In this document: one piece after another, positions 1 to 63,946 of the stretch | How the letters are laid out: each line of letters opens with the position of its first letter | How positions within the stretch are numbered: the stretch's first letter is position 1 | NCBI RefSeq assembly: GCF_001194135.2 | Contig: NC_068986.1 | Coordinates: 105,825,730-105,889,675 of the forward strand | Length of the DNA: 63,946 nucleotides | Direction of reading: 5' to 3' | Source: Octopus bimaculoides | Lineage: Eukaryota | The notes under the pieces: model-generated | What the model was told of the DNA's origin: nothing | Databases searched by the model: none | What the model saw: the letters and a program-made list of their open reading frames with translations, nothing else | Program-made: the position numbers and the translations under genes

Positions 1-442
1 CGTAAAGACAGACGAAATACCTATTTCTTTATTGCCCACAAGGGGCTAAACATAGAGGGAACAAACAAGAACAGACGAACGGATTAAGTCGATTACATCG
101 ACCCCAGTGCGTAGCTGGTACTTGATTTATCGACCTCGAAAGGATGAAAGGCAAAGTCGACCTCGGAGGAATTTGAACTCAGAACGTAACGGCAGACGAA
201 ATACCGCTAAGCATTTCGCCCAGCGTGCTAACGTTTCTTATTTCTTTATTGCTCACAAGGGGCTAAACATGGAGGGGACAGACAAAGACAGACAAAGGAA
301 TTAAGTCGACTACTTAATTTATCGACCGACCCAAAAGGATGAAAAGTCGACCTCGGCGAAATTTGAACTCGGAACGTAACGGCAGACGAAATACTGCTAA
401 GCATTTTACCCCGCGGGGTAACTATTCTGCCAACTCGCCGCC
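1..442 (-). mobile_element. tRNA-headed SINE family A (head ggcggcgagctggcagaa), three head-to-tail copies
   Basis: The block gaggtcgactttgcctttcatcctttcggggtcgataaattaagtaccag and the tail gccccttgtgggcaataaagaaata recur here and in many other copies in the window. Confidence 0.85.
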
Positions 443-1336
443 TTAATTTTAAGACAAATATTGCGGGTTGTGGGTTATAGGTGTAGACATAGATGTGTTG
501 TTAAGTAGTTCGCTTTGCAATCATGTAGCTTTGAGTTCAGTCCCACTTCGCGACACCTTCGGCAAGAAACTTCAGCAGTAACCCCGGGCCGTCTAAAGCC
601 TTCAGTGCTTTGTGAGTGAATTCATATCTTTTACTTGTTACAGCCATTGAACTGCGGCCATGCTGGGGCACCTGCTTGGAGAGTTTAGTCGAACAAACCG
701 ACAAAAGAGAAGACGAGATCGAGTAGGAGGTGAAAAAAGATGGAAGTGGGAGTGAGCACGGTATGAAAAGGAGCAATAGGGGACCCCCCCCCCCGAGAGG
801 AAGTAAAAACGAATAAAATGAATGAGATACAAAAGGACAAAGAAAACATGATGGATGGATTGATGGAAAGAAGAAAGATGGAATAAGAGTCCATGACATG
901 TTCCGTCGGTTACTTTTTCCACACCGCTAGGTTGCAAAGGTACTTTTTGGTTATCTCACCCTCATTAAAAAATTGTGTTGAAGTATTGAATCAAAAGGAT
1001 CTAACTCTTTTAATCCAATCTCTTGTCACCACAAAAACTCATTTTTTTAGTGGGGAGATAACCCAATATTTTAATGGCAATTTTTTTAATGGGGGTGAGA
1101 TATCCAAAAAGTACCGTTGCAAACACGTAACCAAATCGATACTGATAGTTAAGCAATGTGGGCGGAACAAACAACACAACCACAAAGACACATACGCCCG
1201 CGCGCACGCACACACATGCACGCATGCACACATACATACATACATACATACATACATACAAGCACATCCCAAGTCGTTCAGTGGGATTGATCGAGGAACC
1301 ACGAGTTTGCAAGCAAACTTCTGAATTGCACAATAC

Positions 1337-1367
<31 letters not shown>

Positions 1368-1862
1368 CTTTGTGTTAATATTTATCGTTCAACCGCTTCA
1401 CAGCCGATGCTGGTTTAATTGTGTCTCCCGTATTTTAGCAGTTCGGTAAAGGAAGACGAGAGAATATGTGCCAGGTTTAAAATTAAGTACTAGAATTGAT
1501 TTACTCCACAAACTCTACAATGTGATCCTCCAGCATGGCCGCAGTACAATGGCGTTAACAAATAAAGGAGTAAAAAAAAACGTCATCAAAGGTCTCAGGC
1601 TAAACAAATAAGGGAGACAACTCTGAACTTCTCTTGTTCTGAATCTTGAAATATTTCATAACAATCAAACTCACTTGTTTTGTGCAGTCAACGCTTATTT
1701 ATATTGGAATTATTTTAGTTTGAAGGATAAATTTATGATTAGATTTCTTCATTATTTCGGCGATCTTTCGTTTTAGATACATATATCTATAGGAGTGACA
1801 ATATTTTCGGAGCTGGTTTATTTTTCTGGTAATCTTTTCTATAAAGATTATTCACAACCTCG

Positions 1863-2188
1863 TGGTACTCTGTCTGTTACGATAATGAGGGTTCCAGTTG
1901 ATCCGATCAACGGAACAGCCTGCTCGTGAAATTAACGTGCAAGTGGCTGAGTACTCCACAGACACGCGTACCTTTAACGTAGTTTTCGGGGAGATTCAGC
2001 GTGACACAGTGTGACAAGGCTGGCCCTTTGAATTACAGGTACAACAGAAACAGGAAGTAAGAGTGAGAGAAAGTTGTGGTGAAAGAGTACAGCAGGGTTC
2101 GCCACCATACCCTGCCAGAACCTTGTGGAGCTTTAGGTGTTTTCGCTCAATAAACACACGCAACGCCCGGTCGGGGAATCGAAACCTC
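1863..2188 (-). mobile_element. tRNA-headed SINE family C
   Basis: Reverse complement of the copies at 16177-16554 and 37797-38171. Confidence 0.85.
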
Positions 2189-2339
2189 GTTTTTTATGAG
2201 GATTTTTTTTTTAAACTTTTTTTCTAGAAACCAGGATGTGATCAGCTTTCAAGGAAGACTTTACTGCTATTTCTAATAAGTCAAGCCAACTTGTAGAGTT
2301 TCTTACGTTGATTTATTTAGTCCCACGTTGTTGGTGCTG

Positions 2340-2430
2340 TTGCGGCTGCTGCTGCTGCTGTTTTTGTTGTTGTTGTTTTTGTTGTTGCTGTTGTTGTTGT
2401 TGTTGATGATGATGATGATGATGATGATAT
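2340..2430. repeat. Compound (GCT)n/(GTT)n/(GAT)n microsatellite
   Basis: Directly visible. Confidence 0.9.
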
Positions 2431-2534
2431 TTTTTGCTGTTGAAATTCTAGTGATGGAGCCTTCGAACAAGGTTAGAAACCGGTTCTTTCTCTGTTAGCA
2501 AGAAATCTCGAAAAAAACTGAATAAGGGCATACA

Positions 2535-2815
2535 TATAAGTATGTATGTATAAGTATGTTTGTATGTATTATGTATGTACGTATGTATGTACGCATGTAT
2601 GTATTATGTATGTATGTATGTATGCATGTTTGTATGTATGTATTATGCATGTATGTATGTATGTATTATGTATGTATGTATATGTATGTATGTATATGTA
2701 TGTATGTATATGTATGTATGTATATACGTATATATGTATGTACATGTGTGTAATATACGCAGACACGTACATATATTCATATATATGTGCGTACGTACGT
2801 GTGCATGCGTGTGTG
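2535..2815. repeat. (TATG)n microsatellite region
   Basis: Directly visible; source of several spurious ORFs. Confidence 0.9.
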
Positions 2816-3566
2816 AAGATGCGTGTATTAGTGGTATGCGGTTCACAATAGTGGTATTCAGTTCAATCGTGAGTTCGATTCCTAGCGGTGCATTGTGTCC
2901 TTGAGCAAGACATTTTATTTCACTTTATCAACGCCTACGTGAATATCACTCGACCAATCAGAAGTGGCTGATTTGTTACGGATGAGGTAGCAGGTAAGAA
3001 GAAAGCGAGTTTTCCTGCCCAACGTGTTGGCCGATGATTCTTGAATAATGTTTAACAGCTATAAAAAAAAAAGTCGTAACAAACACTAGCATAGCTAGAG
3101 TGTGTGCAGCCCGAGGCAGCCCTTCCAATTGCCGCACCCGGTCCCCACAAAAACACATATTGCCTACAGCAGACCCAAAAATGCTACCCGGGGCGGACCA
3201 TTCCTACGCCCTCCCTCCAGCTACGCTAGAGCCTACAAATACATTTTCCCCTTACAATCGCAAAACATTCGTGAAGCGTCTCTGTCGCTTGTCTCAAATA
3301 GTTATTCTCTCTCCGATTCATTCATCTTTAATTAACATACTTATGTCGTAGTATTCATTAACATAATATTAATTATATGTAGTGACTAACTTTGCACTAT
3401 TTTCATTACATTACCCAGCAATTTATATACCTGTAGTGGATCTTGCATGCATGAAGTGGATTCGATCCACCACAGCCAAATTTAAATTAACACGGCAACA
3501 GAACGTTTCCCACAGTGGAACAATGGCTTTTCTCTGTTACAGCAATTTTACATTTTCCAGATGCCT

Positions 3567-3690
3567 TTAGCTAGGCCGAAATAATGTCTTCACCACTTGA
3601 TCCTTTCTAACCTCTTCTACTTCACCAAAAGCTGGAATAGAGATAACAAGACCACCAACTAAATCTATTGTTCTCAATGATATGTCTATC
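3567..3690 (-). CDS. Candidate terminal exon of the same unidentified gene (IDISLRTIDLVGGLVISIPAFGEVEEVRKDQVVKTLFRPS*)
   Basis: tattttgaag acceptor; phase-compatible with 4824-4919; 40 stop-free codons. No recognised homology. Confidence 0.25.
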
Positions 3691-4823
3691 CTTCAAAATA
3701 GTTATAAAAGCATAAACCCCAAGCAAAAAGTTAGTTAGTCACCAATCAGTGACGACTCAACGAGTTGTCACATACCGAAGATTCTTAACCGTTATATTCA
3801 CTGAACGTTGATCCATTAATCTATTAAATATATATAATTGTAATTATAACGACGCAGGTTAATATGATACTCAGAGGCTCAAACTTTAACGCGATCATTG
3901 TCTACACACGCATCCTACCTCACATTGTGAAGAGCCTAAGAAAAATATATGACTGACTACCACAGTAACATAGGATTAATCATAACCAAAGCCCGAAGGA
4001 AGACAGTTTATTGTTAGTCACAAATCCTGTTAAAGATTATTTCTTTTCATTCAAGTATCGCACATGAATGGAGAACATCTGTCGTGTGGGTAGTGATAAA
4101 TATTGTGTAAATAGGGGTCTCCGAGAGAAGCGTTAATCCAACTTAATGTGTACATCCATTTTTAATCATCTCACGTAGTAGATTACATTAGTTGGATATT
4201 CACGTCTGTAACTAGAGTTAACAGTGCCCAGTAAATAAATAAATGACGAGCATAAAGCCAGTGTTTATTACAATTTTAATTTAGGAAGCAACTAGATCAC
4301 GGAAATATTTTAGAATAGTTTTCTTTTTGTTTTATTTTTTTCTCTCTTCTATTCAGGTTTATACCTGTATTTTTTTTCTTCTATTCAGATATGGCTCAGA
4401 CCATTCAAATAATTTCAGTTGACTTCTTTACGGCGTTGCTTCCTGTTTTCATTGCTGTATGTAGCTCTAAGTTATAGTGTTGCGCCTCACTTGAAATCTG
4501 AAAGAGAATCTGAGATTATTTAGCATAGCCTTAACGGGAACCTCTGTTACCCTTTATTTCTGTATTAGTATTGCTTCCTTGATGTTGGCCAACATCACTT
4601 CTACGAACAAGGACGGACAAACATAAAAGGGGTGAAGTAGCTGTATCGATTAAATATTTACAATTTTTAAATATACAATAATAATTTGATTATATTTACA
4701 ATGTTCGATTAAAGCATTGCTCATTACAGATGCAATTTGTAATGGCTTTCCTGAAGGATAGGCATCCGACCACCAGGGTAGACCCCTTGCTTTTTCTCTC
4801 CCTTGTTTTTGGCTTCCACTTAC

Positions 4824-4919
4824 CTGGTGCCAAACACTCCCAGCTTCCTCGCCACAGGTTTCCATCTTCTCATGAATCTGTCTCGTGACAGGTACCTCTT
4901 CTCCAACCTGATCTTACTA
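4824..4919 (-). CDS. Candidate exon of an unidentified minus-strand gene (SKIRLEKRYLSRDRFMRRWKPVARKLGVFGT)
   Basis: T-rich tract plus cctcag acceptor, perfect gtaagt donor, open frame. The product is not recognised. Confidence 0.35.
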
Positions 4920-5541
4920 CTGAGGTGGTAACAAAAAAAGTTAACTAACCCCTGGCCAGATACAAAGGTATCCGTCACTTACCACAGACTCACTCCTGAC
5001 TTATATAAAATTATAGTGCAATATATAAATTCATGGAATTTTGTGGCAATCACAGAAAGCTCTTCTCGTAGACCCGGCTATTATACCACAAAGTAAACCA
5101 ATAAGGACGAGTACAATTATAGAGTCCTCTGCAGCTGAAATCCTAGAGATCCAATCTAAGAAATTATTTCATGACCAGTATATAAACTATAAAATACAAA
5201 ATCAAGAAGTATGAGAAGTGAATATATTTATTTAACCATTTGATATACGTAGGATTACGGCTGTTTCGTAGCTTTCATCGTGTAATAATAATTTCAGTGT
5301 ATAATAAATCATTTGCATGCTCCACACTGCACAGAACAATTGTACAATTACAAATCAATGCAGATATAGAAGACTAGCTCTTCAGATCTTCAGAACATCT
5401 TGGTTACACCAATGCTTCAACTCTGCGTATACATCCACGAAACTGTAAGTCATATGGAGCTAAGTCAAACTTTTTTTTTTCAAAATATGCAACTCCTTCC
5501 AAATGTGTTGAATACTACTTTCGTTCGTTCACTCATACATA

Positions 5542-5760
5542 CAGTAATCTCTTGACATATCGCGGTTCACTCATCGCGGTTTATTATTTAAGCTTACGTC
5601 GATAGCTCCGTGGTGTTGTTTTGCGTTTATTATAAAATAAATATATACAAATTACCAAAATAATAATAAGAAAATATACAGTACAGCACTGTTTCTACTT
5701 CGCGGATTTTCACATATCGCGGGGGATTTTGGAACACTCGCGATAGTCGAGGGATTACTG
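5542..5760. mobile_element. Tigger/pogo-like MITE
   Basis: Terminal inverted repeats cagtaatctcttgacatatcgcg ... cgcgatagtcgagggattactg; TA on the left flank. Confidence 0.7.
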
Positions 5761-8199
5761 TTCATATACCTATGTAAATACACACACACATACATAAATA
5801 CATACACACACATACATACATAATACATTCATACATACATACATGTGTGCGTGCGTTCGTGTTTCAAGTATCTTGATAAGACTTAAATATCGCCGACTTT
5901 TCTTTGATTGAATTTTAACAACTTTATTGTCACTCCTACTGTTAGATATCGAGTAATCAGCTTTACTAAATCCTTCCATTCTCACCTCGTTATATTTGAT
6001 AAAATCTATATAAATTCAATAGTTACAGTGCGAAAACTTGCAACAGAATGGAATATACCAAATGTACCAAAGTGACAGCTTTTAGCATAACCCGCGCTGT
6101 ATCACATGGCCGACTGATTTAAAACTTAGCTTCGTAAACATTATGTCTTTGGTTCGATCCAATTGTGTGGCATCATAGACAAGTATCTTTCAATCATAGC
6201 TTCGAGTTGAGCCCATGCCTTGTCAACGGATAGATGGATGAAAACTTGGGCAAAGCCAATCGGATGGACTCTGTAATTCGAAAGGTACAACAATATCACA
6301 TTGAATAACGCCGATTCTACCGGATTATTATTTAATAGTTGTCCGCTTAAAATCTAATTCAGTGAATAAATAATGATTGTGACCGAATAACTGAGTAACT
6401 ATCGTTGAAACCAATGAATATCCATTTACTTATTCAGCTAAAATTAAACAGAATAAAATAAGATAATATATTAAAAGAATTTAACATTAAACTGAAAGAC
6501 CACTCAGTACTTTTTAAAAAGAAAATAGTATACAAGTTCATTAATTTTTGTAAAAAAAAAAACAAAAAAAAACATAGGCTGACAGTCAAATGACGGCGAG
6601 CAAGCCGAAACTTCGAAGTCACTATCAACTTTTTCCGTGTAAAACTTAACATATATATATATAAAACATATATAAAACACAGATATATACACATAACTAT
6701 ACAAGTATACACACATGTGTGTCTGTGTGAGCGTGTGTGTGCGTGCGCGTGAACACACACACATATACACACATACGCGCACTCATACACACACACATAC
6801 ACACACACACATACACACACAAACACACGCACACACTTACAGAGTCTTAATTGAGAGAAGTTTGTTTACTTTTTAACACACCATCTTCCGCACCACTTTT
6901 CATTCACTCAAACCGTTTTATATCTTCATCATAAGACCATGTATATATATCACTTTCCCCTCATATATTCCAATTAAAACCTCAAATCCCTTCTACTTTA
7001 TCCCAGAAACTACTAAGAACAATTTAAATTAGCCCTTATAATTTTCCTGGTAATACTCTAATTATTTTTTCTTAATGTAATTCGTCTGAGGTCCCTTTAA
7101 ATGCTTCGCTCATCCAATCCAGCCGTGCCGTGTCTTTTGTGTCAATTTCAACCATCATGGCGTCTACCATACTGTTTCATATCATGTTTAAGTAAGTACC
7201 CCGTTTGTACACTTTAATATATTATACGGTTATCTTGCATTAATATATCAATTTTTTTATATTATCATGCATTTCAAACGGATAAATTACAATCAATTTA
7301 GCTGTCGGATCATCACCATAAATAAACTATGCTAATTATGACAGCTTTAGATCATCCGGTGTCTGTCCTCGTGGTGTCGTAAACACCTCTTAGAATCGAA
7401 ACTTACTCTTAAAAGACTCTTCTCCTCTCTCCTGCAATAAATCTTTTCTATTTTCTATCTAACGATCAATATTAATTAATTATCTATTAACCACAAGGCC
7501 CTATTTTTAACCCTTTTCCCCTCACACCAGTCTAGCACTGGTATTTATTTCATCCACCACAAACTCCCTGGAACAGTGAAACCCTAACTTCAAACGAACC
7601 CCTTCGGGGTTTTAACCCAGAAATTAAAGTATCCCTAGTTATTTTATTTATTATTATTATTATTGTTATTATATATATATATATTTTGCTCTCAAATACT
7701 CCAAATTCGTCCATCCTATCCAATATTTTAAATGTCTTAGAACAGGTTGTCAAAGTACTGGACTAAATATTTATCAATATTTTATTATCTCGTCTCCCTT
7801 TTAAGGGTTTTAATCTCACCAAATTACAATCCCTCTGTTAGTAAATAGAATGAATATCAGTATGATTGATACCGGTGAATATTTACCCGATTTTATACTC
7901 GTTTCATACAATAATTGGCCTTCTGCCTACTTAAAAGAAACTAATATTGAAAACACGTGTTTGGTAGAAACATCAAAAATTCCTGCCTCTTTATTTTAAT
8001 TTAATTTAGTTCTATTATTAAATATATATAAGGTATTTATGTTCGATTACTGGCAGTATATAGCTTATTTGTAGGTTTCGGTCAATTCTTGATGAATTCG
8101 AAGAAATGAACTCCTTTATTTGGGGTTTTTATAAATAAAAATTCCAGATTTAGTGATTTGTGTAGTAAAATCTCCAAGCAAAATATAAGATAGTTTGTA

Positions 8200-8271
8200 A
8201 TATGTGTGTGTGTGTGTATACACACATGCAGGGAATGTAGTTATAATTACAAATATACGTACATATATACC

Positions 8272-8354
<83 letters not shown>

Positions 8355-8500
8355 GGGTGTGTGTATATATATATATATATATATATGGGTGTGTGTATAT
8401 ATATATACATATATATATGGGTGGGTGTGTGTATATATATATGGGTGCGCGCGTTTGTGTGTTTATATATGTGGGTGTGCGCGTATGTATGTGTGTGTGT
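8200..8500. repeat. (TA)n/(TG)n compound microsatellite
   Basis: Directly visible. Confidence 0.9.
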
Positions 8501-9849
8501 GAATATACCTGCGTGTTCACTCACCTGTCTTCATCTTTTGTTTGCTGTAAATTTGAACTGATATATAACAGATATATATATCCAAGTTCCGCTTGGTCTC
8601 TTGGTCAAACATTCTTACGTTATTAATGGTGCCCGAACTGAAATTACTCGCTCCCAACAATTATTACATCTTGGGAAATAAAAGCAACATAATTGATCAC
8701 CGACAGAATGCTGTTATTATCATCGTCATGGAAACACCAGATCCTGCTTCCATTTCGTCTCGCACCTCAATTAATCAATGTCCAGACCTTGTTTACATTA
8801 TCAACTTCACTACTGGCAGAAGACTCCCCTCTTTCAGCACTGTCCTGCACGCACATCATTCCTTATTAATTATTTCGTATGACAGCAATCTTATATTTTT
8901 TCCTCATCATTACTGTTTTTCTTTCCCAATTTCATCTGGGACCCTTCGTGCAATAATTTTTTTCATTATTCTAGCATTGGATGCATTTTACGTATTGATT
9001 GAAAACTATTTAAGGTAGCTATTTGCTTAGTATTTAAACTTGATCATTTAGTAAAATATCGCGTGCGACTACAGCTTATTTCAATAAACCTGAAACGACA
9101 CGATGTATAAATAATGTCGAGCTATGTTAATTTTGAACAGTACTATTATCAATACTCATTAAACCACAAGCCCTAACGAAGTTGAGGAGACTTCACTTTA
9201 TTAATACCGATCCACCCGAAACCGCCTCTGGTTCTATGATATAAACGCAATGTTTAGTCATCTAAATTTAAACCTTCCACCAAAATATGAGTATTTGTGT
9301 TCCAAACATCAACTTAATAATCCTTTTTACGATAGGCACAAGGCCTGAAATTAAGAGGAGGGAGTAGTCGATTGCATTGACCCCAGTACTCTAGCAGCCT
9401 CGGTGGAATTTGAACTCAAAAAGTAGCGGACACCAGCTTAATAGTGACAGATATTTTACTAAAGTTTTCATTATTTTCAAAACTAATCGAAATAAAGGCT
9501 GTGTTTTTCAACAGAAATATTCTAACAAAAGGTTTGTTTGACATCATAATCATTGTTTTAACGTCCATTTTTGCCCCATGCTTGCATGGATCAGACGGAG
9601 TTCATAGAAGCAGGTTTTCTAGTTGAATGCCCTTCATATAATTAACCCTCTCCTGTTTCTATCAAGTTGATGTTTGTCCATGGCTGGACATGTTTCTATA
9701 CGATAGTGATGCTCATTTACAACTATCGTAATCTTTTTTTATATATATTCAGGCTTATTCCCCATTTTTGGACAGTGGATGTTAAATGATGGGGTAGTCA
9801 CAAGACACACCTGACATTCCATTAATTTCCGAGCCCCGTCCTATGCTCA

Positions 9850-10260
9850 GGTCAAGGCATAGAACGCAACCCCCAATATCACCAGCAGGGCCCGACACCA
9901 TATGCTGGTTTACCCCCGCCGCATCCTGCTGGTTCCATACCCCTTTGAGCAACCTTGATTCTCTCATCCATCCACAAACACTCTCCAAGCTTTCCTATCA
10001 TTTATAAACTCCCTTGCCTCTCTCTCACTCCAACATCTCTAACCACCACCAAAGCTTTCCTCACTCTATCCATCCACACAAACCGAGGCCTGCCTCTGGA
10101 TCTGCTGCCTACCACTTCTACCTTCACCACCCTTCTTACCATCTGCTCCTCATCCATCGTCTCCATGTGGCCAAACCACCTCAACATTCCTCTAGCCATT
10201 CTGGTACATAGATTTTCTCTCATTCCTGCTGGGAATTCCTGAGACAGCTTGCTGAGTGCC
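9850..10260 (-). mobile_element. RTE-clade LINE 3' fragment, a different family from the adjacent + strand copy
   Basis: Translation LRWFGHM..MDEEQMVRRV..VEVVGSRSRGRPRFVWMDRV is a typical RTE ORF2 C-terminus. Confidence 0.75.
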
Positions 10261-10271
10261 ACGGACCAAAT

Positions 10272-12180
10272 CTGTGGTTGGTACATTAGAGCAAAGAAAC
10301 AGGCCTAGAAGGCCTGGAAAAGTGGGGGTAGCAGGAGACTGAATCAGATAGGCAAAAGGGAAGCTAGGAGACAGGTATATATAGCCAAGGGAGTAGCAGA
10401 AGTTTACTAATGCTCAATGACATGAGGACCAAAGAACTGAAGTATTTTGGATTGTAAGACAGTATGTGAGAGAAAACAGTGATGTCATAGAGAAATGTGT
10501 CCGCATGGATGATGGTATGGTGCCCTTGCGTTTAATGATTCTGCAAAGAAAGAGGCTTGGAGATGCCATTATGAAAGATTACTGAATGTGGAGAATGAAT
10601 GGGAGGAGGAGAGTCTGCCAAAGGTTGACCCAATTGAGGGACCAGCTACCCGAATCGACAGTACCCTGGTAGATAAAGCAATTAACGATATGAAGACAAG
10701 AAAAGCACCTGACCCATCAGGAATCACTGCTGAGATGCTTAAAATATTGTGTGGTGTGGGTTATGGTCTTGTCACTCACATCTTAAATCTGGTAGTTCAC
10801 GAAGGAATCATACCCAATGACTGGTGTAGCAGCACCATAGTCAACTGTTATAAAGGTAATGGTGATGCTTTAGACAGAAATAACTACAGGGTATCAAATT
10901 ATTGGATCAGGTGATGAAAGTTACAGAGAGGGTCATAACCTAACTAATTAGGGAGAGAGTTAGCCTAGATGAGATGCAGTTTGGTTTTGTGCCAGGGAAA
11001 AGCACCACTGATGCTATATTTCTGGTCAGGCAACTGCAGGAGAAATATCTAGCCAAAGATAAACCTCTGTACTTGGCTTTTGTTGACTTGGAGAAAGCCT
11101 TTGACAGGGTCCCCCAATCCCTTATCTGGTGGTCAGTGCGGAAACTGGGGATAGACGAGTGGTTGGTAAGAGGTGTACAAGCCCTGTGCAAGGATGCAGT
11201 CAGTAAGTATAGTGAAGAATTTTGGGTAGAAGTAGGGGTTCACCAAGGATCAGTTCTCATCCTCCTTCTTATTCATTATAGTCCACCAGACAATAACAGG
11301 AACTCAAGACAGGCTGTTAGCTCCTCTATGCTGATGAACTTGCTCTAATAACCAAGTCACTGCCAGAACTAGAGATGAAGTTTAAGGTGTGGAAGCAAGG
11401 TCTAGAATCGAAGGGCCTTAGGGTTAACCTAGCAAAAACCAAAGTCTTAGGAAGTAGGAAGGCTACCAAATCACAAACCCCTTCAGGTAGATGGCCCTGC
11501 TTGATCTGTAGAAAAGGCATGGGTTGAAACTTCACACGATGTACCTGGTGTAAGCTATGGACACATAAAAGGTGCAACAATATCAAAGGAAGGTTACCTG
11601 GGAAGATGTTTTTTTTTTTTGTGTGTGTGGCAGATGCACAGGGGCAATAAACACTGAAGAAGTACAGAAAACAGATTTCATCACATGCCAAGGGGAAAAA
11701 CTAGATGTAGTTGATAACTTCTGCTCCCTAGGCGACCAAGTCTGTAGTGGGGGTGGCTGCTCTGAGAGTGTAGTGGCTAGAATAAGAATAGCCTGGGCAA
11801 AGTTTAGAGAGCTCCTACTTCTGCTGGCAACTAAAGGCCTCTCGCTCAGGATGAAAGGTAGAATGTATAATGCATGTGTGTAAACTGCCATGTTACATGG
11901 CAGTGAAGCATGGGCCATGACTGCTTAGGACATGCGTAGGGTTGAAAGAAATTAAGCTAGTATGCTTTGCTGGATGTGTAATGTCAGTGTGCATACACGA
12001 CGACTTGTAAGTGCCCTGAGAGAAAAGTTGGACATAAGAAGCATCAAATGTGGTGTGCAAGAGAGACGACTGTGCTGGTATTGTCGTGTTACGTATGGAT
12101 GAGGTCAACTGTGTGAGGAAGTGCCACACCCTGACTGTGCAAGGAACCTGTGGAAGAGGTAAACCCAGGAAGACATGGGA
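10272..12180 (+). mobile_element. Decayed RTE LINE ORF2 (RT domain, PHD-like insert, C-terminus), with frameshifts and stops
   Basis: KAPDPSGIT, YKGNGDALDRNNYR, QFGFVPGKSTTDAIF..RQLQEKY, AFVDLEKAFDRVP, GVHQGSVL, GLRVNLAKTK, GTCGRGKPRKTW. Confidence 0.92.
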
Positions 12181-12673
12181 GTCAATCGTGTGGGCCTGGC
12201 ATCGATTGCATTTGGATAGTGGTTTTTACGTGTCACCGGCATGGGAGCCAGTCAGTGGGTACTGGCATCGGCCATGTTCGGATGGTACTTTTTATGTACC
12301 ACAGGCATGGGGGCCAGTCAGGCAGTCCTGTTATCGATTGTGTTCGGATAGTGCTTTTTACATGCCACCGGCACAGGAAAGGAATCAGTCAGTGGGGTAC
12401 TGGCATCAGCCATGTTCGGATAGTGCTTTTTACATGCCGATGTATATATATGTTTGTCCCTCTAGCATTGCCTGACAACTGATGTTGGTGTGTTTACATC
12501 CCTGTAACCTAGCAGTTCAGCAAAAAGAGACCCATAGAATAAGTCCTGGGGTTGATTTGTTTCGACTAAAGGCGGTGCTCCAGCATAGCCACAGTCAAAT
12601 GACTGAAACAAATAAAAAGTGTGTGACATTGTTTTGCTTTCAGGATGTGAGTCCACCAAGTTGAAGGTCAGAC

Positions 12674-12767
12674 ATGAGCAGTAAGCGTGGCTATTTAAAT
12701 GTTGACCCCGATTATGAAGATGTGAGCGAGCAGCAAAATAAGAAGCAGCGACTTATAGAGAAGGACG
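12674..12767 (+). CDS. YEATS2: YEATS2 coding exon 1 ([31 protein letters not shown])
   Basis: Acceptor gttttgctttcag ends at 12643, so an upstream non-coding exon must exist. ATG at 12674, donor gtgagt at 12768. DPDYEDVS motif. Confidence 0.9.
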
Positions 12768-15700
12768 GTGAGTACAGTTTGTTTTAACCCCTTTCACAGA
12801 CATATTTCATTGGGACCACGTACTCAGTCCACCCCACCACCATTACAGGTTGTTGTCGACTTATGACCACAATTGGTTCCGACTGACTGGTTGTAAGTAG
12901 ATTTGGTCCTAAGATAGCCTATAGGTCTACATAACTTTGTTTTATATTTTTACATTCTTAAGGTATATTCTCAGGTAAAAGTTAGATTCACTTGTGCCCT
13001 GCCTTTCATACAATTAAACATGGCATATCCATCATCATCATCGTTTAACGTCCGTTTTCCATGCTAGCATGGGTTGGATGATTTGACTGAGGACTGGTGA
13101 ACCGGATGGCTGCACCAGGCTCCAATCTGATTTGGCAGAGTTTCTACAGCTGGATGCCCTTCCTAACGCCAACCACTCCGAGAGTGTAGTGGATGCTTCT
13201 ACGTGCCACTGACACGAGGGCCAGTCAGGTGGTACTGGCAACGGCCACGCTCAAAATGGTGTTTTTTACGTGCCAGCAGCACTGGCAATGACCTCACTTG
13301 AATGTTTTTTTATGTGCCAGTAAGGCGACACGGGTAACAATCATGTTCAAATGGTGCTATTTACATGCCACTGGCACGAAAGCCAGACAGCTGCTCTGGC
13401 AATGATCACGCTCAGACGGTGCTGTTAGTGCTCCACTGGCACAAGTGCCACTCATCGAATTTATTTCAATTACGATTTCGATTTCACTTGCCCCAACAGG
13501 TCTTCGCAAGCAAAGTTTAGTGTCCAGTGGAGGAGAGGTTGGCATGGGTGCCAGTCGTCGAATTTGGTTCAATCGTACCAAACTCATTTCCTTCCATCCT
13601 TCATAGTTCTTCCACATCCTACACTAATGTACTACATCTTACACCAACTTCAGTCTACTGTTTGACTGAGGACTGGTGAACCAGATGGCTACACCAGGCT
13701 CCAATCTGATCTGGCAGAGTTTCTACAGCTGGATATCCTTCCTTATACCAACCACTCCGAGAGTACAGTGGGTGCTTTTACGTGCCATCGGCACGAGGGC
13801 CAGTCACACGGTACTGGCAACGGCCACGCTCAGAAATCCTGCATCTGATGTAATAGTTTCCCCTAATGATTACATGTAGTGTCCCCATGTCCTAATAGAT
13901 TTATATTTAAAAATTTTCCCCAAGCCTTATGACTCATTAGACTGCTTACATGGTTTCCATGGCTTACATGTGACTAAGATCATAGCATTTCTCCTGAACA
14001 GTATGCCAGTATGTTGCAGGGTTTGAGGCCAGCAATTTTTTATTGTTGCAGGAGGGAACAAGTTGGTTACATTTATCTCAGTATTTGACTTACCTTATTT
14101 TATTGATCCCTTAAAGGGATGATGACCGCAGTAGAATTTAAAACCCGAAAGTAAAGAGAAAGAAGGAATGCAGCTAAGCAAATTTCCAATGTGCTGGCAT
14201 TTCTGCCATTTCGTCCTTTTGGTTTTGAATTTTGGTACAAGGCCTGAAATTTCGGAGAAGAGTATAAGTTGATTGCATTGACCCCAGTGTGTAACCGGTA
14301 CTTATTTTATCAACCCTGAAAGGATGAAAGGCAAAGTTGACCTTGGTGGAATTTGGACTCGGAACTTGAAGATGGATGAAATACCACTAAGCATTTCCCC
14401 CGGTGTGCTAAGGATTCTGCCAGCTTACCATCTTCCTGTGGGTGTATACTTTTCTACTCTAGGCACAAGGTCCAAAACTTTGGGGGGATGGGGCCTGTTG
14501 ATTAGATCGACCCCAGTACTCAAATGGTACTTAATTTATCGATCCCAAAAGGATGAAAGGCAATGTCGACCTTGGTGGAATTTGAACTCAGAACATAAAA
14601 AAGACAGACGAAATACCGCTAAGCATTTTGCCTGGCATGCTAACGATTCTGCCATCTCGCTGCCTTTTCCTTTGGATGTATATTACACACTTGACATTAC
14701 TGATATCCTCCTCAGTAAATCTTTTGTGATGGTCTGACCAAAGACTTGAGTGGATTTTGTAGACAGAAACTGACAGAAGCCTGCATGTGTGTGTTACTGT
14801 CTCTTTGCCTTGACATCACATGATGTAAGCAAGTATCCCTGTCATTCAAACAGTATTTTTCATTTCCGGTGCTCCTTGAGAACATGTCTAGTCATGGGGA
14901 ATTATTACTTTACTGGGAAACTGGTGAGAGTTGGTGACAGGAAAAGCATCCAGCTATAGAAAATCTGCCCTGACTAATGCAAGCATGTAAAAGAGGATAT
15001 TAAAATGATGGTAATGAGGGTGGTAGGAGTAGAAATGGTGATGTGTCTATATATGAAACTTATATATTTACAGCGAAAGCTGAAACCATCCAGAAGATTG
15101 AAAAGATAATTCAGAAACAGATTACTATTGAGATTAAAGAGAAAGAAAATGAACTGAATATTATTGACCAGGTAAGTCAAAATCACTGCATGTAATGATA
15201 ACTGTTTAACTTGTTTCAGTCATTTGACTGCGGCCATGCTGGAGCACGGCCTTTAGTCGAGCAAATCGACCCCAGGACTTATTCTTTGTAAGCCTAGTAC
15301 TTATTCTATTGGTCTCTTTTACCAAACTGCTAAGTTACGGGGGGGCGCAAACACACCAGCATTGGTTGTCAAGTGATGTTGGGGGGACAAACACAGACAT
15401 GCAAACACACACGTATACATATATACGACGGGCTTCTTTCAGTTTCCGTCTACCAAATCTACTCACAAGGCTTTGGTCAGCCCAAGGCTATAGTAGAAGA
15501 CACTTGCTCAAGGTGCCACGCAGTGGGAATGAACCCGGATCCATGTGGTTGGTAAGCAAGCTACTTACCACACAGCCACTCCTGCGTCTGATGTTGATAA
15601 TGCTTTTGATCAAGGCATGAATTTCATTACATCCGATGTTGCTTTCATTGGAAATCTGATCTGTCTTTTACCTGATTAAAATATATCAACGTGGATTACA

Positions 15701-18700
15701 CAAATCTGATGTTAATGATTTTGGTTGTATCGCTGGGCTTTGAAAATGCTGTTGCATTGATTTGGTGCTGACTCATTTGTGCCAGCTGAGTGGATTGGAG
15801 CAACCTGAAGTTAAGTGTCTTGTCTAATGATACAATGTACCTCTTGGACCAGGGATTGAACCCACAACATTATGAAAGAGAGACTCAGTTGCTTAACCAC
15901 TGCGCCATCAGATAATGGTTTGTGTGTTTAGTTGTAACTTCTAGGAAAATGGATTTGTGTAAAAATCTCCGTCCATTTTCTCCACCCCCTATCCTTGGAA
16001 GGGTTGTTGGGGTAGAGTCTTCAGGCACCCATTCCATAGGGTCCTATCAAAAGCAACCATCGTTACACTTTCCGGTTGAGTTCCCAACTGTATCTATGGA
16101 TGTTATCCATCTCATTCTTGGTTGCTCCCTTAGGTCTTCTTGCTGATTGGTTTCCTGTGGCATTCTAATCATGTGTGAAGGCGCAATGGCCCAGTGATTA
16201 GGGTAGCGGACTCGTGGTCATAGGATTGCGGTTTCGATTCCCAGACTGGGCGTTGTGAGTGTTTATTGAGCGAAAACACCTAAAGCTCTACGAGGTTCTG
16301 GCAGGGGATGGTGGCGAACTCTGCTGTACTCTTTCACCACAACTTTCTCTCACTCTTTCTTCCTGTTTCTGCTGAATCTGTAATTCAAAGGGCCAGCCTT
16401 GTTAGACTTTGTGGTGACGCTGAATCTCCCCGAGAACTATGTTAAGAGTACACATGTCTGTGGAGTGCTCAGCCACTTGCACATTAATTTCACAAGCAGG
16501 CTGTTCCGTTGATCGGATTAACTGGAACCCTCGACGTCGTAAGCAATGGAGTGCTTATCATATGTCCATATTACAGGCTCAGTCTAGAGGGACTCCCTGA
16601 TCTCTAAGCTACACACCCTTTTGAGTACTGTTACTCGAGAAATCCTTCAGAGGAACTCCAATTCGGCCACTTGTCTTTTGGATATTACCCAACATTCATG
16701 GTCATCCATGAGGACAAGCGCAGAAGCCAAATTTAAGATAGTAAGTTTGGCTTTTTGTACCAATGTACCCTCTTCTGAGGATCAAATGCTGGAAATGGCA
16801 CTGGTGTATTACTGGGCCAGTAACAGCAGTTCTAGCATCTGTTATCCATTCAGCCTCCTGTCTCCCATCTCTTGTGAATATGACCCTGACGTACATAAAT
16901 TTCTCCACTTATTTCTTGTAATGCTTCATAAACATGCAGAGTGCACACGGGAAAATTTTCTTTAGAGGACAAATGTCTCATTGCAACATGTATAGAAATA
17001 TGAATTATAAGTTAATAGTTAAGATTTAAATGTGAATGATGTAAGATTCTTTGAGAAAAAGGAAGAGCAGCAGTCTTTCTGATTAGACTTAAACATGTGC
17101 TTGAGTCAAGCGAAATCGTAGTTGTGGCCGATGCCAGTGTTGCCTGACTGGCACCCGTGCCAGTGGCATGTAGAAAAGCACCATTCGTGTGTGGTCGATA
17201 CCAGTGCTTCCTGTCTGGCTCCCATGCTGGTAGCACATAAAAAGCACCATTTGAGCATGGTAGATGCCAGTGCTGCCTGATTGGCCTCAGCACTGGTAGC
17301 ATGTAAAAAGCACCCACTACACACTCAGAGTGGTTGGTGTTAGGAAGGGCATCCAGCTGTAGAAACACAGCCAGATCAGATTGGAGCCTGGTGCAGCCTC
17401 CTGGCTTGCTAGTCTTCAGTCAAACCGTCCAACCCATGCCAGCATGGAAAGTGGACGTTAAACAATGATGCTGATGTGTTTGTCTTTGAATATTAGTAGA
17501 ATAGCCTTACTTTATCTAAAAATGTAATTGAAGAAAAAAAGCAATTAAAATGTGGTGTGTATAATGAAACTCAGGTGTTTTTACATGCTGATGCCCTGTA
17601 GATAGCACCAGTGCTGGTGTCACATAGAAACCACCCAATACATTCTGTAAAGTGACTGGTGTTAGGAAGGGCATCAGGCTATAGAAACCAAACGAAAACA
17701 GACAATTGTGGCCTATTGCAGCTTGCTAGCTCCTGTCCAGTTGTCCAACCCATGTCACCCTAGAAAATGGACATTAAATTATGATAATCTAATTATCCAA
17801 TGTTTTTTTAAATTATAACACCTTTGTAATTTCATTTTTGTATATATTTCACTTTTTAGCATTTTATGTTTTTTTTTTTTTTTTGCAGTCCATCTATCAA
17901 ACTCGTCACCTGCTGGATCGGCTCAGGGCATGTCTTGTTGCTAATTATTACTCAAATGATTCCATAGGAAATCTCCCACAGGTAAATACACACCTTTTGA
18001 AACTGAACTCTCTCCTTTCATATACCTTCAGCTATATTTGTCTCTATTATCAATGCAAGTTCTTCATTACGATCTAAGAGACATGGTTAAGAACCTTATT
18101 TTGCAACCACATAGTTCCGGTTTTAAGCCCACTGCATAGCACCTGGGGCCCAGTTTTGATGGAAACTGTGCAGAAGTGTCGTGTATGCATGTGTGTTCCT
18201 GCATCAGTGTTTGTGTATGCTGGTATAAATTCCCAAAGAACTTGCTTTAACCCTCTGCCTGACCAAAGTATTCTTTCATAAGTTTGCCCTAAACATCCCT
18301 GCTTGTTTTCAGGCTTTTAATTAGCCCTTCTTTCTTGAAACACTCCGTCGGTTATGACGATGAGGGTCCCAGTCGATCCGATCAAGGGAACAGCCTGCTC
18401 GTGAAATTAACGTGCAAGTGGCTGAGCACTCCACAGACACGTGTACCCTTAACATAATCCTCAGGGAGATTCAGCATGACACAATGTGACAAGGCTGGCC
18501 CTTTGAAATACAGGTACTACTCATTTTTGCCAGCTGAGTGGACTGGAGCAACGGGAAATGAAGTGTCTTGCTCAAGGACACAACGCGTCGCTGGGAATTG
18601 AACTCACGACCTTACAATCGTGAGCCAAATGCCCTAACCACTAAGCCATGCACCCTCACCTTGTTTCAACCTTCTGAATAATATAAAGATTTCCTTTCAC

Positions 18701-19545
18701 AAGTCTTGAGTTATTCTGATGGTTGCAAAAAGAAAAAAAGAAATGGAAATCATTATCATTATCGTTTAACATCCGCTTTCCATGCTAGCATGGGTTGGAT
18801 GATTTGACTGAGGACTGGTGAACCAGAAGGCTGCACCAGGCTCCAATCTGATCTGGCAGAGTTTCTACAGCTGGATGCCCTTCCTAACGCCAACCACTCC
18901 GAGAGTGCATCATATATAATGCATAGACATCAATGAAATATATCCTGTGGATTACGTGATACAGGGAAAGGTGAAGGGTTAAGAGAAAGTGATATAGCTT
19001 AAGCTACACTCAGATATTCAATAAAAACGATCAAGGGACATTGATGAAGTGTGTACCAGGTAGAGTTTTGTCTCTTTCTACATCTATCATCATCATCATC
19101 ATTTAACGTCTTTTGTCCATGCTGGAATGGGTTGGACAGTTTGACCAGGGCTGGTAAGCTGGAAAGCTGCACCGGACTCCACTCCGATTTGGCCTAGTTT
19201 TATATGGCTGGATGCCCTTCCTAACACCAACCACTCCAAGAGTGTAATGGGTGCTTTTATGTGCCATAGGCACAGATGCCATTTACGTGACACCAGTATC
19301 TGCCACAGCTGCAAATTTACTCAGGTTGATGGGTCTTCTTCTCAAGCACGGCATATCGCCAAAGGCCTCGGTCATTGTCTTTGGCATTATGTTGTACTTA
19401 AGAAGAAGACCCATCTTCTCGAGACCCATTATTGATAAAGACCGAAGCACTGGGGTTGATATAGGTGACTAAAACATTGCAAGATGCTGCTTCAGCATGA
19501 CCGCAAACCAGTAAAAGAATAAGGTCCCTGTTGATAAATGATAGA

Positions 19546-19588
<43 letters not shown>

Positions 19589-22500
19589 TACATAAAGGCA
19601 GTGAGCTGGCAGACAAAATGCTTAGCGGTATTTCGCCTGTAGATACGTTCCGAGTTCAAACTCCGCCGAGGTCGACTTTACCTTTCATCCTTTCGGGGTC
19701 GATAAAATAAGTGCCGCCTTTAGTTGAACAAATTGACCCCAGGACTTATTCCTTGTGAGCCTAGTGCTTATTCTGTTGGTCCCTTTTGTCGAACTGTTAA
19801 GTTATGGGGGACGTAAACACCCCAACATCTGTTCTCAAGCAAAGGTGGGACTCACACACACATGCACATGACAGGCTTCTTTCAGTTTCCATCTACCAAA
19901 TCCAATTAAGGCTTTGATTGGGCCGAGGCTATAGTAAAAGACAGTAAATGCCACACAGTGGGACTGAACCTGGAACCACGTGGTTGGGATGCAAGCTTCT
20001 TATCACAGGCAGCCATAATATATTGTTGTTCTTTTTATTTGTTCAGAAACCCTATAGCAGTGCTGTACCATCGATTCACCCGGCAGTGAAAAAGTACCTT
20101 GGCAAGAAACCCAGTTATTCAAATGAGCAGTGGCTGGAGAAGAGCCAATGGCAGGGAACAAGTGATTCATCAACTGGCTTGCAGTCCACAAATAGTTCTG
20201 GGAATTGCTCACAGAGCTCTGTCACTGTTGTCGAGACTGGTGATGAGTTGGGCCAAAAGGTAAGAGAACAAGAAAAAAAAAATCCACTGTTTGCTTCTGT
20301 GTGTCTGTAGAGAGAGAGAGAGAGAGAAGCCCGCCGTATATATGTATATATAGAGAGAGAGAAGAGAGAGATGACTTACTGTGATATATCTCATATCCTT
20401 TGAATTTGGTTCATGATGTAATTGAATAACTAGATTTGTATTTTCAATGAGAGAACAGAGCAGAGAATGAATCAAGATAAGATTGAGTTGATCTTGGTGG
20501 CACTCCATGAGTTGGATGGTCTGACAGGATCCAATGGACTCAAAGACTGCATTGTGCTCCAGTATTTGTCTTGGAATGGTTTCTATGGCCGGATGCCCTT
20601 CATATCACCAACCACTTTACAGCATGTACAACATGCTTTTCCATGCCACAAGTATTAGTGAGGTTGCCATGCAGCTTACAGGACTATGAACTCCAAGATC
20701 AGCAGCTTTATGTCACGAGTCAAGGGGTTAAAATATGACAGAGGGTAAGGGGGCCACAGCAGAAGAGATTTATTGCTTTAGAAGGGCCGCAATGCAACTC
20801 ACAATTTAGAAGAGAGGTTAGTGGGTAATCAAAGTGGGGCTGATAAGAGATACAACTAGTGATGATGGGGGTGTCTGTGTGAACCCCTCATGGTATGAGG
20901 TGAGCAGATGTGAATGAGGGCAGAAGAATTGGAAGAGTGTATGGAGAGAAAACTAGGTGTCATTTAATTTCACAGCTTAATCTCAGTAAATCATCATCAT
21001 CATCGTTTAACGTCCGCTTTCCATGCTAGCATGGGTTGGACGATTTGACTGAGGACTGGCGAATCAGATGGCTACACCAGGCTCCAAATCTGATTTGGCA
21101 GAGTTTCTACAGCTGGGTGCCCTTCCTAACGCCAACCACTCCAAGAGTGTAGTGGGTGCTTTTACGTGCCACCGGCACAAGGGCCAGTCGGGTGCTACTG
21201 GCAACGGCCACGCTCAAAAAAGTGTTTTTTATGTGCCACCTGCACGGGAGCCAGTCCAGAGGCATTGACAACGACCTCGCTCGAATGATTTTCTAATGTG
21301 CCACCAGCACAAGTGCTAGAAGGCGACGCTGGTAACGATTACGCTCAAATAGTGCCATTTACGGGCCACTAGCACGGAAGCCAGACAACTGCTATGGCAA
21401 TGAACACGCTCGGACAGCCTCCTTAAGTTGTTGATTAACCTCGGCTCTATCCTGGTCATTCCTGTGGTCTTGAATAACCTTTGGTCAATCCTGATCAAGC
21501 TGATCTATAATTAAAGGTATTCTGACCATGACCATCCCACATTTTTTTTTTTTTTTTAAACTAGGACCACTTTATCAAAAGTTACCTTTTTTTATTTTTG
21601 ACGATGGGCTGTGATTTGACAAAGATTTACTGCTATTTTTAGCAGGTTAAGTGACCACATAAAGGCTCTCTTGTTGACTCGTGTCTTCCTGAGTTGTTCA
21701 AGATGTAATACAGGGTTACCCAAAAGTAGGTTTACAGCTATCATGTAGGCACTTTAAATTTCTTTTAAAACATTTTATTAAATTTAAATTTCTATCTTAC
21801 AACCATATTCTTTATGCACATCTTAAACAGACAATGTTTAGTCTCTCAGATGCTCAAAATGTCCTCTTTCAACATTGCAACATTCTTCAAACCTCTTCAG
21901 AATTCTCTGACACACAGTGCGGCACAAATTCCAATCTCCATCAATTTCAGTGAATGCATCAGAAATGTAATCTTTTAAGTCATTTACTGTTTAGGGATTC
22001 TGCTCATAAACCTTGTTCTTTACAACAATCCTGCCCAAAAAAGAAATCCACTTTAGTATTCACTTTCTTTGCTCTTGGTTTAAATTGTTTCCCATGGCTC
22101 ACACTTTACCGTTCCTGTAAAAAAAAAAAAATTACAAACTGAAAAGGGAGCTTGACAAAATTAACTAAATTAGCATAGAGTAATAGTTTCATATTTTTTT
22201 ATAATTAAGATCTAAACTGTTAATATATGAATGCGAAAGAGATAGTTGAATAACTGTAAACCTACTTTTGGGCCACCCTGTATTTGCCAGAATCATTAGC
22301 AGGTAGGACAANNNNNNNNNNNNNNNNNNNNNNNNNNNNNNNNNNNNNNNNNNNNNNNNNNNNNNNNNNNNNNNNNNNNNNNNNNNNNNNNNNNNNNNNN
22401 NNNNNNNNNNNNNNNNNNNNNNNNNNNNNNNNNNNNNNNNNNNNNNNNNNNNNNNNNNNNNNNNNNNNNNNNNNNNNNNNNNNNNNNNNNNNNNNNNNNN

Positions 22501-25500
22501 NNNNNNNNNNNNNNNNNNNNNNNNNNNNNNNNNNNNNNNNNNNNNNNNNNNNNNNNNNNNNNNNNNNNTTCTGGCTGAGTTCAATTACTGCCAAAGTCAA
22601 CCTTGCTTTTTATCCTCTCGGGGTTGATAAAATAATGGAATCGAAAAACTGCTGGCCTTGTGCCAAACTTTGAAGTAAAAATACCTTTTCTTTTTTTTTT
22701 GTACCATCTGATATTATTTTTTTTATATTTTAACACAGAAATCTGATTCATTGACCAAATTGGAACCAGAAGTCAGTTCTGGCCGAGCTTCTCGCTTCCG
22801 TGTAAAGAAAAAACTCATTGTTGGAAATATATCCAAGTAAGATGTATTTTTGTTCATTTTTAAAGGCACAGCAGCTCTCATCATCATCATCATTATTTAA
22901 CGTCCACTTTCCATGCTGGCATGGGTTGGACAGTTTGAATGAGGACTGGCAGGCCAGGAGGCTGCACCAAGCTCCAATCTGATCTGGCAAGGTTTCTACT
23001 GCAGGATGCCCCTCCTAATGTCAACCACTCCAAGAGTGTAATGGGTACTTTTTACATGCCACCGGTGCTGGGGCCAGTCAGGCGGCACTGGCATCGACCA
23101 CACTCGAATGGTGCTTTTTACGTGCCATATAATTTAACTTTTAGCATTCAGATTACTCTATCGGATGTAATTTCTATTTATTCACATTCATCATCATCAT
23201 CATCATCATCGTTTAACGACCGCTTTCCATGCTAGCATAGGTTGAACGATTTGACTGAGGACTGGCGAACCGGATGGCTGCACCAGGCTCCAATCTGATT
23301 TGGCAGAGTTTCTACAGCTGGATGCCCTTCCTAATGCTAACCACTCCGAGAGTGTAGTGGGTGCTTTTACGTGCCACCGGCACGAAGGCCAGTCAGGCAG
23401 TACTGGCAATGGCCATGCTCAAAATGGTGTATTTTACGTGCCACCTGCACAGGAGTCAGTCCAGCGGCACTGGCAATGATCTCGCTCGAATGTCTTTACA
23501 CATGCCACCAGCACAAGTACCAGGAAGGCGACGCTGGGCACAGGTGCCATTATGATTTCGCTTTCACTTGCCCCAACAGGTCTTCGCAAGTCAAGTTTAA
23601 TGTCCAATGAAGGAGACGACTTTGTTTTGAATTAATGTTGCATTATCTTGTATCTAAGATTTCGGTGTTGTGATAGTTTAATTTTAGAATGACATTGTAG
23701 AGTAGGTGTGAGATGCTGGATCTGGCTGGTTTGGAACAAAAAACAGAATATTTGAGTCATATATGACTGGTTTAAATGCTAAAGAGTTTAGCTACTATAT
23801 CCAGCATCTTCTGCAGTGTATCTTCAATACATCTAACTTCCATTAACATCACCATGTGTTTTCTCCATCACAGGCACCCTATATAAATCCATTAGCATTT
23901 AAACCACCCAAATCCGGTCCAAATATTCTACATGTTTTTTGCTCAAACCATCCAGATTAGGCTTCTCAGACCTAGTCTGCAATGTCCTCATACAAATAAA
24001 CAATCCCCTCATTAATGATTTAGTTGAAGCTAAGTGGCTGGGGGTTGATGTAATTGCCTTGCACCTTCCCCCAAAATTTCAGGCCTTGTACTTATAGTAA
24101 AAAGGATTATTATTATTATTATTAAGGCGCGCGAGCTGGCAGAATTGTTAGCACGCTGGGCAAAATGCTTAGCGGTATTTCGTCTGTCTTCACTTTCTGA
24201 GTTCAAATTCCGCTGGGGTCAACTTTGCCTTTTATTCTTTCAGTATTGATAAATTAAGTACCAGTAATGCACTGGGATTGATGTAATTGACTTAATCCCT
24301 TGCCCCAAATTTGAGGTCTTGTGCTTCCTGTAGAAAGGATTATTATTATTATCATTATTATTATTAGGTTCATTCCACCGGATCGCCGTGAAGAAAGTGA
24401 TCCCTCTACTCACAAATGGCTTATCTATGTCCGAGGCACCAAAGAAGAACCCAACATTAACCATTTTGTCAAGAAAGTTTGGTTTTTCCTGCATCCAAGT
24501 TACCGTCCTAATGATTTAGTTGAAGTTGTGTAAGTGACGTTTTTGTTGTTTTAATATGCTTTCTTCCCCTTCATCATCATCATCATAATAATAATGTTCA
24601 ATGTTCCATGCTTCCATGTACGGAAGCAGGTTCTCTATGGCCCGATTGCCTTTCCTGCTGCCAACACTTCACCTGTTTCCAAGGAAGTTAATATTTACCC
24701 ATAGCCAGAATGCTCACAATTTAACCGGTGGTACTGTAAGGGGACCAGCATGTCAAAGAGTAGACCAATTATCTCGTCTGTGCATCAGAAAAGGTGATTA
24801 AAAGAAGATGAGGTAGGATTTGCACTCTGACCTCGTAAAAACCCTCACCAGCAACGACTACCCAAACATACCCATGGAGGCTGTTGCCTGAGCGGTGCAA
24901 AGGTGTCATCCATCAGGAGTAGGAAATTGCCAACAAGCGGTGGATGCAGCAATGTGCTGTTCCAGTGCATACCCCTCCCCACTACTACTACTGCATGGCC
25001 AGACATGTTTTCACAGAGGATTGCAAATAAATGACATTCATTTACAGCAATCACATGATGCCATGACAGCGAGACACAAACACACACATACACTCGTCTT
25101 TATATTCTTTTATTTCTTTTATTTTTGTTTGTCATTTAACTGCGGCTATGCTGGAGCACCACCATTTGTCAAACAAATCGACTCTAGGACTCATTCTTTG
25201 TAAGCCTAGCACCCATTCTAACAGTCTCCCTTGCTGAACTGCCAAGTCACGGGGATGCAAACGCACCAACATCTGTTGTCGAGCAATGGGTGTGGGGAGA
25301 AAAACACAGACCCACAAGCAAATATATATATATACATATGTATGTATATATATATATATATACATACATATACATATATACATATATTTATGTATATATA
25401 TACACACACACATAGAGTGCTTTGTCTTATTAAAGGGAACACTGCCTAGCGAAGGCTCAACAAGTACGATTCATATTGGATTATTGCTGCCATATAAGGA

Positions 25501-28183
25501 ACACTCCTGCTGCTACATGCATATAAGCATCCTAGACTGTTTCTGAAAGCTCGTTAGCATTGATTACTCAACTCCAAATTACAAACCTTAATCCTCAAAT
25601 ATACTCTCCTCTCATGGTAAGACAGGAATAAACTTTGTGGTGGGATTTTCGCAGTTGGAAGAAACATCCTGTTGCTACTCACTCCCTGTTTTTTTTTAAT
25701 GTGACCTCTTATTTGAAGCTATATGTCTCCTTTGTTGCTTTCTTCAGACATCCTCCCTTTCACCTTTCTCGGCGTGGCTGGGGTGAGTTTCCTGTTCGGG
25801 TCCAGTTGCATTTTCACGACCAAAGAAACAAGCGGGTTGATATAATTCATCATCTAAAGGTAAGCGTATTAATCCTTTTGTCACCATATTTCTGCTGGAA
25901 TACGTTGGTTTCGTTTCATTTAATTTAGAAAATATTGAAGAATTTTTAAGCCTGTGTTTGCAACACAGATTAACCCTATTCCCCTCCGGCTCTCATTACA
26001 TCCTATTCCTTACAGGAGGGTGGGGATCATATTAACCTCTCTCTCCTATTAATCAAGTGATTAATTCTTACATTGAAAGCGCGTGAACACCATAACTAGA
26101 ATGGTATATACAGAGGTCTTGAAAGAACAGCTGTTTTTTGAAATGATCCAACTGTAAAATATATTAAAAAATACTCTAATACATCATCATTTAACGTCTG
26201 TTTTTCCATGCTGGCATGGGTTGGGTGGATTGGCAGGATCTGACAAGCCATAGTGGTGTCAGGCCCAAATGTCAGCTTTAGCATGATTTTTGCATATATC
26301 GTCATCATCCTCATTTAACAAAGTTTGACAAAGAAGGTCGGAGGGGAGGGGCTCTAACCTGCACTAAGGATCCTGAATGGCCTCTGCAGGTAGCTGTGGA
26401 GGTCATTTGGGAAACATCTTTTGCAAGGTGATTGACCCCTTCCCTGAAGACACGTTTCGCTTCCTGTTGAAGCACCTCGACCTAGCACCATCAAGGTGCT
26501 TGTGTGAGGCATTGAGCCTGGTCGGGTATCAGCAGGCAAGAAAATAGTGGTAAAAAAAAAGTTAAGGGGTCTTAGTGCCTTGCGTTGTAAGGGTATACAA
26601 CACAGTTTTTGAAAAATGTAAGAGGTTTAGTGCCTCATTTTTAAGGACCTTGTGTCCAAATGAACAAAAGTAAGACATTTATAACCTCAATTTGTTTAAA
26701 AACAAAAGGACAATGTTTCTGGGAAGCAGCGATCAGCAGGCGTCGTCTGCCTTCCCTCACCAATTTCATTTATTAATTTTTTTCATCCATTTCATCTTGT
26801 TCTGTATCCAGCCTGCAGCTACTTCTATGTGTGGCCTTTATGGCCAATTCTATGAAATCACGTAGCTTGCTTACCAACCACATGGTTCTGGGTTCAGTCC
26901 CACTGCGTAGCATCTTGGCCAAGTGTCTTCTATTATAGCCTCGGGCCGACCAAAGCCTTATGAGTGGATTTGGTAGACGGAAACTGAAAGAAGCCTGTCG
27001 TATATATTGCATATGTTTGTGTGTCTGTGTTTGTTTCCCTACCATCGCTTGATAACTGATGTCAGTGTGTTTATGTCCCCGTAACTTAGCAGTTCAGCAA
27101 AAGGGATTGATAGAATAAGTACTAGGCTTCTCGAGTCGATTTGTTCGACTAGGGGCAGTGCTCCAGCATGGCTGCAGTCAAATGACTGAAACAAATAATA
27201 ATAATAATAATTAAGGGATTATGTACAATCTACGTGACCCCCCCCCCTCATCACCACTTCATGTAAAAACCTGGTTAACATAAGTATTCCAATAACCAGA
27301 GGATGATCAGGTATACTTCCACAAATGAGAAAACAGAGCGCTTCATGAATCCAAAGTATTATCAGTAGGCATGTTATGAGCCTCACAGACTGAACTATAG
27401 TTAATTCAATTGAGGAAAAGACACATCAGATCAATGTTACGGTTGTTTCCATAAAGGAAAGTTGTTTGTTCCATCCCACTTGTCAAGTAATACATGCTAT
27501 ACATGCAATATATATAACAACAATGCTAATTGTTTACTTTATCATTTAATGTCAGTGTTCTATGCTAGCATGGGTGGGATGGTACCACAAACGCCGGCCT
27601 GGCCAAAACCTGTACTGGTCTTCTGTGACTGTTTTGGCAGGACTTTTACAGCTGGATGCTCTTAATACCAACCACTCAGCAGAGTGTACTTTGTGCTTTT
27701 TACGTGGCACAAGCACAGGCGAGGTCAGTTTTGGCAAGGTTTTTACAGCCGGATGCCCTTCTGAACACCAACCACTTTACAGTGTGGACTAGATGCTTTT
27801 AAGTGGCACCTGCCCTGACAGGGTCACCGAGTACCTTGCAAGACAAAAACTTTTAAGAGGAGAGAAGATACACACACATATATATATATATATAAACATA
27901 ATTAAGGGATCAGCAAGCATTTGCTTCACCATATACCGAAGTTCAGAAATAGCAGCTTAAAAAAGCTGAGACTCCACCAGATAGCTGCTATTTCTGAACT
28001 TCGGTATATGGTGAAGCAAATGCTTGCTGATCCCTTAATTATGTTTATAAATGTATGGGAACTTTTAAATAAGTTCTCCACCGATAATGGTGCTTACATA
28101 CCGAAGGGCTTGGTAAAAATTATTAATTGTTGATTTATTAATATATTAATAAATTGATAAATCTTTACCCTTTTAATTTGTAA

Positions 28184-28224
<41 letters not shown>

Positions 28225-29334
28225 TTTCAGTAGTATAATATATAATATACTAGCTGACCACGTGCCGTCAACAATGATGGTCAATTGTAGAATTTTATAT
28301 ATAAACAAGGTACATATCAATTACACATACAAACATTCACATCCCTGTGTATATATATATTTAACATTTTTTCTTATTTTTTTGCTCTCTTTCTAGCTTG
28401 ATCGAACATATACAGGTCTGCAGACATTCGGTGCTGAAACGGTGAGTATAACATTGGTTCTTTTTCTTTTTTGTTTTCCTTTTAGTCTTTGCTTTTCTTT
28501 AGTATTCTTTCTCATGCATAGGTATATGGTTATAAATATAGATGTGTGAGCATGTGTATATTCTGTTATTCTTTTAGTCATTTGACTGTGGCCATGCTGG
28601 AGCACCGCCTTTAGTCGGACAAATCAATCTCAGGACTTATTCTTTGTAAGCCTAGTACTTATTGTGTCGGTCGTTTTTGCTGAACCGCTAAGTTACGGAG
28701 ACGTAGACACACCAGCATTGGTTGTTGAGCAATGGTGGAGGGACAATCACTGACACTCAAATATATATATATATATATATATATANNNNNNNNNNNNNNN
28801 NNNNNNNNNNNNNNNNNNNNNNNNNNNNNNNNNNNNNNNNNNNNNNNNNNNNNNNNNNNNNNNNNNNNNNNNNNNNNNNNNNNNNNNNNNNNNNNNNNNN
28901 NNNNNNNNNNNNNNNNNNNNNNNNNNNNNNNNNNNNNNNNNNNNNNNNNNNNNNNNNNNNNNNNNNNNNNNNNNNNNNNNNNNNNNNNNNNNNNNNNNNN
29001 NNNNNNNNNNNNNNNNNNNNNNNNNNNNNNNNNNNNNNNNNNNNNNAAAGATGATTGCAGTACGCACGTTTCATGCTACTCCATTTATTTAAGTAATGCG
29101 AGCATAGACTTGGCTATGTCAAGATGGATTTTTATATATTCTTCCTCCCACTTGGATTTGAAAATGTTGCCACAATTATAATATGTCTATTCTACTGTGA
29201 TTTTCTGCATTTTCCTGCAGCTGAAGATTGCTCTGCATATTGCACTTAATGTAATGCTCGCATTACTTAAATAAATGGAGTAGCATGAAACGTGCGTACT
29301 GCAATCATCTTTGAAATCCGTGTTGCTTATTTTG

Positions 29335-29377
<43 letters not shown>

Positions 29378-32300
29378 AAGAACCAGTTAGTTAAGTACTG
29401 GGTGTGATTTAATTGACTATACTTAACCGTCAAAATTAGTGGCTTTAATGAATTCCCTCTTCCTTTATCTTACTTTCTCACTTCTTTTCCTCTCCTTTCC
29501 AACTGAGGCATCCATGTATCTACTCTACAGCCAGACCCCCTATATCTGCCCTCTCTATACCTTAAATTTCTCATCAACTGGCACAAAACCACACCCTGTC
29601 AATACTACTCCCTACCTTCTTAGTTGAGGCGTTTTGTCTTGTAAGGTACTTGGTGATTCTGTTGGTGATGGGACCATGTAAAAAAAAAAAACACCCTACA
29701 CACTCTGTAAAGCGGTTGCTGTTAGGAAGTGCCCTTAGAACCTATTCTGAAACAGACGAGTGGAGTCTGGTGCCGCCTTCCATTTTGCCAGCTCCTGTCA
29801 GACCGTCCAACCCACACTAGCATGGAAAACGGATGTTCGATGGTGATGATGACCAACTAAGTATTTGGTGTGACTTAATTGACTGTAGTTAGCTTTCGAA
29901 ATTTACGGCCTCTGTGAATTATCTACATGTGTTCCCTGTTGATATAACTAATCCCCTTTATGTGTCTTGTTTTATACAGACGGTCGAAATTGAAATTGAG
30001 AAAGGAAGACCATCTGAGAATGATTCACCAGTTACAACATCTACATCATCTAATGTCTCTTGCGCAACTAAAACTCAAGCCCCTGTTGCGGGAACCCAAT
30101 CCCAAGATTCTGGTGAAAGGACCCAAGATTCCAGACTGAACTCTAATGGTGTCACATCATCATCTCCAAGTGAAATAGTTTCTGCTGTAAACCCCAAAGT
30201 TGCAACAGAAAAGGAAAACACGACTGTTAGCGAATTAAAGAAGGAACTAGTGTTGGATTCCTCGAATGTCAAAAATGGTGTGTTGCCCAGTGATACAACA
30301 AAATCGCCAAGTAAATTGAAAGTATACAAATTAACCGTTGGTAGTTCCTCGTCAACAGTTAACGAAGTCCCTCTGTGTTTACTGCCAGAAAACTCTGAGA
30401 GTTTTTCTCTTGCCAACAGCACCTCTACTCCATTGATCACATCTGCAGTTTCTGGCAGTGATGCAAAAGTGACATGCACAGCAGCAACACCACCAATAAT
30501 AACAACAGCAGCAGCAGCAGCGATGACTATAACAGCAGCATCACCAGTGATAACAAAAACTGCTACACCAGAGACAACAATAATTGCATCACCGGCAGCA
30601 TCATTAACAACAACAACAGCAACATCATTTACAACTATAACACCAGCACCAGCACCAGTTGCAACAATAACACCTGTGACGTTGGCTACAACAACAACAA
30701 CAACAGCCACAAATCTAACAAAACCTGTTATTTCTTGTAATACTACCCTTCCTTATTTTGTCACGTTGACCTCACTTCCCAGCTCTAAGCTACCAATTCC
30801 TGTTGCTGCTGTTCCCGTCGCTGTGTCCAAACAAAAATTTGCTGCTGTTGCATCGACGACGACAACAACAACAGCAAGTTCCACCAGTATTGTTGGATCG
30901 ACAGCAACAACTGCCACAATAACAACAGCAGCCTCTGTATTGCCTGCTACCGCTATTTTAGCACCAAAACCTGCGAATCTTCAAGGAGCAGCACCGGTTC
31001 CTATGAAGGTTCAAAACTTGCAGAACCTTCCTCTCAACACTCTGCTGAAGTGTCTCAACAACCAAGGTAAAGTGCTCTTAATGTCACAACCTCTAGTTGG
31101 TAAATCAACGACATGTCTGCCCGCGAGTGCTTTAGTCTCGTCACAAACTAATACTGCATCTCCAGTCTCTGCAACAGTTACAAGTTTGCTTCACAGCAAC
31201 TCATCGTCTGTCACCACAACAACATCAAGCACCAAACCTCCTATAACTATTTCAAAACCTTTCCTAACGAATGATGCTATTAAGAAGGTCCCCAATAACA
31301 TTGATGTTCGATCACTTGATAGTAGTAGTGGTGCTACTAAAACATACACAATTCAATTGGGTTCAGCTTCTAATTTACCAGAAGTTTCTGGGCAGAATGA
31401 TTCTGTCTTAAAAGATAAAGCTAATCCCAAAAAAGAAAACACACCAGTTATCTCCCCATTCCGAGTAACTTCAAAAGGTTTGATTTCCATTCCAAGCAGC
31501 ACAGTTGGGGTGTGTTGGTCATCACCTGTCACTGTTCAGTCTTCACTTTCACAAATAAATAAGCCAAATCCAGTTGCTTCTCATACCTTGCTCAGTATGG
31601 GTTCATTGTCTCAATCCAACGTTTTGCCAACGTCTCTCATGTCCCTGTCTTCTAAAGTGCCAACCACAACAAATACTTCTGTAATATTATTATCCTCTTC
31701 ACCAGTCAACAAGAACACTTCCCTTCTTGCTGCTAGCTCACCTGTAAAGAAAACTATAACTCAACCAGGGATTTTCATTCCGACTGTGACACCTGGTGTC
31801 GTTCGACCCCTTGTCAGCGAAATCAAAAGTACACCAGGCAAATCTTCCCTTTTGCTTCTCAGTTCAACAACGAGTGGCCTAAATAAGGGACCTATTGTGA
31901 CAGGTAACAAAATTCTTCAAAGCTCTCCTTCTGTTATGAACAGTGTTTCAGTTTCAAATACTTCTGGTACGACCACCCCCATACAACCTTTCATCTTGAG
32001 CTCCAGTAATTCTTCAATCAGTCCTGCTGCTACACGTCTTCCTCTGATGTCACAGAGCACTCCAGTGATAAATGTCGGTATGCAAAATGTGAAAACTCTA
32101 GCGAGATCTGGAGAATGGCGACAGCCAGTTAGGTGTAATCTAGTGACTAGTAGTTCTACACTTCAAACATTGCCTTCAACTTTCAGCACAGGGAAACAAA
32201 CCTATGTGTTAACAACCACACGAAATAAGGGTCTGTCTCTGTTACCTTCACATCTCTTCTTGAAACCCAATACAGAAACGAAACCAGATGCCTGTCAGTC

Positions 32301-35300
32301 ACTTCTTACAAAATCTTCAACTTCCAACATGAACACTACCCAGCCTGTTTTGTCTGGCATTGGGTCAACACCTAATACTGTGGCTACCACATCTGGTAGT
32401 TTATTGAACACACCTAGACCTATGCTGTTGCTTAAGAATCCAAACAAGACTGCAATGATTGTTACACCTGTTAATAACTCTACCATGCCAACAGGTAGAA
32501 TTTGGCCATCTGCATCGGTTGCAGAGAAACCTGCCAACAGTAATATTACAAGCAGCCAAGAAGGGGCAGGCACCAATGTTTCTCTTCAGGTACAATATTC
32601 AAATGGTAATCTGGTCCTGGCCCCACCATCTGGCTTTGGTAACAACAGCTTATCACAGAAAGTGCTTCTTAAAGTAATACCGTCCACTTCAACATGTAAC
32701 CCATCTTCTGTAAGTAGTTTACCAAAGAGCAGTAACGGAACTGTCTCGCTCAGCACTGTAACTACAACTGTTAGCTCTACCACCTTTCCCAAAACAACAT
32801 CTGTGATTACCAAACAGGTGAGACCAACTGTATGTGAGAAAAAGATCCATGGTTACAATAAAGCCAAAAAAATCCAACCAGTTAATATCTCAGTTCCTTC
32901 AATCAAGTAAGAATTTCCCATTATTTTTCAATTATGTTTTTTATTTGTTATGTTTTTATTTAAGCAGGTACATGTGCGGTTAAGAAGTAGGAACCTTGCT
33001 ACTTACTTCCCAACCTTGTGGTCTTGGGTTCAGTCCCATTGTGTGGCACCTTCAGTTTAGTGTACTGGAGTCCCAGACCACAATCAAAGCCTTCTGATTA
33101 AATTTAGTTGGCAAAGACTGAACGAAACATCTGTGTGTGTGTGTGTGTGTGTGAGTTGTTGGTGTTGGGAAGGGCATCTCCAGCTTTAGAATCCCTACCT
33201 AAACGGATGCAGCAGCCTAGGATAGTTTTTCTACCTGGCTGGCTTCTGTCAGCTGCATGGAAGATGTTACATGAAGGACATGATCTTGGTAGTGGTTGGT
33301 TCATCATGAAATGACTTCAGTACCTAACTTTGATCAAGTAGGAAAGGCACTTTTCATTTTCCTAACAGCTTTAACTAAAATCTCTTGTGTGGTGGAAGAG
33401 GCTACAAAAGTCTCGAGACAGATGCTTTCCTCTTTGGTTAAATCACCATCAAATTTTCCAAGTTTCACTCGAAAGGGATGCTGAACAGGGAGAAAAAAAG
33501 TGGCTTCCTTTAGTGAGTTTGTTAAAAGGTGGGTGACTGTGGTGAAAATGGTTAAGAGTCTATGGAAGTGTTCTGTGTTTGTATCTGTGGGTCAGAGAAC
33601 AACAGTTGAGAAGAGGTCAGGATATCTTGTCTCTGTGGAGTTCTTTAACTGATCCTAGTTGGAGATCGTCTTCTCTCAATCCAAAAGATTGTACCATCTA
33701 TATATTTCTATACTACACATGCGCAGGAGTGGCTGTGTGGTAAGTAGCTTGCTTACCAACCACATGGTTCCGGGTTCATTCCCACTGCGTGGCATCTTGG
33801 GCAAGTTTTTTTCTACTATAGTCTCTGGCCGACCAAAGCCTTGTCAGTGGATTTGGTAGACGGAAAACTGAAAGAAGCCCGTCATATATATGTGTTTGTC
33901 CCCCCAACTTCGCTTGACAATTAATGCTGGTGTATTTACATTCCCGTAACTTAGCTGTTCGGCAAAAGAGACCAATAGAATAAGTACTAGGCTTCCAAAG
34001 AATAAGTCCTGGGGTCGATTTGCTCGACTAAAGGCAGTGCTCCAGCATGGCCGCAGTCAAATGACTGAAACAAGTAAAAGAGTAAAGAGTATGCTCTGTT
34101 ATCATATCCATCTTCTGTAAATTTGCTCACTTTATAGAATGTGTCTCTGTACTGTTATCTTCCTCTTATACCCCTCTGGCAAATAAAAGAAATTATCATC
34201 TCATTATTTTCCATTCTATTTGTTTTTTGTTTTACTTATTTAGCTTCAATGCATTAACCGACATGATGTCAGTCATCCGAGCTGTAGTCCGTCTGCACCC
34301 ACTGGTCAGTGAAGGTGTTGACCGTTCTCTACATCCATATGCAACGGATACTGTTGAACAATGGCTGTCTTGGAATATAGGCAAGAGAAGGGCATCAGAA
34401 GTAAGATAACACTTTTGTTGGTTGTTTTTTTTTTCTTCTTTTCTCTTATTACTAAGAATCTTCTTTGTGATCATAGAATTTGAAGCAGAAGTTTTGTAGA
34501 AGGATGTCAGTCCTACCAACATTATAGATTTGGAAATGGTCACTTAGTAATTATCCTTTTGTATTTTGGTATAACTGGAAAACTAGATTGGTGGATTGCT
34601 TGTGGTCATTCACCTGATCACCTGATTGTAATAGGTCAGCTTGAGTAGAGCTGTCTGGGTGTTATATAACAGCGCTACTTAAACGTTTTTTATTCATGAC
34701 CCTACTTTTCATCACGGGATTTTTCATGACCCCAGCTATTGAATATGAAATAAAACATACAAATAAATACATAAATCATTAATTTTTTTTGCTGAACAAT
34801 ATACATATAAAAAAAATGGAGTTATATTATTTGTCAAAATAAAAGTGGTTTTAGGATTTGTGCATTTGTGAAATTACATATAAACTGAAATTCAAAACTG
34901 TTTTGAATATAATTTTCGTGATCCCAACATTTCGCTTTGCAGCCCCATTTGTTGTTGCGACCCATAGTTTAAGAAGTGCAGTTATATGACAATAACTCTT
35001 TTTACAATTACTTAAGTATAATTTTTTGGGTATTAATTAGTATAAGGCGAGCTGGCAGAATCATTAGCACACTGGGCAAAAATGCTTGGCAGTATTTCGT
35101 CTGCTGCTACGTTCTGAGTTCAAATTCTGCCGAAGTTGATTTTGCCTTTCATTCTTTTGGGGTCGATTAAATAAGTACCATTTGTGCACTGGGGTTGATG
35201 TAATTGACTCAATCCCTTTGTCTGTCCTTGTTTGTCTCCTCTATGTTTAGCCCCTTGTGGGCAATAAAGAAATAAATATTTAGTGGCATTTTGTCTGTCT

Positions 35301-38300
35301 TCATGTTCTTTGTTCAAATTCTGCCTGGCTGTCCAGCCTTTGTCTTTTTCTGTCCAAAGAGGTTTTTAAACAAGATAATCTACAACTTTATGTAAAAACA
35401 AATTATTTCGTGTTCTCTCAAAGTTTCTAAATTCATATGACATTAACAATATCCCTTAACAATTATGACATTTAACGGTCGTGGCATGAACATGGCTTCT
35501 GAAATTGAGAAATGCAAAGGGTTGCTTTGGTCTAGTGGTAGAACATTTGTCATGTTTACAAAAGATGTTGTTTCGAGTCCTGTGAGCAGCCTTTGACTTC
35601 TCTCCGAAAAGGTTTTTTTTTATCAACATGCTATTATTTATAATTTTATCGTATTCAAGTTCTACCATTAAAAATATGTATTTTAAAATTATTTTTATAA
35701 AATTTTGTGAAACATTTTTGTCCTAATATTTTTTTTTCTCATTTTCTTTGAAATCAGTGGCAGAGAGCATCTTCTGTAAAGAATTATATCCTGAAGCTAT
35801 TATCAGGATCAGCATCAACAAACTTCAGTGCTGCCGATGTGTGGAGTACCAAACAGATATTTTCTTGGTGCCGCTTGCATGCCTACACGCCACACCATCT
35901 TGGTAAGCTATGCTGCAATATTATAACCATGTCCTAATTTTTCTTGAAAAATCTATCGTTTACCTATTTCAGTCATTGGTGCAGGAGTGGCTGTGTGGTA
36001 AGTAGCTTGCTTACAAACCACATGGTTCCGGGTTCATTCCCACTGCGTGATACCTTGGGCAAGTGTCTTCTACTATAGCCTCGGGCCGACCAAAACCTTG
36101 TGAGTGGATTTGGTAGACGGAAACTGAAAGAAGCCCGTCGTATATATGTATATATATATGTTTGTGTGTCTGTGTTTGTCCCAACAGCATCGCTTGACAA
36201 CCGATAGTGGTATGTTTACATCCCCGTAACTTAGCGGTTCGGCAAAAGAGACCGATAGAATAAGTACTAGGCTTCCAAAGAATAAGTCCTGGGGTCGATT
36301 TACTCGACTAAAAGGCGGTGCTCCAGCATGGCTGCAGTCAAATGACTGAAACAAAGAAATGNNNNNNNNNNNNNNNNNNNNNNNNNNNNNNNNNNNNNNN
36401 NNNNNNNNNNNNNNNNNNNNNNNNNNNNNNNNNNNNNNNNNNNNNNNNNNNNNNNNNNNNNNNNNNNNNNNNNNNNNNNNNNNNNNNNNNNNNNNNNNNN
36501 NNNNNNNNNNNNNNNNNNNNNNNNNNNNNNNNNNNNNNNNNNNNNNNNNNNNNNNNNNNNNNNNNNNNNNNNNNNNNNNNNNNNNNNNNNNNNNNNNNNN
36601 NNNNNNNNNNNNNNNTCGTCTCCAGCTGGCTATACGACACAATCTGTGTCCTTACATTTTCAAAGGACACAGATCGTGTTGTATAGCCAACTGGAGACGA
36701 TGTCTCCTGGGGCTAAATTGCAGCAATATTCGTCCTAAACCAGGACTGCCATGTTAAATTGGCAAACTTGCAAAGACCTGTTGGGGCAAGCGAAAGCGAA
36801 ATTGTGATGGCACCTGTGCCCAGCATCGCCTTCCTGGCACGTGTAAAGACATTCGAGTGAGATCGTTGCCAGTGCCTCCGAACTGGCTCCTGTGCATGTG
36901 GCATGTAAAATACACNNNNNNNNNNACTGGCCTTCATGCCGTTGGCACATAAAAGCACCCACTACACTCTCAGAGTGGTTGGCATTAGGAAGGGCATCCA
37001 GCTGTAGAAACTCTGCCAAATCAGATTGGAGCCTGGTGTAGCCATCTGGTTTCACCAGTCCTCAGTCAAATCGTCCAACCCATGATGATACTGTTGCTGA
37101 ATATCTCATGCTGTGAGATTTAAAAATAGTAATTTTCTAGTTATTGTATGTCTGTACTGGCAAGTTCCCTGTGTTTAAAATGTGATGAATGCTTCCGCTT
37201 CAGTGATTTCTCCTGTGTCTCTTGTTTAGAAAAACAACTCCAGCAGTTACAGTCGAGTAGCAAGTCTTTTAGTGAAGCTTCTTGTATGCTGCAGCCATTG
37301 AGTAGCTTCACTCCAATGGAGACGATAGAGAAGAGACTTGAGCAGTTGGAGGATTCAGGACAGTCTTTATGTAATGAAAATTTCTTAACAGTTGATGTAA
37401 TATCAAGAGGTAATTTAAAGTTTTGAGTTTATTTTCAAAATTCTTTGGTAGTTTTTTTTTCTTTTTAGTCTGATCAATTTAGTTTTTATTCTTTTTTTTA
37501 TTTTATTTTTCCTTAATAGGTCTTCCAAAGGTGAAGATAAAAAAGGAAGTTGATGTTGATCCTGTAACTTCTTCTGAAGATTATAAATATTTGCCCTCGC
37601 CTGATGCTTCCAATTTTGTTCACGAAACAGCTAGACAAGTAAAACTGAATTTTTATTTACCTTTTTGTGTCTTTTAATAAAGATTCCAATCTTTTCCTCT
37701 CCTTCAACCTTGAAATATTCATCTTGCAGATATTCACATCATACTTAATTAATATATTCCTATTTTGATCATAAATAGATTATAGATCTAGTTTGTGGAG
37801 GCGCAATGGCCCAGTGGTTAGGGCAGCGGACTCGCGGTTTCGATTCCCAGACAGAGCGTTGTGAGTGTTTATTGAGCGAAAACACCTAAAGCTCCACGAG
37901 GCTCTGGCAGGGGATGGTGGTGAACCCTGCTGTACTCTTTCACCACAACTTTCTCTCACTCTTACTTCCTGTTTCTGTTGTGCCTGTAATTCAAAGGGTC
38001 AGCCTTGTCACACTGTGTCACGCTGAATATCCCCGAGAACTACGTTACGGGTACACGTGTCTGTGGAGTGCTCAGCCACTTGCACGTTAATTTCACGAGC
38101 AGGCTGTTCTGTTGATCATATCAACTGGAACCCTCAACGTCGTAAGCAACGGAGTGCCAACAACAACAACAATAGATCTAGTTTATGCAACCAAAGCAGT
38201 ATTTAATTAGAATATGTATGACAAATGATCGAGGTCTTTGGCAATATGCAGTCCCTCCGCCGAGGTTGACTTTGTGTTTCACCCTCTTGGGGTCGATAAA

Positions 38301-39295
38301 TTAAGTACCAATTGAATACTGGGGTCGATCTAATCGACTGGCCCCATCCCCAAGAAATTTGGGCCTTGAGAAGCAAGATCCATCAAGCTGAGTAAAATTG
38401 TATCTGTGGAAGATACTGGTGTCACACAATTGGCACCCGTGCCGGTGACATGTAAAAGCACCCACTGCATTCTCAGAGTGGTTGGCATTAGGAAGTGCAG
38501 CCAACTGTAGAAACCATGCCAAATCAGACTGGAGTCTGGTGCAGCCCCTCAGCTTATCAGCCCTGGCCAAACCACCCAACCCATGCCAGCATGGACAATG
38601 GACGTTAAATGAGGATATATCAGACTTCATGTATCATGCTTGATATAAGTATATGCATTAAATATGCTACACATATTAAAGGTTCCTCCCAAAGGTGTCG
38701 GGAAGGGCATACAGCTTTAAAAAAGTGCCTTAATAACATATTTGTCCAACCTGTACCACCATGGAAAGACGTTTGAATGTGTGCAATTTAAAATTATCTT
38801 CTCCACTCTGTTGGGTGGTTGGTGTTAGGAAGGGCATCCAGCTTTAAAAATCCTGCCAAAACAGTCACCAAAGTCTGGTGCAGGCTTCTGCCTGCCTGGT
38901 TCTTGTACTGCCCCACCCATGCCAGCATGGAAGGTGGATGTTAAACGGTGATGAAGATATTTTATTAATTGTACGAAATATTCCCTCTTAAGACGAATAA
39001 TCTTTTCAGTTCTTGCCTGAATTGCAGAAACGAACGCTGGCTGGAGGCTGGTTATTGTGGAGAGAACATAAAGACGCATTCATACTCATACAAACTCTTG
39101 TATGCAGACACAATCTCATGTACATACAGTCTCATATTCATAAACACACTCATATACACATGCATTCTTACTGTTTTTCTGATTGCCATATCGTTTTTAT
39201 CCCTCAGGTGGGTGTGCAGTTTAAACCAACAAAGATAGAAGAAAATATCTACAGCTCCTCTTGTGAATTGATGATATATTCCGTATGTACTTGCA

Positions 39296-39358
<63 letters not shown>

Positions 39359-41411
39359 AAATGTGGCGAGCTGGCAGAACCGTTAGCACGCTGGACAAAA
39401 TGCTTAGCGGCATTTTGCCTGTCGCTACGTTCTAAGTTCAAATTCCACCGAAGTCGACTTTGCCTTTCATCCTTTCGGGGTCAATAAAATAAGTACCAGT
39501 TGTGTACTGGGTCGATCTAATCGATTCATCCCCACCTCCCCCCAAGCTGCCCTTGTGGCAAAAATTTGAAATATTTATTATTGTTTTTGTTCTTGTTTTC
39601 TAGTGTATGGAAAATATAATGTCTGACATTCTGAGGACAGCTTTTGCCTTGAAAAGTGAAGAAGGAAGGTAAAAATCATTATTTATTTATACACTTTTCT
39701 TCTGTCGACTTCTTAAAAGTTGTTCCATCTATCTCAGTCTCTGCCAAACATCAGGTCGGTAGGATCTGATTCTCTTCAAACTTAGAAGATTGTATTCAGC
39801 GAGGGAAGAAGTTCATTTTGATATCTTGCTTCTCACCTGTAAGCTGTTCTGTCTGTTGTAGCAGGTAGTGCCAATTGCATCCTGATCAAGCAGACCAATG
39901 GCATACAGAAAGCCAAATGGCTGGGTAAAATCCATAGATTTATAACAGCAGATAAATAATATGTCTGCTGAGCTGATGATCTTGCTGTGCACTTCAAAAT
40001 GCTGTGCTTATTCATGTTGGATTCAGTGTAACAGTTCGTACTTGTGCTCTCTCCGTTCTCCATTTTTTGTACTGTCTGTAGATTCTGGACGTGCGTGCTA
40101 AGGTTGCCTTGGCCAGCGCATACCAATCACTGTTCCTCTCTGGAGATGTTTATCCCAAAAACAGTTACAAAGGTTATTAAAGCTTCTGTCTTATGATTGT
40201 CTGGAGACTGAGTAGGAGAAATGGCACCCCATGAATTGGACCCATGCTGGCACCACATAAAAGTACTTGTACACTGTAAAGTGGGTGGCGCTGGCATGGG
40301 CAGCCAGTCCTAGAAACCGTGTCAAAACAGATGATTGGAGCCTGGTGTAGCCGTTTGGTTTATTAGCTCTTGTCAAACCATCCAACCCATGCCAGCATGG
40401 AAAACAGATGTTAAATGAGGAGGATTGTCATAGTGTAAGGTGGTGGTCATCACTTATCATTTTAATGTCCACTTTCCTTTGTGTGCATCGGTCACACAAT
40501 TTGTTGAGACAAATTTTCTCTAACTGGACGCCCTTCTGTCACCAACCCCCACATGTTCCCATGTAAAGTGTTATTTGCTCTTGGCCAAACATTGTTTACA
40601 CTGAAGATTTGACACGAAGAACAAAGCTTGTGTGATTATGATGCTCATTTACAACTATTACAGTAATGTGAAGACGAGTAAAATACTAAATTCTTCGTTA
40701 TTTAAAAAAAATTAATTGAAACAAAAGCAGTGTACATTATTTACAGTGGACGGATAGGTGTCCTAGTCTTGTTTGTTGCTATCACAACGTTTTGGCTGGT
40801 GTACTCTCCAGCCTTTATCAGGTGTTCTGGTGGAATTTTGAACCCAGCCCTTTATTTGACTAATGAGGTACACTATTCTCATTCCTAAGGTATGTTGTTG
40901 ATATTACTTTCCTGTTGATATTACTTTTAAGTCCCTGCCTGGGATTTAACTTAGAATCCGGGTGTTAGTAGCCCGCGCTCTCATCCACTACACTATATGC
41001 CCATGGGCATATAGCGTACATAATTCCTCATGTCAAAAATATAGAATAAAAGCAGTGTATTTCAATGAAAATATGGTAACAAAAGGACTAAAGAGTCCTA
41101 GTAAGGCTACACTTCTCTGACAGAAAAACTATTTCTCTTTGCAAATTTTGCTTGAAGTATAAGGTGTGATGTGTTAGGTCTAAAAGCAACAGTTATATCC
41201 TTATAAAAGAGTACTTTAATGCAATCACTTTCGTATCTCCTTCTTTTACGACAGGTATCCAACAGAGCTTTCCTTGCAAGATATCCACAAAGCATTGACT
41301 AGTATACCAGCTTGTGACTTCTTGACCAATTCTAATCTCGGTCTTGTTGTAGACTCCGACCACACTCAACCTTCAGTTGACCACAATAAAGAGAAACATG
41401 GTATTACCTGA
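12674..41411 (+). CDS. YEATS2: YEATS domain-containing protein 2 (ATAC complex acyl-lysine reader), full gene: join(12674-12767,15074-15171,17889-17981,20047-20259,22739-22836,24368-24529,25748-25859,28397-28441,29980-32906,34244-34400,35758-35902,37230-37409,37520-37638,39208-39282,39604-39668,41255-41411); 4740 nt, 1579 aa
   Basis: Manual splicing gives one open frame with GT-AG junctions and matching phases. Recognisable YEATS2 motifs occur in order: [36 protein letters not shown], the YEATS domain, [23 protein letters not shown] and the C-terminal DFLTN. Confidence 0.95.
13029..13560 (-). mobile_element. RTE LINE 3'-UTR fragment with a (GAT)n tail. Further copies at about 13655-13835, 17100-17475, 18750-18910, 19085-19420, 20990-21420, 22880-23130, 23190-23600, 27540-27830, 29690-29850, 36740-37085, 38390-38615, 40240-40420, 57035-57200, 60400-60510, 62930-63000
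   Basis: The recurrent catcatcatcgtttaacgtccg...ggatgcccttcctaacgccaacc block is contiguous with the RTE ORF end at 49345-50170. Confidence 0.85.
14230..14665 (-). mobile_element. SINE family A, two tandem copies
   Basis: Two successive gatgaaaggcaaagtcgacc...gaaataccgctaagcatt blocks. Confidence 0.8.
15074..15171 (+). CDS. YEATS2: YEATS2 coding exon 2 ([32 protein letters not shown])
   Basis: tttacag acceptor, gtaagt donor, phase 1 to 0; coiled-coil region similar to vertebrate YEATS2. Confidence 0.9.
15211..15587 (-). mobile_element. tRNA-headed SINE family B (head ggcgcaggagtggctgtgtggtaag), full length
   Basis: A/B-box-like head, CORE-like ccttgggcaagtg block, internal (TA/TG)n and conserved tail; matches the copies at 33721, 35978 and 55288. 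Confidence 0.88.
16177..16554 (+). mobile_element. SINE family C, full length
   Basis: tRNA-like head ggcgcaatggcccagtg..ggtttcgattccc followed by the shared body. Confidence 0.85.
16570..16920 (-). mobile_element. Old LINE (RTE-like) ORF2 fragment
   Basis: Degenerate [19 protein letters not shown], resembling the post-RT FKYLG..F..DG..E.EI motif. Confidence 0.45.
17889..17981 (+). CDS. YEATS2: YEATS2 coding exon 3 ([31 protein letters not shown])
   Basis: Poly-T tract plus gcag acceptor, gtaaat donor, phase 0 to 0. Confidence 0.9.
18341..18660 (-). mobile_element. Chimeric SINE: family C 3' body with a different tRNA-like head and CORE-like block
   Basis: The 3' ~170 nt matches family C; the 5' ~150 nt does not. 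Confidence 0.75.
20047..20259 (+). CDS. YEATS2: YEATS2 coding exon 4 ([22 protein letters not shown]...ELGQK)
   Basis: tttgttcag acceptor, gtaaga donor, 213 nt, HPAVKKYL motif. Confidence 0.88.
21711..22280 (-). mobile_element. Non-autonomous Tc1/mariner element retaining a transposase C-terminal remnant
   Basis: 27 bp TIRs (21711-21737 and 22254-22280, 2 mismatches), TA on both flanks; internal [23 protein letters not shown]...[12 protein letters not shown]. Confidence 0.88.
22739..22836 (+). CDS. YEATS2: YEATS2 coding exon 5 ([33 protein letters not shown]), start of YEATS domain
   Basis: taacacag acceptor, gtaaga donor; [16 protein letters not shown] matches the YEATS N-terminal strand. 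Confidence 0.92.
24125..24350 (+). mobile_element. SINE family A with an (ATT)n tail abutting the YEATS2 exon 6 acceptor
   Basis: Head ggcgcgcgagctggcagaa, central block, tail gaaaggattattatt. Confidence 0.85.
24368..24529 (+). CDS. YEATS2: YEATS2 coding exon 6 ([53 protein letters not shown])
   Basis: Core YEATS motifs THKW and FxLHPSY; donor gtaagt at 24530. Confidence 0.97.
25748..25859 (+). CDS. YEATS2: YEATS2 coding exon 7 ([37 protein letters not shown])
   Basis: PPF and GWGEF aromatic-cage motif; tcttcag acceptor, gtaagc donor. Confidence 0.97.
26860..27195 (+). mobile_element. SINE family B
   Basis: Matches other family B copies. Confidence 0.8.
27891..28049. repeat. Perfect 67 bp inverted repeat with a 25 nt spacer
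   Basis: 27891-27957 is the exact reverse complement of 27983-28049. Confidence 0.95.
28397..28441 (+). CDS. YEATS2: YEATS2 coding exon 8 ([15 protein letters not shown])
   Basis: ttctag acceptor, gtgagt donor; matches the YEATS2-specific [15 protein letters not shown] segment. Confidence 0.95.
29047..29312. repeat. Perfect 59 bp inverted repeat with a 148 nt spacer (left arm starts at an N gap)
   Basis: 29047-29105 is the exact reverse complement of 29254-29312. Confidence 0.92.
29980..32906 (+). CDS. YEATS2: YEATS2 coding exon 9, 2927 nt, about 975 aa S/T/P/A-rich low-complexity region
   Basis: tttatacag acceptor in frame with ORF 29914-32910; donor gtaag at 32907 (phase 2) joins exon 10 in frame. 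Confidence 0.88.
33721..34090 (+). mobile_element. SINE family B, full length
   Basis: Matches other family B copies. Confidence 0.88.
34244..34400 (+). CDS. YEATS2: YEATS2 coding exon 10 ([21 protein letters not shown]...[13 protein letters not shown])
   Basis: WNIGKRRA motif; tttag acceptor, gtaaga donor. Confidence 0.94.
34670..34981. mobile_element. hAT (Charlie-like) MITE
   Basis: Ends cagcgctacttaaac ... gtttaagaagtgcag; 8 bp TSD ttatataa / ttatatga. Confidence 0.7.
35045..35330 (+). mobile_element. SINE family A
   Basis: Head, central block and tail, followed by a partial second head. Confidence 0.8.
35758..35902 (+). CDS. YEATS2: YEATS2 coding exon 11 ([12 protein letters not shown]...[18 protein letters not shown])
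   Basis: WQRA and WCRxHxYTP motifs; aaatcag acceptor, gtaagc donor. Confidence 0.93.
35978..36360 (+). mobile_element. SINE family B, full length
   Basis: Matches other family B copies. Confidence 0.88.
37230..37409 (+). CDS. YEATS2: YEATS2 coding exon 12 (EKQLQQLQ...[19 protein letters not shown]...VDVISR)
   Basis: Of the nearby AGs, the acceptor tctcttgtttag (ends 37229) is the one that preserves phase; donor gtaatt at 37410. Confidence 0.8.
37520..37638 (+). CDS. YEATS2: YEATS2 coding exon 13 ([40 protein letters not shown])
   Basis: ccttaatag acceptor after a 110 nt intron, gtaaaa donor; KIKKE and YLP motifs. Confidence 0.87.
37797..38171 (+). mobile_element. SINE family C with a (CAA)n tail and a 15 bp target-site duplication
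   Basis: TSD atagatctagtttgt (37782-37796) / atagatctagtttat (38172-38186). Confidence 0.92.
39208..39282 (+). CDS. YEATS2: YEATS2 coding exon 14 ([25 protein letters not shown])
   Basis: ccctcag acceptor, gtatgt donor; start of the C-terminal histone-fold-like region. Confidence 0.88.
39298..39357. repeat. (ATT)n microsatellite
   Basis: Directly visible. Confidence 0.9.
39365..39570 (+). mobile_element. SINE family A
   Basis: Head ggcgagctggcagaaccgttagc and central block. Confidence 0.8.
39604..39668 (+). CDS. YEATS2: YEATS2 coding exon 15 ([22 protein letters not shown])
   Basis: ttttctag acceptor, gtaaaa donor; DILR motif. Confidence 0.87.
39760..40140 (-). mobile_element. Old RTE/BovB-like LINE C-terminal fragment
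   Basis: Degenerate W..LA....W and C..C...F....GL.SH-like remnants; heavily decayed. Confidence 0.35.
40781..40826 (-). ncRNA. Minimal type I hammerhead ribozyme-like motif, family 1 (Penelope-type), degenerate
   Basis: AACAC-CUGAUAA-A-GGCUGG(8)CCAGCC-AAAAC-GUU-GUGAU; G8 and G12 are mutated. Confidence 0.55.
41255..41411 (+). CDS. YEATS2: YEATS2 coding exon 16, terminal ([51 protein letters not shown])
   Basis: ttttacgacag acceptor; IHKAL...IP..DFLTN motif; TGA at 41409-41411. Confidence 0.92.
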
Positions 41412-42634
41412 ACAGATTCTTAGCTTCAATGCAACAACCATATTTGAAAGAAAGCATTCAGCAGGAGGGTGGTGGACCCCTGCTCATGTCTTCGCCTAAA
41501 GTTTTATTTTCCTAGTCTTAAAGTGCAAACTAAATGATGGTCTTCTTGTGTCACAGAAATATATAATATTATGTTATATTATATTATATTATACAATACA
41601 AGTAGTATTTCCTTGCATGAAGAATAGACTAGCTCGATTTCCATTCGTTCTTATATTCAACTGAGTAAATGAGACTGAGGAAGTAGAAGCTTCAGGAACG
41701 GGGTATGGTGGGGGAATTTCTTGAAGAAAATTTCTGGAGTTCTAGCTTAATTTACGTTACCTCAGGGAGGAGACACTTGTGTGAGTGTGAGTGTGAGAGA
41801 GAGATTGAAGCAGATGGTGGTGGTGTTGATGATAGAGCAGGGAAAAAGGACTCTTGAGCTTGAAAAAATAAATATATATATGTATATATATATATATATA
41901 TAGCCGACTTAAATGCAGGGATTAAGTGTTGGGCTATTTGCAAACCTGAATTAATGGTTGGTAATACTTGAGATGGTACTTACGCGTGAACAATATGAAT
42001 ATGACTTCTAAAATGTTCATTTGTTTTTCCCACATGTCTAACAGTGTTTATATGTTATTGAGCTATATGATTCAATATATGTCGTTGTAGCTATAGACAT
42101 TGACATTCCATCTCAGGTGCGGGCATGCTGTACTCAGTTTTAACCCCTTTCTCGAGTTGTTCCCATTTTAGAGATGCTTAAGTCGAGTTGATTGGCTGCA
42201 CGAAGCAGATCAACTCTATATAGACCCTAGACATTTCTTTGTCTCCCTCATGTCAGTACGTAGGAAATATTTGGAAATCTGTGTAGAATTACGTTGAACG
42301 TATGAGATTAGTGATTGATTATTACAAATATGTGTTGTATGATAGGTTTGCATTGATTTAAGTTTCTGTGTAAATAGGTGTGACAAAAGTGTGGAAACCT
42401 GTTTTGTGATTTGTGTTGGAATATGTGAAAATATTCCAAGATTCTCCATTTAATAAAATACAACCAGAATGCTGCAGATGTTATATGTTAATTTGCTTGT
42501 GTATCTGAACAACTGTCTTGTGTTTTATAGTATAACATTAATATGGGGCAACATTCCACCACACACATACACATATATTTAATGCACACATGTGCACAGC
42601 CATATACATACATACATACACACATGTATCTATG

Positions 42635-42688
<54 letters not shown>

Positions 42689-44714
42689 TGCACACACACA
42701 CACACACATTTATACACATGATTCTGTGTATTTATATGAAGTGAATATTGTTTTGAGGATTGTATATCACCAATGAGTATGTCTAAAACAGAGAAACGTA
42801 CCTATTTCTAACATTTAATGCTTACACTAAATTCAGACCCTTTCATTTTATGCATCACTGCTCAAATAAAACTTAAAACTTGTCATTGAACTTCCACCTG
42901 GGATTGAACCTTAAATCTAAGGTTTCCAAATGACTCTACTGTAGCTATTAGACACTAATAACTCTTGATCCCGACTTTAGATATTATCTGTAGTTTACCT
43001 GTTGTATGGCGAGTATTATAGAGTAAGAAGTAAGCTTCTGTGTTTGATTCCTGATTTCAGCTAAATCAATGCATTTCCACTAATAATAGTGGTGAAGAAG
43101 TCATGAACATCATTTAGTCCCAGACATCTCCCTGATAAATTTGTGGCCTTCTGTCTCCTGGGTAAAACTATGCTTGGCCTTGATCCACTCTTTCAGGTGG
43201 ACATATATAGACATATACATATTTGTATACATGTGTTTGTTTCGAGTTCAAATTCCGCTAAAGTTGACTTTGCTTTTCATCCCTTTCCTGGGAGTTGATA
43301 AAATAAGTACCAGTTGATTACTGGGGTCAGTGTAATCCCTGAAATTGCTGGCCTTGTGCCAAAATTTGTAACCAATATATTCATGTATATACATACATAT
43401 ACAGATATACAAACACACACACACACACACATACATCTTGACTTGGCTTCGTGAGTGAAGATTTACGGTGGGGTTTGTCCATAACTGTTGCAGGTTTGTT
43501 GGTGCCCAACAAGTCTGTTTCAGAGCAAACGGGCACAGCCAGAGAGGGCTGCGTGAGAAGATAGGCTGATCAGGGCTGGTTGTAATGTCCTTGTTTTTCC
43601 TCCTTTTTTTCTCTTGTCTGCAAGCATGGTCCTGTAAGATATCTTCAAAGGAGAGAAGCTGACTGAATGACTTGAAACATTTAAATTTCTAGCATTTGGC
43701 TATCAATTGAAAACCCCATTTAGAAGAAGGGCTGGGGGTACAGTTATGATTTTTCATCCTCCAGTGGATTAAAACAACTGTTTGTAAGACACTTGTGTAT
43801 ATTCAATGAACCTTATTTCTCTCTCTAGAAACAAACAAAATAAAAAAAAATGAAATAAATAAACAGTTGGCCTTGTATCAAATCAAAAGAAAATACATGA
43901 AATCTTTTAATAACCACAACACAGCAGTTTATTTACTGCCTGCACTGAAAGACCCTCCCCCCTACCCCAAATGCTTGTTATTAATGTGATATTTATGTGT
44001 GTAAGTGTGAATGTGTATATTTGTGTTCAGCATGCAATATCCTTACTTTGAAAGCAAGTATCTGTTCCCACACAGTTCAGAATTTTCACCCCCCCCAATA
44101 ACTAAACTGATATTTTTCAACTACGGCACCTAATAAAAAAATAAAAAAAGTGAAAATAAAGTTGGTATAGTTATTAATTTCTAATGACTTTTTGGTTATT
44201 TCTTTTTAATTACATTTTTCAGTTGTTACACTGTGGTCATGATGGAGCATCGATTTGAAGAAGTTTTAGTTGAATCGATCTCAGTACTTTTTTTTTTTTT
44301 TTTAATCCCAGTTCTTATCTTATCAGTTTCTTTTGATGCACTGATAAGTTACAAGGACACAAACACAGCAGCACCAGTTGTCAAATGGTAGCAGGGAACA
44401 AATACACACACACACACACACACACAATAGGTTTCTTTCAGTTTCCATCTACAAAATCCACTCTCAAGTTGGCTTGAGATTATAGTAGAAAACACTTCTG
44501 TAAAGTTCCATAAAGTGGGACTGAACCTGGAACCCTGTGGTTAGGAATATATATGCACACACATAGGTCTTTTGGTTTTCATCTACAAAATCTCACAAGG
44601 CTTTGGATGGCCCTACAATGTAGTAGACTAAATATGAATTGGTAGGTAGTCGATATATATATATATATATACATACACATTTAGGCTGACACAGTTTATA
44701 TGTATATTCTTTTC

Positions 44715-45050
44715 TTTGTCGTTTGACTACGGCCATGCTGAAGCACCGCCTTTAGTCGAACAAATCGACCCCAGGACTTATTCTTTGTAAGCCTAGTACT
44801 TATTCTATTGGCCCCTTTTGCCGAACTGCAAAGTTACGGGGATGTAAACACCAGCATCGGTTGTCAAATGATGTCGGGCGGGTGAGGGGACAGACAGACA
44901 GACACACACACATATNNNNNNNNNNNNNNNNNNNNNNNNNNNNNNNNNNNNNNNNNNNNNNNNNNNNNNNNNNNNNNNNNNNNNNNNNNNNNNNNNNNNN
45001 NNNNNNNNNNNNNNNAAGCAAGCTACTTAGCACACAGCCACTCCTGTGCC
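44715..45050 (-). mobile_element. SINE family B spanning an N gap
   Basis: Tail lies before the gap and head after it. Confidence 0.8.
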
Positions 45051-46479
45051 TATATATATATATATTTATGTAGAAACACACACTCTCTCTCTCTCTCTCT
45101 CTGCACACACACACATGCGCGTGTATATATTTTTGCTGGATGAAATGCTTGGTGGTATTTTGCCTGTTGTTACATTTTGAGTTCAAATTCATCCTTTCAG
45201 GGTCGATAAATTAAGTACCAGTGAAACACTGAGGTTGATGTAATTGACTCGTCCTGCCCCCCAAGATTTCAGGCCTTGTGCTTCCAGTTGAAAGGATTAT
45301 TATTATTATAGCTTCAGAATTTATCCTGGTTTACCACATTCTGAGTCCTCCAAGGTCGACAAAATATAGTACCAGTTAAGTACTCACTTCAAAATTGTTG
45401 GATTGTGCCGAACTGTCGCCTCCCCCAATAATTTGGAAGAATCATTAGTGTGCAATGATAGTTCCTAACATAGCACACTTGTTACAAAGCAGTGTTTAGA
45501 CAAGGGGCCCAGCAAATTACCTCTCCATAGAATCGTTCATAACTTACCGACCCTCCCCACCCAGCTCACATCATATAAATTTACGAAACAATTAAAAAGT
45601 ACAATTAATAAAAAAAAAAAATTCTTTGCTTTAAATAACAATAATTCCTTCGTTCTTTTGTGTCTTTACCACTTTTCAATAAGAAATATTGGAAGAAATA
45701 TAAATAGGCGCAGGAGTGGCTGTGTGGTAAGTAGCTTGATTACCAACCACATGGTTCCTGGTTCAGTCTCAGATAACTTTGATATGTTTTGGCCAGTACA
45801 GGCCCAGGCCATGTCTAATTCAGTAGTAGCGCCACCTGGTGAAGTCTTTCAGTCATATATAGGGCACTATAGCCTACTCTAGCAAAGAGTATATATTAAA
45901 AAAAAAAAAAAAATGTTGATGGGCACCAGATTCTTTTGTTGTTAAAAAGTGGGGCACCGGAATTTTTTTTTTTTTAAAGTTGGACACCGGAAAAAGCGCT
46001 TGCGAAANNNNNNNNNNNNNNNNNNNNNNNNNNNNNNNNNNNNNNNNNNNNNNNNNNNNNNNNNNNNNNNNNNNNNNNNNNNNNNNNNNNNNNNNNNNNN
46101 NNNNNNNNNNNNNNNNNNNNNNNNNNNNNNNNNNNNNNNNNNNNNNNNNNNNNNNNNNNNNNNNNNNNNNNNNNNNNNNNNNNNNNNNNNNNNNNNNNNN
46201 NNNNNNNNNNNNNNNNNNNNNNNNNNNNNNNNNNNNNNNNNNNNNNNNNNNNNNNNNNNNNNNNNNNNNNNNNNNNNNNNNNNNNNNNNNNNNNNNNNNN
46301 NNNNNNNNNNNNNNNNNNNNNNNNNNNNNNNNNNNNNNNNNNNNNNNNNNNNNNNNNNNNNNNNNNNNNNNNNNNNNNNNNNNNNNNNNNNNNNNNNNNN
46401 NNNNNNNNNNNNNNNNNNNNNNNNNNNNNNNNNNNNNNNNNNNNNNNNNNNNNNNNNNNNNNNNNNNNNNNNNNNNNNN

Positions 46480-47058
46480 NATTTTTAAACTTCAAACTTC
46501 CTTTGTTTTCTATTTTGATAAATTCTCTCTGTTGAAAATTATATTTTTATATTTTAAATAATTTGCAATTTCAGGAAATATGTTTTTATATTAAATTTGT
46601 GTTTTCTACTCACGACTAGCTAGCGCGGACGCGCGAACTTTCGAGTAATAGATAGATAGATAGATAGAGAGAGAGACAGACAGACATATAGCTCGCTCCG
46701 GCCAGTCATGGTATTAGCTGTCAGTGGCCAAAGAATCGACAGGCCAGCAACAGGCATGCAGGCAGACAGGCAGACAGACAGATACTTCACTAGCAGGCAG
46801 TGAGCACTTTCATTTCTGACAGCTAATAGCATGATAGTGCCGAAATCTTTTAATTGACAATAAACCTATTTGTTAAATAAATGAATGTAAAAATATATGT
46901 TATTTTAAGCAAATATTTATGTATAAATTTCATAAGCGTCTATANNNNNNNNNNTATGTTATTTTAAGCAAATATTTATGTATAAATTTCATAAGCGTCT
47001 ATAAGGTAAAGCCTGAAATATAAAGGGGTCCGCAAGTCAAAAAGTTTGAAAACCCTTG
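46480..47058. mobile_element. Probable hAT DNA transposon right end
   Basis: The terminus gggtccgcaagtcaaaaagtttgaaaacccttg resembles hAT TIRs; the left end is not seen (gap). Confidence 0.3.
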
Positions 47059-48775
47059 CGCTACAGCACAAATGCCCCCATCCCTGCTATGGACTACTGC
47101 GTAAATACAAGTGCCCTTCCTCCTTAATTATTATTATTTTTTTTTTATAGTGTACAGTTAAAGCGATTTTGGATTGTAGGTCGACCGAATACAAAGTTCC
47201 CTCATTCAGTCCTACGACGAAGGGATCTGTTTTAGACCTCCCTTCTTCATTATATACATAGATTCTATTTCGTATTTATCATCCCAGGTCATCGCTTGAA
47301 TAACGTCATTAAACTATAGATAAGCGAAGAGGAGGTAACTGTTACTTGAGGTATTCATAGAAGCCACTTCCTAGTGTTTCTAATTAGAAGCGGCTTATTT
47401 GGACAGAAATAAAAGTAAGTCGTGTTTAATTTAATTTAATTTATTTTTTTACACTTGATCTATTCTTGTTTTATATAAAAGAAAAAACGAAAGTTAACTA
47501 TAAAGTTGAGAAGGAATGGGAAATTTATATAAGTTTTATAAAGTAATCAAACTTTTGAACATTTTTAATTCGGTCTCCGAAGAGATTTAAGTTTACGAGA
47601 AACAGGAGAAGTTTTTCTATATTGGGAAAGAAAGAAAGGAAAGTAATGTTTTTGCGATAAGCTGAATCTAAAATTAATAAAGCAGGTATAGTTATATAAT
47701 ATATATATAGTAGGCAACGGCATTCCTCAGTACAAAACGGAAGGGACCACACTAGAAAAGATATAATTACATTGATTCTATTTACAAATAAACCATCATT
47801 TTTGCATTAATTGAATGGTGTTAATTACGGTTTTATGGTATATTTTATTGTCGTGAAACAGAACACCTTAGGATTTTTGTAGATATTAGGGAGAATTAAA
47901 ACGTTGTGTAAATATTTCATGTGTTTGTTATTAAACTGATTTATCGTTTTATAATTATTTTATAAACAATAAAGCACCTGTTTTAAAATTCCTGTAGTCA
48001 TTTGAGAATTTAGCGTGTCGTTTCTATAGTGACCCCTTTTCAGAAAAAAACTTTTGTCTGTGCATACACATAGTAAAGTTATATAGATATGTATATATAT
48101 TCGTTGTGGAAATTTTTTTTTCTGTGGTTAGCTCGTATTCCCTCGTAACTTTCAGAAAAATCTGTAATTTCTAATGAAATTTTCTACAAAAACTTTTCAG
48201 GGTTTATAAATTAGGATTGTATCGGAACTTGATGTGAAAAGTAAAATAGTGAGCACACACACACACATACATACTGACACACATTACAAGTTTCTTTTCG
48301 AAATATGTTTCATTTTCTAGATATATGTGACGTATGTCTGTATGTGTAAGAAAACGCCATATTTGTTCTTTCATATTAAATTCCGATATAATCGTAATTT
48401 AAACACTCTGAAAGACATGAAAAAATTTCATGAAAAATGAGCCACTTTTCCTGAAAGTTATGAGGAAACAAAACCGACTCTTGTGAAGTTTCCGAAACTC
48501 CTCACCCCACTCTCGGAAAAATTTTATTATCACATATATTTCCGTATAATCAGACTCAACTGTGTATTTGTAGAAAATTTCATTAAAAAATAACCATTTT
48601 TCTGGAAGTTACGAGAAGACAAAGTCAGGGTGGGGCACATATGTAGGAATATCATAAACGGAATATGAAACCCGTTTGATATATAACACACACACACATA
48701 TACGCGCAGGCATAGTTGCGTGAAATATTTAGTCGGGTATCTAGCGCGAGCCGGGTGCGAAATTTTTTTCCCCAC

Positions 48776-48824
48776 GGGAGTTCCGGACCCCAGTAATGAA
48801 CTCATTTGCATACAGCCAACCAAT
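48776..48824 (+). promoter_or_regulatory. Putative promoter cluster: kappaB-like GGGAGTTCC, octamer ATTTGCAT, CCAAT box
   Basis: Motifs at 48776-48784, 48804-48811 and 48820-48824 lie in a locally CpG-rich, repeat-free patch; possible donor gtaatt at 48947. Confidence 0.4.
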
Positions 48825-49344
48825 CAGACCTCACCTTGGCCTTGTTGTCAAGTTAACAAACACACTCTACCAAATAAACTCAAGACGAAGGACGGTCTTG
48901 CAAGTCGACCGATCGCCAAGTTATGCCTGATTTTAGAAGGAGACAAGTAATTAGATAGATTTGCATCTATACCTATAATCGGATTTTGTTAGGGCCCCAT
49001 ATGGTAAAGATGTGGAGGGGAAAAATGTGGGTAGAGGGTGATGTACTAGCAACCCTCTCCCCTTACTGTTTTACAAAATAAACACAAATAGCCACGCAGA
49101 GGCAGCCATGGTTGAAACAAGAAGAACAAACATTATTAAAAGAGAAAAGAAGCATGGTCATTCCTTTACCAAGTGACCTTATCTTATTGCCTGACAGGGT
49201 GAAAATGGTCAAACTTTAAACCTCTGACTTTTTAAAAACATTTTTCTGGAAAAAATGAAATAACTCCAGCAGTGCGGTTTAGGCAAGTGTATTATTGCGT
49301 CAACGTCAGAGTAACCTGTGAACATCGAAGGAAGAAATATTTAC

Positions 49345-50170
49345 ATATCATCATCGTTTAATGCCTGCTTTACATGGGTTGGACACTCCGAGAGTGTAGT
49401 GGGTGCTTTTACGTGCCACCGTCATGAGGGCCAGTCAGGTGGTACTGTAGTGTTTTTTATGTGCCACCTGCACAGGAGCCAGTCCAGCGGCACTGACAAC
49501 AACCTCGCTCGAATGTTTTTTTCACGTGCCAGTAAGACAATGCTGGTAACGAGCACGTTCGAATGGTACTTTTTGTGTGCTGCCGGCACAGAAACCAGTC
49601 AGCTGCTCTGGCAGCGATCACACTCAGATGGTGCTGTTTGCACTCCACTGGCACGGGTGCCAGTCATCGAATTTGCGAATTTGATTTGACTTTGATTTCA
49701 CTTGCCTCAACAAGTTTTCGCAAGCAGAGTTTAGTGTCCAATGAAAGAAAGGTACGCATATGTGGGCTGGTTACACCCCTGGCATAGGCCACGTATTATG
49801 GTCTCACTTGGCTTGCCGGGTCTTCTCACACACAACATATTTCCAAAGGTCTCAGTCGCTAGTCATTGCCTCGATGAGGCCTAATGTTTGAAGGTCATCC
49901 TTCACCACCTCATCCCAGGTCTTCCTGGGTCTACTTCTTCCACAGGTTCTCTCAACCGCTAGGATGTGGCACTTTTTCACACAGCTATCCTCATCCATTC
50001 TTGCCACATGATCATACCAGTGCAGTCGTCTCTCTTGCATACCACATCTGATGCTTCTTAGGTCTAACTTTTCTCTCAAGATACTTACACTCTGTCGAGT
50101 ATGCACACTGATATTACACATCCATCAGAGCATACTGGCTTCATTCCCTGCGAGCTTACGCATGTCCTCA
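49345..50170 (-). mobile_element. RTE LINE 3' end: ORF2 C-terminus, 3' UTR and (GAT)n tail, contiguous
   Basis: LREKLDLRSIRCGMQERRLHWYDHVARMDEDSCVKKC...GRSRPRKTWDEVV runs directly into the abundant 3'-UTR repeat. Confidence 0.88.
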
Positions 50171-51299
50171 GCAGCTTACATATATTTATTTGTTTGCCTG
50201 ACAGGTAGTTAGAAACAGTGGTACTTGTGATAGTGAAAGCTTTTTTTGGCAGTGACAAAAAGGTTGCTGTCTGCCAGTAGAGAGGGAAAGAGTAAGTTTT
50301 GATCGACTAAACTCTTCATGACTGTGGCCCACCATGGTGACTGCAGTCTTATAACTTTTTACAACAAATTTTCTTTAAAAAAACATCTTTAAATGACGGT
50401 CTGACCGTCTGCCAAGTAAATGGGAAGCAGTAATTGAAGTAGATGGTGAATATGCTCCAGAATAATCATTTAAAGATGTTTTTGATACATATTATAGTTT
50501 TTGTTGAATAAAATTTGTTGAAAAAAGCCGCAATAATTATGCACCAACCCAATATGTATATTAGTCTGACAGTCTGTTAAAGTCTGTCATACCGGCCATG
50601 ATGAAATACCACAAGGTATAGAAAATACGTATTCGCCTTTATATTGAACACTCAATATTTCATCTATTCAATAAGACATTCAATACTTTATTTCATTGTA
50701 CCATCCATTTTTATTTTATATTGTATATTATATTATATATTGTATATTCCATATTCTATATCCCACATTGGTTTTGCAGGAATATAAATAAAACATAAAA
50801 AAACAGACAGTGTTGGAACTCTTTTAAACAAAATAATATATTCCTCTATACACAATCATACAAAACCCCTTTTTTTGTATTTATTTTTACTCGCATATAT
50901 ATATATATATACATATATCGGCAGCAGCGTTTAATCGTGTGCCCGATAATTTATTTGGTTTCTTCTTGACCACTTCTTCCCCTCTGTCCTTATTTATGCC
51001 TCTGATGACTAATGAGGCCGATTGTTGCATGGAAGCATCTCTTGCAAAGTTCACAGGGGATCCGTGGTGGAGGCTTTGGTTGTTGCAGCCTCCATTTTCT
51101 TTCTTGTCGTTTCTCTTCCTCTGTCATTCAGCTTCAAAATGATTTATCACAATGGGGTTGGAATGATGCCAGCTTGGCCTGTCCTGATCTTCAATGTCCT
51201 AGGCTTTGGGATCAATTCCAGCCAGTTTTAGGCTTTGCTTCAGATGATCCTTGTATATATATATGTATATATATGGGAGAATATACAAATAATAACAAC

Positions 51300-51822
51300 A
51301 GACGAGAGAGAAAAGCTGAACATTAGAAGCATCAGTTGTGGCGTGCAAGAGAGACGATTGCGCTGGTATGGACATGTGGTGAGAATGGAGGAGGATAGCT
51401 GCGTGAAAAAGTGCCACACCCTAACAGTTGAGGGAACCCGTGGAAGAGGTAGGCCCAGGAAGACCTGGGCTGAGGTGGTGAGGCAAGACCTTCGTACATT
51501 GGGCCTCACCGAGGCGATGACTACGGACCGAGACCTTTGGAAATGGGCTGTGCGTGAGAAGANNNNNNNNNNNNNNNNNNNNNNNNNNNNNNNNNNNNNN
51601 NNNNNNNNNNNNNNNNNNNNNNNNNNNNNNNNNNNNNNNNNNNNNNNNNNNNNNNNNNNNNNNNNNNNNNNGTTGGCGTTAGGAAGGGCATCCAGCTGTA
51701 GAAACTCTGCCAAATCAGACTGGAGCCTGGTGTTGCCATCCGGTTTCACCAGTCCTCAGTCAAATCGTCCAACCCATGCTAGCATGGAAAGCGGACGTTA
51801 AACGATGATGATGATGATGAGG
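51300..51822 (+). mobile_element. RTE LINE 3' end (young-looking copy, spans an N gap)
   Basis: REKLNIRSISCGVQERRLRWYGHVVRMEEDSCVKKCHTLTVEGTRGRGRPRKTWAEVV, then the 3' UTR and (GAT)n. Confidence 0.9.
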
Positions 51823-51879
51823 ACAGGTGGTGTGAATAACAAAAGTATATATTAGTATGACGCTCGGGAATACGGAAAG

Positions 51880-51916
51880 TCTTTGACGTTTCGAGCTACG
51901 CTCTTCAACAGAAAGA
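51880..51916 (-). ncRNA. Minimal type I hammerhead ribozyme-like motif, family 2, near intact
   Basis: UCUUU-CUGUUGA-A-GAGC(GUA)GCUC-GAAAC-GUC-AAAGA: perfect helices I and II and a GUC triplet; the only core deviation is U at position 6. Confidence 0.6.
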
Positions 51917-52019
51917 ATACGGAGACAAGGAGAAAAACACGGAGAAAAAAAATTGAATAGTGTTCAGTCAACGGTCAATCATGTTATGATTGACCATTAT
52001 CGGCCATTATTATGATTGG

Positions 52020-52285
52020 CAAGGGATGGTGGCGAACTCTGCTGTACTCTTTCACCACAACTTTCTCTCACTCTTACTTCCTGTTTCTGTTGTACCTGCA
52101 TTTCAAAAAAGAACCAGGCTTGTCACACAATGTGTCATGCTGAATCTCCCCAAGAACTATATTAAGGGTACACGTGTCTGTGGAGTACTCAGCCACTTAC
52201 ATGTTAATTTCATGAGCAGGCTGTTCCATCGATTGAATCAACTGGAACCCCCGTCGTCATAACTGACTGAGTGCCACAACAACGA
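52020..52285 (+). mobile_element. SINE family C, 5'-truncated
   Basis: Matches the body of 37797-38171. Confidence 0.8.
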
Positions 52286-52606
52286 TACAGACACAAACAC
52301 ACACATTATATGATAGGCTTCCATATAGTTTCTGTTTACCATATTCACCCACAGAAGGAAATACTTGCTCAAGGTGCAGAACAGTAAGACTGAACTTGAA
52401 AACATGTGGTTGCAAGGCAAGCTTCTTAGCCACACAGCCATGCTTGCATCGAAACTAACTTTCTTTTTTTTTTTTTACAGATTATCCCATGTTCAACATC
52501 TGAATATAATGTAATTAATATATCAGAGATACCAACATAATCTGGAGATAATCTTTCATTTTTCAACGAGATTTTACCATTATTGTTTACAAAAGCACTT
52601 TAGAAA

Positions 52607-53014
52607 ATGACTTCAAATGAATATGACTTTTTCCTACATTTTTCAAAGGAAGATTATGAAACAGCAGAGGAAGTACTACACATTTTAGAACAAGAATATC
52701 CGCATAGAAAGTTGAAAGGCTATATTTGTGACCGAGATTTTGACTGTATTGGCAGCAAATTCGAATTAGATGAGGTAATAAAAGACATAGATATCATCTT
52801 TGTTATTTTCTCACAAAATTCTGAAAGAGATAAAGAATTTATGTATATGAATAGTCTAATAATGAAAATTCATTTAGAAAATGAAGAGACAAAAAAAACA
52901 ATACCTATCTATATTGATGAAGATGTAGTAGACAAATGTATTTTCAAAACTCTGCAAGGAATTAATTATAACAGTAAGAACTTTTTGTCAAAAATGAAAA
53001 CGATCTTTCGTTAA
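52607..53014 (+). CDS. TIR-domain-only protein, 135 aa, single coding exon
   Basis: Box1-like YDFFLHFS, box2-like ICDRDFD-IGS, beta-C IFVIFSQNS, beta-D TIPIYID and box3-like NFLSKMK. An in-frame TAG sits two codons before the ATG. An upstream branch point CTAAC (52455), T-tract and acceptor (ends 52480) indicate a spliced 5' UTR. Confidence 0.85.
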   Translation: MTSNEYDFFLHFSKEDYETAEEVLHILEQEYPHRKLKGYICDRDFDCIGSKFELDEVIKDIDIIFVIFSQNSERDKEFMYMNSLIMKIHLENEETKKTIPIYIDEDVVDKCIFKTLQGINYNSKNFLSKMKTIFR

Positions 53015-53142
53015 AATCATGCATTTTAATGTTTTTTATTTGTGACTTTCAGCATTCAGATGGCTCTGGAAATGTGAAATGTGAAATTCGTAAATCTCTA
53101 ACGAACAAAACAAGTCAAGAGATAATATTGGTGTTAGGTGGA

Positions 53143-53610
53143 AGGCGGCGAGCTGGCAGAGTGGTTAGCACGCCGGGCGAAATGCTTAGCGGTATTTCGT
53201 CTGCCGTTACGTTCTGAGTTCAAATTCCGCCAAGGTCGACTTTGCCTTTCATCCTTTTGGGGGTCGATTAAATAAGTACCAGTTACGCACTGGAGTTGAT
53301 ATAATCGACTTAATCCCTTTGCCTGTCCTTGTTTGTCCCCTCTGTGTGTAGCCCCTTGTGGGCAGTAAAGAAATAAGAAACTATGAGGGCGGTGAGCTGG
53401 TAAAATCATTAGCACACTGGGCAAAATGCTTGGCAATATTTCGTCTGCTGCTACATTCTGAGTTCAAATTCTGCCGAAGCTGATTTTGCTTTTCATTCTT
53501 TCGGGGTTAATAAATTAAGTATCAGTTACGCACTGGGGTCGATATAATCGACTTAATCCCTTTGTCCCCTCTGTGTGTAGCTCCTTGTGGGCAGTAAAGA
53601 AATAAGAAAC
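53143..53610 (+). mobile_element. SINE family A, two tandem copies
   Basis: Two complete head-to-tail units. Confidence 0.88.
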
Positions 53611-54374
53611 TCAAGTTACAAAGTAAGAAACCAGTATATTCTACATATATATATATATATATATANNNNNNNNNNNNNNNNNNNNNNNNNNNNNNNNNNN
53701 NNNNNNNNNNNNNNNNNNNNNNNNNNNNNNNNNNNNNNNNNNNNNNNNNNNNNNNNNNNNNNNNNNNNNNNNNNNNNNNNNNNNNNNNNNNNNNNNNNNN
53801 NNNNNNNNNNNNNNNNNNNNNNNNNNNNNNNNNNNNNNNNNNNNNNNNNNNNNNNNNNNNNNNNNNNNNNNNNNNNNNNNNNNNNNNNNNNNNNNNNNNN
53901 NNNNNNNNNNNNNNNNNNNNNNNNNNNNNNNNNNNNNNNNNNNNNNNNNNNNNNNNNNNNNNNNNNNNNNNNNNNNNNNNNNNNNNNNNNNNNNNNNNNN
54001 NNNNNNNNNNNNNNNNNNNNNNNNNNNNNNNNNNNNNNNNNNNNNNNNNNNNNNNNNNNNNNNNNNNNNNNNNNNNNNNNNNNNNNNNNNNNNNNNNNNN
54101 NNNNNNNNNNNNNNNNNNNNNNNNNNNNNNNNNNNNNNNNNNNNNNNNNNNNNNNNNNNNNNNNNNNNNNNNNNNNNNNNNNNNNNNNNNNNNNNNNNNN
54201 NNNNNNNNNNNNNNNNNNNNNNNNNNNNNNGTTTATTGCTCTGTGCTTGGTCTCCTGGTTTAAATAAACTCAGCTTCACTGAGTGGACAAAACCTTCCAC
54301 AAATATCAAAACATTGACAGATCTCAGATTTTTCTCATCAGTCAAGCAGCTGAAGACAGCAATGCTAATGTTGC

Positions 54375-54461
54375 TTACATGCACTGCAGAGGTTGGACAC
54401 CAATCAGTCTGAGCCCACTTGAAAGGATCTGTTGGGCTGAATGAAACAGCAGAAGACGTGC
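54375..54461 (-). CDS. RARS2: RARS2 terminal exon (ARLLLFHSAQQILSSGLRLIGVQPLQCM*)
   Basis: Long pyrimidine tract plus cag acceptor; typical ArgRS C-terminus; TAA. Confidence 0.95.
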   Translation of the reverse strand, partial: ARLLLFHSAQQILSSGLRLIGVQPLQCM

Positions 54462-57400
54462 CTGAAAGAAAAGGAAAAAAAAAATTATTAAGCTGGTGTT
54501 TGGAGGTAACTAGAATAATTAAGTTGGTATTTGGAGGTAACTAAAATAATTAAGCTGGTGTCTAGAGGTAACTAAAATAATTTGCTAGTGTTTGGAGGTA
54601 GCTAAAATAATTAAGCTGGTGTCTGGAGGTAACTAAAATAATTAAGTTATTATTTGGAGGTAACTAAAATAATTTGCTAGTGTTTGGAGGTAACTAGAAT
54701 AATTAAGCTGGTGTTTGGAGGTAACTAGAATAATTAAGTTGGTATTTGGAGGTAACTAAAATAATTAAGCTGGTGCCTAGGAGGTAACTAAAATAATTTG
54801 CTAGTGTTTGGAAGTAGCTAAAATAATTAAGCTGGTGTTTGGAGGTAACCGAAGAAAGCAGCACACAACTGGAGAACTTAGAGCTCTTTTGTTGTTATAT
54901 TTCTGTTGAAATATTCTAACTTTGTTTCAATAAATTTCAAAAATAATGAAGAATTTAGTAAAAAATGATTAACTCTTTTGATACCAGCTCACCAGAAATC
55001 ATCCTTGGTTCTATAAAACAAGCTTCCTGATCTAAATTTAAGCCTTCCATCAAAATTTCATATTATTTTCCAAATACCAGCTTAATAATGAGAAATTATT
55101 TTTAAAAACGTTTATCAATTTGTGTTGCAAGATTCCTTATATGAAACCGTGTATTGAAACATATTGTTGTATTTCAGGATGGTCATTTTTTTTCTTTTTG
55201 CCAAATAAACACATGCACTATATATTTGTTCTTCACTCATTTATAACTGTTCTTATTATTTTTTAAAAATTCATATCCTGTGCCTATGGGCGCAGGAGTG
55301 GCTGTGTGGTAAGTAGCTTGCTTCCCAATCACATGGTTCCAGGTTCATTCCCACTGCGTGGCACTTTGGGCAAGTGCCTTCTACTATAGCCTCGGGCCGA
55401 CCAAAGCCTTGTGAGTGGATTTAGTAGACGGAAACTGAAAGAAGCCTGTCGTATATATATATATGTATATCTGAATGTGTGTGTATATGTTTGTGTGTCT
55501 GTGTTTGTCCCCCCAGCATCGCTTGACAACCGATGGTGGTGTGTTTATGTCCCCATAACTTAGCGGTTCAGCAAAAGAGACTGATAGAATGAGTACTAGG
55601 CTTACAAAAAATAAGTCCTGGGGTCGATTTGCTCGACTAAAGGCGGTACTCCAGCATGACCGCAGTCAAATGACTGAAACAAGTAAAAGAGAAAAAGAGT
55701 ATCCATTGTCCGGAAATCTTTTGTCACACATCTGTGACCTCTTCAGCAACACTTTTCGTTTTCATGTGTGCTCTTGCTCCACTTATTCCATTTTTGTTTA
55801 AAATTCTTCATTATTTACAAAATTAACTGGAATAAATGTAGTGCATTTCAACAAAGATATGATACCAAAATGGCTGAAGTGATATTTGAAATATAAATCA
55901 ATGTGAAATTTTGATGGAAGTTTTTAATTTGGATCCCTTTAAAACAGGAATTTTCTATCTTGGAACCAAGGAACTGTCTCAGGAGAGTTGATGTTAAACG
56001 GTTAATTCTTTTATTTCTTTCAATCATTTGACTGTGGCCATGCTGGAACACTGCCTTTAGTCGAGCAAATCAACCCTAGGGCTTACTCTTTGCAAGCCTA
56101 GTACTTATTCTATTGGTCTCTTTTGCCGAACCGCGAAGTTACGGGGATGTAAACACACCAGCATCAGTTGTCAAGCGATGGTGGGGGGACAAACACAGAT
56201 ACACAAACACACACACACATACATATATATGATGGGCTTCTCTCAGTTTCCATCTACCAATCCACTCACAAAGCTTTGGTTGGACTGAGGCTATAGAAGA
56301 AGACACTTGCCCAAGGTGCCATGCAGTGGGACTGAACCCAGAACCATGTGGTTGGTAAGCAAGCTACTTACCACACAGCCACTCCTGCACCTATCACGAG
56401 AAAATGTAATAAGTCCTTTAAAATACTGACCTGGGCAATATCTTGTACTTGACCTTTGACGACTAATGAATGAAGTGATTGATTACTTAGGTGACTGAAA
56501 AAAACAAAACAAATGTTTAATGATGTAAAAAAATACCAAAAAATAAACGAAATTAAGCATAAACGAGTCAGTGTTATATCTAAGACACAGAGCATTATAA
56601 CATTAACTAGAAATAAAATAGAAAGCAGTACATCTCCAGCGTTAGAAGCTGTGCAAAGGCAATAATAATAATAATAATAATAATAATGATGATAATAATA
56701 ATAATAACCTTATTATCAAAAAATACCTTAGGAATGAGAACCCAGGTTCGAAATTTATTGAAGATACCTGATGAAGGCTGGAGAGTATATCAGCTGAAAC
56801 ATGTTAACAACAAACAAGATGAGAACAAATATCTGTCAATCAAATGTAAATAACATAAATAATTCCTCATCTCTTAAATATAGAAGTGTATAAAGAAGAG
56901 AGTAAATAAATAGTTTATTTATACTCACGCCAACTGGAAGAGGTATTGTACGACATGGAATGGCTCGAAGGAAAGAAACGAGTTTAATATGACTTCATCA
57001 TATCTAAAATAAATAATGAAATACATGAATGGAAGACATCATCATCATTTAACATCTGTTGTCCATGCTGGCATGGGTTGAACAGTTTGACCGGGGCTGG
57101 TAAGCTAGATGGCAGCACCAGACTCCAGTCTGATATGGCATGATTTTCTACAGCTGGATGCCCTTCCTAATGCCAACCACTTTGCAGAGTGTGCCGGATG
57201 TTTTACGTGACACTGCATGGACAGCTTTACATGGAACCACATGAATGTTTTTATGTGCCCCCACCCCTGGTGGTGCGGATTCACCTGTAAGACAGTTGCA
57301 CTAGTGCCATGTAAAAAGTGCTCATGCAGTGCCACATAAAAGCACCCATGAGGTGCCACATAAAAGTGCCCTGTGGTGCCACATAAAAGAACCTATGTGG

Positions 57401-60400
57401 TGCCACTTAAAAGCATTCATGTGGTACCACATAAAAGCGCCCATGTGATGCCACATAAAAGTACCTGTTTACGTAGAACCACATGGGCACTTTTATGTGG
57501 AGCTGCATGGCTGTTTTTATGTGGCACAACACTCTTGCAGGTGAATCCGCACCACCAGGGGGAGCAATCTTAACAGAGTACAGGTCTTCTTGAGTACAGC
57601 AATGCACCAAACATCTTCGTTCCGATATTATTCTCTCTTATATAGACACACACACACATTGGAAATGTAATGGACCCCCCCCCCCAAAAAAAAAAAACAA
57701 TACAGGAGGGACAAGTTTTAATAACTGTTGGATTACTTTACCATTCAACAGAAGGAAGAGAATGAGTTTTAACATTTTGGACATTAGTCCTTCATCAGAA
57801 AAAAGGCTTAGGAGGAGCAAGAAAGAAGAAATCTGGTTGAGAAGTGAAGAAAAACATTGACCAAGGGACTAGGAGCTCAGTAGCAATGCAGTTTTAAGGG
57901 GTAGGGGTTAAGAAAGGAGGAAGGGCATGTGTATGTGCATGTATAGTAGTGTAGCCATGGTTTGAAATGAATATATATATGAAACAAGTGGTTGTCAACC
58001 AGGGTCTGTGTAAGATTTTGTAGTTAAAATTTACGAGCATTAAATTGTTTATATTTGTACAACACATAAAATATTTCAACGATATTTTTATACAGTCCCT
58101 AATAATGTCTAATTATAGAAATATAATGGGACTTTTTAGACAGCAAATGTTTATGAGGGCCCACACGAGTAAAATGGAAACCAAAGGGATCCATAGGCAA
58201 AAAACGGTTGAGAAACACTGATTTAAACTTAAGGGAGTTGTCAGTTTTGTAAACTTTATAAATAAGTATTTTTCAGCAGGGCATTCTTTCATTTCATAAA
58301 ATGCTTATTTTTAACCGAGGCAATGACAAATGACCGAAACCATGGCGATATGCTGTGCTTGAGAAGACTTGTCAAGCCACCACTATGATTTCACAGGTGC
58401 TATTTGCATGACACTGGCAATGGTCACAGCTATGGTTTCACTTGGCTTGACAAGTCTTCTCAAGCACAGCATATCGCCGAGATCTTGGTCATTTGTCATC
58501 GCCTCGGTGAGGCCCAGCATTCAAAGATCATGCTTCACCACCTCATCCCTCAGCTCCATGACGCCCAAAATAAATAAATAAATAAAAACATAGAGTAAAC
58601 AAATCTTACCTTGAAATGTGGAGAACCAGTCGCAAGGCAGCTGGGTCCTTTAGTAAGGCTGCATCAACAGAATGGGTCAAAGGTATGGCACAGTTTTGCT
58701 TCAAGCTATTAAAAGGAAGGATTGTAAATGAATAGTTACCAAACACAACACAGTTATGTTTTAGACTGTTATGTGACTCATACCTCATAATGGAAATCAA
58801 GAATCATGAGTCAACTCAGACAGGTAGGTCTTAACTTTTCTATATGATTACCATACCGTTTTCCAATATACAAGGTTGGCCAAAATTCACCCGACAGTAA
58901 ATCAAAATTCCATAAATATTCAATATTCAATTTTATTCATTACAATAATGAATGTTTAATAATTGAATGCTGTGAGTTAGAATCACCGTTTTCTTTTTTA
59001 ACATTTGTCTATTTATTAGTGGAATCTCATATAAAATTCTTTGTTTTAATCTTGGAATGAAATGGGTTTTGATTTACTGTAAGGTGACTTTTGGCCAACA
59101 CTGTATATATTTACACATATATATTTATATGAGCCAAATAGCTTGAAACTGGGCCAGTCCTGCGATCCTGTTTGCTGCTGGAGGGTAGTAAGGGTTTGCT
59201 CTCCCTGTTAGTGATGTACTGTGTATAAAGGGTGCAGAGCTTGCACCGAAAACCAGCAGGTGGAGAATCCACCCAGGGTTAAACTAGTAATAACATTCAA
59301 CTGCCACTTAGATGTGGGTACTCACTATACTGTCTATGAATATATTCTTTTGCTTGTTTCAGTCATTTGACTGTGGCCATACTGGAGCACCGCCTTCAGT
59401 CGAACAAATCAACCCCAGGGCTTATTCTTTGTAAGCCTAGTACTTGTTCTATTGGTCACTTTTGCCGAACTGTTAAGTTACGGGGACGTAAACACAGGCA
59501 GCCACTACACATTCTTTATTTTCTATCCCTGTTTCTTTCTGTAGAAGAGCATAGGCTCAAAACATTAAAGACTTTTTCACTTTCCGAGCATTATACTAAT
59601 ACATCTGTTTGTTGTCTACACCACCTGTCTTCGTCTTTTGTTTTTTTTGTGAATTCTCCCATATATATATATATATATATAAAATATATATCATCATCAT
59701 TTGACGTCTGCTTTCCATGCTAGCATGGGTTGGACGATTTGACTGGGGACTGGTGAACCAGATGGCTATATGTATATATATATTCTTTTATTTGTTTCAG
59801 TCATTTGACTGCAGCCATGCTGGAGCACTGCCTTTAGTCGAGCAAATCGACCCCAGAGCTTATTCTTTGTAAGCCAAGTACTTATTTTATTGATCTCTTT
59901 TGCCAAACCGCTAAGTTACGGTAAGTCACCCAAAAACTGAACAAGCAACAAACCTACAAAGTCTTGCATGAGCATATTGTAAGAAAACTCCAGAATCGGC
60001 TTTGAAGTTGAGACATTTCTTCCAGCTGAATGTATAATCAAAGTTCCTTCTTTCTTTCAGGTCTTGTACAAGAATTGAACTGATGCCAAGTGTGTCTGCT
60101 ACAGCCATTTCATCAGCTACATCTTTTGATGCTATGAAAATAGAAAAACAAATATTGCCATTTTAAAGGAAATCTACTCCAAATGATAATAACAATAATA
60201 TATGAAGGCAGTGATAATCTAATCAACATGAATTACAACAGGATTCTTTTAGTTTCCATTTACAAGATCCACTTACAAGGTTTTGGTCAGCTCGGGGTTA
60301 TTTATAGCAGAAAACATTTGCCCAAGGTGCCATGTATTGGGACTGAACCTGAAATCATGTGGTTAGGAAGAATGCTTCCTAACCACTCAGCCACACCAGG

Positions 60401-61983
60401 ATGGTTTGACCAGAGCTGGTGAGCTGAGGGGCTGCACCAGACTCCTGTCTGATTTGGCATGGTTTCTACAGCTGGATGCCCTTCCTAACGCCAACCACTC
60501 TGAAAGTGTAACCTGTGTTTCTATTAATTGTATCCGTATCATATTGAATATATGACAGAAAGAAGAAAGCCTAATATGACACAAGCAGTGACAGTTACTT
60601 ACAGGAAGTTTCCTTTCGTTTTGACAACATTTGGTGCTGAGCTTCATCAAGAAGGTCTTTTAGGAAAATAACTTTACCCATTCTTGTATTCATGCCTATA
60701 ATTCGACCAAATCCAATATGGAAATCACTTCCGAGACTGCAATGAAGAGGAAAATAGGACTATGATTAAAAAAAAAATATAAGAAAAACATGATGTTTAT
60801 TTTCAATCTCACCCTAATATTTTTGATCTGCAAAAAAAATGGCCAATTAATAGATTTGTATGAAAGTGCTTCCCAACACAATGCAACTTGTGGGCCACAG
60901 ACATTCTATCAACTCACCCTGCATTTCTTATCGTTACTATGAGTACAGGTATGGCTGTGTGGTATGATATTTATTTCCCAGCCACATGTTTTGGGGTTCA
61001 GTCCCACTGCATGGTACCTTGGTCATATTTCTCCTACTATAACTCTGGAATTACAAAAGGCTTGTGAGTGGATTTGGTAGACGGAAACTGAAAAAAGCCC
61101 ATTGTGTGTGTGTGTTTGTGCATGTCATATATGTTACCGTCTCCTTGTGTTGACGTTGTGTGGTATTAGTAAATGAATGTCACCTTTATGGTCTTTTTGT
61201 TGTTTTTATGAGTGGAAATATTAACATTCTTTCCAAATTTGTGGCCAGCAAAGGCAGTGAATTTCAACAGAAATATGGTAATGAAAGGGTTAAAATAACG
61301 GTCAATGATTTAGAAAGAGATTCTTAATAGAAAGAATTTCATTTGGATAATATTCCTCAGAAAATCTTCTAATAAATAATTTGGAATATTTGCAGCCTGG
61401 TACTTTAATGCAGAAATTATTTGTAAGACCCTCAAATGGTTGCATAAACAATCCTTTAGCCTTAAATGGAAGTTATCTTGTTAGGAAATATATCAAATTA
61501 AGAAAAACTCACCTGGTAACCCAATCTTCTCCAATTGTCTTCAAAACTGCCTGAAGGTTTTGGAAATGTTGCTTCTGTCGATTGTCAACCTTTCAGAATC
61601 AAAATAATAATAGTAAAGCTCTTGATATTTTTAGCATTATTATTAATGTTTAAATAAGGTAGTGGACTGTCAGAATTGTTAGAACAGTGGGAACAATTTA
61701 CCAAGGTCTTTATATTCTAAATTTAAGCCCCTTTTCATTTATCTTTACTTTCCATTCCTCCTGGAGTAAACAAAATAAAGTACCAATCAAGTACTGGAAT
61801 CAATTGTACCAATAAACCTAGCCCTCCCAAGCTGTTGCAGTGTGTATTCAACGATTTCCTTGGAAATCAAGAAAACACCACAAAAAAAAAAGAAAAGAAA
61901 ATGAAATAAAAACAAAACTTACCACATAGTGTATTTTGTTAAAATTATATTCCTTCTTCCTGTGTAGGGCAGCAGCAACATCA
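54375..61983 (-). CDS. RARS2: Mitochondrial arginyl-tRNA synthetase, C-terminal 8 exons (5' part lies beyond the window): join of 61923-61983, 61513-61589, 60603-60736, 59954-60131, 58610-58705, 56929-57003, 56431-56494, 54375-54461
   Basis: Phase-consistent GT-AG chain encoding DVAAALHR..YNFNKIHYV / VDNRQKQHF / FGRIIGMNTRMG (KMSKS-equivalent) / DSGVFLQYAHARL / YDEVI..EPFHVVQYL / ARLLLF..GLRLIGVQPLQCM*. Confidence 0.95.
54489..54849. repeat. Minisatellite, about 12 copies of a 30-32 bp unit (taagctggtgtttggaggtaactaaaataat)
   Basis: Directly visible tandem array in the last RARS2 intron. Confidence 0.93.
55288..55700 (+). mobile_element. SINE family B, full length
   Basis: Matches other family B copies. 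Confidence 0.9.
56010..56390 (-). mobile_element. SINE family B, full length, inverted relative to 55288-55700
   Basis: Reverse complement of family B. Confidence 0.9.
56431..56494 (-). CDS. RARS2: RARS2 exon (HLSNQSLHSLVVKGQVQDIAQ)
   Basis: ttttttcag acceptor, gtcagt donor. Confidence 0.9.
56763..56810 (+). ncRNA. Minimal hammerhead ribozyme-like motif, family 1, within a Penelope-type repeat (about 56728-56890)
   Basis: CUGAUGA-A-GGCUG(10)CAGCU-GAAAC with an intact core; helix I and III are damaged. Confidence 0.6.
56929..57003 (-). CDS. RARS2: RARS2 exon (YDEVILNSFLSFEPFHVVQYLFQL)
   Basis: ttattttag acceptor, gtgagt donor. Confidence 0.92.
57264..57561. repeat. Foldback structure: 29 bp inverted arms enclosing tandem ~23 bp units, partly inverted
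   Basis: 57264-57292 vs 57533-57561 differ by one mismatch; inner unit gtgccacataaaagcacccatg. Confidence 0.85.
57985..58220. mobile_element. hAT-like MITE
   Basis: Ends caagtggttgtcaacc ... ggttgagaaacactg; TSD poorly preserved. Confidence 0.45.
58610..58705 (-). CDS. RARS2: RARS2 exon (LKQNCAIPLTHSVDAALLKDPAALRLVLHIS)
   Basis: ttttaatag acceptor, gtaag donor, phase 2 to 2. Confidence 0.9.
58871..59103. mobile_element. Tc1/mariner MITE
   Basis: About 33 bp TIRs caaggttggccaaaattcacccgacagtaaatc / gatttactgtaaggtgacttttggccaacactg; TA on both flanks. Confidence 0.8.
59534..59571 (+). ncRNA. Minimal hammerhead ribozyme-like motif, family 2, degenerate
   Basis: UCUUU-CUGUAGA-A-GAGC(AUAG)GCUC-AAAAC-AUU-AAAGA; same architecture as 51880-51916 with CpG-type decay. 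Confidence 0.5.
59954..60131 (-). CDS. RARS2: RARS2 exon (SKDVADEMAVADTLGISSILVQDLKERRNFDYTFSWKKCLNFKADSGVFLQYAHARLC)
   Basis: ttttcatag acceptor, gtttgt donor; GVFLQYAHARL anticodon-domain motif. Confidence 0.96.
60603..60736 (-). CDS. RARS2: RARS2 exon (LGSDFHIGFGRIIGMNTRMGKVIFLKDLLDEAQHQMLSKRKETS)
   Basis: cattgcag acceptor, gtaagt donor; GM-TR-G class I signature loop. Confidence 0.93.
61513..61589 (-). CDS. RARS2: RARS2 exon (VDNRQKQHFQNLQAVLKTIGEDWVT)
   Basis: ctgaaag acceptor, gtgagt donor; YV-D-Q-HF motif of ArgRS. Confidence 0.92.
61923..61983 (-). CDS. RARS2: RARS2 exon (DVAAALHRKKEYNFNKIHYV)
   Basis: cccctctag acceptor, gtaagt donor on the - strand. Confidence 0.92.
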
Positions 61984-62271
61984 CTAGAGGGGAATAATGT
62001 AGAATAATTAGAACTAATTATTGTCATCATTAACACCTATTTTCCAGTGTCTGCTTTGGCATGGCTTCTATGACTGAATGCCATTTACAACCACTTTATA
62101 ATGTGTACTGGGTACTTTTTATGGATACCAGCATGACACTAAACACTCTCATGATTACCATTACCAACACCACATCTCTTTTAATTGCTATTCTCTACTC
62201 TTCTCCTTGTACCTATAGTAGAAAGGATTATCATTATTATAATTATTGTTGTTGTTGTTGTTATCATTATT

Positions 62272-62463
62272 AGGCGGGGGGTGAGCTGGCAGAATTGTTA
62301 GCACGTCGAGTGAAATGCTTAGTGGCATTTCATCTGTCTTTACGTTCTGAGTTCAAATTTTGCCGAGGTAGACTTTGCCTTTCATCCTTTCAGGGTCGAT
62401 GTAATCGACTTGTCACCTTCCCAAATTTCAGGCCTTGTGCCTATAGTCAAAAGGATTATTATT

Positions 62464-62495
<32 letters not shown>

Positions 62496-62720
62496 GGCAG
62501 TGAGCTGGTAGATTTGTTAACAGGCTGATCGAAATGCTTAGCAGTATTTTGGCTGCCACTACATTCTGAGTTCAAATTCTGCTGAGGACAACTTTGCCTC
62601 TCATCCTTTTGGATTTGAAGAAATAAGTACCAGTAATGCACTGGAGTCGATGTAACCAACTAGCCCCCCTCCCCTCAAAATTTTCAAGGCTCTGTGTCTA
62701 GAGTAGAAATGGTTATTATG
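62272..62720 (+). mobile_element. SINE family A, two tandem copies separated by (ATT)n
   Basis: Two head plus central block units. Confidence 0.82.
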
Positions 62721-63529
62721 ATTGCCAACCTTAAATATTTTCTTAGACATATTTCTAAGTTGCTATGCATTTGCTGGATAAGTGAAGACCTCTTCCTGAC
62801 AGTCTGGTGTTCTTGGAGAGTAATTTTGGTGAGGTGGTGCCAATTGTTCTAAGGTTTGTATGTGTGTGTTTGTGTGAAAGAGAGAGACGAAGTAAGGATT
62901 AAAAAATGAGTATGCAAATATAGACGCATAAGTTTGGCGTTAGGAAGGGCATCCAGCTGTAGAAACTCTGCCAAATTAGATTGGAGCCTGGTGTTGCNNN
63001 NNNNNNNTGATGATGAAGTATATATGGAAAAGAAAAGGAGAGATAGGAAGACAGATAGAAAAACAAAGAGAAGAGAGAGAGAGAGAGAGGTTATATCATC
63101 ATCACCACCATCGTCGTCGTCATAGTCATCATCATCATCATCATCAGTTTCAATGTCCACTTTTCCATGTGTGCATGGGGCAGATGGAATGAACAAGAGA
63201 GATGATTGTTCTATGGCTGGATGCCCTTCCTGTCACCAACCCATACCTGAATCCCAGCAAGGGAATATTTACCCCAAGGACAGATATGTTTCCACAGAAG
63301 ATTGGAAGCGATTGACACTGCCTGTACGACAGTGATCTATCATGTGTCACTATAAGGAGACATAAACATAAACATATACACTCATAGAACAGGCTTCTTT
63401 CAGTTTCCATTGACCACATTCACTCACAAGGCTCTGGGTGGTCATAAACTGTTGCTGAAAACATTTGCTCATGGCGTCTCACAGTGGAACTGAACCTGAA
63501 GCCATTTGGTTGCAAAGCAAAATTCTTAA

Positions 63530-63800
63530 CCAGAGAGAGAGAGGGGAGAGGGAGAGAGAGAGGGAGACAGAGAGATAGAGAGACAAAGAGAGAGAGAGAA
63601 ACAGGGAGAGGAGACAGAGAGAGAGAAGGGAGTGAGATAGATAGTGAGAAAGGGATAGAGAGAGACAGAGAGGGATAGAGGCAGACAGGGATAGAGAGAG
63701 AGAGAGAGAGAGAAAGAGAGGGAGACAGAGAGAGGGATAGAGAAAGTGAGACAAAGTGGGATAAACAGATAGAGGGAGACAGAGAGAGACAGAGAGATAG
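63530..63800. repeat. (AG)n-rich compound microsatellite
   Basis: Directly visible. Confidence 0.9.
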
Positions 63801-63946
63801 ATACATTTCTTTTATTAGCCACACAGGGCTCAACAAAGATGGGACAAATACAATGTAGAGCTTTTCTTTTGGGGAGGGGGAAGGGAAAAAAAAGGGGGTG
63901 TGTCGATCAAAAGAGATCGTAGGAAGGGAAAAAGGGGGGAGTTCGA

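What the first reader, a model, noticed from the sequence alone, without database searches (positions are those of the whole stretch)
52607..53014. Stand-alone TIR protein lacking both the BB-loop proline and the catalytic glutamate
Seen: a 135 aa ORF that is essentially one TIR fold, with no LRR, transmembrane or death domain exon visible between YEATS2 and here. Aligned by eye to TLR TIRs, box 2 reads DRDFDCIG (no Pro of DF.PG), the alpha-C segment SQNSERDKEFMYM has Met where S.NF..S.WC..E has Glu, and box 3 has FL instead of FW. Established: the BB-loop Pro is needed for MyD88-type adaptor recruitment, and the alpha-C Glu for SARM1, plant and bacterial TIR NADase activity. Inference: a non-catalytic decoy or inhibitor, or a novel adaptor, inserted as a compact gene between two housekeeping genes; the reading frame is intact.
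Basis: partly seen in the sequence, partly recalled or inferred. Interest (0 to 1): 0.7.

Follow-up and report, generated by a model that had tools for sequence, protein, structure and literature searches.

The report
Cephalopod-specific stand-alone, non-catalytic TIR gene
This is a real, small octopus gene that encodes only a TIR signalling domain without the enzyme residue; it belongs to a small uncharacterised family shared with cuttlefish, and it is a fairly ordinary kind of invertebrate immune-adaptor-like gene.

Summary
The 135-codon ORF at 52607-53014 (+) is real. It is single-copy in its genome. Octopus sinensis has an intact 135-aa ortholog (81% identical) in the same place, between YEATS2 and arginyl-tRNA synthetase.

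The protein alone falls below Pfam's TIR cut-offs. A profile of its family matches solved TIR domains (MyD88 TIR, E 7e-10), and the AlphaFold model superposes on TIR structures (TM 0.75).

All three motif observations hold:
- No BB-loop proline (C47 at that column).
- Met81 where NADase TIRs and octopus TLRs have the catalytic Glu.
- FL instead of FW in box 3.

The stand-alone reading also holds. The CDS exon begins at a splice acceptor (52479-80). Its 126-nt leader is closed in all three frames. A Sepia homolog shows the same structure directly in spliced versus unspliced contigs.

The gene belongs to a small family of 130-139-aa TIR-only proteins (8 clusters among 5.8 billion). The family forms its own clade, apart from MyD88 and TLRs, and is linked to the YEATS2 3' end in another cephalopod. 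So it is ancient, not a recent insertion.

MyD88 also lacks the Glu and several octopus TLRs lack the Pro, so neither loss is exceptional. The most likely function is a non-enzymatic modulator of Toll/MyD88 signalling. This is untested.

The parts
52430..52480 (+). Probable intron 3' end: polypyrimidine tract and AG acceptor (AG at 52479-52480)
   Evidence: The sequence is ...CTTTCTTTTTTTTTTTTTACAG|ATTATCCC. High conservation with O. sinensis begins here. A Sepia homolog has the same arrangement, shown by spliced versus unspliced contigs.
52481..52606 (+). 5' untranslated leader of the coding exon (126 nt), with two conserved mini-uORFs (52489-52503 MFNI*; 52509-52514 M*) and an in-frame TAG at 52601-52603
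   Evidence: Stops occur in all three frames. Identity to O. sinensis is 94%, against 87.5% for the CDS.
52607..53014 (+). CDS of the 135-aa TIR-only protein (P0001), stop codon included
   Evidence: The O. sinensis ortholog XP_029638187 is 81% identical with no indel.
52622..52642 (+). Box 1 / beta-A (Y6-D-F-F-L-H-F12); D7 and F8 are invariant in the family
52730..52756 (+). Box 2 / BB loop, D42-R-D-F-D-C-I-G-S50. R43 and D44 are invariant; C47 (52745-52747) sits in the proline column
   Evidence: Alignment A5. Model pLDDT is below 50 at residues 46-49.
52847..52849 (+). Codon of M81, the alpha-C position that holds the catalytic Glu in NADase TIRs and in octopus TLR TIRs
   Evidence: Alignment A5. 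The alpha-C helix is residues 76-91 in the model.
52982..52987 (+). Box 3, F126-L127 (FW in the decapodiform homologs and in human MyD88; AW in octopus MyD88)
53015..53137 (+). Conserved 3' flank, probably the 3' UTR. It is followed by SINE-like repeats that are present at the same place in O. sinensis
   Evidence: Identity is 93% over about 120 nt with two small indels.
41255..41411 (+). Last coding exon of the upstream neighbour YEATS2 (...KHGIT*, stop at 41409-41411); the start coordinate is approximate
   Evidence: It coincides with the end of the O. sinensis 1594-aa gene. The YEATS-domain exons are at 24315-24533 and 25632-25928. The same exon lies 9 kb from homolog P0004 on contig L003.
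54375..54509 (-). Last coding exon of the convergent downstream neighbour, arginyl-tRNA synthetase (end of the DALR_1 domain, stop at 54375-54377)

Best explanation
The locus is a functional gene with at least two exons. Its last exon (from 52481) carries the whole CDS of a 135-aa cytosolic protein that is a single TIR domain and nothing else. It is the octopus representative of a small, fast-evolving TIR-only family shared by octopuses and cuttlefish, so probably coleoid-specific. This family is a separate lineage from MyD88 and from the TLR TIRs.

The protein lacks the alpha-C catalytic glutamate, as MyD88 does, so it should not cleave NAD+.

Inferred mechanism (not shown here): it acts through TIR-TIR contacts with Toll/TLR and/or MyD88 TIR domains. 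It has no death domain or other effector module, so it cannot recruit downstream kinases itself. It would therefore most likely attenuate or tune Toll signalling, as a competitor or capping subunit of TIR assemblies. Less likely, it bridges receptor and adaptor.

The octopus lineage has diverged further from the family consensus (BB-loop register, FW to FL, loss of the family's alpha-C Glu at +2), so its partner specificity may have changed.
For: Shown:
- The ORF and its TIR nature.
- Single copy in the genome.
- An ortholog with the same neighbours in O. sinensis.
- Purifying selection: dN/dS 0.35-0.57, and 27 amino-acid differences against 36.9 +/- 2.8 expected neutrally, P = 0.0006. There is no indel in 405 nt, while both flanks carry indels.
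- The leader is closed in all frames.
- The homologs are all 130-139 aa and all TIR-only.
- The Sepia esculenta homolog is found in RNA-seq with a spliced non-coding 5' exon.
- YEATS2 linkage is conserved.
- The family clade has 98/98 support, apart from the MyD88 clade at 99/99.
- The catalytic column holds M/V/K/Q in the family and Q in MyD88.

Established knowledge, not tested here: the alpha-C Glu is required for SARM1, plant and bacterial TIR NADase activity, and TIR-only fragments of MyD88 act as dominant negatives.
Against: - No expression data for the octopus gene itself could be reached.
- No interaction or activity data exist.
- The single sequence is below Pfam's cut-offs.
- The CDS (87.5% identity) evolves faster than its own UTR-like flanks (93-94%) and only slightly slower than intergenic DNA (79-85%), so constraint is weak.
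- Interface motifs that are conserved in decapodiform members are lost in octopus. That could mean loss of the ancestral partner rather than a tuned decoy.
- Whether the effect on signalling is negative or positive is pure inference.
Confidence: 0.6

Rival explanations
1. It is a positive bridging or sorting adaptor, functionally like MAL/TIRAP or TRAM. It nucleates the assembly of MyD88 TIR on particular Toll receptors rather than inhibiting it.
For: TRAM and MAL TIR filaments are among the best structural matches (9dlg TM 0.72, 5uzb TM 0.72). These mammalian adaptors are also small, non-catalytic proteins that consist mostly of a TIR domain.
Against: The 135 residues contain no membrane-targeting N-terminus, whether lipid-binding motif or conserved myristoylation site. 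The BB-loop Pro and Gly register used in MAL/MyD88 strand contacts is altered.
Confidence: 0.2
2. In octopus the gene is decaying, or is a neutrally drifting relic of the coleoid TIR-only family. The open frame would be retained by chance.
For: - Pfam scores are sub-threshold.
- Family-conserved motif residues are lost.
- The octopus stem branch is long, at 1.63 substitutions per site.
- The CDS is less conserved than its flanks.
- 10% of simulated neutral histories keep the frame open.
- A decapodiform member scores as well against an octopus TLR as against this gene.
Against: - There are significantly fewer amino-acid changes than neutral expectation (P = 0.0006), and dN/dS is below 1 by four methods.
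- The CDS has no indel, although both flanks have them.
- The core TIR residues are invariant (D7, F8, R43, D44, S69, F78, P100, Y102, F126).
- The fold prediction is confident.
Confidence: 0.08
3. It is one exon of a larger multidomain receptor or adaptor whose other exons lie upstream or in the N gaps.
For: An AG lies at 52602-52603 just before the ATG. There are N gaps at 51563-51671 and 53666-54230. At least one upstream exon must exist.
Against: - The leader from 52481 is conserved at 94%, which suggests it is exonic, and it is closed in all three frames, with an in-frame TAG at 52601.
- O. sinensis has no such gaps, and its product is annotated as 135 aa.
- No domain hit was found in plus-strand ORFs upstream.
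- Sepia mRNA contigs read continuously through the equivalent region and carry stops.
- All eight family clusters are 130-139 aa.
Confidence: 0.03
4. It is an active NAD+-consuming TIR that uses a non-canonical acidic residue, for example E77 one helical turn before M81.
For: The best Foldseek E-value is to the NADase AbTir (7uxu, 3.6e-5). E77 lies on the same face of alpha-C, at position i-4.
Against: The canonical column is Met. Both human and octopus MyD88 also have Glu at the E77 column and Gln at the catalytic column, and MyD88 is not known as an NADase (established knowledge). E77 is not conserved in the family, where the column reads R/W/W/W/W/W.
Confidence: 0.03

Closest known systems
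MyD88 TIR domain (human structures 4dom, 7beq, 8w8m; octopus MyD88 at G000:C6:44.24 Mb)
   Same: - It is the best sequence match in the PDB for the family profile (E 7e-10 over the full length).
- It gives the best TM-score (0.75).
- Both have the DRD core of box 2, and both lack Glu at the catalytic column (Q in MyD88, M here).
- The domain length is similar.
   Different: - There is no death or intermediate domain.
- There is no BB-loop Pro (octopus MyD88 keeps DRDVIPG).
- The CDS lies on one exon, against three TIR exons in octopus MyD88.
- It falls in a separate, well-supported clade.
- Octopus MyD88 scores lower against the family HMM than an octopus TLR does (32 versus 40 bits).
Toll/TLR TIR domains of the same octopus genome (for example G000:C29:8713651 and the cluster at C3:48.03-48.20 Mb)
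   Same: Their similarity to the family is comparable to that of MyD88 (40.4 and 34.7 bits). Some of them also lack the BB-loop Pro.
   Different: The TLRs are ORFs of about 700 aa or more (ectodomains were not scanned here; L023 shows LRR-CT, TM and TIR). They keep the WCxxE glutamate and the box-3 FW.
Uncharacterised cytosolic TIR-domain-containing (TIR-DC) proteins of molluscs
   Same: They are small intracellular proteins built around a TIR domain, lineage-restricted and of unknown function. The literature notes that their diversity and roles in invertebrates remain elusive (PMC10279657, read, citing Gerdol et al. 2017).
   Different: That work centres on bivalves, and no paper found here describes this cephalopod family. 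This family has only one or two genes per genome rather than an expansion.
TIR-only inhibitors and dominant negatives (the MyD88 TIR fragment and MyD88s, SIGIRR/TIR8, bacterial Tcp proteins)
   Same: They have a TIR domain without a signalling effector module. Altered box residues are typical of SIGIRR. The proposed mode of action is competition at TIR-TIR interfaces. This comparison rests on recalled knowledge, not on a test.
   Different: No homology beyond the TIR fold was shown, and no functional data exist.
NADase TIRs (SARM1, AbTir, plant TIR-only proteins, ThsB)
   Same: They share the fold. AbTir gives the best Foldseek E-value, and TIR_2 is the best Pfam model.
   Different: The catalytic Glu is replaced by Met.

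Membership tests
TIR domain superfamily (Pfam TIR PF01582 / TIR_2 PF13676) | Score above the Pfam gathering threshold | tested here: not met
   P0001 scores 22.5 bits on TIR_2 (cut-off 28) and 18.3 bits on TIR (cut-off 21.3). The ortholog scores 27.6 and 18.8 bits. The homologs P0003 and P0004 pass both models.
TIR domain superfamily (Pfam TIR PF01582 / TIR_2 PF13676) | Profile-level homology to solved TIR domains | tested here: met
   The family profile matches MyD88 TIR at E 7e-10 over positions 5-133, and 52 distinct PDB sequences, nearly all TIR chains, at E up to 1.
TIR domain superfamily (Pfam TIR PF01582 / TIR_2 PF13676) | Flavodoxin-like alternating beta/alpha TIR fold | tested here: met
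   The AF2 model has pLDDT 75.8 and strand/helix order bA-aA-bB-(BB)-aB-bC-aC-bD-aD-bE-aE. The top 50 Foldseek hits are all TIR domains at probability 0.99-1.0, with TM up to 0.75.
TIR domain superfamily (Pfam TIR PF01582 / TIR_2 PF13676) | Boxes 1-3 | tested here: inconclusive
   Box 1 (YDFFL) and the RD of box 2 are present. The Pro of box 2 is absent. Box 3 keeps F, but W is replaced by L.
NAD+-cleaving TIR enzymes (SARM1 / plant / bacterial type) | Catalytic glutamate in alpha-C | tested here: not met
   The column that holds E in octopus TLRs and in the bacterial TIR P0007 is M81 in both octopus species.
NAD+-cleaving TIR enzymes (SARM1 / plant / bacterial type) | NADase activity | not testable with these tools
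   This needs an enzyme assay.
MyD88 | N-terminal death domain and intermediate domain before the TIR | tested here: not met
   The protein is 135 aa, TIR only. The leader has stops in all frames, and no death-domain hit lies upstream.
MyD88 | Groups with MyD88 TIRs in a phylogeny | tested here: not met
   Human and octopus MyD88 form a 99/99 clade that excludes the family, which has 98/98 support.
Toll-like receptor | LRR ectodomain and transmembrane helix | tested here: not met
   No such segment is in the ORF or in upstream plus-strand ORFs.
Cephalopod TIR-only family (defined here: P0001-P0004, P0011-P0014) | 130-139 aa TIR-only product, CDS on one exon behind a 5'-UTR intron, locus next to the YEATS2 3' end | tested here: met
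   The clade has 98/98 support. Gene structure was inferred for octopus and shown for Sepia. YEATS2 linkage holds in the window, in O. sinensis and in contig L003.

The most novel reading that the evidence does not exclude
The gene family is a coleoid-cephalopod innovation that supplies a dedicated, non-enzymatic regulator of Toll signalling. In octopuses the single remaining copy has been remodelled at exactly the surfaces used for TIR strand assembly (BB loop, box 3, alpha-C). It would thus have become a new kind of capping or decoy subunit, or have switched to a non-Toll partner. The unusually conserved uORF-bearing leader and 3' UTR would then point to tight post-transcriptional control.
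Probability: 0.15. Interest if true: 0.5.

Novelty: new member of a known kind. Interest (0 to 1): 0.3.

Why it matters
Cephalopods have the smallest and least varied TLR repertoires among molluscs (PMC10279657), and their Toll pathway has hardly been dissected. A lineage-restricted TIR-only gene conserved from octopus to cuttlefish is a cheap, well-defined candidate regulator of that pathway. It is only 135 aa, its CDS lies on a single exon, and it would be easy to express. It also adds a data point on how non-catalytic TIR modules arise and drift. It does not overturn anything: TIR-only proteins without the catalytic Glu are common in animals.

Tried and rejected
- P0001 alone against PDB sequences gave only chance coiled-coil hits. 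The family profile was needed.
- An exact look-up of P0001 in public assemblies and transcriptomes returned nothing, so there is no direct expression evidence for the octopus gene.
- I considered a recent MyD88 duplicate or retrogene, because MyD88 was the top PDB hit. I rejected this because an octopus TLR scores equally well and the tree separates the clades.
- I looked for a second, more canonical paralog in the octopus genome with decapodiform queries and found none.
- I looked for RARS next to the homologs on contig L003/L009 and did not find it within the 43 kb available. Only the YEATS2 last exon was found.
- tRNA and Rfam scans of 50-55 kb gave nothing.
- Searching papers for run accessions identified only one (SRR20545806, Sepia esculenta). 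The species behind ERZ21867824 and the other runs remain unknown.

Full report
**1. The observation**

The plus strand carries an ATG at 52607 and a TAA at 53012-53014. This gives a 135-codon frame, preceded by an in-frame TAG at 52601-52603. The sequence is 28% G+C, and none of 20,000 shuffles stays open.

**2. Is it a TIR domain?**

On its own the protein is below Pfam's curated cut-offs: TIR_2 scores 22.5 bits against 28, and TIR scores 18.3 against 21.3. It also finds no solved structure by sequence.

The wider evidence is clear, however.
- The O. sinensis ortholog and the distant homologs hit the same two models, and most pass them.
- A profile of six family members matches the MyD88 TIR domain over its whole length (E 7e-10) and about fifty other TIR chains.
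- An AlphaFold2 model (pLDDT 75.8, pTM 0.74) retrieves only TIR domains from the PDB at probability about 1.0. The best TM-scores are 0.75, to the MyD88 and TRIF TIR filaments, and the best E-value is to AbTir.

The fold assignment is therefore sound.

**3. The three motif claims**

I aligned the family with three octopus Toll/TLR TIRs taken from the same genome, with human and octopus MyD88, and with a bacterial TIR_2 domain.
- The proline column of box 2 (DRDFVPG in an octopus TLR, DRDVIPG in octopus MyD88) is C47. No Pro occurs anywhere in residues 42-52.
- Box 3 reads FL, where the relatives have FW.

All three observations hold.
- Every member of the family lacks the Pro (T, S, A or Y at that column), and so do several octopus Toll/TLR TIRs (DRDFLVG, FRDFEVG, DRDFVVG).
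- MyD88 itself has Gln at the Glu column in both human and octopus.
- E77 in DKEF sits one helical turn before M81, and MyD88 has a Glu at that column as well. In the family the column is not conserved. It is therefore no sign of hidden catalysis.

**4. Stand-alone or part of something larger?**

Alignment with O. sinensis shows that strong conservation starts abruptly at a polypyrimidine tract followed by CAG|ATTATCCC. This places an exon start at 52481. The 126-nt leader between that acceptor and the ATG has stop codons in all three frames, so no upstream exon can extend the protein through this junction.

Further points agree.
- O. sinensis, whose assembly has no gaps here, is annotated with a 135-aa product under two accessions, XP_029638187 and XP_029638188.
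- Plus-strand ORFs between the YEATS2 stop and the gene have no LRR, death or other domain.
- A 130-aa homolog (P0014) was recovered from many sequencing runs, one of them a Sepia esculenta juvenile RNA-seq run. For this homolog, some contigs read ...TTTCTATAG|ATGAAAAGC... (unspliced). Others join a different upstream sequence at exactly that point, 83 nt before the start codon, with in-frame stops.

The family therefore has a 5'-UTR intron and a CDS that encodes only a TIR domain. Use of the AG at 52602-52603 cannot be formally excluded for octopus, but nothing supports it.

**5. Conservation and selection**

The gene is single-copy in its 2.3-Gb genome.

The O. sinensis ortholog is 81% identical in protein and 87.5% in DNA, with no indel. 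dN/dS is 0.35-0.57 depending on the method. The 27 amino-acid differences are significantly fewer than the 36.9 +/- 2.8 expected from 51 random substitutions (P = 0.0006).

Constraint is nevertheless modest.
- The leader (94%) and the 3' flank (93%) are more conserved than the CDS.
- Intergenic DNA between the two species is 79-85% identical.
- 10% of neutral simulations keep the frame open.

This is a fast-evolving but selected gene, not a pseudogene.

**6. The family**

Three searches of 5.8 billion clustered proteins and one exhaustive HMMER search of 1.84 billion representatives were run. They found only eight clusters in the family, all 130-139 aa and all TIR-only.

The members fall into three groups.
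- The two octopus sequences.
- Group A (P0003, P0011).
- Group B (P0004, P0012, P0013, P0014).

Groups A and B are 37-40% identical to each other, and the octopus proteins are 24-30% identical to either. P0011 and P0004 lie in tandem, 23 kb apart, on one 348-kb contig.

That contig also carries the last coding exon of YEATS2. It is 64% identical to the octopus exon, has the same ...KHGIT* end, lies 9 kb beyond P0004, and is convergent with it. In the window, YEATS2 ends at 41411 and the TIR gene follows on the same strand. Linkage to the YEATS2 3' end is thus conserved, while the orientation differs.

A maximum-likelihood tree groups the family with 98/98 support. It lies outside the MyD88 clade (99/99) and the TLR groups, with an unresolved octopus/A/B trichotomy and a long octopus stem. 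The family HMM scores human MyD88, an octopus TLR and octopus MyD88 at 41, 40 and 32 bits. It is therefore a signalling-type animal TIR, but not a MyD88 derivative.

The canonical octopus MyD88 lies 61 Mb away on the same chromosome. Its TIR is split into three exons, and it keeps the BB-loop Pro.

**7. How it most likely works**

Shown here:
- The product is a lone TIR domain with the core residues intact (D7, F8, R43, D44, S69, F78, P100, Y102, F126 are invariant).
- It has no catalytic Glu.
- It has no effector or membrane-targeting module.

Inferred: it participates in the cooperative TIR-TIR assemblies of the Toll pathway. Since it cannot recruit downstream kinases, it most likely attenuates or tunes signalling by competing for or capping receptor/MyD88 TIR strands. 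A bridging role like MAL or TRAM is the main alternative.

The octopus proteins have lost features that the decapodiform members keep: the Gly register of the BB loop, the box-3 Trp, an alpha-C Glu two residues after the canonical column, and the NGGF(K/R)GF segment. This argues for a change or relaxation of partner specificity in octopods, which retain one copy instead of two.

I put about 0.85 on the identity statements and about 0.4 on the attenuator mechanism.

**8. Comparison with what is known, and verdict**

The gene belongs to the broad, already recognised category of uncharacterised cytosolic TIR-domain proteins of molluscs (PMC10279657). No paper found here describes this family. The O. 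sinensis copy is annotated only as an uncharacterised protein.

It is a new member of a known kind. Interest is modest: the missing Pro and Glu are normal for this class, and the gene is old rather than newly inserted.

Noticed in passing
window 52481-52606 and 53015-53137: The UTR-like flanks of the gene are more conserved between O. bimaculoides and O. sinensis (94% and 93%) than the CDS (87.5%). Two mini-uORFs (MFNI* at 52489, M* at 52509) are conserved. The Sepia homolog's coding exon also opens with a uORF. This may point to post-transcriptional control.
   Followed up: partly
window 53138-53375, 53380-53604; also about 62270-62655 and 43238-43328: SINE-like repeats (GGCGAGCTGGCAGA..GTTAGCACGCCGGGCGAAATGCTTAGCGGTATTTCG...GAGTTCAAATTCCGCC) lie in tandem directly after the 3' flank and are present at the same site in O. 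sinensis. ARAGORN and Rfam call nothing there.
   Followed up: partly
window 50561-52432: O. bimaculoides has about 1.9 kb here that O. sinensis lacks (about 30 nt between the matching blocks). The stretch contains an N gap (51563-51671) and a retroelement-like ORF fragment (...RRLRWYGHVVRMEEDSCVKKCH...). Similar fragments occur elsewhere in the window, for example 49852-50124 on the minus strand and 10002-10304 on the minus strand.
   Followed up: no
L003:19383-19556 (-) versus window 41255-41411 (+): In the other cephalopod contig the TIR genes are convergent with YEATS2, whereas in octopus the TIR gene follows YEATS2 on the same strand. This is a local inversion of the TIR gene(s) relative to YEATS2.
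   Followed up: partly
G000:C3:48030982-48200133 (L015-L017): Three single-exon TLR-like ORFs cluster within 170 kb. One of them has an in-frame TAA in its TIR region and is a possible pseudogene.
   Followed up: no
G000:C3:149747786 (L021): One long ORF gives two separate TIR-like matches to the family HMM (aa 335-414 and 499-588 of the locus translation). It is possibly a twin-TIR receptor, like the molluscan 2TIR subfamily mentioned in PMC10279657.
   Followed up: no
G000:C29:8713645-8713950: The decapodiform family member P0004 is slightly more similar to this octopus TLR TIR (43 bits, 33% identity) than to the window's own gene (39.8 bits, 27%). This illustrates how far the octopus copy has drifted.
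   Followed up: partly
window 29893-32910 (+): A single 1005-codon open frame, very rich in Ser, Thr, Ala and Pro, is presumably the giant low-complexity exon of YEATS2. The opposite strand carries long spurious ORFs.
   Followed up: no
window 53015-54377: The TIR gene and arginyl-tRNA synthetase are convergent, with only 1.36 kb (565 of it N) between their stop codons. Their 3' UTRs may abut or overlap.
   Followed up: no
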